Shown here: piece by piece, positions 1 through 45,066 of the stretch
Numbering within the stretch: the stretch's first letter is position 1
Layout of the letters: each line of letters opens with the position of its first letter
Assembly (NCBI GenBank): GCA_046726415.1
Contig: JBKPAK010000269.1
Span: 1-45,066 of the forward strand
Length of the DNA: 45,066 nt
Reading direction: 5' to 3'
Origin: Candidatus Methylomirabilota bacterium
GTDB taxonomy: Bacteria; Methylomirabilota; Methylomirabilia; Rokubacteriales; CSP1-6
Made by a program: the position numbers and the translations under genes
The notes under the pieces: generated by a model
Databases searched by the model: none
Told to the model about the DNA's origin: nothing
The model's input: the letters and a program-made list of their open reading frames with translations, nothing else

Positions 1-282
1 CGGCGCGATGGCCTCCCCACACTCCACGCAGGTTCCATACTCACCAGTGCTGAGCCGATCCAGGGCGGCCGTGATGCGATTCACCCTATCGACCAGCAGC
101 TCACGCGTACCGAACATGATCTCGCGCTCTTCGCTGGCGACGATCTCATCGACCTCGTCGGCGAAGGGCGAGTTGTCCCCGGCCGGACCCGGAAGTTCTT
201 CCAGTGCCACTCCACCCATCTGGCGAAGGCGGTTCACCGCTTGGGACAGGTCCCTCTCGAGCCGCTCCCGCATTCCCCTCAT
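1..282 (-). CDS. TraR/DksA-family C4 zinc-finger protein (runs off the window at its 3' end)
   Basis: Hand translation from ATG 282 (GGAGG upstream): MRGMRERLERDLSQAVNRLRQ...FADEVDEIVASEERE...VNRITAALDRLSTGEYGTCVECGEAIAP. Coiled coil followed by the ALxRxxxGxYGxCxxCGxxI motif. Not in the ORF track. Confidence 0.85.
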   Translation of the reverse strand, partial: MRGMRERLERDLSQAVNRLRQMGGVALEELPGPAGDNSPFADEVDEIVASEEREIMFGTRELLVDRVNRITAALDRLSTGEYGTCVECGEAIAP

Positions 283-318
283 CGCTCTTCCTCCCGTGTC
301 ATGACTGGCCGCAAGTCC

Positions 319-335
319 TGCAACGCCCATGCCGA
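319..335 (-). promoter_or_regulatory. Putative sigma54 -24/-12 promoter for the DksA-like gene
   Basis: Minus strand TCGGCATGGGCGTTGCA = GG-N10-GC with TTGC, 36 bp upstream of the ATG. Confidence 0.55.
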
Positions 336-531
336 TCACACTAGGAGCTCGGTCTCTCCTAAATCTACGGAAACAAATAGGTCTGTCATATCGGGAAGTA
401 TCGACTCCTGAACCGCCGGCGGGCGAAATGCCCGATCGAATGTCAGTTTCTACCGCTATGTCCCTAACAGGCCTTCAACGAGTTTGGCGCCCCGGATGCG
501 GACTTCAAGCTCCATCGGCTGCTCGCCCCGG

Positions 532-596
532 GCGTCAGGCGACAAGCTCGCCCAAAGCGTCATGCGACAAGCTCGCCCAAAGCGTCATGCGACAAG
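532..596. repeat. 25-bp tandem repeat, ~2.6 copies, overlapping the transporter stop codon
   Basis: GCGTCA(G/T)GCGACAAGCTCGCCCAAA at 532 and 557, partial copy at 582. Confidence 0.9.
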
Positions 597-1829
597 GAGC
601 AGGGTAACGACGGCGAACAAGGGGATGAGCACGAGGCCACTGTAGACCATGTAGCCGAAGAAGCTGGGCATCTTGACGCCCGATTCCTCGGCGATCGACT
701 TGACCATGAAGTTGGGAGCATTGCCGATATACGTGTTGGCGCCCATAGCCACCGCGCCCACGCTGATGGCCGCGAGGATGGCCGCGGGTACCCCCACGAC
801 CTCGTTGGCAAGTCCGAGGCCTTGGCCGAGGGCGAGAAACACGAGGTAGGTCGGCGCATTATCGAGGAACGACGAGAGCGCGCCGGTCGCCCAGAAGAAC
901 TGCCAGGGCTGGCGAACACCCAGTCCGGGCCCCCGCATGCGCAGCAACTCCAGCGCCGGAATCATGGTCAGGAAGATCCCGAAGAAGAGGACGGCAACCT
1001 CCACCATCGGATATGTCGTGAAGCCGTTGGCGCGCCTGATCTCTCGCGGCGTCGTCCAGAGCGAGACCCCGACCAGCGCCGTGATCAGGAGCTCTCTGAC
1101 GGGCGCCCGGAGGAACGCGACCGCGAGCACCACCCCGACCAGCCAGATAGCGTTGCTGCCCCCGTGCACTCGCAGGGGTTCGAGCCCTGTCCGGTCCCGG
1201 AGGATCGCCGCCATGGGTTCGCGCGCGTACTGGCTCGAGTCCCAGACGAGGTAGACGAGCAGCAGGGTACCGACCATCAGGAGCCAGTGTGGCCACAACC
1301 GAAAGGTCCACGCGAACGGCACGCCCTGCAGGTAGCCCAGGAACAACGGGGGATCGCCGAGGGGAGTCAGCATGCCGCCGATGTTCGACACGGTGAAAAT
1401 GAAGAAGACCACCGTGTGCTTCACCCGCGTTCGCTCCTGGTTGGTTTGCAGTAACGGGCGAATGAGAAGCATCGACGCGCCCGTGGTACCGACGAAGGAC
1501 GCCAGCACCGACCCGACGGCAAGGAAGCCGGTATTGGTGAGCGGCGTGGCCATCAGGTCGCCCCGAAGCAACACCCCACCCGAGATGACGTAGAGGCCGG
1601 CCAGCAGGATGATGAACGAGACGTATTCCTCGGCCATCGCCACCAGGGCGCCGGGTCGCCGCCTCAGGTAGACGCCGAGGATGGGCAGACCCAGGACACA
1701 GGCCACGAGCAGCTTGTTCCGGTTGCTCTCCCACCAGTGCGGCCGCCACAGCGGCAAGACCGCGATCGCCAGCAGCATGAGGACGAACGGCACCACCGCG
1801 TAGAGGGGCAGCGCAGATCCTGAAGGCAA
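585..1829 (-). CDS. IT-superfamily membrane transporter (putative Na+/H+ antiporter / CitMHS_2-like)
   Basis: Polytopic hydrophobic ORF with SNIGGMLTPLGDPPLFLG, SSFLDNAPTY and TYIGNAPNFMVKSIAE. Start moved to TTG 1829, which has GGAGAGG upstream. Confidence 0.8.
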   Translation of the reverse strand: MPSGSALPLYAVVPFVLMLLAIAVLPLWRPHWWESNRNKLLVACVLGLPILGVYLRRRPGALVAMAEEYVSFIILLAGLYVISGGVLLRGDLMATPLTNTGFLAVGSVLASFVGTTGASMLLIRPLLQTNQERTRVKHTVVFFIFTVSNIGGMLTPLGDPPLFLGYLQGVPFAWTFRLWPHWLLMVGTLLLVYLVWDSSQYAREPMAAILRDRTGLEPLRVHGGSNAIWLVGVVLAVAFLRAPVRELLITALVGVSLWTTPREIRRANGFTTYPMVEVAVLFFGIFLTMIPALELLRMRGPGLGVRQPWQFFWATGALSSFLDNAPTYLVFLALGQGLGLANEVVGVPAAILAAISVGAVAMGANTYIGNAPNFMVKSIAEESGVKMPSFFGYMVYSGLVLIPLFAVVTLLLVA

Positions 1830-1845
1830 GGCGTCCTCTCCGGGG

Positions 1846-4800
1846 CTACGCGTCGGAGAGGGGCAGAGTGATCCGGAAACAGGACCCGCGCCCCGGCGCG
1901 CTGCGGACGGTGACCGTGCCGCGATGGTGCTCGACGATCTCTCGGCTGATCGGCAGCCCAAGCCCCGCCCCTTCCGGCTTGGCGGTGAGCGTGTCCCCTA
2001 CTTGGCGAAAGCGCTCGAAGATGGCGTCCATCTGGTCAGGGAGGATCCCGACCCCGGTGTCCTCCACCTCGACGACGGCGCGGGCATCGTTGGTCAGTGT
2101 GCGCACCCACACCCGCCCGCCGCGGGGGGTGAACTTGGCGGCGTTGGAGAGGAGGTTGGTGAGGACCTGGATGATCTTGTCGCGATCGGCCAGGACCGGC
2201 ACGCGGTCCGGGACGGGCGACGCCTCGAGGTCGATCGCCTTATTGTCGAAGAGCGCGTGATTGGTCAGCACGGCCTGAGCCACCACTTCTCGAAGGTCGA
2301 GGCTCTCGATTCGCCACTCCATCTTGCCGGCCTCGATCTTCGACAGGTCGAGCAGCTGGTTGATCATGCGGGACAGACGCTGGCTCTCCTGGGTGATGAT
2401 GGCCAGGAACTGCTGCTGGCGCTCGCCGGGGATGTCGGCGCGACCTTCGAGCAGGCTCTCGGACAGCGAGCGGATGGCGGTGAGCGGCGTCCGCAGCTCG
2501 TGGGACACGGTGGACACGAAGTCGCTCTTGAGCCGGTCTAGCTCCGTGAGCCGCTGGTTCGCCTCTTCCAGCTCGGCCGTGCGCTGCCGCACCTTGACTT
2601 CCAGCTCGTGCGACAGATCCCCGAGCTCGCGGTAGAGCTGCGCATTCTGGATGCCCAGCCCGAGCTGGACGGCCAGCGTGCGGAAGAACTGGAGGAACTC
2701 CGGAGAAAAGTACACGCGGCCAGTGGACGAGTAGACCGAGAGCACGCCGATGGGCCGCTCCTCGACGGCGATGGGCGCGTGGACGAAAGAGCGGGGCTCC
2801 GGCGCCTCCGGCGCCGGGAAGACCACCGGCTTGCGGATCAGCGTCGCGTCCTCCACCACCAGCACGCGGTTGTCCACAAAGCACTCGCCGAAGTACGTGT
2901 CGCGCGAGAGTGGATCTCCGCGGGAGAGGTCGGTCTCGGGCGGCAGGCCCACGTGGCTCTTGATGCGCAGATGTTCGTCGGGATCCCGCAGCCGGATCGT
3001 AAGCACGTCGAACGCGAACTCCTGGCGCAGGAGCTGAACGACCCCGTCCATCATCTGTTGGGGATCCAGGGTGGAGGCGATCCGTCGGGTCGCCTCGTTG
3101 AGCAGGCTCAGCTCCCGCACCCGCCGTTGGAGATCCTCACGGCTCTGCTCCAGAGACTGCGACACCTTTCCGAAGACGTCGAAGATGGTTTCGAAGCGGG
3201 CGGTCGCCCCCTGCAGCGTCTCTAGAATGGCCTGGGCGGAAGCAGTTCCGACGGCCCCCGAAAGCGTGCGCTCGGTGAACTGGAGAAGCTCGCGCTGGTC
3301 GGCCTCGGTCAACGGCCGCCCGTCGGGGATGCCCCGGGAGTCAACGAAGCCGCGGAAGGCCTCCTGGGCCTTGTCGCGACCGACGAACTTGGCCACGAGC
3401 TCCTCGAGCCGCTCGGCGGTGAGGCCGTGGACGCCCACGGGCGTTGCCGCTCGGGCCCGTTCGCGCTCGAATACGCCCACGAAGCGCTCGGCCTGGGAGG
3501 TCTCGAGTGACAAGGGCCGCGTGTAGAGGGAGACCGCGGCAAAGGCGGCCACGTTGAAGGCGAGCGACCAGAAGACCGTATTTGACCAGAAGCCGATCCC
3601 GGTGACCCCGAAGAGTTGCTCGGGGCGGAGCCAGCCGATCCCGAAGGGCCCCTCCCGGATGAGGCTCTCGGGGACCCAGCCCGAGCGCACGAAGGAGGGC
3701 AGGAGCAGCGTATACGCCCAGATGCCGAAGCCGGCCGAGAGTCCGGCCAGCGCGCCCTGGCGCGTGGCCCGGCGCCAGTAGAGGCCGCCGAAGAAGGCGG
3801 GCGCGAACTGGGCCACCGCCGCGAACGAGATGAGGCCGATATTCACCAGCGTGTACGACTCGCCGATCAGGTGGTAGTACGCGTAGCCCAGCAGAATGAT
3901 CACGGCGATGGCCAGCCGCTTGGCGTTGATGAGGAGCCCAGAGATGTCGCGGGTCATGCCGCGGCGGACGAGCGAGGGGACGACCAGGTTGTTGAGGATC
4001 ATCGTCGACAGCGCAATGGACTCGACGATCACCATGCCTGTCGCCGCCGAGATCCCACCGATGAACGCGAACAGGGCCAGGCCCTGCTGATGCTGGGCCA
4101 TCGGCAGCGTCAGCACGAAGTAGTCGGCGGCGGTCACCGGCGCGCCGGGAAAGATCAGCACTCCCCCGAAGGCGATGGGAAGCACGAAGACATTGATGAG
4201 GAGCAGGTACACAGGGAACATCCACATCGCGGTCTTGATGTGGCCCTCGCGCGTGTTGCCGATGACGGCCATGTGAAACTGGCGCGGCAGGAACAGGATG
4301 GCCATCATCGAGAGCCAGGTGAGGGCCGCCCAGTCGCCATACGAGAACACGGGGTCGCCGCCGAGCATGCGGGCGTACTCGGGACGCTGGGCCGCGCGTC
4401 CGAAGATGTCGGCGAAGCCGCCGAAGACCCCGTAGGTGACGAACACCCCTACGGCCAGAAACGCGAGCAGCTTCACCAGCGACTCGAAGGCGATGGTGGC
4501 CACCAGTCCCTCGTGCCGACGCGAGGAGTCGAGGTCGCGCGCGCCGAACATGATCCCGAAGGCGATCAGCAGCACGGCCGTCCCGAAGGCGGTGTCGGCC
4601 CAGAACGGCCGGCTCGCCGACGCCGGCAGCGTGGTGGTGACGGCTGGGTATTGCAGAAGGACCTCAAAGGTCTGGGAGATCGCCTTGAGCTGCAGCGCGA
4701 TGTAGGGGGTAATGCCGACTACGGTAATGACCGCCACCACGCCGCCGAGAAGTGTGGACTGGCCGTAGCGGGAGCCGAGGAAGTCGGCGATGGAGGTGAT

Positions 4801-5094
4801 GTTGTTGGCCTTGGCGATGCGAACGGTCTTGCGGAGCACCCACCACCATCCGACGGCCATGAGCGTAGGGCCGAGGTAGATCGGCAGAAACCCCACGCCG
4901 GAGGCCACCGCCCGCCCCACGCTCCCGTAGAAGGTCCAGGAGGTGCAGTACACCGCCAGGGAGAGCGAGTAGATGACGGGGCTGTCAATAAGGCTCGTCC
5001 CCTCGCGCGCCCGCCGGTCGACGTAGTACGCGATGGCGAACAGGCCGAGCACGTACGCGAAGGCGACGCTGGCGATGCTCCAGGCGGTCAGCAC
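1846..5094 (-). CDS. SLC5(SSS)-STAC-GAF sensor histidine kinase (CrbS/CbrA-like), HK1
   Basis: N-terminal YSLSLAVYCTSWTFYGSVG and LPRQFH SSS domain; STAC-like ERTLSGAVGTASA; GAF; SHELRTPL H-box; NLLSNAAKF, DTGVGI and GAGLGL boxes. Confidence 0.92.
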   Translation of the reverse strand: MLTAWSIASVAFAYVLGLFAIAYYVDRRAREGTSLIDSPVIYSLSLAVYCTSWTFYGSVGRAVASGVGFLPIYLGPTLMAVGWWWVLRKTVRIAKANNITSIADFLGSRYGQSTLLGGVVAVITVVGITPYIALQLKAISQTFEVLLQYPAVTTTLPASASRPFWADTAFGTAVLLIAFGIMFGARDLDSSRRHEGLVATIAFESLVKLLAFLAVGVFVTYGVFGGFADIFGRAAQRPEYARMLGGDPVFSYGDWAALTWLSMMAILFLPRQFHMAVIGNTREGHIKTAMWMFPVYLLLINVFVLPIAFGGVLIFPGAPVTAADYFVLTLPMAQHQQGLALFAFIGGISAATGMVIVESIALSTMILNNLVVPSLVRRGMTRDISGLLINAKRLAIAVIILLGYAYYHLIGESYTLVNIGLISFAAVAQFAPAFFGGLYWRRATRQGALAGLSAGFGIWAYTLLLPSFVRSGWVPESLIREGPFGIGWLRPEQLFGVTGIGFWSNTVFWSLAFNVAAFAAVSLYTRPLSLETSQAERFVGVFERERARAATPVGVHGLTAERLEELVAKFVGRDKAQEAFRGFVDSRGIPDGRPLTEADQRELLQFTERTLSGAVGTASAQAILETLQGATARFETIFDVFGKVSQSLEQSREDLQRRVRELSLLNEATRRIASTLDPQQMMDGVVQLLRQEFAFDVLTIRLRDPDEHLRIKSHVGLPPETDLSRGDPLSRDTYFGECFVDNRVLVVEDATLIRKPVVFPAPEAPEPRSFVHAPIAVEERPIGVLSVYSSTGRVYFSPEFLQFFRTLAVQLGLGIQNAQLYRELGDLSHELEVKVRQRTAELEEANQRLTELDRLKSDFVSTVSHELRTPLTAIRSLSESLLEGRADIPGERQQQFLAIITQESQRLSRMINQLLDLSKIEAGKMEWRIESLDLREVVAQAVLTNHALFDNKAIDLEASPVPDRVPVLADRDKIIQVLTNLLSNAAKFTPRGGRVWVRTLTNDARAVVEVEDTGVGILPDQMDAIFERFRQVGDTLTAKPEGAGLGLPISREIVEHHRGTVTVRSAPGRGSCFRITLPLSDA

Positions 5095-5098
5095 CGGC

Positions 5099-5299
5099 TC
5101 ACCCCTCGTCGTCCCACGAGGCCCGGGCGAGGACGAACACGGCCACGATGCCCGCGCACCAGGCGCCGAAAAGGTAGAGGTAGAGGATGGGGATGCCCGC
5201 CAGGGTCGCGCCGCGGTTGAAGATCGCCAGCACCGGGAAGTTGAGCAGGAGCGCGCCCATGACGAACAGGAGGGCGAGCTTGCCGCCGACGCCGCTCAG
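5099..5299 (-). CDS. Small 2-TM membrane protein preceding HK1 (paralog of 17595..17795)
   Basis: Hand translation: (M)SGVGGKLALLFVMGALLLNFPVLAIFNRGATLAGIPILYLYLFGAWCAGIVAVFVLARASWDDEG*. CTG start overlaps the upstream TGA with GGAGG 7 nt before it; alternative ATG at 5260. Not in the ORF track. Confidence 0.8.
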   Translation of the reverse strand: MSGVGGKLALLFVMGALLLNFPVLAIFNRGATLAGIPILYLYLFGAWCAGIVAVFVLARASWDDEG

Positions 5300-7479
5300 G
5301 GGGCCGCCTCCGCCTGATCGCGGGCCGGACGCCCGGGACCGGGACGGGCCCGACGCGTTGCCTCCAAGGCCTGTCCGAGGGTGGCGATCTGGCGCTTGTG
5401 GAGCAGGGGCAAGAGGCGGACGAGGACATCGGCAGTCGCCAGGGCGTCACCGAGGGCGGAGTGCCGGCCATGGACGGTGACGCCAAGGCGGCCGGCTGCC
5501 GCGTCCAGCTCGTGGCCAGGCAGGGGGCCATGGACAACCGAGCTGAGGGACAGGGTGTCGAGAACGGGGTGTGATGCCGTGAGCGATGGGAGGCCCAGGC
5601 GTCTGGCCTCGCGCTCGAGAAAGCGGAGGTCGAACCAGACTTGGTGCCCCACCAGGACCGCGCCCTCGGCGAAGACCAGGAACGCCGGGAGCACGACATC
5701 GATCTTGGGCCTGTTCGCGACCATATCGTCCGTGATCCCATGGAAGCGGCTACTGCCGGGCGGAATAGGCCGCGCGGGGTTGACGAGCGCGTCGAACGTC
5801 TCGCCCCGCTTCACGACGCCACGCCGCACGCGAACGGCCCCCAGCGAGACGATATGGTCGCGGTCCGGATCGAGACCCGTCGTCTCGGTATCGAGCACGA
5901 CGCAATCGAGCTGGTCCAGGACCCGGGCACGGTCGTCGGGCCTCAGGTGCCGCTCCATGTCGTCGAGAAGCGAGAAATCATAGAAGTCAGGTCGCGCGGC
6001 CTTTCCCTCGCCACTCCCCGCGGCCGAGACGGTGCCGGCGCCCGCGAACGCGAGCCTCCTGCCCTGACCGTGGCGCGGGTCTTCCGCGGCAGCAGACACG
6101 GGCAGGCTCAGCGCGAACCCGAGCCGGGGCGGGTCGGCGTACGCCCACACTTCTCCGGAATGGCGCTGGGCGATCTCGCGGACGGAGACCGCCGTGACAC
6201 CGGTACCCGGGGGCGTCTCGAGGACCGCCTCGAGCTCCTCGACGTCACCGTGGCCGACGCTGCCGACATCGATCTGGACGACGCCACCCCGTGGCGTCGA
6301 GCGCAGCCAGACGGCCGTGTCCGGCCCTACTCGGGCCGCGACCGCGGTGACCAAGTAGGCGATCGCGCCGCTCAGTTGGGAGGCCTCGACCCGGATAGGG
6401 CACGCGGGTTGCGGACCTTGGTCACTGTCCACGCGCCCGGCCGGCAAGTCACGCTGGGCGAGCCGCCGCAAGGCCATCGCCGTCAGGTCGGCCACCGTGA
6501 CTTCCTCGAAATGCCAGGGCGGCTCGCCGAGCCCCAGCGACCCGGGCCCGGTGACCGCGCGCAGGAGCCCGGAGAGCCGAACCGCTTCCGCATGAATCGC
6601 GCCGACGAGGCGGCTGGCGGGGTCACCGAGGTCGGCCCGGTCGGCCATGAGGCTTTCGGAAAGAGAGCGGATCGAGGCCAGGGGGCCACGGAAGTCCCGG
6701 AGGGCGTCGGTCAGGCGCCGCCGGCGCATCTCATCGAGGCGGGCCGGGGAGGTGACGTCGCGCAGGACGAGGACGAACCCCACGAGCCGCTCGTCGTCGA
6801 AAAAGGGCGTCATCACCGTGTCGAGGACAGCCTCGCCGCCAGGATGGAGACGAAACCGCTCGGCGCTGCCGCCTGTCGTCCGCAGGCGCTCCTGGTAGTA
6901 CGTGACCTTCTCGCGGTCCACGACCTCGAAGAGATTGCGTCCCAGCAGGCTCGCTCCGCCCGTGGCCAGGCGCTCCTGGGCCTCGCGATTGGCCAGCGTC
7001 ACGCGGCCCTCGGGCGCGGTCACCACCACAGCTTCGCCGAGCGTTTCCAGAACGGCAGACAGCTTCGACCGCTCGACGGTAAGCTCGTGAGTGGCTCGGA
7101 TCACCTCGGCCTCGAGTCCCGTGCGAGCCTCTTGCACCCGGTCAGCCATCCGGTTGATCTCCGCGGCCAGCGCCTCTAACTCGTCGCCGGTGTGGACGTC
7201 GAGGCGGTGCTGGAAGTTCACCGTCGCCATTAGCTCGGTGCCGAGCTGGATCTGTTGCAGCGTGCGCACGAGCGAGCGGCCGATCGTGTGCGCGATGACG
7301 CCGAGGTAGGTCATCATCGCGGCGAACCCGACGGCGACGGTTATGACGAGCCCGAAAGGGTCCTGGAAGATCCCGCGGCGGTAAAGCGCGAGCAGGATCA
7401 GCCCGCCGGCCAACGCCGGCACGAGGAATAGGAGGAGGACGCCGTGGACGAGTTTACGCTCGAGACGGGAGGACCGCAC
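5296..7479 (-). CDS. Membrane HAMP-PAS-pseudo-histidine-kinase fused to a DnaQ-like DEDDh 3'-5' exonuclease domain
   Basis: Two TM helices, HAMP (GDELEALAAEINRMA), PAS, His-less DHp (LRDFRGPLASIRSLSESL), eroded HATPase; C-terminal VLDTETTGL, GHQVWFD, LDTL, HSALGDA. Confidence 0.85.
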   Translation of the reverse strand: MRSSRLERKLVHGVLLLFLVPALAGGLILLALYRRGIFQDPFGLVITVAVGFAAMMTYLGVIAHTIGRSLVRTLQQIQLGTELMATVNFQHRLDVHTGDELEALAAEINRMADRVQEARTGLEAEVIRATHELTVERSKLSAVLETLGEAVVVTAPEGRVTLANREAQERLATGGASLLGRNLFEVVDREKVTYYQERLRTTGGSAERFRLHPGGEAVLDTVMTPFFDDERLVGFVLVLRDVTSPARLDEMRRRRLTDALRDFRGPLASIRSLSESLMADRADLGDPASRLVGAIHAEAVRLSGLLRAVTGPGSLGLGEPPWHFEEVTVADLTAMALRRLAQRDLPAGRVDSDQGPQPACPIRVEASQLSGAIAYLVTAVAARVGPDTAVWLRSTPRGGVVQIDVGSVGHGDVEELEAVLETPPGTGVTAVSVREIAQRHSGEVWAYADPPRLGFALSLPVSAAAEDPRHGQGRRLAFAGAGTVSAAGSGEGKAARPDFYDFSLLDDMERHLRPDDRARVLDQLDCVVLDTETTGLDPDRDHIVSLGAVRVRRGVVKRGETFDALVNPARPIPPGSSRFHGITDDMVANRPKIDVVLPAFLVFAEGAVLVGHQVWFDLRFLEREARRLGLPSLTASHPVLDTLSLSSVVHGPLPGHELDAAAGRLGVTVHGRHSALGDALATADVLVRLLPLLHKRQIATLGQALEATRRARPGPGRPARDQAEAAP

Positions 7480-7828
7480 GGATCGCCTCCAAGATCTCGG
7501 CGTTCCCGAACGGCTTGGTCACGTAGGCCGCCGCCCCCAGCTCGAGGCCCTTCATCACCTCGACCTCCTGTCCCTTGGCGCTCAACATGATTACGGGGAC
7601 GTCCCACAGGTCGGGGTCGGCCTTAATGGCGCGGCACACGTCGTGGCCGTTGATTCTCGGGAGCATCACGTCGAGCAGGACGACGTCAGGGTGCAGGCGC
7701 CGGACCTGGGCGAGCCCATCCTCCCCGTCGACGGCCGCAGCCGTCTCGTAGCCCGCGCGCTGGAGCAGGAACTCCAGCGACAGTACGATGTGCGGCTCGT
7801 CCTCGACGATGAGCACCTTGCGCTTCAC
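7454..7828 (-). CDS. Single-domain response regulator (receiver only)
   Basis: VEDE, LLDVMLP, MLSAK and TKPF receiver motifs all intact; 124 aa. Confidence 0.93.
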   Translation of the reverse strand: MKRKVLIVEDEPHIVLSLEFLLQRAGYETAAAVDGEDGLAQVRRLHPDVVLLDVMLPRINGHDVCRAIKADPDLWDVPVIMLSAKGQEVEVMKGLELGAAAYVTKPFGNAEILEAIRAVLPSRA

Positions 7829-7835
7829 CGGCGCC

Positions 7836-9389
7836 TCACGGCCCGCCCATTATAGTCCCGGCCGCATAGAACCCCAGCGAAAGCCCGGTGAGCCCCAGCC
7901 CCGTGAGGTGGGGCACAAAATCCGTGGCAAAGCGATAGCGGATGCGCTGCTGCACCCAGCCGACCGTCTTCAGCGCTTCCCGCAACAGCAGCCGATCGGT
8001 GTGCGACAGGCGATCGGGATCGATGAAGTTGTCGGGCGTCTCGCTGGCCTCGATCTGCTCCAGCTGGTGCAGAAGGCGGAGGCGCATCAGGTGCTGGCAG
8101 GTGTCGGTGATCTCGCGCGTCTCGGCCTCTGAGTAGACCCCGTGTTGACCGGCCGCCCGGAAGCGATCGACAGTGTTCGTCTCGGGCAACCCCAGCTCGA
8201 GCGTGTGCAGACGGCCCGTTCCTACCAGCTGAAGGGCCCCCGCCCCCTTGATGTCCACCCGCCCGCGCTGGGGGCCGCTCCGATGGACGGCGACGTTGCC
8301 AAACATCGTGCGCGGCACCCGCCGGGACACGACGTCGACGGCGAGGAGCTCCAGGAACACCCTGCGGGTCGGCGCCTCCGCACGGATCAGCTGGATGAGC
8401 GGGGCGACGAGATCGCTGGCGCCGCCCACCGGGCGGAGGTCGAAGTAGATGCAGGCGGCCAGGACGTGGTGCCGAGAAATCTCGTGCATCCAGCGCTGGA
8501 GGTATGCGGTCCACACCGAGAGCGGCTGGCACCACTGCGGGTTCGAGGCCATGGCGCCGGCTGGGCACGGCGGATAGCCAAGGGTCATGAGCCCGCGGAT
8601 GGCGTCCTGGGCCAGACGCGCGTAGTATGCGGCGGCGCGCTCGCGGAGATGCGGTGGCGGATCGGCGTAGACCAGGCCGTTGTCCTGATCGGTCCGAAGC
8701 GTCTGCTCGCGTCTGGCCTCGCTGCCGAAGCTCAACCAGCAATAGGCCACGGGCGGGGCATCCTCACCGGACTCCTCGAGGGTGCCGGCCGCCAAGCCGA
8801 GCACGCGGACGACGACGCGGTCATTGAGCTCGGAGATGAGCTGCCCGATGTCGTACGCCGTCCCCCCTTGATCGACGAGCTGGCGGGTGAGATCGGTGAT
8901 CCGTGCGCCCAGCGCGGCGAGGGCCTCCAACGAAGCGGCCCGAGTGATTTCTCGGGCGAGCAGCACGGGATGGAGGCTCTGGGCCAGGACGAAGTCGTAC
9001 ATCGAGACGACACCCACGAGCCGCCCGTCTTCCATGACCACCAGATGCCTGATGTCCCGGCGGGTCATCTCGAGAATCGCCTCGAAGGCGAAGGCCGCGG
9101 GTGAGATCGTCGCCAGCGGTGAAGACATGATGTCGGCCGCATGGGTGATGACGGGATCGCGCGCCTCGGCCACCACCTTGCGCCGCAGGTCGCGGTCGGT
9201 GACGATCCCGAGCGGGCTCTCGTCGTCGTCGACCACGATCACGGAGCCGACATGCTGACGCGACAGGAGCCGGGCAATCTCCTGGACGGACATCTGGACC
9301 CCACACGTCACGGGCGACCGCTCCAGGAGGTTTCCCACCCGGTGCAGGAAGAGCGACCGCTCGCCGGTCCACGACGCGCGCTCGCTCAC
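7836..9389 (-). CDS. CBS-pair + DUF294 nucleotidyltransferase-like + DUF294_C protein
   Basis: CBS motifs (GIVTDRDL, IRHLVV); FGSEARREQTLRTDQDN nucleotidyltransferase motif; CPAGAMASNP; YFDLR; DIKGAG. Confidence 0.9.
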   Translation of the reverse strand: MSERASWTGERSLFLHRVGNLLERSPVTCGVQMSVQEIARLLSRQHVGSVIVVDDDESPLGIVTDRDLRRKVVAEARDPVITHAADIMSSPLATISPAAFAFEAILEMTRRDIRHLVVMEDGRLVGVVSMYDFVLAQSLHPVLLAREITRAASLEALAALGARITDLTRQLVDQGGTAYDIGQLISELNDRVVVRVLGLAAGTLEESGEDAPPVAYCWLSFGSEARREQTLRTDQDNGLVYADPPPHLRERAAAYYARLAQDAIRGLMTLGYPPCPAGAMASNPQWCQPLSVWTAYLQRWMHEISRHHVLAACIYFDLRPVGGASDLVAPLIQLIRAEAPTRRVFLELLAVDVVSRRVPRTMFGNVAVHRSGPQRGRVDIKGAGALQLVGTGRLHTLELGLPETNTVDRFRAAGQHGVYSEAETREITDTCQHLMRLRLLHQLEQIEASETPDNFIDPDRLSHTDRLLLREALKTVGWVQQRIRYRFATDFVPHLTGLGLTGLSLGFYAAGTIMGGP

Positions 9390-9410
9390 ACCGAAGCCCG
9401 CGGCCTGCTC

Positions 9411-9752
9411 TCAGTGACCCCCAAGCAGCGCCGCGCACTTCGCCTTGACGTCGTCCGAGGACTTGCAGTCCTTGACGTAGTTGACGAAGGCCCCCAGTGG
9501 GGTCGCATCGGCCCTGCCCTCGGCCACGCCCTCGGTCAGCCTCGCCATCGCCGCCTTGCCAGCCACGCTGTCGAGATCACAGGCGACGACCCTCTCCCCC
9601 GCACCCCACCACTTGGTCTTCTCAATCGTGAGGTGGCCGCCCTTGAAGCCGCCCTTGTCGTGGTTGACGATCAGCTTCTCGCCACTGTCGAGGGTGAGCT
9701 GGCAGTACGCGCCCGCCTTGGGATCAACCACGAATCTGCCGACCTTGGCCAT
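9411..9752 (-). CDS. Hypothetical 113-aa soluble protein, paralog 1 of a four-Cys family
   Basis: AAGGAGG RBS before ATG 9752; aligns by eye with ORFs at 44424..44779 and 44791..45066. Confidence 0.85.
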   Translation of the reverse strand: MAKVGRFVVDPKAGAYCQLTLDSGEKLIVNHDKGGFKGGHLTIEKTKWWGAGERVVACDLDSVAGKAAMARLTEGVAEGRADATPLGAFVNYVKDCKSSDDVKAKCAALLGGH

Positions 9753-9840
9753 CGCATCCTCCTTCCGAGAAGGCGGCGTTGCGCCGGACGACGCTTCGGT
9801 CTCTCCCATAGTCTAGCTGAAGCCCACGGTGGCGATGGAT

Positions 9841-10263
9841 TCACGGTCGGGCGTCGCGCTTGCCGAAGACGGCGCGGGCGACGATCGCCACCGAGCCGAG
9901 CACATTCGTCAGCGCCGTGAGCACCAGCGAGAGCAGCGTCAGGGTCATGATCGGAGCAAGCAGGGGCCGGAGGCCGGCCTTCGGCGGGAGCTGGGTGTCG
10001 AGCCAGAACAAGGGCATGAGGACGAGGATCGGGATCGCGAGGATCACGAGCACCAGCCCGCCGGCGGCCCGTCCCGCCCGGCTCAGGAGCTCGAGTCGCC
10101 GGTGCCGGGCTTCCGTCCGCACCCACATGGTGGTCACCAGAATGAGCAGGACCAGCAAACACGCGAGGAACACCGGCTGGGGCATGAGATTGGCACCGGC
10201 CACCGCGTACAGCACGCCGAACAGGACGACGCCCACCGTGTTGGCGGCCGCCAGGGCCAGCAC
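9841..10263 (-). CDS. Hypothetical 4-TM membrane protein
   Basis: Four hydrophobic stretches; tightly spaced in the actP operon. Confidence 0.65.
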   Translation of the reverse strand: MLALAAANTVGVVLFGVLYAVAGANLMPQPVFLACLLVLLILVTTMWVRTEARHRRLELLSRAGRAAGGLVLVILAIPILVLMPLFWLDTQLPPKAGLRPLLAPIMTLTLLSLVLTALTNVLGSVAIVARAVFGKRDARP

Positions 10264-10269
10264 GGCGCC

Positions 10270-10572
10270 TCAGCCAGCGCGTCCACCCGCGACTTGGTGC
10301 AGCACGGCGCGGGCCACGATCCAGAGGAGCATGTAGACGGCGAGGGAGATCGTCCGCACGCGGGGCTCGGGGGTCCCGGACGGCAGGACTGAGCGGATGG
10401 GGCGCGTGAGTGGGCCCGTGACGACAGCGAAGAACCACAGCACCGGGCTGTCGGCACGCCCGATCACACGCGCGACGATGATGTGGAGCAGCAAGTACAC
10501 CCACGCCATGAAGAGGAGCAGCGGTACCACGACGTTGAGGAGAAGCAGCAGCCGGACCCAGGGCTCATCCAT
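10270..10572 (-). CDS. YggT-like small membrane protein
   Basis: SPVLWFFAVVTGPLTRPIRSVLP resembles the YggT P..FL..lT.P.L.PiR..lP motif. Confidence 0.6.
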   Translation of the reverse strand: MDEPWVRLLLLLNVVVPLLLFMAWVYLLLHIIVARVIGRADSPVLWFFAVVTGPLTRPIRSVLPSGTPEPRVRTISLAVYMLLWIVARAVLHQVAGGRAG

Positions 10573-10632
10573 TCGGCAACGATGGCTTCGGGCGGAGGCA
10601 CCGGGCCCCCGCCCGCGGTTCGAAGCCTTGGC

Positions 10633-12567
10633 CTAATGGACCGGTACTTCCTTGAGGTCCCGACCGAGTGGGTCACCCGTGACCGCCTGCCCGGACCTCG
10701 GGTAACGCACGCTGGCCACGAGATCCTGTACCTCCTGCGGCGGCGGGGCCGTGAGGAGCGAAACGATCCATATGACGAGGAACCCGATGGGCAGCCCGAA
10801 GATCGCCGAGGCGATCGTCTGCGTGCCGAACCAGGAGACGCCATAGAAGCGGCTGCCGATCAGATAGTACGTCGTCACCGCGAGGCCAGCGATCATTCCC
10901 CACACTGCACCCTGTTTGTTGGCACGCTTCCACCAGATTCCCATGACCAGCGCCGGGAAGAACGAGGCGCCGGCCAGGCTGAAGGCCCATGCCACCAGCT
11001 CGGCGATGACGGCAAACCGGAACGTCGCCGTGTAGGCCGAGATGATCGCCGTGATCACGAGCAGCACCTTGGTGATGGTGAGCCGCTTGACCAGCGAAGC
11101 GCTCGGATCAATGACGTTGTAGTAGAGGTCATGCGAGATGGCGTTGGCGATCGTCAGCAGCAGGCCGTCAGCCGTGGACAGCGCGGCCGCCAGCCCTCCC
11201 GCCATCACGAGGCCGGTGATGACGAACGGCAACCCCGCCACCTCGGGCATCGACAGCACCACGAAGTCGGTTGACCGCACGACGAAGTCGGCCCACTGGA
11301 CGATGCCGTCGCCGTTCTTGTCGACCACTGTGAAGAGCCCCGCCGGTTGCCAGAACTTCACCCAGCCCGGCAAGTCGCTGATCTTTGCCCCCACGAGCTT
11401 GGTGAACACGGCGAAGCGAGCAAACGCTGCGTAGGCGGGAGCCGTGAAGTAGAGGAGGAAGATGAAGAAGAGCGACCAGGCCACCGAGGTGCGAGCCTCC
11501 TTCACCGATGGCGTCGTGTAGTACCGGGTCAGGATGTGCGGGAGCCCGGCGGTGCCAACCATCAGGCAGAACGTCAGGGCCAGGAAGTTCCACATGCCAG
11601 TGCCGGTAGGAACGGTGAGGGTGTTGCCGAAGCGCGCCGTGTCGCTCGAGGCAAGCGGGCGAGCCTGGGCGAGCGCCGTCCGCTGCTGGGCCTGTAGCTT
11701 CTCGACCTCGGCCTCGGGCAGTCCGCCGGCCTTGATCTTCGTGGCGATCTCGTCCGCGTCCTTCTTCCAGAGGGCCCGCGTCTCTTTCTCCTTCGGGTCG
11801 GCGGTGAGCCGAATCTCCGTCGCGTTGTTCTCCTGGAGGAGCTGGCCATAGGTCAGTTCGGGAATGGGGAGGGTGAACAGCGTCCAGGACAGGTACACGA
11901 CCGGCACCAGGTAAGAGATGATCAGGATGATGTACTGCGCCACCTGGGTCCAGGTGACCGACTTCATGCCGCCGAGCACCGAACAGAAGAGGACGCCGAC
12001 GAGGCCGACGAAGACGCCGATGTTGTAGTCAATGCCGATGAAGCGGGCCACGATGAGCCCCACCCCTGTGACCTGCGCGGTGAGGTAGGTGAACGAGCAG
12101 ATGATGGCGCCGACCACGCCGACGACCCGTGCCGTGTTCCCGCCATACCGAGCGCCGAGGAAATCCGGAATGGTGTAGGCCCCGAACTGTCGGAGGTACG
12201 GCCCCAGCAGCACGGCCAGCAGCAGATAGCCGCCGGTCCATCCCATGACGTACCCGAGACCAAAGAACCCCAGAGCCGAGATGAGTCCGGCCATCGAGAT
12301 GAATGACGCGGCCGACATCCAGTCCGACCCCGTGGCCATGCCGTTGTAGACGGAGGGCACGCCCCGGCCGGCGACGTAGTACTGGTCGGGGTTCGAGGTC
12401 CGAGTGAGGACGCCGATGACCACGTAGATCGCCAGCGACAATGCCATAAAGATCCAGCCGATCATCTGGTTGCTGAAGATCCCGATCCATTCCCCGATGC
12501 CGATGAGGACGGTGACGCCGAGGAAGCAGATCGTGTAGAGGCCGAAGATCTTGTCCAGGCTCATCAT
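10633..12567 (-). CDS. actP: Cation/acetate symporter ActP-like (sodium:solute symporter, VC_2705 type)
   Basis: YYVAGR, NGMATGSDWMSAASF, TWTQVAQY, GTAGLPHIL, GGLAAALSTADGLL; preceded by a DUF4212 gene. Substrate cannot be established from sequence. Confidence 0.88.
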   Translation of the reverse strand: MMSLDKIFGLYTICFLGVTVLIGIGEWIGIFSNQMIGWIFMALSLAIYVVIGVLTRTSNPDQYYVAGRGVPSVYNGMATGSDWMSAASFISMAGLISALGFFGLGYVMGWTGGYLLLAVLLGPYLRQFGAYTIPDFLGARYGGNTARVVGVVGAIICSFTYLTAQVTGVGLIVARFIGIDYNIGVFVGLVGVLFCSVLGGMKSVTWTQVAQYIILIISYLVPVVYLSWTLFTLPIPELTYGQLLQENNATEIRLTADPKEKETRALWKKDADEIATKIKAGGLPEAEVEKLQAQQRTALAQARPLASSDTARFGNTLTVPTGTGMWNFLALTFCLMVGTAGLPHILTRYYTTPSVKEARTSVAWSLFFIFLLYFTAPAYAAFARFAVFTKLVGAKISDLPGWVKFWQPAGLFTVVDKNGDGIVQWADFVVRSTDFVVLSMPEVAGLPFVITGLVMAGGLAAALSTADGLLLTIANAISHDLYYNVIDPSASLVKRLTITKVLLVITAIISAYTATFRFAVIAELVAWAFSLAGASFFPALVMGIWWKRANKQGAVWGMIAGLAVTTYYLIGSRFYGVSWFGTQTIASAIFGLPIGFLVIWIVSLLTAPPPQEVQDLVASVRYPRSGQAVTGDPLGRDLKEVPVH

Positions 12568-12573
12568 GGCGGG

Positions 12574-12843
12574 CTAGCCCTCCTCGCGGATGCCGTACTC
12601 GAGATCCTTTCGGTTCATCAAGTAGGCGTAGACGGCGATCTCGACGACGAAGATGGCCAGCGAGCCCTGAGCCGCCATGTAGTAGCCGAGCGGAAAGCCG
12701 AGGAAGCTATAGTTGTTCAGCCACGAGGCCATCACCCCGGAGATGACGTACGTCACCACGAACCAGATGGCCAGCAGTACGGTAGTGAGCCACGCGTTGT
12801 ACCGCCAGTACTCCTGCTTCTGCCGCTCTGTCAGGTCGGCCAT
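12574..12843 (-). CDS. DUF4212 small membrane partner of the symporter
   Basis: MADLTERQKQEYWRYN...LAIWFVVTY...GFPLGYYMAAQGS; GAAGGGGG RBS; ATG 12843. Confidence 0.88.
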   Translation of the reverse strand: MADLTERQKQEYWRYNAWLTTVLLAIWFVVTYVISGVMASWLNNYSFLGFPLGYYMAAQGSLAIFVVEIAVYAYLMNRKDLEYGIREEG

Positions 12844-12922
12844 AGGTCCCCCTTCAGGCCTGAACCGCGTTGTTCGTTCCCGTAGCGGTGCTCGCCGACG
12901 CCTTGCCATCCGCCACGCGCAA

Positions 12923-12939
12923 TGCAGGTAACGTGCCGG
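12923..12939 (-). promoter_or_regulatory. Putative sigma54 -24/-12 promoter of DUF4212-actP
   Basis: Minus strand CCGGCACGTTACCTGCA = GG-N10-GC; lies just downstream of a sigma54 activator gene. Confidence 0.6.
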
Positions 12940-13000
12940 CATCGAGAGGTGCCAACTGCTGGAAATATCAGGCGCTGGGAAGCGGACGCGAACGACGTTA

Positions 13001-13027
13001 TTGGTACTGGAACCAAACGGCTTTGGT
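13001..13027. promoter_or_regulatory. Overlapping inverted repeats, candidate activator binding site (UAS)
   Basis: TTGGT-N6-ACCAA (13001-13016) overlaps ACCAAA-N4-TTTGGT (13012-13027); AT-rich in a GC-rich context. Confidence 0.4.
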
Positions 13028-13031
13028 ATCG

Positions 13032-14450
13032 CTACCGTGACGCATCGCGCTGCGGGCCAGCGCCAGATTCTCCGCTGTCAGGCGAAACCGCCTTGCGCAT
13101 GCCATAGCGCACGAGCTTCTCGGAGAAGTTCTTCGGGTCCATATCCGCATGCTTGGCGGCGGCGGTCAGCTTGCCGCCGCTGGCCTCGAGCACCCCGCCG
13201 ATATAGGCGCGCTCGAATTCCTCCACCACGCGCGCCTTGGCGTCGCGGAAGGATAGCGAGAGGTCCACTCCGGGGCGGCCGCTCTCCGGTCCGAGGAAGC
13301 GCTCGACTTCTACGATCGTGTCCACGCGGGCCAGGATCACACCGCGCTCGATGACGTTTTCCAGTTCGCGGACGTTGCCCGGCCAGCCATAACGGCAGAG
13401 AGCCTGCATCGCCTCAGGAGCGATATCTCGCACCGGCTTCTTCGAGCGACGGGCGCTTTCCTTGAGGAAGTGGCGCGCCAGAAGGGGCACGTCTCCTTCG
13501 CGCTCCCGGAGCGGCGGCACCCTGATGGGCATCACGCTCAGACGGTAGAAGAGGTCGGGCCGGAAGGCGTTCCGCTCGACCTCGGCGCGTAGGTCCTTGT
13601 TGGTGGTGGCGATGAAGCGGACATCGATCTCCACCGCCCGATCCGAACCAATCGGCGTGACGCATTTGTCCTCGATGACGCGCAGGAGCTTCGACTGCAG
13701 CCCGAGGGGCATCTCCCCGATCTCGTCGAGGAGCAGGGTGCCCCCACTGGCGCTCTGCAGAAGGCCCCGCCGGGTCTCGGCAGCGCCCGTGAAGGCGCCC
13801 TTGCGAAAGCCGAACAGTTCGGATTCGAACAGGTCGGTGGGGATGGCTGCGCAGTTGACGGGCACGAAGGGCTTGTCCCGGCGCGCGCCCGAGAAGTGGA
13901 CCGATCGCGCCAGCAGTTCCTTGCCCACCCCCGTCTCCCCGTGGATGAGCAGGGTCGTGTCGAGATCCGCTACTGAGCGGAGGACCTCGAAGACCTCGCG
14001 CATGGCCGCGCTCTGGGCCAGGGCGTTCTTGAGCGTAAAGCGCTCTTGGTTGTGCCTGAGGGTGGCCCGGCTGGCCGCGCGCAACTCGTGGAACTCGATG
14101 GCGTGACGGAGGACGATGAGCAGTTCCGCCGTGTCGAAGGGCTTCACGAGGTAGTTGGCGGCGCCCAGCCGCATGGCCTCCACCGCGGACTCAATGGTGC
14201 CGTAGGCGGTCATCATGACCACCGCCACATCGGGATGATCGGTCTTGATCCGCCGAACCAGCTCCACGCCGTCCATCCCGGGGAGCCGCTTGTCGGTCAT
14301 CACGACGTCGACGTCCTCGCGCTTCAGCGCGTCGACGGCATCCTCGCCGCTCGACAGGGCGAGCACCTCAAAGCCCGCCACCTCCAGGGTGCGCCGAAGC
14401 GGGCGCAGGAAAATCTCGTCGTCCTCGACGATCATCACACGGCGCTTCAT
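13032..14450 (-). CDS. Sigma54-dependent response regulator (NtrC/AtoC family), EBP1
   Basis: Receiver, GETGVGKE, ESELFG, GAFTGA, LDEIGE, WPGNVRELEN, C-terminal HTH. Confidence 0.95.
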   Translation of the reverse strand: MKRRVMIVEDDEIFLRPLRRTLEVAGFEVLALSSGEDAVDALKREDVDVVMTDKRLPGMDGVELVRRIKTDHPDVAVVMMTAYGTIESAVEAMRLGAANYLVKPFDTAELLIVLRHAIEFHELRAASRATLRHNQERFTLKNALAQSAAMREVFEVLRSVADLDTTLLIHGETGVGKELLARSVHFSGARRDKPFVPVNCAAIPTDLFESELFGFRKGAFTGAAETRRGLLQSASGGTLLLDEIGEMPLGLQSKLLRVIEDKCVTPIGSDRAVEIDVRFIATTNKDLRAEVERNAFRPDLFYRLSVMPIRVPPLREREGDVPLLARHFLKESARRSKKPVRDIAPEAMQALCRYGWPGNVRELENVIERGVILARVDTIVEVERFLGPESGRPGVDLSLSFRDAKARVVEEFERAYIGGVLEASGGKLTAAAKHADMDPKNFSEKLVRYGMRKAVSPDSGESGAGPQRDASR

Positions 14451-14465
14451 GACGACCTCCTTTGA

Positions 14466-14577
14466 CTGGAGGGGGCCTGGGCCCCCTCCAGACCTCCCCG
14501 TTTGCGCGAGGTGCTACCCCCCAACCTCCCCGTTTGCGCGAGGTGCTACACCGAACCTCCCCAGTTGCGCGGAGGGG
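14466..14577. repeat. REP-like hairpin followed by three ~31-32-bp tandem hairpin units
   Basis: CTGGAGGGGGC-CTGG-GCCCCCTCCAG (14466-14491), then ACCTCCCCGTTTGCGCGAGGTGCTAC at 14492 and 14524, and a variant at 14555. Confidence 0.8.
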
Positions 14578-14628
14578 CGACACGCGCCTTCGCGATACCG
14601 GGCCCTCTTCGATTCTCCGACATGCCCC

Positions 14629-17598
14629 CTAACCTAGCCGGATCGGCTCCGCCAGGCTGGCCTGGGGAATCACGAGTCGGACCGTTGTTCCTCGCCCGGG
14701 AGCGCTGTCGATCTCGATCTCCCCCCCATGCAAATCCATGATCTTCTTCACGATGGCCATCCCGAGCCCGGTGCCGGTGGGCTTAGTCGTGAAAAACGGC
14801 AGGAAGAGCTTCTCACGGTGCTCCGGGGCGATCCCGCTGCCATTGTCGGCCACCTCCACCACTGCGGCGGCGCCCCGAGGATAGAGGCACACCTCGACTT
14901 TGGGCCCGGGACGCCGCTCGACGGCCTCCAAGGCATTGCGCACGACATTTGTAATGGCTTGCCGAAGGCGCTGCCCATCCACGAGTGCGGCCAGGTCGCG
15001 ATCAAAGCCGCGGGTGATCAGTTCCACGCCTCCTCCGCTCCCCTCTGCCCTGGTGGCCTCGACCACCGAAGTCAGGATGCTCCCCAGCGGATATTCCTGG
15101 CGGTCCAGCCGCGTGTCGCGCGCGTAGTCCAGGAGGTCGGAGATAATCGCGTCGATCTCGGCGATCCCCGACAGAATGGTGTGGGCCATCTCACGCGAGA
15201 TCGCCTCGCCGTCGACGGCGCCCGAGCTGAGCAGCGAGGTAGCCATCTTGATGCCCCCGAGAGGATTGCGGATCTCGTGGGCCACCCCCGCCGCCATCTC
15301 ACCGAGTGACGCCAGTTTCTCCCGCTGGATCATGCGCTGCTGGGTGGCGACCTGCTCGGTGAGATCGCGGAGGACGCCGACCGTGCCCATGACTTCGCGC
15401 TGAGTGTCGAAGACACAGGCGATGGACAGATGCGCGGGGAAACGGTGACCGGCGCGGGTGAACCCGGTCAGCGTGCCGCGCCAGGAGCGCCGCTCGACCA
15501 AGGCGCGCTGGATGGCGGCACCGACGCGCCGGCGCTCCGCGGGGTCCAGAACATCCAGATAGGTCAGTCCGGACGCTTCGACCGCCGACAGACCGAGCAG
15601 TCCTTGGCCGGCCGGATTGATGGTGACCAGCCGGCCGTCAGTGTCGGTGGTGAAGATGCAGTCCTCTACGCTCTGCACCACCGACGCCAGCAGGTGCTCG
15701 CTCGTCTTGAGCGAACGCTGCATGGTCTGGAAGGATTCCACGAGCTCGCGGGCTTCGCCCTTCGAGATGGTGAAGCGATCCTCGATGATGTAGTGGGCGG
15801 CCGCGCCGCCCAGGGAGGCAGCCAGGACGCGTTCGAGCCGGATGCGTAGATCGAGCAGATCGGGCAGGGTCAGCTCGTGAGGCGCTTTCCCAGCCAGCAG
15901 CTCGCGCAAGGTGGCTTCGGCCTCGTCGTGGGGTACGTAGAGGTGGATGAGCCGCTCGATCTCCGAGATCGACAGCGGCGCGACGCGCAGCGGTTCGGCT
16001 TCGACCAGGCCCACGAAGGCGGCCGCCTGGCTGCGCTCCTCTGCATCCTGGCGGGTGAGCGCTGATGCCAGCAGGTAGACCGAGACATTGGCGAACAGCG
16101 ACCAGAAGACACCGTGACTGATCCCGTCAAGGCCGGTGAGTCCGAAGAGGGCGGTGGGCCGGAGCCAGCTGAGACCGAACGGGCCCTCGCCGAGCCACCC
16201 CGACGACAGGACGCCCTCCTTCATGAGGGCGGGAATGATGAGGGTGTAACACCAGAGCGCGAAGCCCACGGAGATCCCCGCCAAGGCGCCCACCCGGGTC
16301 CCTCGGCGCCAGTAGAGTCCAAGAAAGACCGCGGGGGCGCACTGGGCCACGGCAATGAAGGAGAGCAGGCCCATCTCCACCAGCAAAAGGTGCCCGGCCT
16401 CGATCCGCGCCCAGAAGTAGCCGAGCACGACGACCACAAGGATGCCCAGACGGGTCGAGGCCAGGCTGGCCCAGTAGACTTCGGCAAACTGCCCCCGCCG
16501 CAGGATGACCGGCAGGATGATGTCGTTCGAGATCATCTTCGACAGGGCGAGGGAATCGACCACGATCATGGCCGTGGCCGCGGAGAAGCCGCCGAGAAAA
16601 ACGGCCACCGCGACCGCCGGCGCATCGGCGGCCAGAGGCAGGGCCAGGATAAAGCTGTCCGCCGTCGCGGCCTGCCCGGGAAACTTCAGGAGTCCGGCGA
16701 ACGCGATGGGCAGCACGAAGATATTGATCGCGAGCAGATAGAGCGGAAACGCCCACGCCGCGGTGGCCACGTCCCGCTCCCGCGGGTTCTGAACCACGAG
16801 CACGTGGAACTGGCGGGGCAGCAACATCACCGCCAGCATTGACACCAGAAGCATGGCCGTCCAGCGCGCGTACGAGGCCGAAGGCGGTGTCCCCAAGGTG
16901 AGCAGGCTCGACCATTCCGGATGGTCGATAATGCGAGAGAAGATGTCGGCGAAGCCCCCGAAGAGCCCCCAGGTGACGAACCCCCCCACGAGCAGGAACG
17001 CCACCAGCTTCACGATCGACTCCACTGCCACCGCGGACATCAACCCGGTCTGCCCCCGGGTGAAGTCGAGGTTGCGCGCACCGAAGAGGATACCGAAGAG
17101 GGCCAGCATGGCCGCCACCAGGAGAGCGGGGTCGAAGCCGGAGAGGACGGAGTCGCCGCCGATCATCATGGCGAACGACACCGAGACGGCCTTGAGCTGG
17201 AGCGCGATGTAGGGAATCATCCCGCAGACCACCAGCGCCGCCACCAGCGTCCCGAGGGACGCCGACTTCCCGTACCGGCTGGCGATGAAGTCGGAGATCG
17301 TGGTGATTCGCTGCTCTTTGGCCACCCGCACGAGCTTGCGCAACACGGTCGGCCACCAGAGCGCCACGAGAGCCGGCCCGAGGTAGATGGTGAGGAATTC
17401 CAGCCCGCGATTGGCGGCCAGGCCGACACTGCCGTAGAAGGTCCAGGCGGTGCAGTAGACCGACACGGCGAGCACGTACGTCAATGTCTGGAGCCGCGGG
17501 CTCGAGAGTCGCCGCCCAAAGCGCTCGGCCACGGCGGCGACTAGGAAGAGGAAGACGAGGTACCCGATGAGGATAGCCGCGAGCGGTGTGGAGCTCAC
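14629..17598 (-). CDS. SLC5(SSS)-STAC-PAS sensor histidine kinase (CbrA-like), HK2
   Basis: SVYCTAWTFYGSVG, LPRQFH, STAC-like ERVLAASLGGAAA, PAS, AHEIRNPL, NALEA, DNGSGI, PFFTTK, GTGLG. Confidence 0.92.
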   Translation of the reverse strand: MSSTPLAAILIGYLVFLFLVAAVAERFGRRLSSPRLQTLTYVLAVSVYCTAWTFYGSVGLAANRGLEFLTIYLGPALVALWWPTVLRKLVRVAKEQRITTISDFIASRYGKSASLGTLVAALVVCGMIPYIALQLKAVSVSFAMMIGGDSVLSGFDPALLVAAMLALFGILFGARNLDFTRGQTGLMSAVAVESIVKLVAFLLVGGFVTWGLFGGFADIFSRIIDHPEWSSLLTLGTPPSASYARWTAMLLVSMLAVMLLPRQFHVLVVQNPRERDVATAAWAFPLYLLAINIFVLPIAFAGLLKFPGQAATADSFILALPLAADAPAVAVAVFLGGFSAATAMIVVDSLALSKMISNDIILPVILRRGQFAEVYWASLASTRLGILVVVVLGYFWARIEAGHLLLVEMGLLSFIAVAQCAPAVFLGLYWRRGTRVGALAGISVGFALWCYTLIIPALMKEGVLSSGWLGEGPFGLSWLRPTALFGLTGLDGISHGVFWSLFANVSVYLLASALTRQDAEERSQAAAFVGLVEAEPLRVAPLSISEIERLIHLYVPHDEAEATLRELLAGKAPHELTLPDLLDLRIRLERVLAASLGGAAAHYIIEDRFTISKGEARELVESFQTMQRSLKTSEHLLASVVQSVEDCIFTTDTDGRLVTINPAGQGLLGLSAVEASGLTYLDVLDPAERRRVGAAIQRALVERRSWRGTLTGFTRAGHRFPAHLSIACVFDTQREVMGTVGVLRDLTEQVATQQRMIQREKLASLGEMAAGVAHEIRNPLGGIKMATSLLSSGAVDGEAISREMAHTILSGIAEIDAIISDLLDYARDTRLDRQEYPLGSILTSVVEATRAEGSGGGVELITRGFDRDLAALVDGQRLRQAITNVVRNALEAVERRPGPKVEVCLYPRGAAAVVEVADNGSGIAPEHREKLFLPFFTTKPTGTGLGMAIVKKIMDLHGGEIEIDSAPGRGTTVRLVIPQASLAEPIRLG

Positions 17599-17795
17599 GG
17601 CGGATCATCCCCCGCAGAGGAGCGCGCCACCCACCACAGCACGACCACCATGGCGGCCCAGACGACGAACAGGTAGAGGACCAGGGCAGGCACACCCGCC
17701 ACGAGGGCGGGCCGGTTGGGGATCCCGAGGAGCGGCCACACCAGGAGCGCGGCGAATACCACGAAGCAGGCGCCGAGGAGCTCCTTTGCTCTCAC
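17595..17795 (-). CDS. Small 2-TM membrane protein preceding HK2
   Basis: LLVWPLLGIPNRPALVAGVPALVLYLFVVW; GTGA overlap with the HK2 start; similar to 5099..5299. Confidence 0.82.
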   Translation of the reverse strand: MRAKELLGACFVVFAALLVWPLLGIPNRPALVAGVPALVLYLFVVWAAMVVVLWWVARSSAGDDPP

Positions 17796-17819
17796 CGCGT
17801 CCCGCGCGATATCAATTGC

Positions 17820-19238
17820 TTACGTGTGCCGCTTTCGTCGGGCCACTCCCGTCTTCACGGCGGCCTCGGCCACCGCGGAGGCCACCGCGGGCACCACGCG
17901 CGAATCGAACATCGACGGCGTGATGTACTCCTCGCTCAGCTCGCTCTTCGTCACGATGGCGGCCAGGGCGTGGGCAGCGGCCAGCTTCATCTCGTCGTTG
18001 ACCCGCTGCGCGCGCACGTCGAGCATGCCGCGGAAGAACCCGGGGAAGCAGCACGAGTTGTTGATCTGGTTCGGATAGTCCGAACGCCCGGTGGCCATCA
18101 CCCGCACGTGCGGGCCCGCTTCCTCCGGCTGGATCTCCGGTACTGGGTTGGCCATGGCGAAGACGATGGGATCGCGGGCCATCTGCTTGACGTCCTTCAG
18201 GGTCACCACGCCGGGGCCGGAGAGGCCGATGAAGATATCGGCCTTCACCAGCGCATCGCCCGCCGTACCCTTGAGGCGCTGGGGATTCGTGTGCTCGGCG
18301 AACCACTGCTTCATGGAGTTCATGTTCTCGGTGCGGCCGCGATAGAGGGCCCCCGCCCGGTCACAGGCGATGACGTGACGCGCCCCCGCCTTCATGAGAA
18401 GCTTGGCCGTCGCGATGCCGGAGGCTCCCGCCCCCGTGAAGACGATCTTCACGTCGGAGAGCTTCTTCTTGACCAGCTTGAGGGCGTTGGTGAGCGCCCC
18501 CAGCACGACCACCGCCGTGCCGTGCTGATCGTCGTGGAACACTGGAATGTCCAGGTCACGCTGCAGCCGCTCCTCGATCTCGAAGCAGCGCGGCGCCGAG
18601 ATGTCTTCCAGATTGATGCCCCCGAAGACCGGGGCGATGGCCTTCACGATGGCCACGATTTCGTCGACGTCCTTGGTGGCCAGACAGATGGGAAACGCGT
18701 CGACCCCCGCGAAGTCCTTGAAGATGAGGGCCTTACCTTCCATGACCGGCTGCGCCCCGTTGGGGCCGATGTCGCCGAGTCCGAGCACCGCCGACCCGTC
18801 GGTCACCACGGCGACCGTGTTTTGCTTGATGGTCAGGGTGTAGGCCTTTTGCGGATCCTTGTGGATGGCCATGCACACGCGCGCCACGCCGGGCGTGTAG
18901 GCCATGGAGAGATCGTCGCGGGTCTTGACGGAGACCTTGCCGTGCACGCCGATCTTGCCACCGAGGTGCATGAGAAACGTGCGATCCGAGACGTTCACCA
19001 CGGTCACCCCCGGTATGGTGCGGATCCGTTCGGTGACGCGCTCGCCGTGACGCTCGTCGCTCGCCTTGAACGTGATGTCGCGGGTGATGGTGGACGAGCC
19101 GGCCTCGACCAGGTCGACCGCCCCGATGTCGCCACCGGCCTTCCCGATGACGGAGGTCACTTTGCCGAGCATGCCCGGCCGGTTCGCAAAACGTGCGCGA
19201 ACGGTGAGGCTGTAGCTTGCGCTTGGTGCGTTGGCCAT
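17820..19238 (-). CDS. NAD(P)-dependent malic enzyme with N-terminal ACT domain
   Basis: NRPGMLGKV ACT domain; AYTPGVA, VTDGSAVLGLGDIG, PVMEGK, NLEDI, FHDDQHGTA, GAGASG, MANPVPE, TGRSDYPNQINN. Confidence 0.93.
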   Translation of the reverse strand: MANAPSASYSLTVRARFANRPGMLGKVTSVIGKAGGDIGAVDLVEAGSSTITRDITFKASDERHGERVTERIRTIPGVTVVNVSDRTFLMHLGGKIGVHGKVSVKTRDDLSMAYTPGVARVCMAIHKDPQKAYTLTIKQNTVAVVTDGSAVLGLGDIGPNGAQPVMEGKALIFKDFAGVDAFPICLATKDVDEIVAIVKAIAPVFGGINLEDISAPRCFEIEERLQRDLDIPVFHDDQHGTAVVVLGALTNALKLVKKKLSDVKIVFTGAGASGIATAKLLMKAGARHVIACDRAGALYRGRTENMNSMKQWFAEHTNPQRLKGTAGDALVKADIFIGLSGPGVVTLKDVKQMARDPIVFAMANPVPEIQPEEAGPHVRVMATGRSDYPNQINNSCCFPGFFRGMLDVRAQRVNDEMKLAAAHALAAIVTKSELSEEYITPSMFDSRVVPAVASAVAEAAVKTGVARRKRHT

Positions 19239-19394
19239 CCTGCCCTCCTCGTGAATTCCGCGACCTCGTCAGCCTTGTTATGACGCGCCGAGTAACCGGT
19301 GGCGCGAGCGGCCGGTATTCTACTCCCTCGGGAGCCGTTTGCGACACCGGCTCGGCGCGGAGTACGCTCGGGTTAGCCACAGGGAGGATTGCCC

Positions 19395-20483
19395 ATGAGG
19401 GACGTCAAGGCGGCGGATCAGACGGCCTATAGCAGCCGCGACCGGGTGGTGGCGGCCTACAAGCGCTCGTTCGCCGATCGGGTGCCCGTGTATCCGATCG
19501 TGGCCTCGTTCGCCGGTACCCTCGACGGCCTCAGTATCGAGGAGTACTGCACGAACGTACCCAAGGCCATCACGGCCATGCTGAATTACCACGAGCGCTA
19601 TCAGCCCGACGTCGTGCTCGCCTACAACGACCTGGCCAAGGAGGCAGAGGCCTTCGGCTGCCGGGTCAAGTATTCGGACTACGTGGTTCCGTCGATCGAC
19701 GCCCACGTGCTTCACGATGACAAGGGGGCGCTGGCCCGCCTCGCCATGCCCGATCCCTACGCCACGGCGCGCCTGCCCGGGTTCCTCGAGCAGTGCGAGG
19801 CCCTGGTCAAGGCTAAGCTGCCCACGGCGATCGGCGCGGTGGCGGTCGGGCCGTGGACCATCGCCATGCTCCTCCGAAACCCCGAAACCATGCTCCTCGA
19901 TACCTTCGAGGACCCGCAGTTCATCCACGATCTGATGCGGGTGGCCACCCATTTTTGTAAGGCCTGGGGCGAGGCCATCGCCAAGACCGGTATCGGCTTG
20001 AGCTTCTCGGAGCCCACCGCATCCATCAGTCTGATCTCGCCGGACAACTATCGCGACTTCGTGGCGCCGTACCACAAGGAGCTGGTGGAACACTTCAAGG
20101 CCAGGAAGGTGGGCGTCACCACTCACATCTGCGGGACGACGTATCCGATCTACGAGGACCTCATCCAGTGCGGGTTCACCACCGTCTCATTCGATCTCGA
20201 TCAGCAGGCCGACCCCACCCTCTACGTGGATCAGCTCCAGCGCTTCATGGAGGTCTCGCAGGGACGGGCGGTCGCCATCGGCAACGTGGACGCCACGAAG
20301 TTCGAGAAGACGACGAGGGAATCGATGGAGGGGGAGGTGCGGCGCTGCATCGACGCCGCCGCTCGCCACTCCGCGTTCATCCTCTCGACGTCCTGCGAGA
20401 TCCCTCCCCGCTCGGATCCCCAGGCCGTCGACTGGTTCATGCGCGCGGCCCGCGAGTACGGCCGCTACGATCGCATCCTCTAG
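19395..20483 (+). CDS. Uroporphyrinogen-decarboxylase-superfamily methyltransferase (MtaA/CmuA, MT2-like)
   Basis: DRVPVYP, EAEAFG, GPWT, HICG and C-terminal STSCEIP (Zn ligands HxC...C); GGAGG RBS before ATG 19395. Confidence 0.8.
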   Translation: MRDVKAADQTAYSSRDRVVAAYKRSFADRVPVYPIVASFAGTLDGLSIEEYCTNVPKAITAMLNYHERYQPDVVLAYNDLAKEAEAFGCRVKYSDYVVPSIDAHVLHDDKGALARLAMPDPYATARLPGFLEQCEALVKAKLPTAIGAVAVGPWTIAMLLRNPETMLLDTFEDPQFIHDLMRVATHFCKAWGEAIAKTGIGLSFSEPTASISLISPDNYRDFVAPYHKELVEHFKARKVGVTTHICGTTYPIYEDLIQCGFTTVSFDLDQQADPTLYVDQLQRFMEVSQGRAVAIGNVDATKFEKTTRESMEGEVRRCIDAAARHSAFILSTSCEIPPRSDPQAVDWFMRAAREYGRYDRIL

Positions 20484-20635
20484 GGGAGTGCCTCTAGCGC
20501 GAATTACTCGGCGTAGCGGGAATCACTCCGCGCGATTGTGAGCGCCAGGCGGCCGGTGGCCCTGGATGGCTCTGCCGCCGTCCTCGCTCGAAACACGCAA
20601 CTGGAGTCACTGAGCTGGTGCGGATCCAGGCCCAT

Positions 20636-20669
20636 GGAGAGGTCTGGAGGGGGCACGCGGCCCCCTCCG
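20636..20669. repeat. REP-like hairpin, inverted copy of the 14467 element
   Basis: Reverse complement CGGAGGGGGCCGCGTGCCCCCTCCAGACCTCTCC versus TGGAGGGGGCCTGGGCCCCCTCCAGACCTCCCC. Confidence 0.75.
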
Positions 20670-20807
20670 CCACACCCGCGCATCCACGGCACCGCCCGCG
20701 ACGGACGGTCGCGATCGTTCAGCGCGATCCGCCCCGATCGTCGCGATCACATCAGCGCGATCAGCGCCAACATTCGCGATCGCTCGGGAGCGAGCCGCGC
20801 TAGTCGC

Positions 20808-21185
20808 TCACCACTTCACGGGTTTCGAGGGACGGTGGGCGTAGCCGCTCTCGCCGCGACCACCGCCGCCGGGCCCGCGACCACCCGGACGGCCACCGCC
20901 CCCACCAGGCCGGCCGCCGCCGCCCCCTGGCCGGGACGCCTGTGGATTGGAGATCTCCACGGTGATGCGCCGCCCGTCGAGCTCTCGGCCATTGAGCTGG
21001 GAGATCGCGGTCTGCGCCTCCTCGGTGGTGGCCATCTCGACGAAGCCGAAGCCCCGCGACTGGCCGGAAAACCGGTCCGTGATCACTGTGGCCGATTGCA
21101 CATTCCCGCTCTGGGCGAAGAATTCCCGGAGGGTCTCACTGGTCGTGGAATAGGAAAGGCCGCCCACGTAGAGTTTTGCCGCCAT
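20808..21185 (-). CDS. RRM (RNP-1) RNA-binding protein with Gly-rich tail
   Basis: KLYVGGL (RNP2), SRGFGFVEM (RNP1); GAGGAGG RBS before ATG 21185. Confidence 0.95.
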   Translation of the reverse strand: MAAKLYVGGLSYSTTSETLREFFAQSGNVQSATVITDRFSGQSRGFGFVEMATTEEAQTAISQLNGRELDGRRITVEISNPQASRPGGGGGRPGGGGGRPGGRGPGGGGRGESGYAHRPSKPVKW

Positions 21186-21329
21186 GCTGTCTCCTCCTCG
21201 GACCTTTCTTCCGATGCCGTACACGCCCCGCGAACGCGGAAGAGCACATTGGAGGCGAGATCCGACCGAATGTGGCCGATACAGGCAGTGTACACGCGCC
21301 CCGGGCGCCTGCAAGCGACGACCTCCGCG

Positions 21330-21542
21330 CTAACGCGTGAAGCGCACTCCGACCGGCGCGTCCTGCTGCTCGAACTCCACACCGACCGGCAGATCGGCGG
21401 CCTTGGGCTCCGCGGGATAGGTCGCCGGGCGGACGTCGCTCCGGGACAGCAGGCGCTCGCTGATCGCGAGGCCCGACACCTCGAGCAGCGAGAGGGCCAG
21501 AATGCTAATAACGAAAAGGGCGATAATGATCCTGCGCATCAT
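21330..21542 (-). CDS. Small hypothetical exported or membrane-anchored protein
   Basis: MMRRIIIALFVISILALSLLEV signal-like N-terminus; AAAGGAG RBS. Confidence 0.6.
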   Translation of the reverse strand: MMRRIIIALFVISILALSLLEVSGLAISERLLSRSDVRPATYPAEPKAADLPVGVEFEQQDAPVGVRFTR

Positions 21543-21554
21543 CGCCGGCTCCTT

Positions 21555-21911
21555 TCAGCCGACGTCGACCGCCGCCTTCTCGAGCAGATCCTCGACCGCC
21601 AGCGGCCGGGTCAGCGTCTTGAATCCGAGCACCTCGTACGCCACCCTCGCTTCGAGGGCTGCGTCGGGACGGAATACGACCGCCACGGGAACCTGCGGCG
21701 CCACGCGTTCGAAGAGCGTCGCATGCTCGCGCGGCGTGAGGCGCAGCAGGGCCGCGTCCGCCACGATGAGCGACACAGACTCCTGGAGCAGTGCGCGGAC
21801 GCCCTCGCAGAGGTTCTCCGCCATGACCACGCCGACCTCGCGCTCCAGGCACTGGAGCCCGACGCGCTGCATCACGCTTGCGTCTCGATCAATCAACAAT
21901 ATGCGCTTCAT
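21555..21911 (-). CDS. Atypical stand-alone receiver-like protein
   Basis: MKRILLIDRD...SLIVADA...LTRPL receiver-like fold; lacks the conserved Thr/Ser and has Lys->Arg; GAAGGAG RBS. Confidence 0.7.
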   Translation of the reverse strand: MKRILLIDRDASVMQRVGLQCLEREVGVVMAENLCEGVRALLQESVSLIVADAALLRLTPREHATLFERVAPQVPVAVVFRPDAALEARVAYEVLGFKTLTRPLAVEDLLEKAAVDVG

Positions 21912-21957
21912 CGCTTCTCCTTCGATACGAACGGCCACAATCTGTGGATCCACGGGG

Positions 21958-21973
21958 GCAAGGAGAATGCCAA
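21958..21973 (-). promoter_or_regulatory. Sigma54 -24/-12 promoter
   Basis: Minus strand TTGGCATTCTCCTTGC, close to the TGGCAC-N5-TTGC consensus; directly downstream of EBP2. Confidence 0.75.
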
Positions 21974-22053
21974 AGCGCGGGTGGGCGCGAACGCTGATAT
22001 GTCTGAGAGGTTGGGCAGTCGATCTCGAAACGCCTCAGGCAGAACGCCCGAGC

Positions 22054-23406
22054 CTAACGATACTCATCGGGCTTGATGCCATAGGTGTTGACCTTGCGAT
22101 ACAAGGTCTTCGGATCGATGGCCAGGAGGGCAGCCGCCTTCCCGCGATGCCCACCCACCTGGCGCAGCGTGGCGATGATGTGCTGCCGTTCCACGGCCTC
22201 GAGACTGCCGTCGGCCGTCGGGGGCAGCCGGGGGGCCGCGCCGACGATCTCGGGTGGCAGATCCTCCGGCTGGATCTCCTCGCCCTTGGACAGGATGACC
22301 GCGCGCTCGACCGCGTGCAGCAACTCCCGCACGTTGCCGGGCCACCCGTATGCCACGATCGCCGCCAGCGCATCAGCGCCCAGGCGCTTGACGCCGTAGG
22401 CCGCGTGGGTCTCCACGAAATGTCTGGCCAGGAGCGGCACGTCCTCGGGGCGCTCGCGCAATGCGGGGAGTTGGATGGTGATCGTGTTGATCCGGTAGTA
22501 AAGGTCCTGGCGGAATTCTCCCTGCTTCATGGCCTCGGCGAGATCGCGATTCGTTGCTGCCACGAGGCGAACATCCACGCGCTGAGGACGGGTGCCTCCC
22601 ACCCGGAAAAACATCCCGCTCTCCAGCACCCGCAGCAGCCGCACCTGGCTCTCCGGCTCCATTTCCCCGATCTCGTCCAAGAGGAGGGTGCCGCCGTCGG
22701 CCAGTTCGATGAGCCCGGGCTTGGTGCCGACGGCGCCGGTGAAGGCCCCCTTCTCGTGTCCGAACAACTCGGACTCCAGCACTTCCCGCGGCAGCGCTCC
22801 GCAATGGATGGGCACGAAGGCTCGGGACGCCCGCGGCGAATGCTCGTGGATGGCCCGGGCCACCAGCTCTTTGCCGGTCCCGCTCTCGCCCAGGATGAGG
22901 ACGGAGGAGTCCGTGGGCGCCACCCGCTCGACGATCCGGAGGACCTCCTGCATGCGGGCGCTCTGCGTGAGAATGCCCCCGAAGGGTTCGGCCCCGGGCA
23001 GCCGTGAGCGCAGTGCGACGTTGTCGCGCAGAAGCTGTCCTTTCTCCGCCGCTTTGCGGATGATGACGTCCAGCTCCTCGATCTTGGTGGGTTTGGTCAG
23101 GTAGTCGTACGCGCCCAGCTTCATGGCCTCGACCGCCGTCGAAACCTCCTGGAAGCCGGTCATCACGATCACCTGGGGCTGCTCGGGAAACGTCGCCAGC
23201 TCGCGAAGGACCTCGATGCCTTCCTTACGCGGCATCTTCATGTCGAGCACGACCACGTCGTAGGGCACGTCGCGCAACCGCTCGAGGGCAGCCTCGCCGT
23301 CGGCCACGCCATCGACCTGGTGTCCCTTGCGCGCCAGCTCGCGCTGCATCAGCTCGCGCAGATTCTTCTCGTCGTCGGCCACCAGGACGCGGATGGCGCG
23401 GGTCAC
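22054..23406 (-). CDS. Sigma54-dependent response regulator (ZraR/AtoC-like), EBP2
   Basis: Receiver, GESGTGKE, ESELFGHEKGAFTGA, WPGNVREL, Fis-type HTH. Confidence 0.95.
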   Translation of the reverse strand: MTRAIRVLVADDEKNLRELMQRELARKGHQVDGVADGEAALERLRDVPYDVVVLDMKMPRKEGIEVLRELATFPEQPQVIVMTGFQEVSTAVEAMKLGAYDYLTKPTKIEELDVIIRKAAEKGQLLRDNVALRSRLPGAEPFGGILTQSARMQEVLRIVERVAPTDSSVLILGESGTGKELVARAIHEHSPRASRAFVPIHCGALPREVLESELFGHEKGAFTGAVGTKPGLIELADGGTLLLDEIGEMEPESQVRLLRVLESGMFFRVGGTRPQRVDVRLVAATNRDLAEAMKQGEFRQDLYYRINTITIQLPALRERPEDVPLLARHFVETHAAYGVKRLGADALAAIVAYGWPGNVRELLHAVERAVILSKGEEIQPEDLPPEIVGAAPRLPPTADGSLEAVERQHIIATLRQVGGHRGKAAALLAIDPKTLYRKVNTYGIKPDEYR

Positions 23407-26400
23407 GCGGGCAGCACCACCCGAAAGAGGCTGCCCTTGCCCGGGCGCGACGTGACCTCGATCCGGCCCCCGTGGTCGGCCACGATACCCTGGGCGATGG
23501 CCAGACCAAGGCCCGTTCCCTGGCCGGGTGGCTTCGTGGTGAAAAACGGATCGAAGATCCGGCCGAGCAGCTCGTCAGAAATCCCAGGACCTTCGTCCTC
23601 GAACTCGACCTCGACTTCCTCTCGCCGTCGCCGCGAGCGGATGGTCAGGGATCCTCCGCTGTCCATGGCCTCGAGCGCGTTCGCGGCGAGCCCGAGGAGG
23701 ACCTGTCGCATCTGCCCCTCGTTGACCGTCACGAACGGCAGCGCCGGATCCAGCTCCTCCACGAAACGACGGCTCGAGAAACGCGACTGGTGGGCCAGCA
23801 GTTCGATGGTCTTCTGAACGAGCGCGTTCAGGTCGGTCGGCGTCCGCCGGCTGCCCGGCTCGCGCACAAACTGCAACAGACTCCCGGTGATCTCCTTGCA
23901 GCGATACGTTTCCTCCTCGATGAGGCCGAGGTAGTGGCGAAAGTCCTCGGCCACAGGCAGGGACGCGAAGGCGCTCTCCTGCGTTCGGGCCAGGAGGGAC
24001 TCTGCACACCCGGCAATGGTGGCCAGCGGATTGTTCAGCTCGTGGGCCACGCCGGCGGCGAGACGGCCGGCCATGGTCAGGCGTTCGGTCAACAGCATCT
24101 GGCGCTCCAGGCGCTTGGCCTGGGTGATGTCGTCGACGAGGAGGACGAGGTGCGTGGGTTCCTCTCCCGCGATGCCCAGCGGCGCCGCGGTGAAGCGAAA
24201 CGTCCTCGCCTCTGCGGTCAGCACCATCTCGGACTCGAGCGAGCTGGCCTCGGTCGCGCGGAGCGCCGCGCGCAGGAAGCGATCGAGCAGCTCCGCTTGA
24301 TCGTCGGGCAGCAGCCGGGTGAACGTTGCCCCGCTGACGTCGCGGACGCCGAGCGCACCGGAGCCCTTGCGGTTGGCCCGGACCACGCCGAGCGCGGGGT
24401 CAAGGACGAACACCCCCAGGGGAATGGTCTCCAGTACCACCTCCACGAAGCGCTTTTGCGCATCCAGCTCGCGCGTGCGCTCGGCCACCACGCGCTCCTG
24501 CTCCGTGTACAGGCGGGCGTGCTCGAGGGCGATGGCGGCCTGGTCGGCTAGAGCGAGCAGCAGTTCCTCCTCGGCGGCCGAGAAGCGGCGCATCTCGCGG
24601 CGGAAGACGCTGATGGCCCCGATCGCGCGGTCACCCACCCGGAGGGGCGCGGCCATGAACGAACGGAACCCGCTCTGGCGGGAGAGATGCGGATAGAGCA
24701 CGCGCGAGTCACTCCACAGATCTTCCGATTGCACGGGCCGACGCTCCTGAACGGCCAGGCCCGCGATGCCCTCGCCCACCCGGATCCGGACCTGGCTCAC
24801 CATGCTCTCCGGCAGATCGAGACTGGCCACCATCACGAGCTCGCTGGTCGCCGGTTCGACGCGCGTGATGCTACAGGAGTCGACCCCGAGCACGCTGCGG
24901 GCCTGTTGCATGATGACCTGCACGGTCCGCGCGACGTCCAGGCTGGCCGTCACCGCCCGTCCGGCTTCGAGCAGCGCCCGGGTCTCCCGCGCCCGCCGCT
25001 CGCTTCGCTCGAAGAGCTGGGCATTGTGGATGGCGATTCCCGCCTGCTCGCCGAACGCTTCCAGCAGGCGCTGATGATGCGCCGTGAAGACGCCGGGCCG
25101 GGTGGAGAGGGCCGAGATGACCCCGATGGTCGTGGCGGCGTCCTTCAGAGGAACGCAGAGCATGGCGCGAATGCCCTCCTGCTCGTCGACGTCTCGGCGC
25201 GCTGAACGCGGATCGGTTCGGATGTCGCTCACCCGGATGGCCATCCCGCCCGCGGCGCAGCGGCCGATGATCCCCTCCCCCACCGGCATGGACAGTGCGC
25301 GCCACGCATCCGTCCGGAAGCCGTGCGCGGCGGCGTGCACCAAGTTTTCGCCCCTCTCATCGAGGAGCCCGATGCCGCAGCCAGTGCTCCCGATGAGCAC
25401 GCACACCGCGCGGCTGATCTGGTCCAGGACGGAGGCCAGATCCAGCCTGGCCGTGATGAGCTGGCTGGTCCGGAAGAGCGCGGCCAACTCCTCGGCGCGC
25501 CGGCTCGTCTCGTCGAGCAGTCGATGCCGCTCGATGGCCGCGGCCAGCGGACGGGTGATTTCCACCGCGATCTCGAGGTCGATGGCGTCGAAGGCATGGG
25601 GCCGACGCGCCGCCAAAGCAACCGCGCCGAATGCGCCGGCGCGAGACACGAGGGGCACCACGAGGGCCGCGCGGTAGCCCGCGGCCACCAGGCGCTCTCG
25701 CGCCCGCTCCGGAACATCCGAGACGCCCACATCATCGAGGCGCAGAGGCTCGTTTCGGGCCACCACCTGCGCCAACAGCGATCCGTCGAGCGGCATCGGG
25801 GCGAGGCCGCCACCAGCCGAGTGCGCGTGGCGCCCCCAGAGATCGATCCCTTCAGGCTGATCGCGATCGGGGTCGTACAAGAAGATCCCGACGGCGTCGA
25901 AGTCCACCAGGCGGGCGAGGCCGTCGACGAAAGCGCCCAACCCCTCGTCGAGCGCGCGGCGCGAGCTCCCCAGCTCGGTGACGACGTTCAGAACCTGGAT
26001 GCGGATGGCGCGCTGATGCAGCCACCAGACTCGCTCGAGAGCTCTTCCCAGCTCGCGCGGGAAGCTTGGCGGCAAGGCCCGGCGGGTGATCGCCTGGGGC
26101 GCGCCGACCAGGGCGATCTCTCCCACGCGGAGGCCCCCCCCGAGCGGAGCCCTCAGGACAGCCATGTGGCGTCCACCAGGGCTGGGCACTCTCACCCTGG
26201 TCAGGCGCATGGTCTGGGGATTGGCGCCGGTATGTTCGCGCAGGACCCGCTCCAAGGTCGGGCTCGGTCCCCGGGCTGCCACCGTCACCACCATCGGGTG
26301 GCCCCGGGGAGGCGCGAACATCAGCCGTCCCCCGCTGGCGCCGGTGATCCTGACGAGACGACGCAGTGTTCGCGTCAATCCTTCCTCGATCGAGATGTCG

Positions 26401-26447
26401 GCGCCCAGCGGCGCGAGCAGGTCGAGAAAAACGCCACCGATCTTCAC
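23403..26447 (-). CDS. Cytoplasmic multi-GAF + PAS histidine kinase, HK3
   Basis: Three GAF repeats (GEGIIG, GEGIAG), PAS-like region, AHELNNPL, DEGPGI, DPFFTTK, GTGLGL; no TM helix seen; probable GTG start at 26447. Confidence 0.88.
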   Translation of the reverse strand: MKIGGVFLDLLAPLGADISIEEGLTRTLRRLVRITGASGGRLMFAPPRGHPMVVTVAARGPSPTLERVLREHTGANPQTMRLTRVRVPSPGGRHMAVLRAPLGGGLRVGEIALVGAPQAITRRALPPSFPRELGRALERVWWLHQRAIRIQVLNVVTELGSSRRALDEGLGAFVDGLARLVDFDAVGIFLYDPDRDQPEGIDLWGRHAHSAGGGLAPMPLDGSLLAQVVARNEPLRLDDVGVSDVPERARERLVAAGYRAALVVPLVSRAGAFGAVALAARRPHAFDAIDLEIAVEITRPLAAAIERHRLLDETSRRAEELAALFRTSQLITARLDLASVLDQISRAVCVLIGSTGCGIGLLDERGENLVHAAAHGFRTDAWRALSMPVGEGIIGRCAAGGMAIRVSDIRTDPRSARRDVDEQEGIRAMLCVPLKDAATTIGVISALSTRPGVFTAHHQRLLEAFGEQAGIAIHNAQLFERSERRARETRALLEAGRAVTASLDVARTVQVIMQQARSVLGVDSCSITRVEPATSELVMVASLDLPESMVSQVRIRVGEGIAGLAVQERRPVQSEDLWSDSRVLYPHLSRQSGFRSFMAAPLRVGDRAIGAISVFRREMRRFSAAEEELLLALADQAAIALEHARLYTEQERVVAERTRELDAQKRFVEVVLETIPLGVFVLDPALGVVRANRKGSGALGVRDVSGATFTRLLPDDQAELLDRFLRAALRATEASSLESEMVLTAEARTFRFTAAPLGIAGEEPTHLVLLVDDITQAKRLERQMLLTERLTMAGRLAAGVAHELNNPLATIAGCAESLLARTQESAFASLPVAEDFRHYLGLIEEETYRCKEITGSLLQFVREPGSRRTPTDLNALVQKTIELLAHQSRFSSRRFVEELDPALPFVTVNEGQMRQVLLGLAANALEAMDSGGSLTIRSRRRREEVEVEFEDEGPGISDELLGRIFDPFFTTKPPGQGTGLGLAIAQGIVADHGGRIEVTSRPGKGSLFRVVLPA

Positions 26448-26466
26448 GAGCGCCTCGCGCGATCGC

Positions 26467-28062
26467 TCACGGCGGCGTGAGGAGGCGACCAGGCAGGCTG
26501 CCGGAATGCTCGCCGTCCTTGACCACAAAGCGCCCGTTGACGAGCACGTGCTCGATGCCCAGCGGGTAGCGATGGGGATCTTCGTATGTGGCCTGATCAA
26601 CCACCTGGGCGGAATCGAACACCACCAAGTCGGCCTTGGCGCCTACCTTGATTACCCCGCGGTCCTCGAGGCCAAGGCGCCGGGCGGGAAGCCCCGTCAT
26701 TCTGTGCACGGCCTGGGGCAGCGAGAGCACGCGTTGCTCCCGCACGTACTCTCCGAGCACGCGCGGGAACGTTCCATAGTTGCGGGGATGGGGCTTGCCT
26801 TCGAACAGCTCACCATAGGTGGCCAGGGCCGAGCCGTCGGAGCCGATCATCACCAGGGGGTGGCCGAGCGCGCGGCGGAGGTCGGCCTCATCGAGCTGGA
26901 AGAGGATCATGGACGCTCGACCGCGCTCGTCCAGCAGCAGCTCGAAGGCCGCATCGAGCGGATCCATGCCGCGCGCGCGTCCGATCTCCGACAGGCGCCT
27001 CCCCTCCGCGTCCCGGCGCCGCGCGCACCACGAGATCACCACGTTTTCCCAGCCAACGCGCTCGACGACGCCCTGCCCGTTGGGTGGGGCTTCGATGTCT
27101 CGGCGGATGCGGGCGCGTGCATCGGGATCCCCCAGTCGCTCGAGCATGGCCTCGACGCCCCCCTCCAACGCCCAGTCCGGCAGCAATGTCCGCAGCGTGG
27201 TGCTGGAGGCGGTATACGGATAGACATCCGCCATAACGTCGATGCCGTCGGCCCGCGCCGCGTCGATATGGCTCAGAGCCGCGGCCACCTTGCCCCAGTT
27301 CGGACGCCCGGACGCTTTGATGTGGCTGATCTGCACGGGCATCGCATTCTCTCTGCCCACGCGAATGGCCTCGTCGACCGCGGGGAGCAGGGTCGCTCCC
27401 TCTCCCCGAATGTGGCTGGCGTACAACCCTCGCCGACGGGCCGCGGCACTCGCCACCGCCACGATCTCCTCGGTGGTCGCAAAGGAGCCGGGCGCGTAGA
27501 TGAGACCCGTGGACAAGCCCCAGGCTCCGGCGTCCATGGCCTGGTCGAGCAAGCGCTGCATGAGGCCCAGTTCCCGAGCGGCGGGCGGGCGTCGAGCAAA
27601 GCCCATGGCGGCGATCCGCAAGGTGCCGTGGCCGACGAGGTGAATCACGTTGAGGCCGAGGCCTTCGCCATCGAAAGCGCGGAGGTAATCGCCGAACGAG
27701 CGCCAGCCGAAGTCCATGCCGCTTGGAACGCGGAGGGCGAACTCTCTCAGGTCCTCGAGGAACTCGGTGGACGCCGGAGCTGGCGAGAAGCCGCAGTTCC
27801 CCACCACCTCGACGGTCACGCCCTGCCGAATCTTCGACTCCGCCCGGCGATTGGCCCACAGCGCCCAGTCGGAGTGCGAGTGCATGTCGATGAAGCCCGG
27901 CGCCACTGTCTTCCCCGCCGCGCGCAAGTGACTGCCCGCGCGCTCGCGCGAGAGATCCCCGACCGCCACGATCGTGTCGTCGCGGATCCCGACATCCGCG
28001 CGCCAACCAGCCACGCCGGTCCCGTCGATCACGGTGGCGCCCTCGACCTTGAGGTCGAGCAT
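26467..28062 (-). CDS. N-acyl-D-amino-acid deacylase (D-aminoacylase)
   Basis: APGFIDMHSHSD, QGVT..VVGNCG, GLSTGLIYAPG, SHIR, HPRNYGTFPRVL; TGATG overlap with the amidase stop. Confidence 0.92.
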   Translation of the reverse strand: MLDLKVEGATVIDGTGVAGWRADVGIRDDTIVAVGDLSRERAGSHLRAAGKTVAPGFIDMHSHSDWALWANRRAESKIRQGVTVEVVGNCGFSPAPASTEFLEDLREFALRVPSGMDFGWRSFGDYLRAFDGEGLGLNVIHLVGHGTLRIAAMGFARRPPAARELGLMQRLLDQAMDAGAWGLSTGLIYAPGSFATTEEIVAVASAAARRRGLYASHIRGEGATLLPAVDEAIRVGRENAMPVQISHIKASGRPNWGKVAAALSHIDAARADGIDVMADVYPYTASSTTLRTLLPDWALEGGVEAMLERLGDPDARARIRRDIEAPPNGQGVVERVGWENVVISWCARRRDAEGRRLSEIGRARGMDPLDAAFELLLDERGRASMILFQLDEADLRRALGHPLVMIGSDGSALATYGELFEGKPHPRNYGTFPRVLGEYVREQRVLSLPQAVHRMTGLPARRLGLEDRGVIKVGAKADLVVFDSAQVVDQATYEDPHRYPLGIEHVLVNGRFVVKDGEHSGSLPGRLLTPP

Positions 28063-29381
28063 CAGAACACCGGCGCCGCGGCAAACCCGATGATGCGCTC
28101 GCACCAAGCGGCCACCCCGAGAAGATGCGCATCGGCCCCCGTCGCCTGGGCGAGCTGAATGGCGTGGGGCAGGCCCTGCCCATCGATCCCGCTGGGCAGC
28201 GCGATGGCCGGAACGCCGGTCCAGCTCCAGACCGCGCAGAGCGATGGGTCGCCGGTCGAGCCGAGCCCCGCGGGCGCGGTCGAAGGGGCCACCGGCGTCA
28301 TGAGCGCATCGTACTTGGCGAGGAGGGGCATCACCTCGTCGCGGAAGAGCAGGCGGGCCCGCTGCGCGGCGATGTAGGCCGTGGCCGCATGCCCCCGCCC
28401 GGCACTCACCATCGCGCGGATGCCCGGAGCATACTCGTCGGCGTGACCGGCGAAGGCCTCGGCGTGGTAGGCCGCCGCCTCCGCCTCCAGCACAACGTGG
28501 CCCCTGGCCCGCAGTTCCGCGTATGACAGCGGAAGCTTCACCTCGCTGATCGTGGCCCCCGCTCGCGCCAGGGCGTCGGCCGTGGCGACGACCTGCGCGG
28601 CCACCTCCGACTGCGCGGCGTCGATGAGCTCTCGCGCGAGGGCAATGCGGGGGGCTCGCGCGGGAACCGCAATCCTCGCGCGGTCACCGCTCAGCACCTC
28701 GAAGGCGAGGGCCGCGTCCTCCGCCGAGCGGGCGAGGATGCCCACGTGATCGTAGGACCACGCCAGCGGGATGACCCCGTCCGCGGGGATTGCCCCGTAG
28801 GTGCCCTTGTAGCCGACGACGCCGCAATAGGCGGCCGGCCGCAGCACCGAGCCGCCGGTTTGTGTGCCGACCGCGAGCGGGACCATGCGGGCGGCCACCG
28901 CGGCCGCCGAGCCCGCCGAGGAACCACCGGGAGTGTGTTGGCGGTTCCAGGGATTGCGAGTCGGTGCCGGATCGCGCGAGGCGAACTGGGTGGTGTGGGT
29001 TTTCCCGACGATGACTGCTCCCGCCGCGCGCAGCCGCGCCACGGCAATGGCGTCGGTGGAGGGCACCGAGTGCGCGAACGCCGGCGCTCCCGCCCGGGTG
29101 GGCATTGCGGCCACGTGGATGATGTCTTTGATCCCGACGGGGATGCCGTGCAGGACCCCCCGCAACGTGCCCGCCTTGGCTTCCCGGTCGGCGGCGAGAG
29201 CGGCGGCGTGGGCGCCCGGCTCGTCCACGTGAACCCAGGCCTCGATAGCGCGGTCGCGCGCGCGCACGCGGGCCAGACACGCATCGACGAGGGCCACCGG
29301 CGACACGGTGCCGTTGCGGATGCGGCGGGCCGCCGCCGCGACGCCCAGAGCCATCAGATCGGGATCAGAAACGGCTGGCAC
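28062..29381 (-). CDS. Amidase-signature family protein
   Basis: LHGIPVGIKD, HTPGGSSAGSAAAVA, GTQTGGSVLRPAAYCG. Confidence 0.92.
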   Translation of the reverse strand: MPAVSDPDLMALGVAAAARRIRNGTVSPVALVDACLARVRARDRAIEAWVHVDEPGAHAAALAADREAKAGTLRGVLHGIPVGIKDIIHVAAMPTRAGAPAFAHSVPSTDAIAVARLRAAGAVIVGKTHTTQFASRDPAPTRNPWNRQHTPGGSSAGSAAAVAARMVPLAVGTQTGGSVLRPAAYCGVVGYKGTYGAIPADGVIPLAWSYDHVGILARSAEDAALAFEVLSGDRARIAVPARAPRIALARELIDAAQSEVAAQVVATADALARAGATISEVKLPLSYAELRARGHVVLEAEAAAYHAEAFAGHADEYAPGIRAMVSAGRGHAATAYIAAQRARLLFRDEVMPLLAKYDALMTPVAPSTAPAGLGSTGDPSLCAVWSWTGVPAIALPSGIDGQGLPHAIQLAQATGADAHLLGVAAWCERIIGFAAAPVF

Positions 29382-29901
29382 GCGCTGTCCCGTCGCAGGT
29401 CCTCAGGATTGAAAGGAGGCGGCTGACGACCTGATCCACTCCGAGCCCCGTGGTATCGATGGTGAGATGCGCTTGCTGGTAGTAGGGTTCGCGCTGCCGA
29501 TAGAGGGCGTCGATCTCCTCACGCGAGCGACCGGCGAGCATCGGACGCGTACCGGAACGACGGGCACGCTCGAAGCCGACGCCGATATCGTTCTTCAACC
29601 AGATGACCGTGCCCAACTCGCGAAGCCGGCTCATCCGCCCCTCCCGACACGGCAGGCCTCCGCCTGTCGCGATGACGTCGCCGGCCTTGAGGGCGAGGGC
29701 ATCCAGCGCGTCGCCTTCGAGCTGGCGAAAGCGCTCTTCACCATCGAGGCGGAAGATCTCGGGGATCGAGCGTCCCTGGCGGCCGGTGACCATGTCGTCC
29801 GTTTCCACGAAGCATCGTCCCAGGCGGCGCGCCAGGAGCCGCCCCACCGTCGACTTCCCCGCTCCCATGAAACCGATCAGGATGATGTTGGCAGCAGGCA
29901 T
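29365..29901 (-). CDS. aroK: Shikimate kinase
   Basis: IGFMGAGKSTVG, GEERFR, IATGGG, RPML, REPYY; start ATG 29901 (alternative 29910). Confidence 0.92.
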   Translation of the reverse strand: MPAANIILIGFMGAGKSTVGRLLARRLGRCFVETDDMVTGRQGRSIPEIFRLDGEERFRQLEGDALDALALKAGDVIATGGGLPCREGRMSRLRELGTVIWLKNDIGVGFERARRSGTRPMLAGRSREEIDALYRQREPYYQQAHLTIDTTGLGVDQVVSRLLSILRTCDGTARASRF

Positions 29902-29926
29902 TGGCCGCATCGTACCAAACTGACAT

Positions 29927-30061
29927 GGGGGTCTCGAATGCCCCCCGCCTCCCAACGCTCGAGGCGCACCGGCGCAGCCGTGACGCCTCTCGATCTGGCT
30001 GGCCGTTTTGGGTGCCCTGCCCGCCCCGGCGCTACGCGGAGGGGGGCTCGACATGCCCCCC
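29927..30061. repeat. Two REP-like GC hairpins in the intergenic region
   Basis: GGGGGTCTCGAATGCCCCCC (29927-29946) and GGGGGGCTCGACATGCCCCCC (30041-30061). Confidence 0.55.
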
Positions 30062-30106
30062 GATGCCCTCAGCCGTCCGGCGCGGTCCAGGAAGCAGGCG
30101 TTCCGG

Positions 30107-30832
30107 TCAGCGATGGACGCGACGGCGAGCTGGGACGCGGCGGTAGGCGCACGCCGCCATCCAGCAACGTGCGCACTGGCTGAAATAGTCGTCGACGTGC
30201 GCCGTCACGCCCGCTCCGACGAGCAGCGTGATGCTCTTCTCCGGCGTCATGAAGCACGCCGCATTCAGCGCCACGCCCACGGCCGCTCCGGGGCAGAGAC
30301 GGAACAGGAGGGATTGCTCGCGGACATCCCAGCTGCCATAGCCGGGGCTGATCCGGTTGGTAACGCGGAGCCCGTGGGCGAGGCCCTCGTGGCAGAGCAC
30401 GTCGTTCACGTACTCGGCGAGGCTCTCCGCGGCTGCCGAGCCGACGCTGTCGAGCATCGCCGCCAAGGGCAGCTCGCGCGCGTTCCACAGCTCGCGTACG
30501 CGCTGCTCGACCGCGTCACCGATGGTGCAGACGGCCGCGGCGACCAGCTCGACGCGTCCCCACCGAGCACCGATGCCGGAAATGTTCAGAACCTCTGCCG
30601 GAATTTCCAGCGCGTCGGCGCTGCCTTCGATCACCGGCAGCCAGCGCACGACGGCCGCGGGAGCCATGAGCCGTCGGCCCAGTGCCATCGCCTCGTCGAA
30701 GAGCTTCGAGACGGCCGGCGATGGTGGGCCGCTCGACGCCTTATACCCCTGGAAGCGCAGGACTTCGGCCGGGTCGATCTCGAGGGCGATGTCGCGGAGA
30801 ACCTTCGGTGTCGCGTCGAGAAGAGCTGACAC
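30107..30832 (-). CDS. Stand-alone B12 methionine synthase reactivation (AdoMet) domain protein
   Basis: AVCTIG, LDSVGS..AE, RISPGYGSW, MTPEKSIT, C-terminal CARC...CAYRR; GTG 30832 overlaps the upstream TAG. Confidence 0.82.
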   Translation of the reverse strand: MSALLDATPKVLRDIALEIDPAEVLRFQGYKASSGPPSPAVSKLFDEAMALGRRLMAPAAVVRWLPVIEGSADALEIPAEVLNISGIGARWGRVELVAAAVCTIGDAVEQRVRELWNARELPLAAMLDSVGSAAAESLAEYVNDVLCHEGLAHGLRVTNRISPGYGSWDVREQSLLFRLCPGAAVGVALNAACFMTPEKSITLLVGAGVTAHVDDYFSQCARCWMAACAYRRVPARRRVHR

Positions 30833-31749
30833 TACGCGGTACGCGCGCGAACGACCTCGGCGATGCGGCGGATGTGCTCGGGGTTGGAGCCACAACAGGC
30901 ACCCACGATATTGCAGCCGGCGTCGAGGAGCGACGGATACTCGCGGGCCATCGCCTCTGGTCCGAGCTCGTACTCCACGTGGTCACCTCTGGTGACGGGC
31001 AGGCCCGCGTTCGGATAGGCGACGAGCGGCGCGTCGGTGACGCCCCGCATCTCCCGGATGATGGCGATAGCGCGGTCGGGCCCCCGCCCGCAGTTCATGC
31101 CCACGATGTCGGCTCCGGCCGTGAGAAGGCCCTTGGCCACCTCGGCCGGGCTTTCGCCCCACATCGTCCGATCCCGATCGTGCAGCTCCTCGTACTGGAA
31201 GAACATGGTGGCCATGACGGGAAGATCGGTCACCACCTTGCACGCGCGGATGGCCGCCGCGGCTTCCTGGGGAAACATCATGGTTTCGACGGCAAACAGG
31301 TCGACGCCACCTTCGGCCAACGCTTCGGCCTGCTCGCGGAAGTTCTCGTAGTACTCGTTGTCGGTGGCGACGTTGTCCCCGACCCCGAACTCCGCGGGCA
31401 CGCAGCTGGTGGGCCCGATGGACCCGGCGACGAAGCGCTCAGAAGGGGCCACCGCCTTGGCCAACCGCGCGCCCTTGTTGTTCAGCTCGCGCGTGCGGTC
31501 GCCGATCCCGTACTCCTTGAGCTTCAGGCGCGTCGCACCAAAGGTATTGGTCTCGACGATCTCGCTCCCCGCGTCGAAGTAGCCCCGATGGATGCCGCGC
31601 ACCACATCGGGATGCGTGTCGTTCCACAGCTCCGGGCACGCCCCGTTGAGGAGCCCGGCCGCGAAGAGCATGGTGCCGTAGCCGCCGTCGAAGAGGAGGA
31701 TCTCCCCGCGGCGGACGCGCTCGACGACCTCCCACCCGCGCGCCTTCAC
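30832..31749 (-). CDS. Homocysteine S-methyltransferase domain protein (MetH N-terminal module)
   Basis: LFDGGYGT, ETNTFGA, VAGSIGP, GMNCG, YPNAGLP, GACCG (Zn ligands). Confidence 0.92.
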   Translation of the reverse strand: MKARGWEVVERVRRGEILLFDGGYGTMLFAAGLLNGACPELWNDTHPDVVRGIHRGYFDAGSEIVETNTFGATRLKLKEYGIGDRTRELNNKGARLAKAVAPSERFVAGSIGPTSCVPAEFGVGDNVATDNEYYENFREQAEALAEGGVDLFAVETMMFPQEAAAAIRACKVVTDLPVMATMFFQYEELHDRDRTMWGESPAEVAKGLLTAGADIVGMNCGRGPDRAIAIIREMRGVTDAPLVAYPNAGLPVTRGDHVEYELGPEAMAREYPSLLDAGCNIVGACCGSNPEHIRRIAEVVRARTA

Positions 31750-32426
31750 GACCCCGTCGCCCGCACCTTCGCCGTCACGCCCATGAGCACCTTGGCCTTC
31801 ACCACGGCCAAGGTGGAGTCCTTGGCGTAGCCGTCGGCGCCGATCTCATCGGCGAAAGCCTGGCTGACGGGCGCACCGCCCACCATGACCATGACCTGCT
31901 CCCGCAGCCCCGCCTTGATCAGGGCGTCGACGGTGCGTTTCATGGCGGGCATGGTGGTGGTCATGAGGGCGGAAATGCCCACGATGGTGGCGTCGTGCTC
32001 GCGCACCGCTTCGACGAACTTCTCGGGCGCCACGTCCCGCCCGAGGTTGACGACCTTGAAGCCCGCGCCCTCCAGCATCATGGCCACGAGGTTCTTACCG
32101 ATGTCGTGGAGATCGCCCTGAGCCGTCCCGATCACCACGATCCCGTGATAGTCGTCACTCTTGGCGGCGGCGGTGATGAGAGGCTTGAGGAGGTCGAGGC
32201 CGGCGTACATTGCCCGGGCGGACAGCAGCACCTGCGGCACGTAGTACTCGTTGCGGCGGAATTTCTCGCCGACGACGTCCATACCCGGGATGAGTCCCTT
32301 GAAGATCAGCTCCTTAGGATCGAGGGACGCATCGAGGCCCTCGCGCGTCTTGCGCGCCACCGTGTCCCTGTCCCCGAGGATCAAGGCGCGCGCCATCGTC
32401 GGATAATCAAAGAATTCCGCGCTCAT
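31746..32426 (-). CDS. Corrinoid (B12-binding) protein
   Basis: Cap LIPGMDVVG; GDLHDIGKNLV (DxHxxG); SALMTTT; VGGAP; GADGY. Confidence 0.93.
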   Translation of the reverse strand: MSAEFFDYPTMARALILGDRDTVARKTREGLDASLDPKELIFKGLIPGMDVVGEKFRRNEYYVPQVLLSARAMYAGLDLLKPLITAAAKSDDYHGIVVIGTAQGDLHDIGKNLVAMMLEGAGFKVVNLGRDVAPEKFVEAVREHDATIVGISALMTTTMPAMKRTVDALIKAGLREQVMVMVGGAPVSQAFADEIGADGYAKDSTLAVVKAKVLMGVTAKVRATGS

Positions 32427-32482
32427 GCGCGTGTTCTAACACATAGCGTCGAAGGCGGCAACCTGCTAGGCTTTCGCCCTAC

Positions 32483-33265
32483 ATGAATCTCCGCGTGCTG
32501 GGCGGATATGGCAGCGTCGGCGTCCATCGACGCCCGTCAGCCTTCCTGATCGATGGGCGCACGCTCCTCGACGCCGGCACCGTGGCCGCCGCGCTGGACA
32601 TCCCCGAGCAGTTCTCCATCGAGCACGCTCTGATCTCGCACTCGCACCTCGACCACACGACGGGACTGGCCTTTCTGGCCGAGACACTGGCTCTGGTCAG
32701 CGAGGCTGAGGGCCGGCCGGCCGCCCGGCCGGTCACGGTGTTGAGCATCGCGCCTGTAGTAGCCGCGCTGCGCACCTCAGTCTTCAACAACGACCTTTGG
32801 CCCGATTTCGCGGCGATACCGCCGCGCGCGCCCGTTCTCGCGTGTCGTGACCTCGCGGAGCGTCGCGAGCAACGGGTCGGAGACCTATGGGTCACGCCCA
32901 TCGCGGTCGACCACTCCGTCCCCACCAGCGGCTTCATTGTCCACGACGGCCGCACCGGGCTCGTGTACTCCGGCGACACGGCACCGACGACCGCGATCTG
33001 GCAGGCCGCGCGCGACCGGCGCGGCCTGGCCGCGATCATTCTGGAGTGCTCATTCCCCAACCGGCTGGAGAAGCTGGCGGCCCTTGCCAAGCACATGACG
33101 CCGCGACTCGTCGAGCGAGAGCTCGACAAGCTGCCCCCTGACATTCCCGTGTGGATCTTCCACATCAAGGCGCCCTTTTACGAGGAAACGGCCGGAGAGC
33201 TGTCGCGCATCGAGGGCGCCGGCCGCCTCGTCCTCCTGGAGCAAGACAAGACCTACATCCTGTGA
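32483..33265 (+). CDS. Metallo-beta-lactamase-fold hydrolase, class II cyclic-nucleotide phosphodiesterase-like
   Basis: LLDAGT, SHSHLDH, FNNDLWPDF, VDHSVP, YSGDT, ECSFPN, HMTP, FHIK. Confidence 0.8.
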   Translation: MNLRVLGGYGSVGVHRRPSAFLIDGRTLLDAGTVAAALDIPEQFSIEHALISHSHLDHTTGLAFLAETLALVSEAEGRPAARPVTVLSIAPVVAALRTSVFNNDLWPDFAAIPPRAPVLACRDLAERREQRVGDLWVTPIAVDHSVPTSGFIVHDGRTGLVYSGDTAPTTAIWQAARDRRGLAAIILECSFPNRLEKLAALAKHMTPRLVERELDKLPPDIPVWIFHIKAPFYEETAGELSRIEGAGRLVLLEQDKTYIL

Positions 33266-33285
33266 CGCCGCCCGTCCTTCCCTGA

Positions 33286-34773
33286 ATGCCGTGCCTCCTC
33301 GCCCTCGACCAGGGAACCACCAGCTCGCGGGCCATCGTCTTCACCGACACCGGCGCCATCGCCGGCATGGCGCAGCAGGAGGTCACGCAGAGCTTCCCCA
33401 GACCCGGCTTCGTGGAGCATGATCCCGAGGAGATCTGGACCACGCAGCTGGCCACGGCGCGACGGGCCCTGTCAGAAGCGCACACCGGTCCGGAGGACAT
33501 CGCGGCCATCGGGATCGCCAATCAACGCGAGACGGTCGTGCTGTGGGAGCGTGCAACTGGGCGCCCGCTTCACCCCGCCATCGTGTGGCAGGATCGGCGC
33601 ACCGCCGACTTCCTGGCCGAACTAGGCCGCGCCGGTCACGAGGGGGAGATCCGGCAACGGACGGGGCTGCTCCTCGACCCCTACTTCTCGGCGAGCAAGA
33701 TCACCTGGCTGCTCGATCGGGTTCCCGGGGCGCGCGCCCGCGCCCGGGCGGGCGAACTGGCCATCGGGACGATCGACGCCTGGCTGGTGAACCGCCTCAC
33801 GCGGGGCGCTGTTCACGTGACCGACGTCAGCAACGCCTCGCGCACGCTTCTCTTCGACATCCGCCGCGGCGAGTGGGATGCGATGCTCCTCGACCTCTTC
33901 CGGGTGCCCAGCGAGCTTCTCCCCGAGGTGCGCTCGAGCTGCGGCGTGGCGGCCGAGTCGGACCGCGCGCTCTTCGGTCGGCCGCTCCCCATCGCTGGGA
34001 TCGCCGGCGACCAGCAGGCGGCGCTTTTCGGTCAGCTCTGTACGCGCCCCGGCATGGTGAAGAACACCTACGGCACGGGGTGCTTCATGCTGATGCCGAC
34101 GGGCCCTCAGGCGATCGTCAGCCGGAACAACCTCCTGACCACGGTGGCCTGGAAGCTCGGGGCCCAGCCCACGGAGTACGCGCTGGAGGGCAGTGTCTTC
34201 GTGGCCGGTGCGGCCATCCAGTGGCTTCGCGACGGGCTCGGGATCATCAGGGATGCCTCCGACGTCAATGCCTTGGCCGCGTCCGTGCCCGATTCAGGCG
34301 GGGTCTTCGTGGTGCCGGCCTTCGCGGGACTCGGCGCGCCTCACTGGGATCCACGCGCCCGGGGAATCATCGTGGGCCTCACCCGCGGAACCACCGCTGC
34401 CCACGTGGCCCGCGCCACGCTGGAGAGCATCGCCTACCAGGTGGCCGACGTGCTCCGGGCGATTGTGGCCGACGCAGGAACGCCGGTGTCCGAGCTACGC
34501 GTCGATGGGGGGGCGGTCGTCAGCAACCTCCTGATGCAGTTCCAGGCCGACGTGCTCGGCGTCAGCGTGGAGCGGCCGAGAATCACAGAGACGACGGCGC
34601 TGGGCGCAGCCTACCTGGCGGGACTCGGAGTCGGGCTCTGGCGCAGCCCTGCCGATCTCGCCGCCCATCGCCTCGTGGAGCGCACGTTCGTACCGACCAT
34701 GGGCGCGGCCGATCGCGAAGCTCGGCTGGCGCAGTGGCGCCGGGCCGTCGAGCGGGCCAAGGAGTGGATCTAG
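33286..34773 (+). CDS. glpK: Glycerol kinase
   Basis: [64 protein letters not shown]. Confidence 0.96.
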
Positions 34774-35861
34774 TCCCTTCGTTCAACCAGGGCGACCGTG
34801 TCGCTGCTCAGCTCAATGCGGACACGCTCGCCGAGCCGGAAGATCCGGACGTCCATGGTTGCCGGCACTTCGACTCGCACGGGCGCGCGCACGCCGATGT
34901 CGACCTCGTAGACGTAGCGGGCGCCCTCGAACACGCGGAGGGCAATGCGTCCGGGAATCCCCGGTCCGCGCGCCATCGAAGCCTCTGTCAACGATACCGT
35001 GTCCGGGCGAAGCACGAGGAGCCCATGACTCCCCTCGCGCAAGGCGCCGATGCCCGCCACGGGAACCCGGTCGCCGTGCTCGGTTTCCACGACCACTCCA
35101 CGCTCGCGGACCTCAACGACGCGCACCGGTAGGAAATTGGCCGGACCCAGCGCCTCCGCGGCCGGCTGGCTCACGGGATGGCGATACACCTCTTCGGGTT
35201 CACCCACCTGCAGGAGTCGGCCTTCGTGCATGACCGCGAGGCGGTTCGAAAGCGCGAGGGCATCCGCGGCGTCGCGGGTCGCGCACAGCGTCGTCACGGC
35301 CAGATCGCCGTGCAGCTTGGCCAGTTCGAGCCTCAGCGCCTTGCGGGCGATGGGGTCGAGGTGCGCGAGCGGTTCGTCCAGGAGGAGGATGCGGGGCTCG
35401 GCGGCAACGGCTCGCGCCAGGGCGAGCCGGCGCCGCTGGTCCGTGGAGAGACGCGGAGGATATTCGTGGGCGACATCGCCGATCCGCAGACGGCCGAGCA
35501 CGATCTCGATTCGCGGTGCGATCTCCGGCACGGGCGACTCCTGGTGCTCGAGGGCGAAGGCGAGGTGTTCGCGCGCGGTGAGGTGAGGCCACAGCGCGCC
35601 CTCGTGATAGACGAATCCGATCCTCCGCTGGCCGGGTGGCACGCCACTGACGTCTCGACCATCGACGAGCACCCTCCCCGCGGCCAGGGGTTGAAAGCCC
35701 GCCACCGCTCGGAGCAGCGCGGTCTTGCCAGAATGCGGCGGTCCCAGGATGGTGAAGAACTCACCGTAGCGCACATGAAGGGACACGTCGTGCAGATACG
35801 GTCGTGGTCCCGTTCGCGTCTGGAGCCCTTCCAGCTTCAGGTCGGCGAGAGGACGGCTCAT
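34770..35861 (-). CDS. ABC transporter ATP-binding protein (PotA/FbpC-like, TOBE) with degenerate catalytic motifs
   Basis: GPPHSGKT and LLLDEP present, but signature reads LSTDQ, Q-loop VYHE and H-switch ATRD. Confidence 0.8.
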
Positions 35862-35947
35862 CCGCCCGGAGCGGACCTGGTCGACTACCCAGCCGCCACG
35901 CGGCGGCGCACGACCTCCGGACTGTCCTGGTACCAGGCCATGGTGAA

Positions 35948-36007
35948 GGCGAAGGTGAATGACGCGCCCATCACGGTGAGGCGAAGGTGAATGATGCGCC
36001 CATCACG
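35948..36007. repeat. Direct repeat, 28 bp x2 (32-bp period)
   Basis: GGCGAAGGTGAATGA(C/T)GCGCCCATCACG at 35948 and 35980. Confidence 0.85.
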
Positions 36008-36095
36008 CCAAGCCCGGCGCGCGACGGCGCTGTAGCCCTGCCTCAGCGAAACGCAGAGGATCTTAGCATGCGAGCGGCGCAGTCGGGCATCGAGG

Positions 36096-36219
36096 GCAGT
36101 CATGCCGGCCCTCCCATGTGCGGCGAGCGGTCATGCCGGCCGTCCCATGTGCGGCGAGCGGTCGTGCCGGCCCTCCCATGTGCGGCGGGCGGTCGTGCCG
36201 GCCCTTCCATGTACGGCGG
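36096..36219. repeat. 31-bp tandem repeat x4 (no spacers)
   Basis: Consensus GCGGTC(A/G)TGCCGGCCCTCCCATGTGCGGCG(A/G) at 36096, 36127, 36158 and 36189. Confidence 0.92.
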
Positions 36220-36266
36220 GAAGGGCCGGCGTGGGCGACGTCCTCAAGGCGCCCCGTCTCGCTGGC

Positions 36267-36701
36267 CTACTCCTTGGGTCGGCTCACCACGAACGAGTAC
36301 GGCCCTGCTGCGCTGGCCCCCGATCCCGTCAGCACCTGAACGACTTGGCTGGGCTCTCTCCGCTCGGAGAGGACCGCCGTTGCTGTCGGGGCCGCTGATT
36401 GCGCACCCGTCGTGCTCCGCGCGACGAGCAGGAGCTTGCCGTCCCTGACCTCCGCGTTGCCTTGGCTGGTGTAGACCCCTCCGGTCATCGTGAACGTCCC
36501 GTCCGCGCCGAGTCTCATGGTGACGGGCTGACTCAACCCCTGAGAGCCGCTCGCGGTCCCCTGCCACGTCCCGGCAAGACTCGCGAGATCGGTTGGCCCG
36601 ACCGATCGCGCGGATTCGCTGGTCGAAGCACACCCCAGGGCGGATACGACAAATGCGCCGACCCATAACAGACCCCACACCCGGTGACTCGTCGTCGTCA
36701 T
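36267..36701 (-). CDS. Hypothetical lipoprotein
   Basis: GGAGGGAGG RBS; signal peptide with lipobox ALG-C; beta-rich LAGTWQG mature region. Confidence 0.75.
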   Translation of the reverse strand: MTTTSHRVWGLLWVGAFVVSALGCASTSESARSVGPTDLASLAGTWQGTASGSQGLSQPVTMRLGADGTFTMTGGVYTSQGNAEVRDGKLLLVARSTTGAQSAAPTATAVLSERREPSQVVQVLTGSGASAAGPYSFVVSRPKE

Positions 36702-37064
36702 CACGTCCGTCCTCCCTCCGTTTGGCCAGAACCGAATGGCTCGAGTGTTCCTCGTGAGCAGCGCCCCACCAAACATATTGTCATGTTCCGATGTCCTGGG
36801 GCGCTCGCTTGCTCCCGCACCGTCCAGCGGACCGCGGCCACCAGCTCCGTCACGCCGATCGGCTTCCGCAGGGCGACCGAGGCGCCCAGAGGACGGCCCG
36901 CCTGCAGAACGCGCCCACTGCTTGGAGTCGACGATCAAGACCTTTGCCACGCAGACTCCTACCTCGCGGCCCAGCCTGGTGCAGGACAAATGCCATTGAG
37001 CCGCGCAGGGTGCGCCCGTGGTTACCATGATGCCATCCGCGCGGCCTGCTCGTCACCGAGCCGC

Positions 37065-38810
37065 TCACGGGGCGTAGGCGACGTCCACGACGTCCAACCA
37101 GACCAGATCCCCGTCGTTCCAGGCGTTGTCCGCGAGCGCGCCTTGCCGGACGAGCGCCGCGAAGGCCCGGTATGTTCCGGCCGGAAGGCCGCAGCCGGAA
37201 ACGCGAACTGGAGAACGACCGTGTTGACCGTGACACCGGCCCCCAACGCCATCATCGGTCTGACCCCAGCGGGGCTGCTGAGCTGTCCGGCTCCGCCGAA
37301 CAGGTTGGGCGCAGTCAAAAACGCGATGCTGTTGCCGTCAGGGAACAGAGCGCCAACGTAGAGATCGAAGGTCGGGTTCCCCGGCGGATTCTCCGCGGTG
37401 AGGTTCAGGGTGAGCGCCTGGCCAGCCCTGAAGGCGGGGCCGTTGGCCTCGATTGCCGCGAATGGGGTGAACGCGCTGAGCGCCGCGTCGACGTGGACGC
37501 GCGACTTCACAATGCCCGTCACATCCGCAATGGGGCGTCCGGTCAGTTGGAGCGCCTGAAGCAGGTGACCGACGGTCGCGCCGGGAATTGCCTGCTTGAG
37601 AATCGCAAAGGTGCCGGCCACGTGCGGGGCCGCCATCGACGTCCCGACGAAGGAGGCAAAGCCGCCGCCGGGCACGGATGAGGCGATGGAGGTCCCGGGG
37701 GCGAAGAGCGAGAGGAATGACGCGACATTCGATGTCTCCCCCACGGTGTCGGATTTCGTCGTGTTTCCCACGCTGACCGCCGTCGAGATGCAGGCGGGCG
37801 CGCTGAGGGCGTTGGTGAATCCGCCGTTTCCCGACGAGATCACCGTCGCGATATCCGCCGCGCGCAGATTGTCGATGATGAACTTCCGAGGGTCATCGTC
37901 GCAGGGCGCGGTAAAGCCGCCCCCCCCCAATGCTGATGTTCACGGCGCCAAAGTTGTGGACGGCCCGCAAGCGGTGAACTCGTTCCAGGGCGGCGATCAT
38001 GTCCGATGTCCAAATCCTCGCGCATGGTGGCGGGCCGCCGCAGTCGGCGGATGTGGTGAATCGCGAGTTGACCTGGATCGCCATGATTCTGGCGCCTCGA
38101 GCGATGCCGGAGAAGCTCGATCCCGCCCCGGCCGCGATACCGGCCACGTGAGTTCCATGATCACAGGCCGGGATCGAACACGGACCCCCAGCCCCGGTGC
38201 CCAATTGCGTTTCCTGTCCGTTGGGACACACCGTCACGCTGCGGCCGGGCTCATTGCTGGAGAAGCAGGCCTCCTCGATGACCTTGCCGGCGAGGAACGG
38301 ATGGTTTCCGTCGACGCCGCTATCGACGACCGCGATCACGGTGCCGGACCCATCCCGGCCAACATCCCAGGCGCCCGGCGCCCCCACCAGGGGGCCGCTT
38401 TGGGCCAGGGCCGGTGCTTCGATCGCATCCTTGTAGACGCGCAGCACCACGCCGCGCATCGACTCCAACACCCGGAGCGCGTCGGGCGATGCCTCGATCG
38501 CCACCAGGGGAACGGTCTCGAACCGTCGCACCAGACGATGGCGGAGGCCACGGAGAGCCTGGCCGACGATATCCTGGACCGCGGCGATGCTCTGACGCTG
38601 CGCCCTGACCCAAACCTCGTCGCGGAGAGAGCCCTCGGGGACGACGTTCAGTCCGCCGAGCTCTATGATGGCTCGTACTGTTCCCTCTGCCCGGGCTCGC
38701 GGCATGAGGGCTGGATCGAGAAGCGGTGCCTGGGCGGAGGCTGCGCCGGGCCACCACGACACGACGAGAAACAGGACCAACGCGCGACCGGCGGCGCGCC
38801 GACGGCTCAT
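37065..38810 (-). pseudogene. Secreted S8 subtilisin-like serine protease interrupted by two apparent frameshifts
   Basis: Signal peptide, VVDSGVD and HGTHVAG in one frame; SSGN and GTSMAAPHVAG in the next frame after a G9 run (37920-37928); a third frame after ~37189 gives LPAGTYRAFAALV...YAP* ending at 37065. The shifts could be sequencing error. Confidence 0.8.
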
Positions 38811-39249
38811 GAGGGGGGAATATACGCGAAGGGCCAGTCCAGCAAAACATCGCCATGTCTCCCGGCCCGAATTACCACGCTGGCTCGAAACGCCCGGTGC
38901 GTCCTTCCGGCCGGGGCGACCGCGTGGGACGCTCGGGCGATGCTGGGTGCCGAGGGCTCGGAAGCGCCGCGCTACGGCAAGCGGCAGAACCCCTGGGCTT
39001 CCACCCCGAGCGCGACGTTGAACTTGCTGCGGTTGTCGGAGACGTGAAGAAGGTCGCAATGATGCGGTTGGCCAGTTGCAGAGGGTGGCAGGAAGTAGCA
39101 TGACCTGCCACCTATCTGCCACTAACCCATGGCTCCATCGGCCAACAGTGCCCGTTGGCGGGATCCGCGTGCAGTCCTTGGCCGCGGCCGCCCGCCCCAT
39201 GAAGCGACCGCGGCAGAGAGGCGTCGTGGCGGGGTCGTCAGCGGCGAAA

Positions 39250-39606
39250 TCATGATCGGCGCCGGCCGGGCGAGGCCTTCGGCGCACCGAGGAGACCCTG
39301 CTTGAGGAGCTTCTTCGCTAGCGCGTAGACATCGTTCTTGTCGCCGTCCTTGCGGAGGCCGACGGCCACGACGGCGACTACGACCTCATCGGCCTGGATC
39401 TGGTACACGATGCGGTAGCGCTGGCCGACAGTTCGCACACTGCGGAAGCCAGCCAGCTCGCCGAGCAGGGGCTTGCCCTGTTGCTCGGGATCGTGATCGA
39501 GCTGGCCGGTGCGAGTGTATACGGTGCGCTGAATGCGGCGGTCGGGGATGCGTTCGAGGAGTTCGACAGCGGTTTCGGTCCAGCGGACCCGGTAGGTCAC
39601 CGGCAC
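39250..39606 (-). CDS. RelE/ParE-family toxin
   Basis: YRVRWTETA, GKPLLGELAGFRSVR, RYRIVY, VAVGLRK..DVY. Confidence 0.88.
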   Translation of the reverse strand: MPVTYRVRWTETAVELLERIPDRRIQRTVYTRTGQLDHDPEQQGKPLLGELAGFRSVRTVGQRYRIVYQIQADEVVVAVVAVGLRKDGDKNDVYALAKKLLKQGLLGAPKASPGRRRS

Positions 39607-39612
39607 CGCCGC

Positions 39613-39888
39613 CTAGAGGCCGAGCCGGTGTCCTACCTCGTCGTGGTCGATGAGCCGACCCGCGCGGAGATCCTCGAGGCTGTCGCGCAGCGTGCTCGCC
39701 AGGTCGCGGTCGGCCAGGATGTCGAGCGTCTCGATGATACTCTCGTAGAGATCCCAGGGCATTACGGCCAGGACCGGCTCGCCGCGGCTCGTGACGCTGA
39801 TCGCGCGCTCCGGGGTCCTGGCCAGGCGCTCGGGCAGCCTGAGAAACTCGCGCCTGGCGTCAGTCATCGAAAGCTGCTTCAGCGCCAT
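39613..39888 (-). CDS. Phd/YefM-family antitoxin
   Basis: [36 protein letters not shown]; directly upstream of the toxin; exact start uncertain. Confidence 0.88.
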
Positions 39889-39905
39889 CCTCCTGCACAC
39901 TGTGC

Positions 39906-39924
39906 CGTACACCTAACTGTACAC
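39906..39924. promoter_or_regulatory. Putative antitoxin operator: two (C/T)GTACA cores 12 bp apart
   Basis: CGTACAC at 39906 and TGTACAC at 39918, overlapping a minus-strand TACAGT -10-like hexamer. Confidence 0.55.
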
Positions 39925-40193
39925 CATCGGCGGTCCCCAGGCCAAGCCCCCACGGGATCCGGCGGCTGGAACCGGCCGTGTTGACCCGAGGCGGGGCGCT
40001 CGACGATGGTGAGGGATTCAATGACCCCCACCCTCGATTTCTTGAGAATTTGCGCGACGCGATCGTGCGGAATGCGGCAAAACGGGGCAGGTCGCGTCCC
40101 ACTGCGTCCCACCCCGACGACAACCCACCTGGCGCACCGCACACATGATCGACTGACGCACCCATTCTCGATCACTCCTCGAACAGCGCCGGG

Positions 40194-40318
40194 GGACAGC
40201 TCGCGGTAGGCCCGGGCGTGCCGGGTGAGGTCGTCGTAGACGACGAGCGTGTCCTGTTCCTGCTCCATCAAGTACTCGGCCATCGTCGTAGCCGTGACGT
40301 GTACGGCGCCACGAACTG
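40194..40318 (-). pseudogene. atpA: Internal fragment of F1 ATP synthase alpha subunit (N-ATPase/alternate type-like)
   Basis: QFVAPYT / frameshift / [33 protein letters not shown] matches the AtpA Walker-B region; no flanking atp sequence. Confidence 0.75.
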
Positions 40319-40357
40319 TCGATCTCCTTTCCCACGACAATGACGCGCCGACTTCCG

Positions 40358-40750
40358 CTAGCCACTTCGAAGCCCTGAGTCCCCCTCGAGCGCTCGACAC
40401 GGGGCCAGGATCGTCATCACGACGATCGCGTGGCGGAGGTCGGCGTGGCGGCCGAGCCGCCGGTGCACAGGCCGACGACGGCGCGCGAGCGTCGCCGGGG
40501 GCGGCAGCGGCGATCTCCGCGGGACGAGGACTGGGAGCTCAGGGCGAGGCGCAGGGGCTCGGACGGGCGCGGTCCCGGCACGTTCGCGCCTCTCGGTCGG
40601 GCGCCGGCGCGCCGGCCCGGAGTCGCGCGGTCCCGGGCGCTCCGGCCTGGAGTCGCGCGGCGGCGCCTCGGCGCGCTGACGCGCCCAGCGCACTAGGATG
40701 TTGACGAGCGCCGCCGCGACGAGGACGACGAGGAAAAGTAGCTGTTCCAT
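40358..40750 (-). CDS. YqfB-like membrane-anchored protein, third gene of the nfeD-floA operon
   Basis: N-terminal TM helix, low-complexity linker, C-terminal [19 protein letters not shown] motif; synteny with floA. Confidence 0.6.
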
Positions 40751-40756
40751 GCGCGA

Positions 40757-41734
40757 CTACGGCCTCGTGGTCGGTGGCGGCGTCCGCTCGTCGCCGGGCT
40801 CGGCGATCGACTCGCGCATCGCCGTGTCGGCCTGCACGTTCTTCATGCGGTAGTAGTCCATGATGCCGAGGTTGCCACCGCGGAATGCCTCGGCCATGGC
40901 GCGCGGCACCTCGGCCTCCGCCTCGACGACCCGCGCCCGCATCTCCTGCTCGGCAGCCACCGCCATGGCACGCCGTTCCTCCGCCTTGGCCTGGGCGATC
41001 TGCTTGTCGGCGTTGGCCTGGTCGATCTGGAGCTTGGCGCCGATGTTCTCGCCGACATCCACGTCGGCGATGTCGATCGACAGGATCTCGAAGGCCGTGC
41101 CGGCGTCGAGACCCCGGCTCAGGATGTGCTTGGAGATGTGGTCCGGGTTCTCGAGTACTTCCTTGTGCGTGGTTGCCGAACCGATCGTGCTCACCATGCC
41201 TTCACCGACGCGGGCGATCACCGTCTCCTCGCCGGCCCCACCGACGAGCCGGTCGAGGTTCGTCCGCACGGTCACCCGGGACACGGCCATGAGCTGGATG
41301 CCGTCCTTCGCCACCGCGGCGATCCTGGGCGTCTCGATCACCTTGGGGATGACCGACATCTTGACGGCCTCGAGCACGTCGCGGCCGGCCAGGTCGATCG
41401 CCGCTGCCCGCTTGAACGGCATGAGGATATTGGCTTTGTCGGCCGAGATGAGCGCGTTGACGACACGGACCACGTTGCCCCCAGCCAGATAGTGGGCCTC
41501 AAGGTCGTTGATCGAGATGTCGAGCCCGGCCTTCACCGCGCTGATCCGGGCGTTCACGACCGTGCCGGGCGGCACCCGCCGCAGGCGCATGCCGATCAGC
41601 GTGAGCAGCCCGACGTACGCGCCCGCCGCCCACGCCGCGATCCAGAGCGGGATCGGGATGAGGTAGAGGACGATCACCACCGCGACGACGACGAGGACCA
41701 GGACACCGGCCAGGCCGACCTCGTATCCGAGCAT
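40757..41734 (-). CDS. floA: Flotillin-like protein FloA (YqfA)
   Basis: [79 protein letters not shown]. Confidence 0.95.
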
Positions 41735-41739
41735 GGCTC

Positions 41740-43161
41740 CTACCCCTTGTCCCGCCCACCGAGCGCCCGGCGGACGACGATCCGGTTACCATCCACGCGC
41801 ACCACCTCGATCGGCGTGTCGGTCTCGATGTACTCGCCCTGGGAGACGACGTCTACGCGCTGGCCCTCGAGGTCGGCGATGCCCGCCGGTCGCAGCGGCG
41901 ATGCTGCTGTCCCGCGCTTGCCGACCCACTTCTGGTCGGTCTCGGGCGCCGACGCGTACCCTGCCCGCGCGGTCAGCCCGGTGTCGAGCACGAGCCGGCG
42001 CCCGTAGGGGAGGCGTGGCAGGAACCTGAGGAGTGCGAGCGACGCGACGATGGCGAGAAGGAGGGACAGTGACACCCGACCGATCGCATAAAGCACGCCC
42101 GTGCCCGTCGCCCCGGCTCCGATCAGACTCAGCGCCAGCCCGCCGAGGAGGGCCAGGATCCCCAGGATCCCGGTGAGCCCGAACCCCGGGATGACGAAGA
42201 TCTCGAGTGCCAGCAGGACGCCGCCGAGGGCGAGGAGCAGGATTTCCTCCCAGCCCACCAGGCGCACCAGCCAGTGGCCCCAGAAGAACAGGCCGAGACT
42301 GGCGATCCCGATCGCGCCGGGGACGCCGAAGCCCGGCGTCCGCAGCTCCACGATGATGCCCAGGATGCCGATGGTGATCAGCGCCGAGCTCAACACCGGA
42401 TGCGTGAAGAACCGCACGAGCTGCTCTGCCCAGTTCACCGACGGCCGGCGGACCTCCGCACCGGGAAGCCTCAGATGCTCGAGGACGGCCTCGAGACTAT
42501 CGGCGCGCACGTCGGCAACCCGCAGCTTCAGCGCTTCGGTCGTCGTCAGCGTCAGCAGCTTGCCCTTGTCGATCACGCCCGTGATCACGACATCGGGATC
42601 GACCATCGCTTCGGCCACGAGCGGCGGCCGCTTTCGCGCCTCGGCGGTCGCGCGGAACTCCTTGCGCATGTACGAGATGCTCTTCTCGTCCCCGGGCTTC
42701 CCTTCGTTGCCCCCGCCCCCCATCTGAACCGGGGTCGCGGCGCCGATGGTGCCGCCCTCGGCCATGACGATCTTCTCTGCGGCCAGGCCGATCAAGGCCC
42801 CTGCCGAGATCGCGCGCTTGTTGATGAAGGCGACGGTGGGAACCCGAGCCCGGAGCAACGCGTCACGAATGACAACGGCGGCGTCGACCCGTCCGCCGAA
42901 TGTGTTGATCTCCAGCACGACCGCCTCGGCCTTCGCCTCGGTGGCCTCGGCGAGCACGCGCTCAACGAAGGGGGCAAGTCCAAGGTCGATCATGCCCTCG
43001 ATGGGCGCCGCGTATACGACGGCTGGCGCCGCCCTGGCGGGCGCTACGCCTTCCCCGCCAATGAGGCAGACGGCCGCGAGAACCGCCGAGAGACGCCCGG
43101 CGAGGGCCGGTCGGCAGCGCAGCGCGTTGCCAGGTGAGGACACGTGACTCTGGGAGCTCAT
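41740..43161 (-). CDS. nfeD: NfeD (YqeZ-like) long form: ClpP-class protease domain, TM region, OB domain
   Basis: [48 protein letters not shown]. Confidence 0.9.
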
Positions 43162-43184
43162 CTCGGGAGTCAGGGCATTATGGC

Positions 43185-44420
43185 TCAGGTGTCCGCGTCG
43201 CCGCTGCGCCCGTCGTTCGGGCCTCGCTCGGACGGCGGAGCCGGTAGATTTTCAGGCGAGGAGCCTGGTCGTTCCTCTCCATACAGGGCCTTCAGCCAAG
43301 GCGGAGCCAGGAACGTAGTCAGCATGACCACGACCACCAGCGCGGAGTACAAATCCTCAGCGATCACCCCCGCGGAGAGGCCGACGCCGGCGAAAATGAG
43401 ACCGACCTCCCCGCGGGGCACCATGCCAACCCCGACCGGCCATCGCCGAACCCGTCGCTTGTACACCGCCAGCCCGGCAGCGAGCTTCGAACCGACGGCA
43501 ACGGCCGTCAGCACGATGGCGACGCCGAGCTGGGCGTTCTCGGCGAACGGATTCAGCGTCGACGGCTGGACCTTCATCCCGACCGTGACGAAGAACACCG
43601 GGACCAGAAGATCGGCGACCGGCTTGATCTGCTGCTCGATGTGTTCCCGGCGCTCGGTCGTCGCCAGCACCAGTCCGGCCGCGAACGCCCCGATGATCGT
43701 CGCCAGCCCGATCAGGTCGGCGGCGGCAGCAAGCGACACCGCAAAGACCACGGAGTAGACGATCAGTGTACCTCGGGCCCTCATGCTGGCGATCCAACCC
43801 ACGAGAACCGGAGCCAGCCGGATCCCTGCCAGAATCGCGACGACCAGGAACACCACCGCCTTCGTCGACAGCGACCCGATCGCCGCAAGAGAGACGTGTC
43901 CGGTCTGCGCGATGCCCGTCACGACCGCCAGGATGATGAGCCCGAGAATATCGTCCACGACCGCCGCCCCGAGCACCACCTTGGCGGCAGCATCCTGAAG
44001 ACGTCCCAGGTCAGCAATCACGCGGGCAGTGATGCCAACGCTGGTGGCGGTGAGGGTTGCCCCGACGAAGACGGCCACGAGCGGCTGATGGCCGAGCCAG
44101 TGCATGAGGCCGTAGCCGAGCGCGAACGGGACCGCCACACCGACCAGTGCGACGAGGGTCGCCTGGAGGCCCACGCGCAGCAAGTCGCCAAGGTCGGACT
44201 CCAGACCCACCTCGAACAGAAGAATCAGGACGCCGAGCTCGGCGAGCGCGTGAAGCACCTGCGACTCATGGACCAAGCCCAACACACCTGGGCCGATGAT
44301 CATGCCCGCCAGCAGCTCGCCGAGGACGGCGGTCTGGCCGATCCGCTCCATGCCCTCGCCCGCCAGCTTGGCGGCAAGCCAGACGAGGACGAGGCCGAGC
44401 AGCAGATCACGAAACTCCAA
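43185..44420 (-). CDS. Cation:proton antiporter (CPA2)
   Basis: VLGELLAG, LFEVGLESD, ATSVGITARV, AAVVDDILG, GMVPRGEVG; TTG start. Confidence 0.92.
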   Translation of the reverse strand: MEFRDLLLGLVLVWLAAKLAGEGMERIGQTAVLGELLAGMIIGPGVLGLVHESQVLHALAELGVLILLFEVGLESDLGDLLRVGLQATLVALVGVAVPFALGYGLMHWLGHQPLVAVFVGATLTATSVGITARVIADLGRLQDAAAKVVLGAAVVDDILGLIILAVVTGIAQTGHVSLAAIGSLSTKAVVFLVVAILAGIRLAPVLVGWIASMRARGTLIVYSVVFAVSLAAAADLIGLATIIGAFAAGLVLATTERREHIEQQIKPVADLLVPVFFVTVGMKVQPSTLNPFAENAQLGVAIVLTAVAVGSKLAAGLAVYKRRVRRWPVGVGMVPRGEVGLIFAGVGLSAGVIAEDLYSALVVVVMLTTFLAPPWLKALYGEERPGSSPENLPAPPSERGPNDGRSGDADT

Positions 44421-44423
44421 GGG

Positions 44424-44779
44424 TTACCTTTCGCGCCGGGCCTCGCCCAGCGGCGCGATACATTTGGTCTTCACCTCCTCGACTGACCGGCAATCCTTCA
44501 CGTACGCGGCGAAGGCTTCGAGGGGCGTGGCGAAGGCGTTCCCCGTATCGGCATCACGGGTGAGCTTCGCCAGTGCGGTTTTCCCTTCCTGGCTGTCCAG
44601 ATTGCAGACGAAGACGCGATCCGAGCCGAATCCCAGGAACTTCAACACCTCGATCGTCAGCCAGCTATCTCTGGAGACGTTTTTCTGATGGTCACCATGA
44701 TCTGTTGGCCACTGTCCAGGTCGATCTGGCAGTAGCCGCCGCCCTGGGGATCAGTGACGAAGCGTCCAATCGTAGGCAT
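44424..44779 (-). pseudogene. Paralog 2 of the four-Cys ~113-aa family, 1-bp deletion frameshift near 44692
   Basis: MPTIGRFVTDPQGGGYCQIDLDSGQQIMV then GTG-AC-CAT (paralog 1 has VNH); the shifted frame continues HQKNVSRDSWLTIEVLKFLG...KDCRSVEEVKTKC. Confidence 0.8.
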
Positions 44780-44790
44780 CGCTCTCTCGC

Positions 44791-45066
44791 TCACCGGATC
44801 GCCATCAGCGACATGCATCTCGACTTCACTTCGTCGATTGACCGACAGCTCTTGAGGTGCTTGACGAAGGCTCCGAGCGGCGTGGCATCAATGCTCCGCT
44901 CTTGGGCGTCGCGGGTCAGGAGCGTGAGGGCGGCCTTGCCCTCATGGCTATCGAGGTCGCAGGCAAAGATGCGGTCGGAACTGAGGCCCAGGAGTTTTAT
45001 CCGCTCGATCGTAAGCAAGCCTCCCTGGAACCCACCCTTATCGTGATTGATGAGGATCTTCTCGCC
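44791..45066 (-). CDS. Paralog 3 of the four-Cys ~113-aa family (5' end outside the window)
   Basis: GEKILINHDKGGFQGGLLTIE...ACDLDSHEGKAA...DATPLGAFVKHLKSCRSIDEVKSRC. Confidence 0.85.
   Translation of the reverse strand, partial: GEKILINHDKGGFQGGLLTIERIKLLGLSSDRIFACDLDSHEGKAALTLLTRDAQERSIDATPLGAFVKHLKSCRSIDEVKSRCMSLMAIR

Follow-up and report, generated by a model that had tools for sequence, protein, structure and literature searches.

A conserved DUF294 nucleotidyltransferase and DEDDh exonuclease pair beside a carboxylate transport locus in Methylomirabilota, with a candidate write/erase role

We found that a CBS-DUF294 nucleotidyltransferase gene and a DEDDh exonuclease gene, which lie together in 45,066 nucleotides of DNA from a Candidatus Methylomirabilota bacterium (hereafter, the window), form a real, conserved and widespread pair. 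The original prediction had described a cluster of signalling, transport and nucleotide enzyme genes and proposed that one enzyme adds a nucleotide to a target while the other removes it. The observation is confirmed with small corrections, and the interpretation is partly supported. Our best reading, put forward tentatively and short of an even chance, is a write/erase nucleotidylation cycle in which the eraser is controlled by its own phosphorelay.

The locus and its carboxylate transport context

All of the genes named in the original prediction lie on the minus strand between positions 1846 and 12843, with the stated domains in the open reading frame list and Pfam (Table 1). The source organism is described as a soil bacterium. 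Two extra conserved genes stand between the transporter and DUF294: that at 9841-10263, which has no Pfam, NCBIfam or PADLOC match, is conserved at the same place in 10 of the phylum's 20 loci, and homologues of that at 9411-9809 (57-69% identity) occur in 7 of the 20. The DUF4212 reading frame is open back to 12942, and its conserved part begins at the internal methionine at 12843. The small membrane protein reported before corresponds to a 53-residue hydrophobic frame, which has no Pfam or NCBIfam match and has homologues in loci L034-L036 and beside a Nitrospira kinase in L089. Just upstream of the locus, 13032-17598 encodes an SLC5-PAS paralogue of the locus kinase as well as an NtrC-type regulator, whose best NCBIfam match is AtoC (405 bits, under the cut-off).

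Table 1. Genes of the locus and its upstream context
Feature	Position	Strand	Basis
DUF4212 small membrane subunit of sodium/solute symporter	12574..12843	-	PF13937 99 bits; TIGR03647 88 bits
VC_2705-family sodium/solute symporter, large subunit	10633..12567	-	PF00474 176 bits; TIGR03648 726 bits
140-residue membrane protein, about four hydrophobic segments	9841..10263	-	Hydropathy
132-residue soluble protein	9411..9809	-	No match in Pfam, NCBIfam or PADLOC
CBS-CBS-DUF294-DUF294_C nucleotidyltransferase, proposed writer	7836..9389	-	Pfam; catalytic motif
Single-domain receiver	7454..7828	-	PF00072 103 bits
TM-TM-HAMP-PAS-pseudokinase-DEDDh exonuclease, proposed eraser	5296..7479	-	Pfam; BLASTP; structure matches
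53-residue hydrophobic frame directly upstream of SLC5 kinase	5099..5260	-	Open reading frame
SLC5-like domain-linker-GAF-HisKA-HATPase_c kinase, proposed kinase for receiver	1846..5094	-	Pfam (SSF-like N-terminus)
Context: NtrC-type sigma-54-dependent response regulator	13032..14450	-	Pfam REC, Sigma54_activat, HTH_8
Context: SLC5-linker-PAS-HisKA-HATPase_c kinase, CbrA/CrbS-type layout	14629..17598	-	Pfam; alignment with downstream kinase

The cluster had been placed downstream of DUF4212-actP. The DUF4212 subunit is present, but the ActP identity did not stand: with 726 bits against TIGR03648 and 139 bits against the ActP equivalog TIGR02711 (cut-off 1099), the large symporter subunit is, by its profile scores, an ActP-like member of the VC_2705 family and not ActP proper. 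Among 80 DUF294 loci outside the phylum, a symporter gene was present in 28 and absent from 52; in a separate count within 5 kb of DUF294, an SSF transporter was encoded in 33 and acetyl-CoA synthetase in 26. No acceptor gene was encoded consistently across the DUF294 loci surveyed.

The DUF294 transferase and its hydrolase partners

The transferase scores 153 bits for DUF294 and 127 bits for DUF294_C in Pfam, with two CBS domains. Its motif, reported before as an intact GS-x10-DxD, can be read directly in the sequence as G222-S223-x10-D234-Q-D236, together with D317. Across 138 DUF294 homologues G222, R226 and D317 are invariant, and S223, D234, Q235 and D236 are conserved in at least 90%. 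Most DUF294 proteins have an N-terminal cNMP-binding domain, which the transferase of this locus lacks. The earlier description of DUF294 as a GlnD/GlnE-like fold held up, with GlnD of the same genome matching the DUF294 model at 29 bits and hhalign aligning the two catalytic cores over 75 columns (E 1e-4, probability 58%). No match to DUF294 was found among solved structures. Its closest characterised relatives are probably GlnD and GlnE, which nucleotidylate proteins, though the link is weak.

The recurrence of DUF294 with DnaQ-like exonucleases was borne out by our neighbourhood survey, in which both genes were present in 60 of 80 loci from many phyla. An RNase_T-type exonuclease gene lay directly downstream of DUF294 on the same strand in 48 of these loci and elsewhere in the locus in 12, and the remaining 20 had no exonuclease nearby; some exonuclease-less DUF294 genes adjoin an HD-GYP-type or metallophosphoesterase gene. 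Within the phylum, DUF294 lies directly upstream of the exonuclease gene in 18 of 20 loci, and by overlap count a PF00929 match occurs in 32 of 34 DUF294-positive genomes compared with 11 of 117 DUF294-negative ones. Since the transferase-exonuclease pair is conserved, the refutation named beforehand, that the genes do not co-occur in other genomes, fails.

A genome of the phylum's class that has no PF00929 match (G059) encodes DUF485, an ActP-type SSF protein and a 1243-residue PHP-sCache_2-PAS-CBS-DUF294 protein. PF02811 and PF03445 occur together in 117 of the best 120 matches to the PHP region of the latter, and the PHP domain matches RNase AM/CV1693 with E values of 4e-23 to 2e-22. As described in PMC11528712, RNase AM-type PHP enzymes are 5'-3' nucleases whose substrates are 5'-phosphorylated oligonucleotides and pAp, and in P. 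aeruginosa RNase AM and the DEDDh enzyme Orn can replace each other as diribonucleases. The replacement of the exonuclease by an RNase AM-type PHP domain, fused to the transferase in a large sister family, provides new support for the write/erase pairing. With an exonuclease gene in most loci and such a fused PHP domain in other lineages, the transferase is almost always accompanied by a nucleotide-releasing hydrolase.

These hydrolases also bear on what the transferase makes. Since nucleic acids or short oligonucleotides are what the studied members of both families cut, the product could equally be a free nucleotide or an RNA-linked one, and, judged by the substrates of RNase AM-type PHP enzymes, an oligonucleotide fits no worse than a protein adduct. 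DUF294 could make a messenger of carbon or energy state, either a free di- or oligonucleotide (linear or cyclic) or a nucleotide joined to a metabolite, which the exonuclease or fused PHP domain would degrade, as EAL or HD-GYP enzymes oppose GGDEF, with the phosphorelay setting its lifetime. Consistent with this, the studied members of both hydrolase families degrade short oligonucleotides (the PHP match to RNase AM has E ~1e-23, and RNase AM and Orn are diribonucleases; PMC11528712), the joining of synthase and hydrolase in one sensor protein resembles second-messenger enzymes, the common cNMP-binding domain means that nucleotide ligands already occur in the family, and HD-GYP-type or metallophosphoesterase genes stand beside some exonuclease-less members. 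The surveyed loci likewise lack a conserved acceptor gene. However, the nearest characterised relatives are the protein-modifying GlnD and GlnE rather than CD-NTases or cyclases, no receptor or effector is evident in the conserved neighbourhood, and degrading a soluble signal needs no membrane-tethered hydrolase; we regard a messenger as somewhat unlikely, if credible.

CCA-adding enzymes and poly(A) polymerases are members of the Pol-beta-fold superfamily, and DUF294 might instead add untemplated nucleotides to a specific tRNA, sRNA or mRNA for the exonuclease to trim, tuning the expression of carboxylate-utilisation genes. The exonuclease domain is indeed most similar to nucleic-acid exonucleases, and RNase T-like processing of RNA or DNA has been raised for PP_0353 of Pseudomonas (preprint 10.64898/2026.09.07.749794). 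Against this, DUF294 matches no solved RNA nucleotidyltransferase, even by profile, the window holds no RNA gene, Rfam family or tRNA, a membrane anchor and a receiver-controlled pseudokinase would be unusual for an RNA-processing enzyme, and a 5'-3' PHP nuclease, as characterised in PMC11528712, could not trim a 3' tail. We consider RNA tailing to be quite improbable.

The exonuclease protein, its dead kinase core and the receiver

The exonuclease protein has the TM-HAMP-PAS-pseudokinase-DEDDh architecture that had been proposed, with transmembrane segments at residues 14-32 and about 43-66 separated by a loop of ~10 residues, followed in Pfam by HAMP, PAS, a weak HisKA match (19.8 bits, under the cut-off) and RNase_T (129 bits). 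The pseudokinase label is also apt. When aligned with the neighbouring kinase (BLASTP, E 7e-14), the phospho-acceptor histidine falls on Arg261. The core consists of a DHp part and a degenerate CA part, in which the N, G1 and G2 boxes have degenerated, with loss of the ATP-binding boxes. The histidine is retained in 6 of 107 homologues, and the DEDDh residues D530, E532, D617, H673 and D678 are invariant in all 107. Residues 246-450 match the DivL pseudokinase (4q20, E 1.3e-4), and the exonuclease domain matches the PolC exonuclease (2p1j, E 1.7e-27). By bit score the core resembles the adjacent SLC5-GAF kinase (62 bits) more than the upstream one (32 bits), and in its first DHp helix it hardly differs from the SLC5-GAF kinase, a likeness that fails in the Nitrospira and Acidobacteriota loci. 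Among studied proteins, those most closely related to the exonuclease domain (the PolC exonuclease, DnaQ, DinG and Cas2-DEDDh) cut DNA or RNA, and no DEDDh enzyme is known to take an NMP off a protein.

Since the best database names of this protein are 'DNA polymerase III subunit epsilon', PolC and DnaQ structures are matched, and it is the sole PF00929 match in a 98%-complete genome, it could be the cell's DnaQ-type proofreading or repair nuclease, lying beside an unrelated transferase by chance. Its two transmembrane segments, HAMP, PAS and dead kinase core argue otherwise, and 108 of 151 genomes in the phylum lack any PF00929 match, so the phylum does not depend on such a nuclease. Moreover, its presence follows DUF294 (32 of 34 positive genomes) and it adjoins DUF294 in 18 of the 20 loci of the phylum and in 48 of the 80 from many phyla. 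We disfavour a chance neighbour as very improbable; judged by architecture and distribution, the exonuclease is not a housekeeping proofreader, in line with the earlier argument against DNA proofreading. A role in anti-phage defence or as a toxin-antitoxin module, of the MNT-HEPN or CBASS kind, is similarly disfavoured, with hardly any likelihood in our view. HEPN and KNTase_C share a Pfam clan with DUF294_C (PMC3710099), and the exonuclease domain matches the PADLOC models DEDDh (Cas-associated) and PDC-S48. On the other hand, DUF294 has no PADLOC match, the main text of the HEPN survey does not list the Rx4-6H motif for DUF294_C (PMC3710099), the neighbourhood (symporter, Acs, two-component systems) is metabolic and vertically conserved within a phylum, and the Pseudomonas pair is reported to be induced by acetate and propionate regulators (PMC9765439; preprint 10.64898/2026.09.07.749794).

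The receiver is a single-domain protein, as had been noted, with an intact phospho-acceptor pocket (E9/D10, D53, S83, K105). In locus maps a receiver gene neighbours 12 of 14 exonuclease genes of the long form, as against 0 of 67 of the short form, and in other phyla too orthologues with 34-50% identity stand beside the long exonuclease gene. The set made up of receiver, exonuclease with a dead kinase core and SLC5 kinase occurs again in four or more further phyla. In five Desulfobacterales loci with the receiver and long exonuclease, the stretch covered holds no SLC5 kinase. The receiver gene follows the pseudokinase module across loci, in agreement with the claim that the exonuclease is wired to two-component input. 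The SLC5-GAF kinase has H865 and all of the N, G1 and G2 boxes; it is 44% identical to the upstream SLC5-PAS kinase over 660 residues, and the two share a ~110-residue linker after the SLC5 domain.

The proposed cycle and known systems

In the write/erase cycle that we tentatively favour, the predicted CBS-gated DUF294 enzyme would link one NMP, or a few in a row, to an acceptor by a phosphodiester bond; the acceptor would be most likely one in short-chain carboxylate uptake or activation, such as the symporter, acetyl-CoA synthetase or their regulator. The DEDDh domain would hydrolyse the nucleotide-acceptor bond and free 5'-NMP. At this locus the eraser would be the output of its own signalling path: we infer that the SLC5-linker-GAF kinase detects a transported solute and phosphorylates the receiver, which may then bind the exonuclease protein at its dead kinase core, as DivK~P docks on DivL, and so turn exonuclease activity on or off. 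A second input would come through the membrane, HAMP and PAS part of that protein.

PP_0353/PP_0354 of P. putida/alloputida KT2440, equivalent to PA3232/PA3233 of P. aeruginosa and Pflu5625 of P. fluorescens, belong to the CrbS/CrbR (MxtR/ErdR) regulon. Compared by domains and gene context, they too combine a CBS-DUF294 gene with an RNase_T-type exonuclease gene, have ties to monocarboxylate transport and to acetyl-CoA synthetase, and lie near an SLC5-type sensor kinase. Unlike them, our locus has a transferase without a cNMP-binding domain and an exonuclease fused to TM-HAMP-PAS and a dead kinase core, and adds a dedicated receiver, the 53-residue membrane frame and a second SLC5-GAF kinase; its nearby regulator is NtrC-type, whereas CrbR/ErdR is LuxR-type. 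In the main texts of PMC5715377, PMC9765439 and preprint 10.64898/2026.09.07.749794, the Pseudomonas genes have no assigned function and protein modification is suggested for the transferase; the preprint describes them as the strongest MxtR/ErdR target, with deletions causing only mild growth defects on propionate and pyruvate. No biochemistry of any pair member was found in the main texts of the literature.

GlnD and GlnE resemble DUF294 in having a G-[SG]-x-x-R-x-E...D-x-D core followed by a helical KNTase_C-clan domain. Small-molecule sensing domains (ACT in GlnD, CBS here) and a metal-dependent hydrolase coupled to the transferase (HD in GlnD, DEDDh or PHP with DUF294) extend the likeness. 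The hydrolase nevertheless has a different fold from that of GlnD and is a separate protein at this locus, and sequence similarity ties the two transferases together only weakly (29 bits for GlnD on the Pfam model, hhalign probability 58%).

DivL-DivK of Caulobacter similarly involves a kinase core that lacks the phospho-acceptor histidine and works with a single-domain receiver, as one is encoded with the other here. DivL has a tyrosine in place of the histidine, whereas our pseudokinase has an arginine, has also lost its ATP-binding boxes and is fused to an enzyme as its predicted output, the exonuclease. DivL binds DivK~P through its regulator-docking face and is described as having neither kinase nor phosphatase activity (PMC4211667). 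Finally, the PHP-sCache_2-PAS-CBS-DUF294 fusions of Acidobacteriota, Armatimonadota, Chloroflexota and one genome of the phylum's class place the same transferase core beside DUF485/SSF genes, always with a nucleotide-releasing hydrolase. In these fusions, unlike our locus, the hydrolase is an RNase AM-type PHP domain in cis, and signals enter at the transferase, through a periplasmic Cache domain, rather than at the hydrolase through a phosphorelay.

Gene content and order of the window

We found that all real genes between 585 and 17598 lie on the minus strand with short intergenic gaps, and ORF maps together with Pfam and NCBIfam searches confirmed the genes and domains described in the original prediction (see table). 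The window has a high G+C content (64-71%), its assembly is 7.6 Mb long and 98% complete, and the named close homologues of its proteins belong to Methylomirabilota/Rokuibacteriota. Our analysis adds two genes without a family between the symporter and the CBS-DUF294 transferase, as well as a kinase and regulator pair upstream. One identity had to be revised, since the symporter that had been called ActP scores 139 bits against TIGR02711, whose cut-off is 1099, and finds its best match in the VC_2705 family (TIGR03648, 726 bits). Its small-subunit partner is DUF4212 and not DUF485, whereas ActP has a DUF485/YjcH partner.

Features of the window, with the resource behind each assignment where one applies
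Coordinates	Strand	Feature	Basis
585-1961	-	CitMHS_2 transporter	Pfam/NCBIfam
1846-5094	-	SLC5-like, GAF, HisKA, HATPase_c kinase (SLC5-GAF kinase)	Pfam/NCBIfam
5099-5260	-	53-aa hydrophobic ORF	
5296-7479	-	TM-TM-HAMP-PAS-degenerate kinase core-RNase_T exonuclease (exonuclease protein)	Pfam/NCBIfam
7454-7828	-	single-domain receiver	Pfam/NCBIfam
7836-9389	-	CBS-CBS-DUF294-DUF294_C (transferase)	Pfam/NCBIfam
9411-9809	-	132-aa soluble protein	no family
9841-10263	-	140-aa membrane protein	no family
10633-12567	-	VC_2705-family sodium/solute symporter	Pfam/NCBIfam
12574-12843/12942	-	DUF4212 small subunit	Pfam/NCBIfam
12923-12938	-	GG-N10-GC sigma-54-like site, two consensus mismatches	
13032-14450	-	NtrC-type sigma-54 activator	Pfam/NCBIfam
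14629-17598	-	SLC5-like, PAS, HisKA, HATPase_c kinase (SLC5-PAS kinase)	Pfam/NCBIfam
17820-19238	-	ACT-domain malic enzyme	
22054-26600	-	second two-component pair: 1065-aa GAF x3-PAS-HisKA-HATPase_c kinase and NtrC-type sigma-54 activator	
37022-39287	-	two adjacent, slightly overlapping ORFs matching PF00082	
40757-43161	-	flotillin-like FloA gene and NfeD membrane protease-like gene	

The 140-aa and 132-aa genes are kept at this position in 10 and 7, respectively, of the 20 related loci that we fetched from the phylum, and tblastn found no homologue of either in 80 loci from other phyla. The CitMHS_2 gene (503 bits) comes after the SLC5-GAF kinase gene, and since a homologue is present in 8 of the 20 phylum loci, this transporter may belong to the same unit as the kinase. 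At the other end, the SLC5-PAS kinase gene is immediately preceded by the malic enzyme gene, which fits the carboxylate theme of the neighborhood. Further away, the two ORFs at 37022-39287 match positions 1-92 and 140-267 of the PF00082 profile, respectively, and look like a split or frameshifted subtilase-type protease gene, while the FloA gene next to NfeD scores 512 bits.

Sigma-54-like motifs across the window were not above chance (17 matches against 14.8 expected). The sigma-54-like site in the table precedes the likely start of DUF4212 by 79 nt; sites resembling it were found in 6 of 15 related loci, and it is only a lead as a candidate site. Sigma-70 promoters and terminators in the window were not above shuffled sequence, and no Rfam family or tRNA was detected there. 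No RNA run was among the 24 sequencing runs listed for 5296-9389, which are probably DNA and mostly bear a soil metagenome label.

The transferase and its two kinds of hydrolase partner

The DUF294 and DUF294_C domains of the transferase (PF03445/PF10335; COG2905-type signal-transduction nucleotidyltransferases) score 153 bits (cut-off 21) and 127 bits (cut-off 22.5), respectively, and both the catalytic motif G222-S223-x10-D234-Q-D236 and a third acidic residue, D317, are present. Across 138 homologues G222, R226, and D317 are invariant, and S223, D234, Q235, and D236 are conserved in 90% or more. The family comprises 1754 sequence clusters at E <= 1e-30, most representatives being 600-680 aa long, with 130-180 extra N-terminal residues that hold a cNMP-binding domain in all three that were scanned. 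This domain, part of the usual DUF294 layout, is absent from the 517-aa window protein, which carries the CBS pair only. When solved structures were searched, the single sequence matched chains of CBS domains only and a 59-sequence profile of the transferase core gave no match (best E, 0.46); the Protein Atlas, queried with a 64%-identical homologue, returned DUF294 clusters only.

In the window, the receiver gene alone separates the transferase gene from the RNase_T-type exonuclease gene. A search of 151 phylum genomes with the whole exonuclease protein led to the 20 fetched loci, 19 of which hold a DUF294 gene, directly upstream of the exonuclease gene in 18; the receiver gene alone intervenes in two loci (L034 and L035). 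A transferase-core profile matched 34 of the 151 genomes and PF00929 matched 43, and the overlap of the two tables gives 32 genomes with both, 2 with DUF294 only, 11 with the exonuclease only, and 106 with neither, which are counts of non-independent events since the genomes are relatives (one of the 32, G101, is unpublished). Four of the 11 exonuclease-only matches are strong; those in genomes G107 and G148 lie at contig ends, and those in G124 and G071 stand alone without DUF294.

For the cross-phylum set we took the top 80 DUF294 loci among species-representative genomes; it covers Thermodesulfobacteriota, Nitrospirota, Acidobacteriota, Chloroflexota, Verrucomicrobiota, Bacillota, and others, and was found with a 20-sequence alignment, a 138-sequence alignment being too diverse. 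An exonuclease gene lies directly downstream on the same strand in 48 of these loci, elsewhere in the locus in 12, and is missing from 20, two of which are cut by contig ends within 100 bases of DUF294. The two genes thus do co-occur in other genomes, as had been expected, in 60 of the 80 cross-phylum loci as well as in the phylum. Neither of the two longer DUF294 fusions that we found contains an exonuclease domain, and no length suggestive of a DUF294-RNase_T fusion occurs among the best 150 representatives. Some loci of Nitrospirota and Desulfomonilaceae (L064, L075, L076, L077, L083, and L088) have two same-strand DUF294 genes 0.5-2.8 kb apart, with another gene between the copies in L064 and L083; the exonuclease gene follows the second copy only, and the L083 contig ends 100 bases past that copy.

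The core pair is already known and is uncharacterized. It appears to correspond to PP_0353/PP_0354, PA3232/PA3233, and Pflu5625 of Pseudomonas. In the available parts of PMC5715377, PMC9765439, and the preprint 10.64898/2026.09.07.749794, the Pseudomonas pair is a direct or strong target of the CrbS/CrbR (MxtR/ErdR) system and deletion of its genes gives mild phenotypes; PMC5715377 and the preprint rank it with the genes on which the acetate-switch two-component system acts most strongly. Our literature searches found no report joining DUF294 with an exonuclease or a DEDDh domain with a pseudokinase. For COG2905 together with an exonuclease, they returned only a Burkholderia multivorans comparative-genomics paper, which has each term once in its accessible text, and the DUF294 family is treated in a survey of HEPN domains (PMC3710099, seen in part).

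A second kind of partner appears in G059, one of the two DUF294-only genomes, which holds DUF485, an ActP-type SSF transporter (325 bits), and a 1243-aa fusion protein with the layout PHP-sCache_2-PAS-CBS-CBS-DUF294-DUF294_C. A search with its PHP region gave 532 clusters of 683-2176 aa at E <= 1e-5, and PF02811 and PF03445 occur together in 117 of the best 120 of these. The PHP domain has the usual His/Asp metal ligands and matches CV1693 (2yb1, E 3.9e-23) and RNase AM (7ug9, '5'-3' exoribonuclease', E 2e-22). According to the accessible portion of PMC11528712, RNase AM, an oligo- and diribonuclease of 5'-3' polarity, has pAp as a further substrate and can substitute for the DEDDh enzyme Orn in P. 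aeruginosa, and that of PMC9410882 reports that it also takes off FAD caps. Two unrelated folds that are interchangeable as diribonucleases therefore seem to be interchangeable as DUF294 partners too. Among the loci without an exonuclease, the neighbors in the 18 scanned were varied, with an acetyl-CoA synthetase in L122; a GAF-HD-GYP-type gene (L128:3988-5661) and a calcineurin-like metallophosphoesterase gene (L131:9441-10166) each adjoin DUF294, and these phosphoesterases may be further alternative partners.

Of our comparative arguments for a partner that hydrolyzes a nucleotide phosphodiester made by the transferase, the interchange of folds is the strongest. The transferase is almost always accompanied by a hydrolase that releases nucleotides and has either of two unrelated folds, which restricts the chemistry to formation and cleavage of this bond; the argument does not say what stands on the other side of it. 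We considered that DUF294 could write a reversible protein-nucleotidylation cycle which a proofreading-type nuclease fold would erase, and that the role of protein de-nucleotidylase would fall to an RNase AM-type PHP domain in other lineages. Modification of a protein by the transferase is an idea already in print in the parts available to us of PMC5715377 and the preprint 10.64898/2026.09.07.749794; if the acceptor is indeed a protein, the pair would represent a novel reversible modification cycle and give the DEDDh fold a new function. A serious rival is that DUF294 makes a free oligonucleotide or nucleotide conjugate that either hydrolase degrades, which is favored by the substrate range of both hydrolase families and by the fusion of synthase and hydrolase in one protein, and which would amount to a new messenger system if the acceptor is a small nucleotide. 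Tailing of RNA 3' ends by DUF294 with trimming by the exonuclease is also a serious rival, but it is less likely than the free nucleotide because a 5'-3' PHP nuclease is able to replace the 3'-5' exonuclease.

The exonuclease protein with its receiver and kinases

The exonuclease domain (PF00929, 129 bits) contains the three Exo motifs with D, E, D, H, and D, and these residues (D530, E532, D617, H673, and D678) show no variation among 107 full-length homologues and are also retained by distant long forms. Since this protein is the only PF00929 match in its 98%-complete genome, it might be suspected of being the housekeeping proofreader. However, PF00929 is absent from 108 of the 151 phylum genomes, its presence tracks DUF294, the protein is a membrane-anchored sensor protein, and it scores 95-96 bits against DnaQ equivalog models with cut-offs of 196-223. 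For practical purposes a proofreader is excluded, in agreement with the original prediction, and members of the phylum apparently manage without a DnaQ-type proofreading subunit. A role in anti-phage defense was likewise rejected, the matches being to generic DEDDh and PDC-S48 models only, with DUF294 unmatched.

The description of the kinase-like core as a pseudokinase also held. HisKA scores 19.8 bits, under its cut-off of 26.9, HATPase_c was not found, and yet the core (residues ~245-470) aligns with the neighboring live kinase (BLASTP E 7e-14), with Arg261 opposite the kinase's His865 and the N, G1, and G2 ATP-binding boxes degenerate or lost. In the 107 homologues the phospho-acceptor column reads R in 68, Q in 9, L in 9, and H in 6; in members from other phyla it holds T, K, R, or G, and His is retained in one relative (G099). 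The core also matches the DivL pseudokinase (4q20, E 1.3e-4), and the exonuclease protein keeps it as a fold without catalysis, in the manner of DivL. Its two hydrophobic segments are joined by a loop of only about ten residues, and the protein thus has no periplasmic sensor domain; we infer that the membrane part may respond to signals that arise in the membrane or come from partner membrane proteins.

The receiver has a complete acceptor pocket (E9/D10, D53, S83, and K105), and all kinase motifs are present in the SLC5-GAF kinase, whose N-terminus gives an SSF match and at least 11 hydrophobic segments, as expected of a kinase that carries an SLC5-like membrane domain. It shares 44% identity with the SLC5-PAS kinase over a 660-residue stretch that takes in a linker of ~110 residues after the membrane domain. 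We compared the pseudokinase core with both kinases and found 62 bits against the SLC5-GAF kinase versus 32 bits against the upstream SLC5-PAS kinase. The first DHp helix of kinases holds the partner-specificity residues, and within the phylum this helix is nearly identical in the exonuclease protein and the SLC5-GAF kinase, a likeness that fails in the Nitrospira and Acidobacteriota loci.

We distinguish three grades of the exonuclease gene: alone (~200-260 aa), fused to TM-HAMP-PAS (~490 aa; 7 phylum loci), and, as the long form, fused to TM-HAMP-PAS and a dead kinase core (~675-860 aa). In the phylum, the long form is found in the window and three other genomes; elsewhere it occurs in Nitrospira (L089), Acidobacteriota (L114), and seven Desulfobacterales-type loci (L103, L109, L110, and L115-L118), and with a divergent middle part in Binatia (L054). 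Locus maps revealed that a receiver gene of the window type adjoins 12 of 14 long forms versus 0 of 67 short forms, these receivers being 34-50% identical across phyla. A kinase of the downstream SLC5 type is in the same locus as 7 of the 14 long forms, and a small hydrophobic ORF accompanies it in the four phylum loci and in L089.

In a tree of the exonuclease domain, rooted at the midpoint only and with architectures read from locus maps, all sensor-fused forms make up one clade (support 99/95). One branch (99/97) unites nine long forms of other phyla, eight of them with an adjacent receiver gene, and the other (99/96) combines Methylomirabilota and Binatia. Within the latter, forms with HAMP-PAS only are sister to a weakly supported group (84/41) in which L054 and the stand-alone exonuclease of locus L042 join the four full long forms (99/90). 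The simplest reading would be that the sensor fusion arose once and that the dead kinase core and the receiver were later lost together.

That one clade has given the hydrolase its own receiver and kinase predicts both binding partners and a switch. With the docking of DivK~P on DivL in Caulobacter as a model for a receiver on a dead kinase core (PMC4211667, in its available part), the SLC5 kinase, sensing a solute, would phosphorylate the free receiver, which would dock on the pseudokinase core of the exonuclease protein, and this core would then switch the membrane-bound exonuclease domain. The adjacency of receiver genes to 12 of 14 long forms and to 0 of 67 short forms lends such docking indirect support only.

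Carboxylate metabolism and the likeness to GlnD

To see what surrounds DUF294, we clustered all ORFs within 5 kb of it in the 80 cross-phylum loci. Besides several clusters that are antisense shadow ORFs, the recurrent families are the short exonuclease (49/80 loci), SSF transporter (33/80), acetyl-CoA synthetase (26/80), receiver (18/80), DUF4212 (14/80), long exonuclease (9/80), and SLC5 kinase (8/80). A symporter like that of the window is present in 17 of the 20 phylum loci versus 28 of the 80 others, and the three acetyl-CoA synthetase (Acs) genes of the window's genome are on contigs other than the window's. This context points to the uptake and activation of short-chain carboxylates as the controlled process. 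No acceptor is singled out, ActP being one candidate among several.

Joined to the protein-nucleotidylation cycle, the signaling genes suggest a phosphorelay that would end at an enzyme and not at a transcription factor, running from the SLC5 kinase through the receiver and the dead kinase core to a DEDDh protein de-nucleotidylase that reverses DUF294. In that case the DEDDh domain would remove AMP or UMP from a protein involved in taking up or activating carboxylates. We consider this complete chain unlikely.

The only characterized family to which we could link the transferase by its sequence is GlnD/GlnE. The genome's own GlnD (NTase, GlnD_UR_UTase, HD) matches PF03445 at 29 bits, and hhalign aligns the GlnD and DUF294 catalytic cores weakly (E 1e-4, probability 58%, 75 columns). 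Neither PF08335 nor PF03710, the GlnD_UR_UTase/GlnE domains, was found in the transferase, and DUF294_C shares a Pfam clan with the helical domains of GlnD and GlnE in the accessible text of PMC3710099. GlnD couples a sensor-gated transferase with a hydrolase that undoes the addition made by the transferase, and we propose that DUF294 and its hydrolase partners may follow the same logic.

What the first reader, a model, noticed from the sequence alone, without database searches (positions are those of the whole stretch)
6600..6720. His-less DHp of the exonuclease fusion mimics the DHp of neighbouring kinase HK1 (DivL-like logic)
Seen: HK1 reads SHELRTPLTAIRSLSESLLEGRADI (~2440-2510) and the fusion reads LRDFRGPLASIRSLSESLMADRADL. 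The phospho-His is replaced by Arg and the N/G1/G2 boxes are eroded, yet the IRSLSESL...RAD segment is identical. Known: this part of DHp helix 1 sets receiver specificity, and Caulobacter DivL is a pseudokinase that reads DivK~P. Inference: HK1 phosphorylates the lone receiver (7454..7828), which docks on the pseudo-DHp to switch the exonuclease. HK1/pseudokinase heterodimers are an alternative.
Basis: partly seen in the sequence, partly recalled or inferred. Interest (0 to 1): 0.78.

Follow-up and report, generated by a model that had tools for sequence, protein, structure and literature searches.

The report
Dead-kinase exonuclease copies neighbour kinase's helix
A membrane-bound exonuclease carries a catalytically dead histidine-kinase module whose receiver-docking helix matches that of the working sensor kinase next door, which suggests that a small phospho-receiver protein encoded between them links the two.

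Summary
HK1 (1846-5094, minus strand) reads SHELRTPLTAIRSLSESLLEGRADI. The fusion (5296-7479, minus strand) reads LRDFRGPLASIRSLSESLMADRADL, with Arg in place of the phospho-His and the ATP-binding boxes lost, while its DEDDh exonuclease is intact.

The shared IRSLSESL is not a recent DNA copy: 4 of its 8 codons differ. It occurs in no other ORF of this genome.

It is kept in both proteins across Rokubacteria/Methylomirabilota: most of 108 fusion homologs, most of 90 HK1 orthologs, and 28 paired examples. It is lineage-specific. In 27 kinase/fusion pairs from other phyla the two helices differ (kinase IRSFSEIL-like, fusion LRAAxETL-like).

The gene cassette is general: a symporter-fused kinase, a lone receiver, the His-less kinase-exonuclease, a DUF294 nucleotidyltransferase and often an ActP-like symporter. 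The receiver lies directly upstream of the fusion in 36 of 36 loci. Forms without the dead-kinase core lack both receiver and kinase nearby (0 of 8).

The DivL-like reading (HK1 phosphorylates the receiver, which docks on the pseudo-DHp) is the best-supported hypothesis but rests on synteny and conservation only. This scan had already noted the cassette in other genomes; the helix identity is the new part. I found no paper describing either.

The parts
1846..5094 (-). HK1: SLC5/SSS symporter-like domain, GAF, HisKA and HATPase_c; a canonical histidine kinase of 1082 aa
   Evidence: Translation. Pfam SSF, GAF, HisKA 76.5 bits and HATPase_c 102.8 bits. 90 orthologs at 62-94% identity over residues 640-1082.
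2431..2505 (-). HK1 DHp helix 1: H-box (H865) and the receiver-docking segment TAIRSLSESLL
   Evidence: IRSLSESL-type in nearly all of 90 orthologs. 30 more distant SSS-GAF kinases read IRSFSEIL-type (26 exactly TSIRSFSEILL, 4 one-residue variants).
5296..7479 (-). Fusion protein of 727 aa: TM, HAMP, PAS, His-less DHp, degenerate CA, disordered linker and DEDDh exonuclease
   Evidence: Translation, Pfam. AlphaFold2 model with mean pLDDT 82.9. Foldseek matches full-length sensor kinases and DnaQ.
6754..7479 (-). N-terminal sensor part of the fusion (residues 1-242): two long N-terminal helices taken as TM (inference), HAMP 67-117, PAS 140-245
   Evidence: Pfam HAMP 31.8 bits and PAS/PAS_4 36 bits. 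Model helices 3-34, 41-87 and 100-146, PAS strands 150-241.
6097..6753 (-). Pseudo-kinase core (residues 243-461): DHp helices 243-279 and 286-310, CA-like alpha/beta domain 325-461
   Evidence: Secondary structure of the model. Best own-genome match is HK1, E 2.6e-11. Catalytic His, N-box Asn and G1 Asp are absent across 108 homologs.
6628..6702 (-). The finding itself: pseudo-DHp helix 1, with R261 in place of the phospho-His and ASIRSLSESLM matching HK1
   Evidence: R271, L273 and E275 in 108 of 108 homologs, S272 in 107 of 108. Window 268-278 ties for third among the most conserved 11-residue windows of the protein and is the most conserved outside the exonuclease.
5335..5973 (-). DEDDh (DnaQ/RNase T-type) 3'-5' exonuclease domain, residues 503-715
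   Evidence: Pfam RNase_T 129.1 bits. D530, E532, D617, H673 and D678 in 108 of 108 homologs. Foldseek to Pol III epsilon 2gui, TM 0.88, rmsd 1.5.
7454..7828 (-). Lone receiver (124 aa); its 3' end overlaps the fusion's start by 26 nt
   Evidence: Pfam Response_reg 102.6 bits. D10, E11, D53, K105 and P106 invariant in 38 orthologs. Directly upstream of the fusion on the same strand in 36 of 36 loci.
7836..9389 (-). CBS-pair, DUF294 and DUF294_C putative nucleotidyltransferase (517 aa; no cNMP-binding domain here)
   Evidence: Pfam DUF294 152.9 bits, DUF294_C 127.2 bits and CBS 88.2 bits. In-frame stop at 9411.
10633..12567 (-). ActP-like sodium:solute symporter (644 aa), a frequent neighbour of the cassette
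   Evidence: Pfam SSF 175.9 bits. ActP-like ORFs are present in many related loci.
585..1961 (-). CitMHS_2 transporter downstream of HK1; the listed TTG start overlaps HK1 and is probably too far upstream
   Evidence: Pfam CitMHS_2 502.7 bits, match starts at residue 50. It has the same position in L021 and L005.

Best explanation
The fusion is a membrane sensor built like a histidine kinase (TM, HAMP, PAS, DHp, CA) that has lost kinase chemistry. It carries a live DEDDh exonuclease at its C-terminus. It belongs to a cassette found in many phyla: an SLC5-symporter-fused kinase (HK1), a single-domain receiver, the dead-kinase exonuclease, a DUF294 nucleotidyltransferase, and often an ActP-like symporter. 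The most likely mechanism has three steps. HK1 senses a transported solute or cytoplasmic cue and phosphorylates the receiver. The receiver has no output domain of its own and binds the receiver-docking surface of the pseudo-DHp, as DivK~P binds DivL. The dead-kinase scaffold then passes this, together with its own HAMP/PAS input, to the exonuclease. In Rokubacteria/Methylomirabilota the docking segment of the pseudo-DHp has the same sequence as HK1's and has been kept so under selection. The simplest reading is that both helices serve the same receiver. Shown here: domain make-up, loss of catalytic residues, the intact nuclease motif, conservation and lineage limits of the shared helix, and the synteny. 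Inferred: phosphotransfer, docking, and any switching of the nuclease.
For: (1) Architecture. Pfam. AlphaFold2 model with mean pLDDT 82.9: DHp 243-310, CA-like 325-461, low-confidence linker 466-476 (blocks 461-500 have mean pLDDT 52-67), exonuclease 503-715. Foldseek hits to WalK, VicK 4i5s, YF1 4gcz and ThkA 3a0r (E 1e-13 to 1e-18), DivL 4q20 (E 6e-8) and DnaQ. (2) Dead kinase, live nuclease. The His-equivalent is His in 6 of 108 Rokubacterial homologs and 0 of 53 from other phyla (E 23, D 11, Q 8, R 5). N-box Asn and G1 Asp are lost. H+4 is Gly in 88 of 108. DEDDh is present in 108 of 108. (3) The docking segment is under selection. Window 268-278 has a mean majority fraction of 0.888; within the protein only exonuclease windows equal or exceed it. 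Four of the 8 shared codons differ at third positions. (4) The identity falls on known specificity and docking positions (H+8, +11, +12, +14, +15). These correspond to EnvZ R251, L254, A255, E257 and M258 counted from H243 (PMC2991266). In DivL, Y+11 (G561), +12 (Y562) and +15 (L565) are docking or contact residues (PMC4211667). (5) Both partners moved to the shared state. More distant SSS-GAF kinases read IRSFSEIL-type in 30 of 30 (26 exactly TSIRSFSEILL, 4 one-residue variants). Fusions of other phyla have A at +11 in 36 of 53 and A at +12 in 49 of 53. (6) Synteny. The receiver is directly upstream of the fusion on the same strand in 36 of 36 loci, while the kinase sits on either side (HK-REC-FUS 18, REC-FUS-HK 12). 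Of 38 long forms with at least 4 kb on both sides, 24 have receiver and kinase, 1 has the receiver only and 13 have neither. Of 8 short forms without the pseudo-core, 0 have either. Of 5 'orphan' genomes tested, 2 hold a second, complete cassette elsewhere. (7) In the window's own family, G002 and G017 (long fusion) have HK1 orthologs (2250 and 1872 bits) and receiver orthologs (178 and 181 bits against a background of about 135). G001 (short form, same genus), G003 and G008 have neither. (8) The receiver keeps D10, E11, D53 and K105 in 38 of 38 orthologs. Its gene overlaps the fusion's start by 26 nt.
Against: The helix identity is confined to one phylum. In 27 of 27 pairs from other phyla the two helices share 1-6 of 12 positions, like unrelated kinases. 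Mimicry is therefore not needed for the cassette to work and cannot by itself prove a shared partner. Within Rokubacteria, variants (SETL, LAESL, SENL) do not co-vary between partners: the cognate mean is 8.72, the non-cognate mean is 8.79, and 3981 of 5000 permutations score as high. That count includes one pair, P0028, whose fusion segment my pattern mislocated. By my reading of the alignment, helix 2 of the pseudo-DHp matches HK1 only at the generic I..E..RLS positions. 13 of 38 long forms have no receiver or kinase within 4-7 kb, and 3 of 5 such genomes have no receiver ortholog anywhere. The pseudo-kinase core can therefore exist without them. All relatives are kin and many are incomplete MAGs (G001 is 72% complete). 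No biochemical or expression data exist.
Confidence: 0.55

Rival explanations
1. Shared ancestry rather than a shared partner. At the base of Rokubacteria the pseudo-kinase core, or a short tract of its helix 1, was replaced by or converted from HK1's kinase core. The similarity is what remains of that event, and helix 1 is kept for a structural reason such as bundle packing.
For: HK1 is the best own-genome match of the pseudo-core (E 2.6e-11, next 3.2e-6). Rokubacterial pseudo-cores sit on a shorter path to true kinases than those of other phyla. The AU test does not reject a tree holding Rokubacterial fusions and Rokubacterial HK1 together (log-likelihood 13.0 lower, p-AU 0.28). The identity covers buried heptad positions (I, L, L) as well as exposed ones.
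Against: The best tree puts all 21 pseudo-cores on one side of a branch with SH-aLRT 99.9, apart from 35 true kinases. Four of 8 codons differ, so any conversion is old. Fusions have diverged to about 50% identity, yet S272, L273 and E275 stay at 107-108 of 108, so the segment is selected whatever its origin. Overall core identity to HK1 is only 26%. This rival explains how the identity arose, not why it is kept.
Confidence: 0.2
2. Heterodimer. The pseudo-DHp pairs with the DHp of HK1 in a mixed four-helix bundle, so the fusion modulates HK1 or is trans-regulated by it. The receiver is only HK1's phosphate acceptor or sink.
For: The identical stretch includes core-facing positions H+9, +13 and +16. 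The two genes are adjacent in the window and in L021-L023.
Against: By my reading of the alignment, helix 2, the other half of the dimer interface, is not alike beyond I..E..RLS. In other phyla the helices differ, yet the cassette persists. The invariant adjacency is receiver-fusion, in 36 of 36 loci, whereas the kinase changes sides. From general knowledge, not tested here: stable heterodimers between histidine kinases are rare.
Confidence: 0.1
3. No link through the receiver. The fusion answers only to its own HAMP/PAS sensor, the pseudo-kinase core is a dimerising spacer, and HK1 with the receiver controls something else, such as the DUF294 enzyme or a distant target.
For: 13 of 38 long forms lack a receiver and kinase nearby, and 3 of 5 such genomes have no receiver ortholog. 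The helices differ outside Rokubacteria.
Against: The receiver abuts the fusion in 36 of 36 loci. Pseudo-core, receiver and kinase are present or absent together among Rokubacterial forms and within the window's family. The docking segment is the most conserved part of the protein outside the nuclease, more than a spacer should need.
Confidence: 0.15

Closest known systems
DivL of Caulobacter crescentus (pseudo-histidine kinase that senses DivK~P)
   Same: PAS-DHp-CA architecture with the phospho-His replaced (Tyr550 in DivL, Arg261 here). Its partner is a single-domain receiver. DivL binds DivK~P through the receiver-docking part of DHp helices 1 and 2 and has neither kinase nor phosphatase activity (PMC4211667, passages read). 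The DivL structure 4q20 is among the Foldseek matches of the model (E 6e-8, 24% identity).
   Different: DivL keeps a conserved CA domain and acts on another kinase, CckA. Here the N-box Asn and G1 Asp equivalents are replaced and the output is a covalently fused DEDDh exonuclease. The upstream kinase is a symporter fusion. No sequence-level orthology to DivL is claimed, and binding has not been shown.
CrbS/CrbR (MxtR/ErdR) and their target pair PP_0354/PP_0353 (Pflu5625) in Pseudomonas
   Same: An SLC5-symporter-fused kinase is functionally tied to a CBS/DUF294 nucleotidyltransferase plus an RNase T-type exonuclease and to acetate/carboxylate uptake genes. Sources, passages read: PMC9927547, bioRxiv 10.64898/2026.09.07.749794, PMC5715377.
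   Different: In Pseudomonas the link is transcriptional, through the DNA-binding regulator CrbR/ErdR, and the exonuclease is a plain one. Here the regulator is a bare receiver, the exonuclease itself carries the sensor and dead-kinase module, and the link would be protein to protein. HK1 has GAF instead of the STAC-PAS-receiver layout described for CrbS. I did not test for a STAC domain.
Canonical HisKA kinase-receiver pairs (EnvZ-OmpR)
   Same: Helix-1 positions after the His set partner specificity. Three substitutions (T250V, L254Y, A255R) rewire EnvZ (PMC2991266). HK1 is an ordinary member.
   Different: The fusion lacks the His, the H+4 Thr/Asn and the ATP-binding residues, so it can neither phosphorylate nor, probably, dephosphorylate the receiver.

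Membership tests
HisKA-type histidine kinase (catalytically active) | Phospho-acceptor His in the H-box of DHp helix 1 | tested here: not met
   R261 aligns with HK1 H865. His is present in 6 of 108 family members and 0 of 53 outgroup fusions. Pfam HisKA scores 19.8 bits, below the 26.9 cut-off.
HisKA-type histidine kinase (catalytically active) | ATP-binding CA domain with N-box Asn and G1 DxGxG | tested here: not met
   No HATPase_c hit. The N984 equivalent is A 50/V 16/T 12 and the D1012 equivalent is A 78/G 14 of 108. The CA-like fold is retained in the model.
HisKA-type histidine kinase (catalytically active) | DHp four-helix-bundle hairpin followed by an alpha/beta CA fold | tested here: met
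   Model helices 243-279 and 286-310, then strands and helices 325-461, pLDDT mostly 80-94. Foldseek hits to sensor kinases at E 1e-13 to 1e-18.
DivL-like receiver-sensing pseudokinase (working analogy) | Kinase fold kept and phospho-acceptor replaced | tested here: met
DivL-like receiver-sensing pseudokinase (working analogy) | Conserved receiver-docking surface on DHp helix 1 | tested here: met
   R264, R271, L273 and E275 in 108 of 108, S272 in 107 of 108. Window 268-278 is the most conserved outside the nuclease. The positions map to EnvZ/DivL docking positions by counting from the His.
DivL-like receiver-sensing pseudokinase (working analogy) | Phosphorylation-dependent binding of a single-domain receiver | not testable with these tools
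   Only gene-neighbourhood evidence exists. Binding assays are needed.
DEDDh (DnaQ/RNase T) 3'-5' exonuclease | Asp-Glu-Asp-Asp acidic residues plus His | tested here: met
   D530, E532, D617, H673 and D678 invariant in 108 of 108. Pfam RNase_T 129.1 bits. Foldseek to Pol III epsilon, TM 0.86-0.88.
Phospho-accepting receiver domain (the lone REC) | Acidic pocket, phospho-Asp, conserved Thr/Ser and Lys | tested here: met
   D10, E11, D53, K105 and P106 invariant in 38 sequences. Position 83 is Ser in the five Rokubacterial receivers and Thr in the others, read from the sequences.
SLC5/STAC histidine kinases (CbrA/CrbS family), for HK1 | N-terminal SLC5/SSS transporter domain fused to a kinase core | tested here: met
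   Pfam SSF 34.4 bits on residues 46-146, HisKA and HATPase_c. The SSS part scores 495-1167 bits against 32 cassette kinases in the fetched loci.
SLC5/STAC histidine kinases (CbrA/CrbS family), for HK1 | STAC linker domain between transporter and signalling domains | not tested
   No STAC hit appeared in the Pfam scan. I ran no dedicated search.

The most novel reading that the evidence does not exclude
A widespread two-component pathway ends in a nuclease rather than a transcription factor. A transporter-kinase phosphorylates a bare receiver. The dead-kinase module of a membrane exonuclease then reads that receiver, using the kinase's own docking code. In Rokubacteria that code has been made letter-for-letter the same on kinase and pseudokinase. 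This would be a natural case of one receiver selecting two matched DHp surfaces, one to be phosphorylated on and one to be sensed by.
Probability: 0.4. Interest if true: 0.8.

Novelty: new variant of a known kind. Interest (0 to 1): 0.6.

Why it matters
Pseudo-histidine kinases that sense a phosphorylated receiver are known from very few cases, DivL being the model, and none that I found has an enzyme fused as its output. If the reading holds, this cassette would be a post-translational counterpart of the CrbS/CrbR control of the DUF294/exonuclease pair, whose function is unsolved in Pseudomonas. The Rokubacterial helix identity gives a sharp, cheap test: the same few residues (S, L, S at H+11, +12, +15) should govern both phosphotransfer from HK1 and docking on the fusion. 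It also offers natural data on how specificity residues behave when one receiver must fit two DHp domains.

Tried and rejected
1. Complex prediction on two copies of fusion residues 240-470 plus the receiver, each given as an alignment, returned 'no answer' (scores 0.01 and 0.12, mark 0.32; controls not run). It counts neither for nor against binding.

2. Recent gene conversion is rejected. The 24 shared nucleotides differ at 4 third-codon positions.

3. Fine-scale co-variation of motif variants in 29 Rokubacterial pairs gave no signal. The pairs were matched only by equal 'longest contig' length, which is a proxy. One pair, P0028, was mislocated by my pattern and should be ignored. 3981 of 5000 permutations scored as high.

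4. The cognate versus non-cognate identity test across 30 pairs from all phyla gave means of 3.63 and 3.32 with no clear excess.

5. AU tests could not reject Rokubacterial fusions grouping with Rokubacterial HK1 (p 0.28) or with all symporter kinases (p 0.28). The origin of the identity therefore stays open.

6. Literature searches. 'DUF294 + exonuclease + acetate' gave 0 papers. 'exonuclease domain / PAS domain / HAMP / output domain / DnaQ' with at least 4 of 5 terms gave 0 papers. 'pseudokinase / histidine kinase / exonuclease / response regulator / DivL' gave 22 papers, of which 15 were listed; none of the 15 titles or abstract starts concerns a kinase-exonuclease fusion. The SLC5/STAC search gave 11 papers, and the two I opened do not mention the fusion. 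The library lacks most subscription journals, and I did not read supplements.

7. The search of earlier findings by place found nothing for this window.

8. I considered the Rokubacteria-specific helix-2 His (H296) as a relocated phospho-acceptor. I did not pursue it because it is absent outside the phylum and the CA domain cannot bind ATP by sequence.

9. A second structure job on the isolated pseudo-core was prepared (references) but not run. The full-length model was already confident there.
Full report
WHAT IS THERE

All the genes concerned lie on the minus strand:
- a CitMHS_2 transporter (585-1961; the start is uncertain);
- HK1 (1846-5094, 1082 aa: SSS/SLC5 symporter-like domain, GAF, HisKA, HATPase_c);
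- the fusion (5296-7479, 727 aa: HAMP, PAS, a sub-threshold HisKA match, no HATPase_c, RNase_T exonuclease);
- a lone receiver (7454-7828, 124 aa), which overlaps the fusion's start by 26 nt;
- a CBS-DUF294 nucleotidyltransferase (7836-9389);
- further upstream, an ActP-like symporter (10633-12567), an NtrC-type regulator (13032-14450) and a PAS kinase (14629-17598).

THE OBSERVATION

window:2431-2505:- reads SHELRTPLTAIRSLSESLLEGRADI. window:6628-6702:- reads LRDFRGPLASIRSLSESLMADRADL. BLASTP aligns the two kinase cores at 26% identity over 233 residues (E 9e-14), with HK1 H865 opposite fusion R261.

The motif IRSLSE occurs in 2 of 50,753 six-frame ORFs of the 7.6-Mb genome. Among 34 other kinase cores of the genome, none shares more than 6 of 12 positions at H+7..H+18 with HK1, or more than 5 of 12 with the fusion. 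The pair shares 8 of 12. From own-genome residue frequencies the 8-mer would be matched with a probability near 1e-8, assuming independent positions and using pseudocounts. With phmmer, the fusion's DHp finds only HK1 in the genome (E 2.8e-4), and the whole pseudo-core finds HK1 first (2.6e-11, next 3.2e-6).

At DNA level the eight shared codons differ at four third positions, so this is not a recent copy.

DEAD KINASE, LIVE NUCLEASE

I aligned 108 full-length homologs (50-83% identical, all of the Rokubacteria/Methylomirabilota type):
- His-equivalent: R 69, Q 9, L 9, H 6, E 3, G 2.
- H+4, which is Thr/Asn in bifunctional HisKA kinases by my own knowledge: G 88.
- N-box Asn equivalent: A 50, V 16, T 12.
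- G1 Asp equivalent: A 78, G 14.
- The DEDDh residues D530, E532, D617, H673 and D678: 108 of 108.

The AlphaFold2 model (mean pLDDT 82.9) shows two long N-terminal helices, a HAMP-like coiled region and PAS. It then shows a DHp hairpin (243-279, 286-310), a CA-like alpha/beta domain (325-461), a low-confidence linker and the exonuclease (503-715). Foldseek matches full-length sensor kinases (WalK model 9a5d, VicK 4i5s, YF1 4gcz, ThkA 3a0r; E 1e-13 to 1e-18), DivL 4q20 (E 6e-8) and DnaQ-type exonucleases (2gui, TM 0.88).

THE SHARED HELIX IS SELECTED, BUT ONLY IN ONE PHYLUM

In the 108 fusions, R271, L273 and E275 are invariant. S272 is present in 107, L277 in 105, S274 in 99 and S276 in 92. 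Window 268-278 ties for third among the most conserved 11-residue windows of the protein and is the most conserved outside the exonuclease.

Among 90 HK1 orthologs (62-94% identical over residues 640-1082), the same positions read (S/A)IRSLSESL in nearly all: 59 TSIRSLSESLL, 12 TAIRSLSESLL, and the rest single variants. Thirty more distant SSS-GAF kinases (48-50% identical) read IRSFSEIL-type: 26 exactly TSIRSFSEILL and 4 one-residue variants.

I paired 28 usable fusion/kinase couples by equal contig length in the two result tables, which is a proxy. These share 6-10 of 12 positions. Three loci with both genes on one stretch share 8-9. The rare variants do not co-vary between partners (3981 of 5000 permutations as high).

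Outside the phylum, 27 of 27 kinase/fusion pairs from the same loci share only 1-6 of 12 positions. These come from Burkholderiales, Rhodospirillales, other Proteobacteria, Calditrichota, Actinomycetota, Anaerolineae, Balneolales and others. There the kinase reads T(S/A)(I/V)R(S/A)(F/L)(S/A)E(I/L)(L/I/M), and the fusion reads (A/G)N(L/I)(R/Q)AAxE(T/N)L. None of the 53 outgroup fusions has a His; the position is E 23, D 11, Q 8, R 5.

So both Rokubacterial proteins differ from their own outgroups in the direction of one another. The kinase changed F to L at H+12 and I to S at H+15. The fusion changed A to S, A to L, A/V to S and T/N to S.

WHY THESE POSITIONS MATTER

In EnvZ (phospho-site H243) the coevolving specificity residues include T250, R251, L254, A255, E257 and M258, and three of them (T250, L254, A255) suffice to rewire it (PMC2991266, passages read). 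Counted from the His these are H+7, +8, +11, +12, +14 and +15.

DivL carries Tyr550 in place of the His and binds DivK~P through the same docking module. R553A, T557N and Y562A disrupt binding, and G561 and L565 are modelled contacts. DivL has neither kinase nor phosphatase activity (PMC4211667, passages read).

In the window, H+11, +12, +14 and +15 are identical between HK1 and the fusion. H+8 is A against S here, but S/S in 17 of 29 pairs. H+7 always differs, T against A/S.

THE CASSETTE

A scan of one genome per species returned 77 loci. Mapping the window's proteins onto their ORFs shows a recurring set: symporter-kinase, lone receiver, a fusion of about 720 aa, DUF294, and often an ActP-like symporter.
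- The receiver is directly upstream of the fusion on the same strand in 36 of 36 loci that have it. The kinase lies before the receiver in 18 loci and after the fusion in 12.
- Of 38 long fusions with at least 4 kb on both sides, 24 have receiver and kinase, 1 has the receiver only and 13 have neither. Seven of those 13 are Accumulibacter, hence kin.
- Of 8 short forms (HAMP-PAS-exonuclease without the pseudo-core, mostly labelled Rokubacteria/Methylomirabilota), none has either.
- I searched five 'orphan' genomes with the receiver profile. Two hold a clear ortholog (198 and 190 bits, against 110-125 for the next hit), and in both it sits in a second, complete cassette. Three have none.
- In the window's own family, G002 and G017 (long fusion) have HK1 and receiver orthologs. 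G001 (same genus, short form, same DUF294-fusion-CitMHS_2 context), G003 and G008 have neither. G001 is only 72% complete.
- The receiver family keeps D10, E11, D53 and K105 in 38 of 38 sequences.

ORIGIN OF THE IDENTITY

In a tree of 125 cores, the Rokubacterial pseudo-cores branch between the other pseudo-cores and all true kinases. In a 56-row tree, all 21 pseudo-cores form one side of a branch (SH-aLRT 99.9). However, AU tests do not reject grouping the Rokubacterial pseudo-cores with Rokubacterial HK1 (p 0.28). Orthology of all pseudo-cores with later convergence, or an old short conversion tract, is favoured. An old replacement by an HK1 copy is not excluded. In either case the segment has since been held constant while the rest of the core drifted.

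READING

HK1 phosphorylates the receiver, the receiver docks on the pseudo-DHp, and the dead-kinase scaffold passes this to the exonuclease. I add two points. The cassette, not the mimicry, is the general feature. And the mimicry is a Rokubacterial refinement that marks the docking helix as the functional surface. My confidence is 0.55. The rivals are inherited similarity kept for structural reasons (0.2), no receiver link (0.15) and HK1/fusion heterodimers (0.1).

KNOWN CONTEXT AND NOVELTY

The DUF294/exonuclease pair is a known but functionally unsolved target of the symporter-kinase system CrbS/CrbR (MxtR/ErdR) in Pseudomonas (PMC9927547, bioRxiv 10.64898/2026.09.07.749794 and PMC5715377; passages read). 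My searches found no paper on a kinase-like exonuclease fusion. The library misses most subscription journals.

This scan has noted the same cassette in at least six other genomes, and those notes agree with what I tested here. The kinase/pseudokinase helix identity and its restriction to one phylum are, as far as I can see, new.

Noticed in passing
window 6592-6594 (fusion H296, helix 2 of the pseudo-DHp, motif AIHAEAVRLS): A histidine in DHp helix 2 is present in 96 of 108 Rokubacterial fusions. By eye, the aligned outgroup fusions do not have His there, and HK1 has Thr at that place in the alignment. Its role is unknown.
   Followed up: partly
outgroup fusions, e.g. L053, L079, L036 (His-equivalent column): Outside Rokubacteria the phospho-His position is acidic or Gln in 42 of 53 fusions (E 23, D 11, Q 8). 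This could mimic a charged or phosphorylated state. I did not explore it.
   Followed up: no
L004 (G008) and L029: This variant fusion keeps part of the CA-like region (152 aa, 56 bits), but the DHp hairpin is gapped in the alignment. It has no receiver between DUF294 and the fusion, and no HK1 or receiver ortholog in G008. One TAG lies inside the match in G008.
   Followed up: partly
window 7836-9410: The DUF294 protein here starts directly with the CBS pair. An in-frame stop at 9411 leaves no room for the cNMP-binding domain that the Pseudomonas homologs are described as having.
   Followed up: partly
window 9411-10632, minus strand: Three small ORFs without Pfam hits lie between DUF294 and the ActP-like gene. 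One is a soluble 132-aa ORF (9411-9809). The other two are hydrophobic (9841-10269 and 10270-10632) and are probably small membrane proteins. Only 9411-9809 and the overlapping ORF 9671-10504 were scanned against Pfam.
   Followed up: partly
window 13032-17598, minus strand: A second sensor pair lies upstream of the symporter: a 989-aa PAS-HisKA-HATPase kinase with a long unassigned N-terminal part, and an NtrC-type sigma-54 activator. The layout resembles CbrA/CbrB. I did not analyse it.
   Followed up: no
L098 (G041:C1:68000-84000) and L036; L099 (G043:C27:13000-28000) and L086: An Accumulibacter genome and a Defluviicoccus genome each carry two paralogous fusions. One sits in a full kinase-receiver-fusion-DUF294 cassette. 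The other has no receiver or kinase beside it.
   Followed up: yes
window 585-1961: The listed TTG start of the CitMHS_2 gene overlaps the 3' end of HK1 by 116 nt, and the Pfam match begins at residue 50. The true start is probably further downstream.
   Followed up: no
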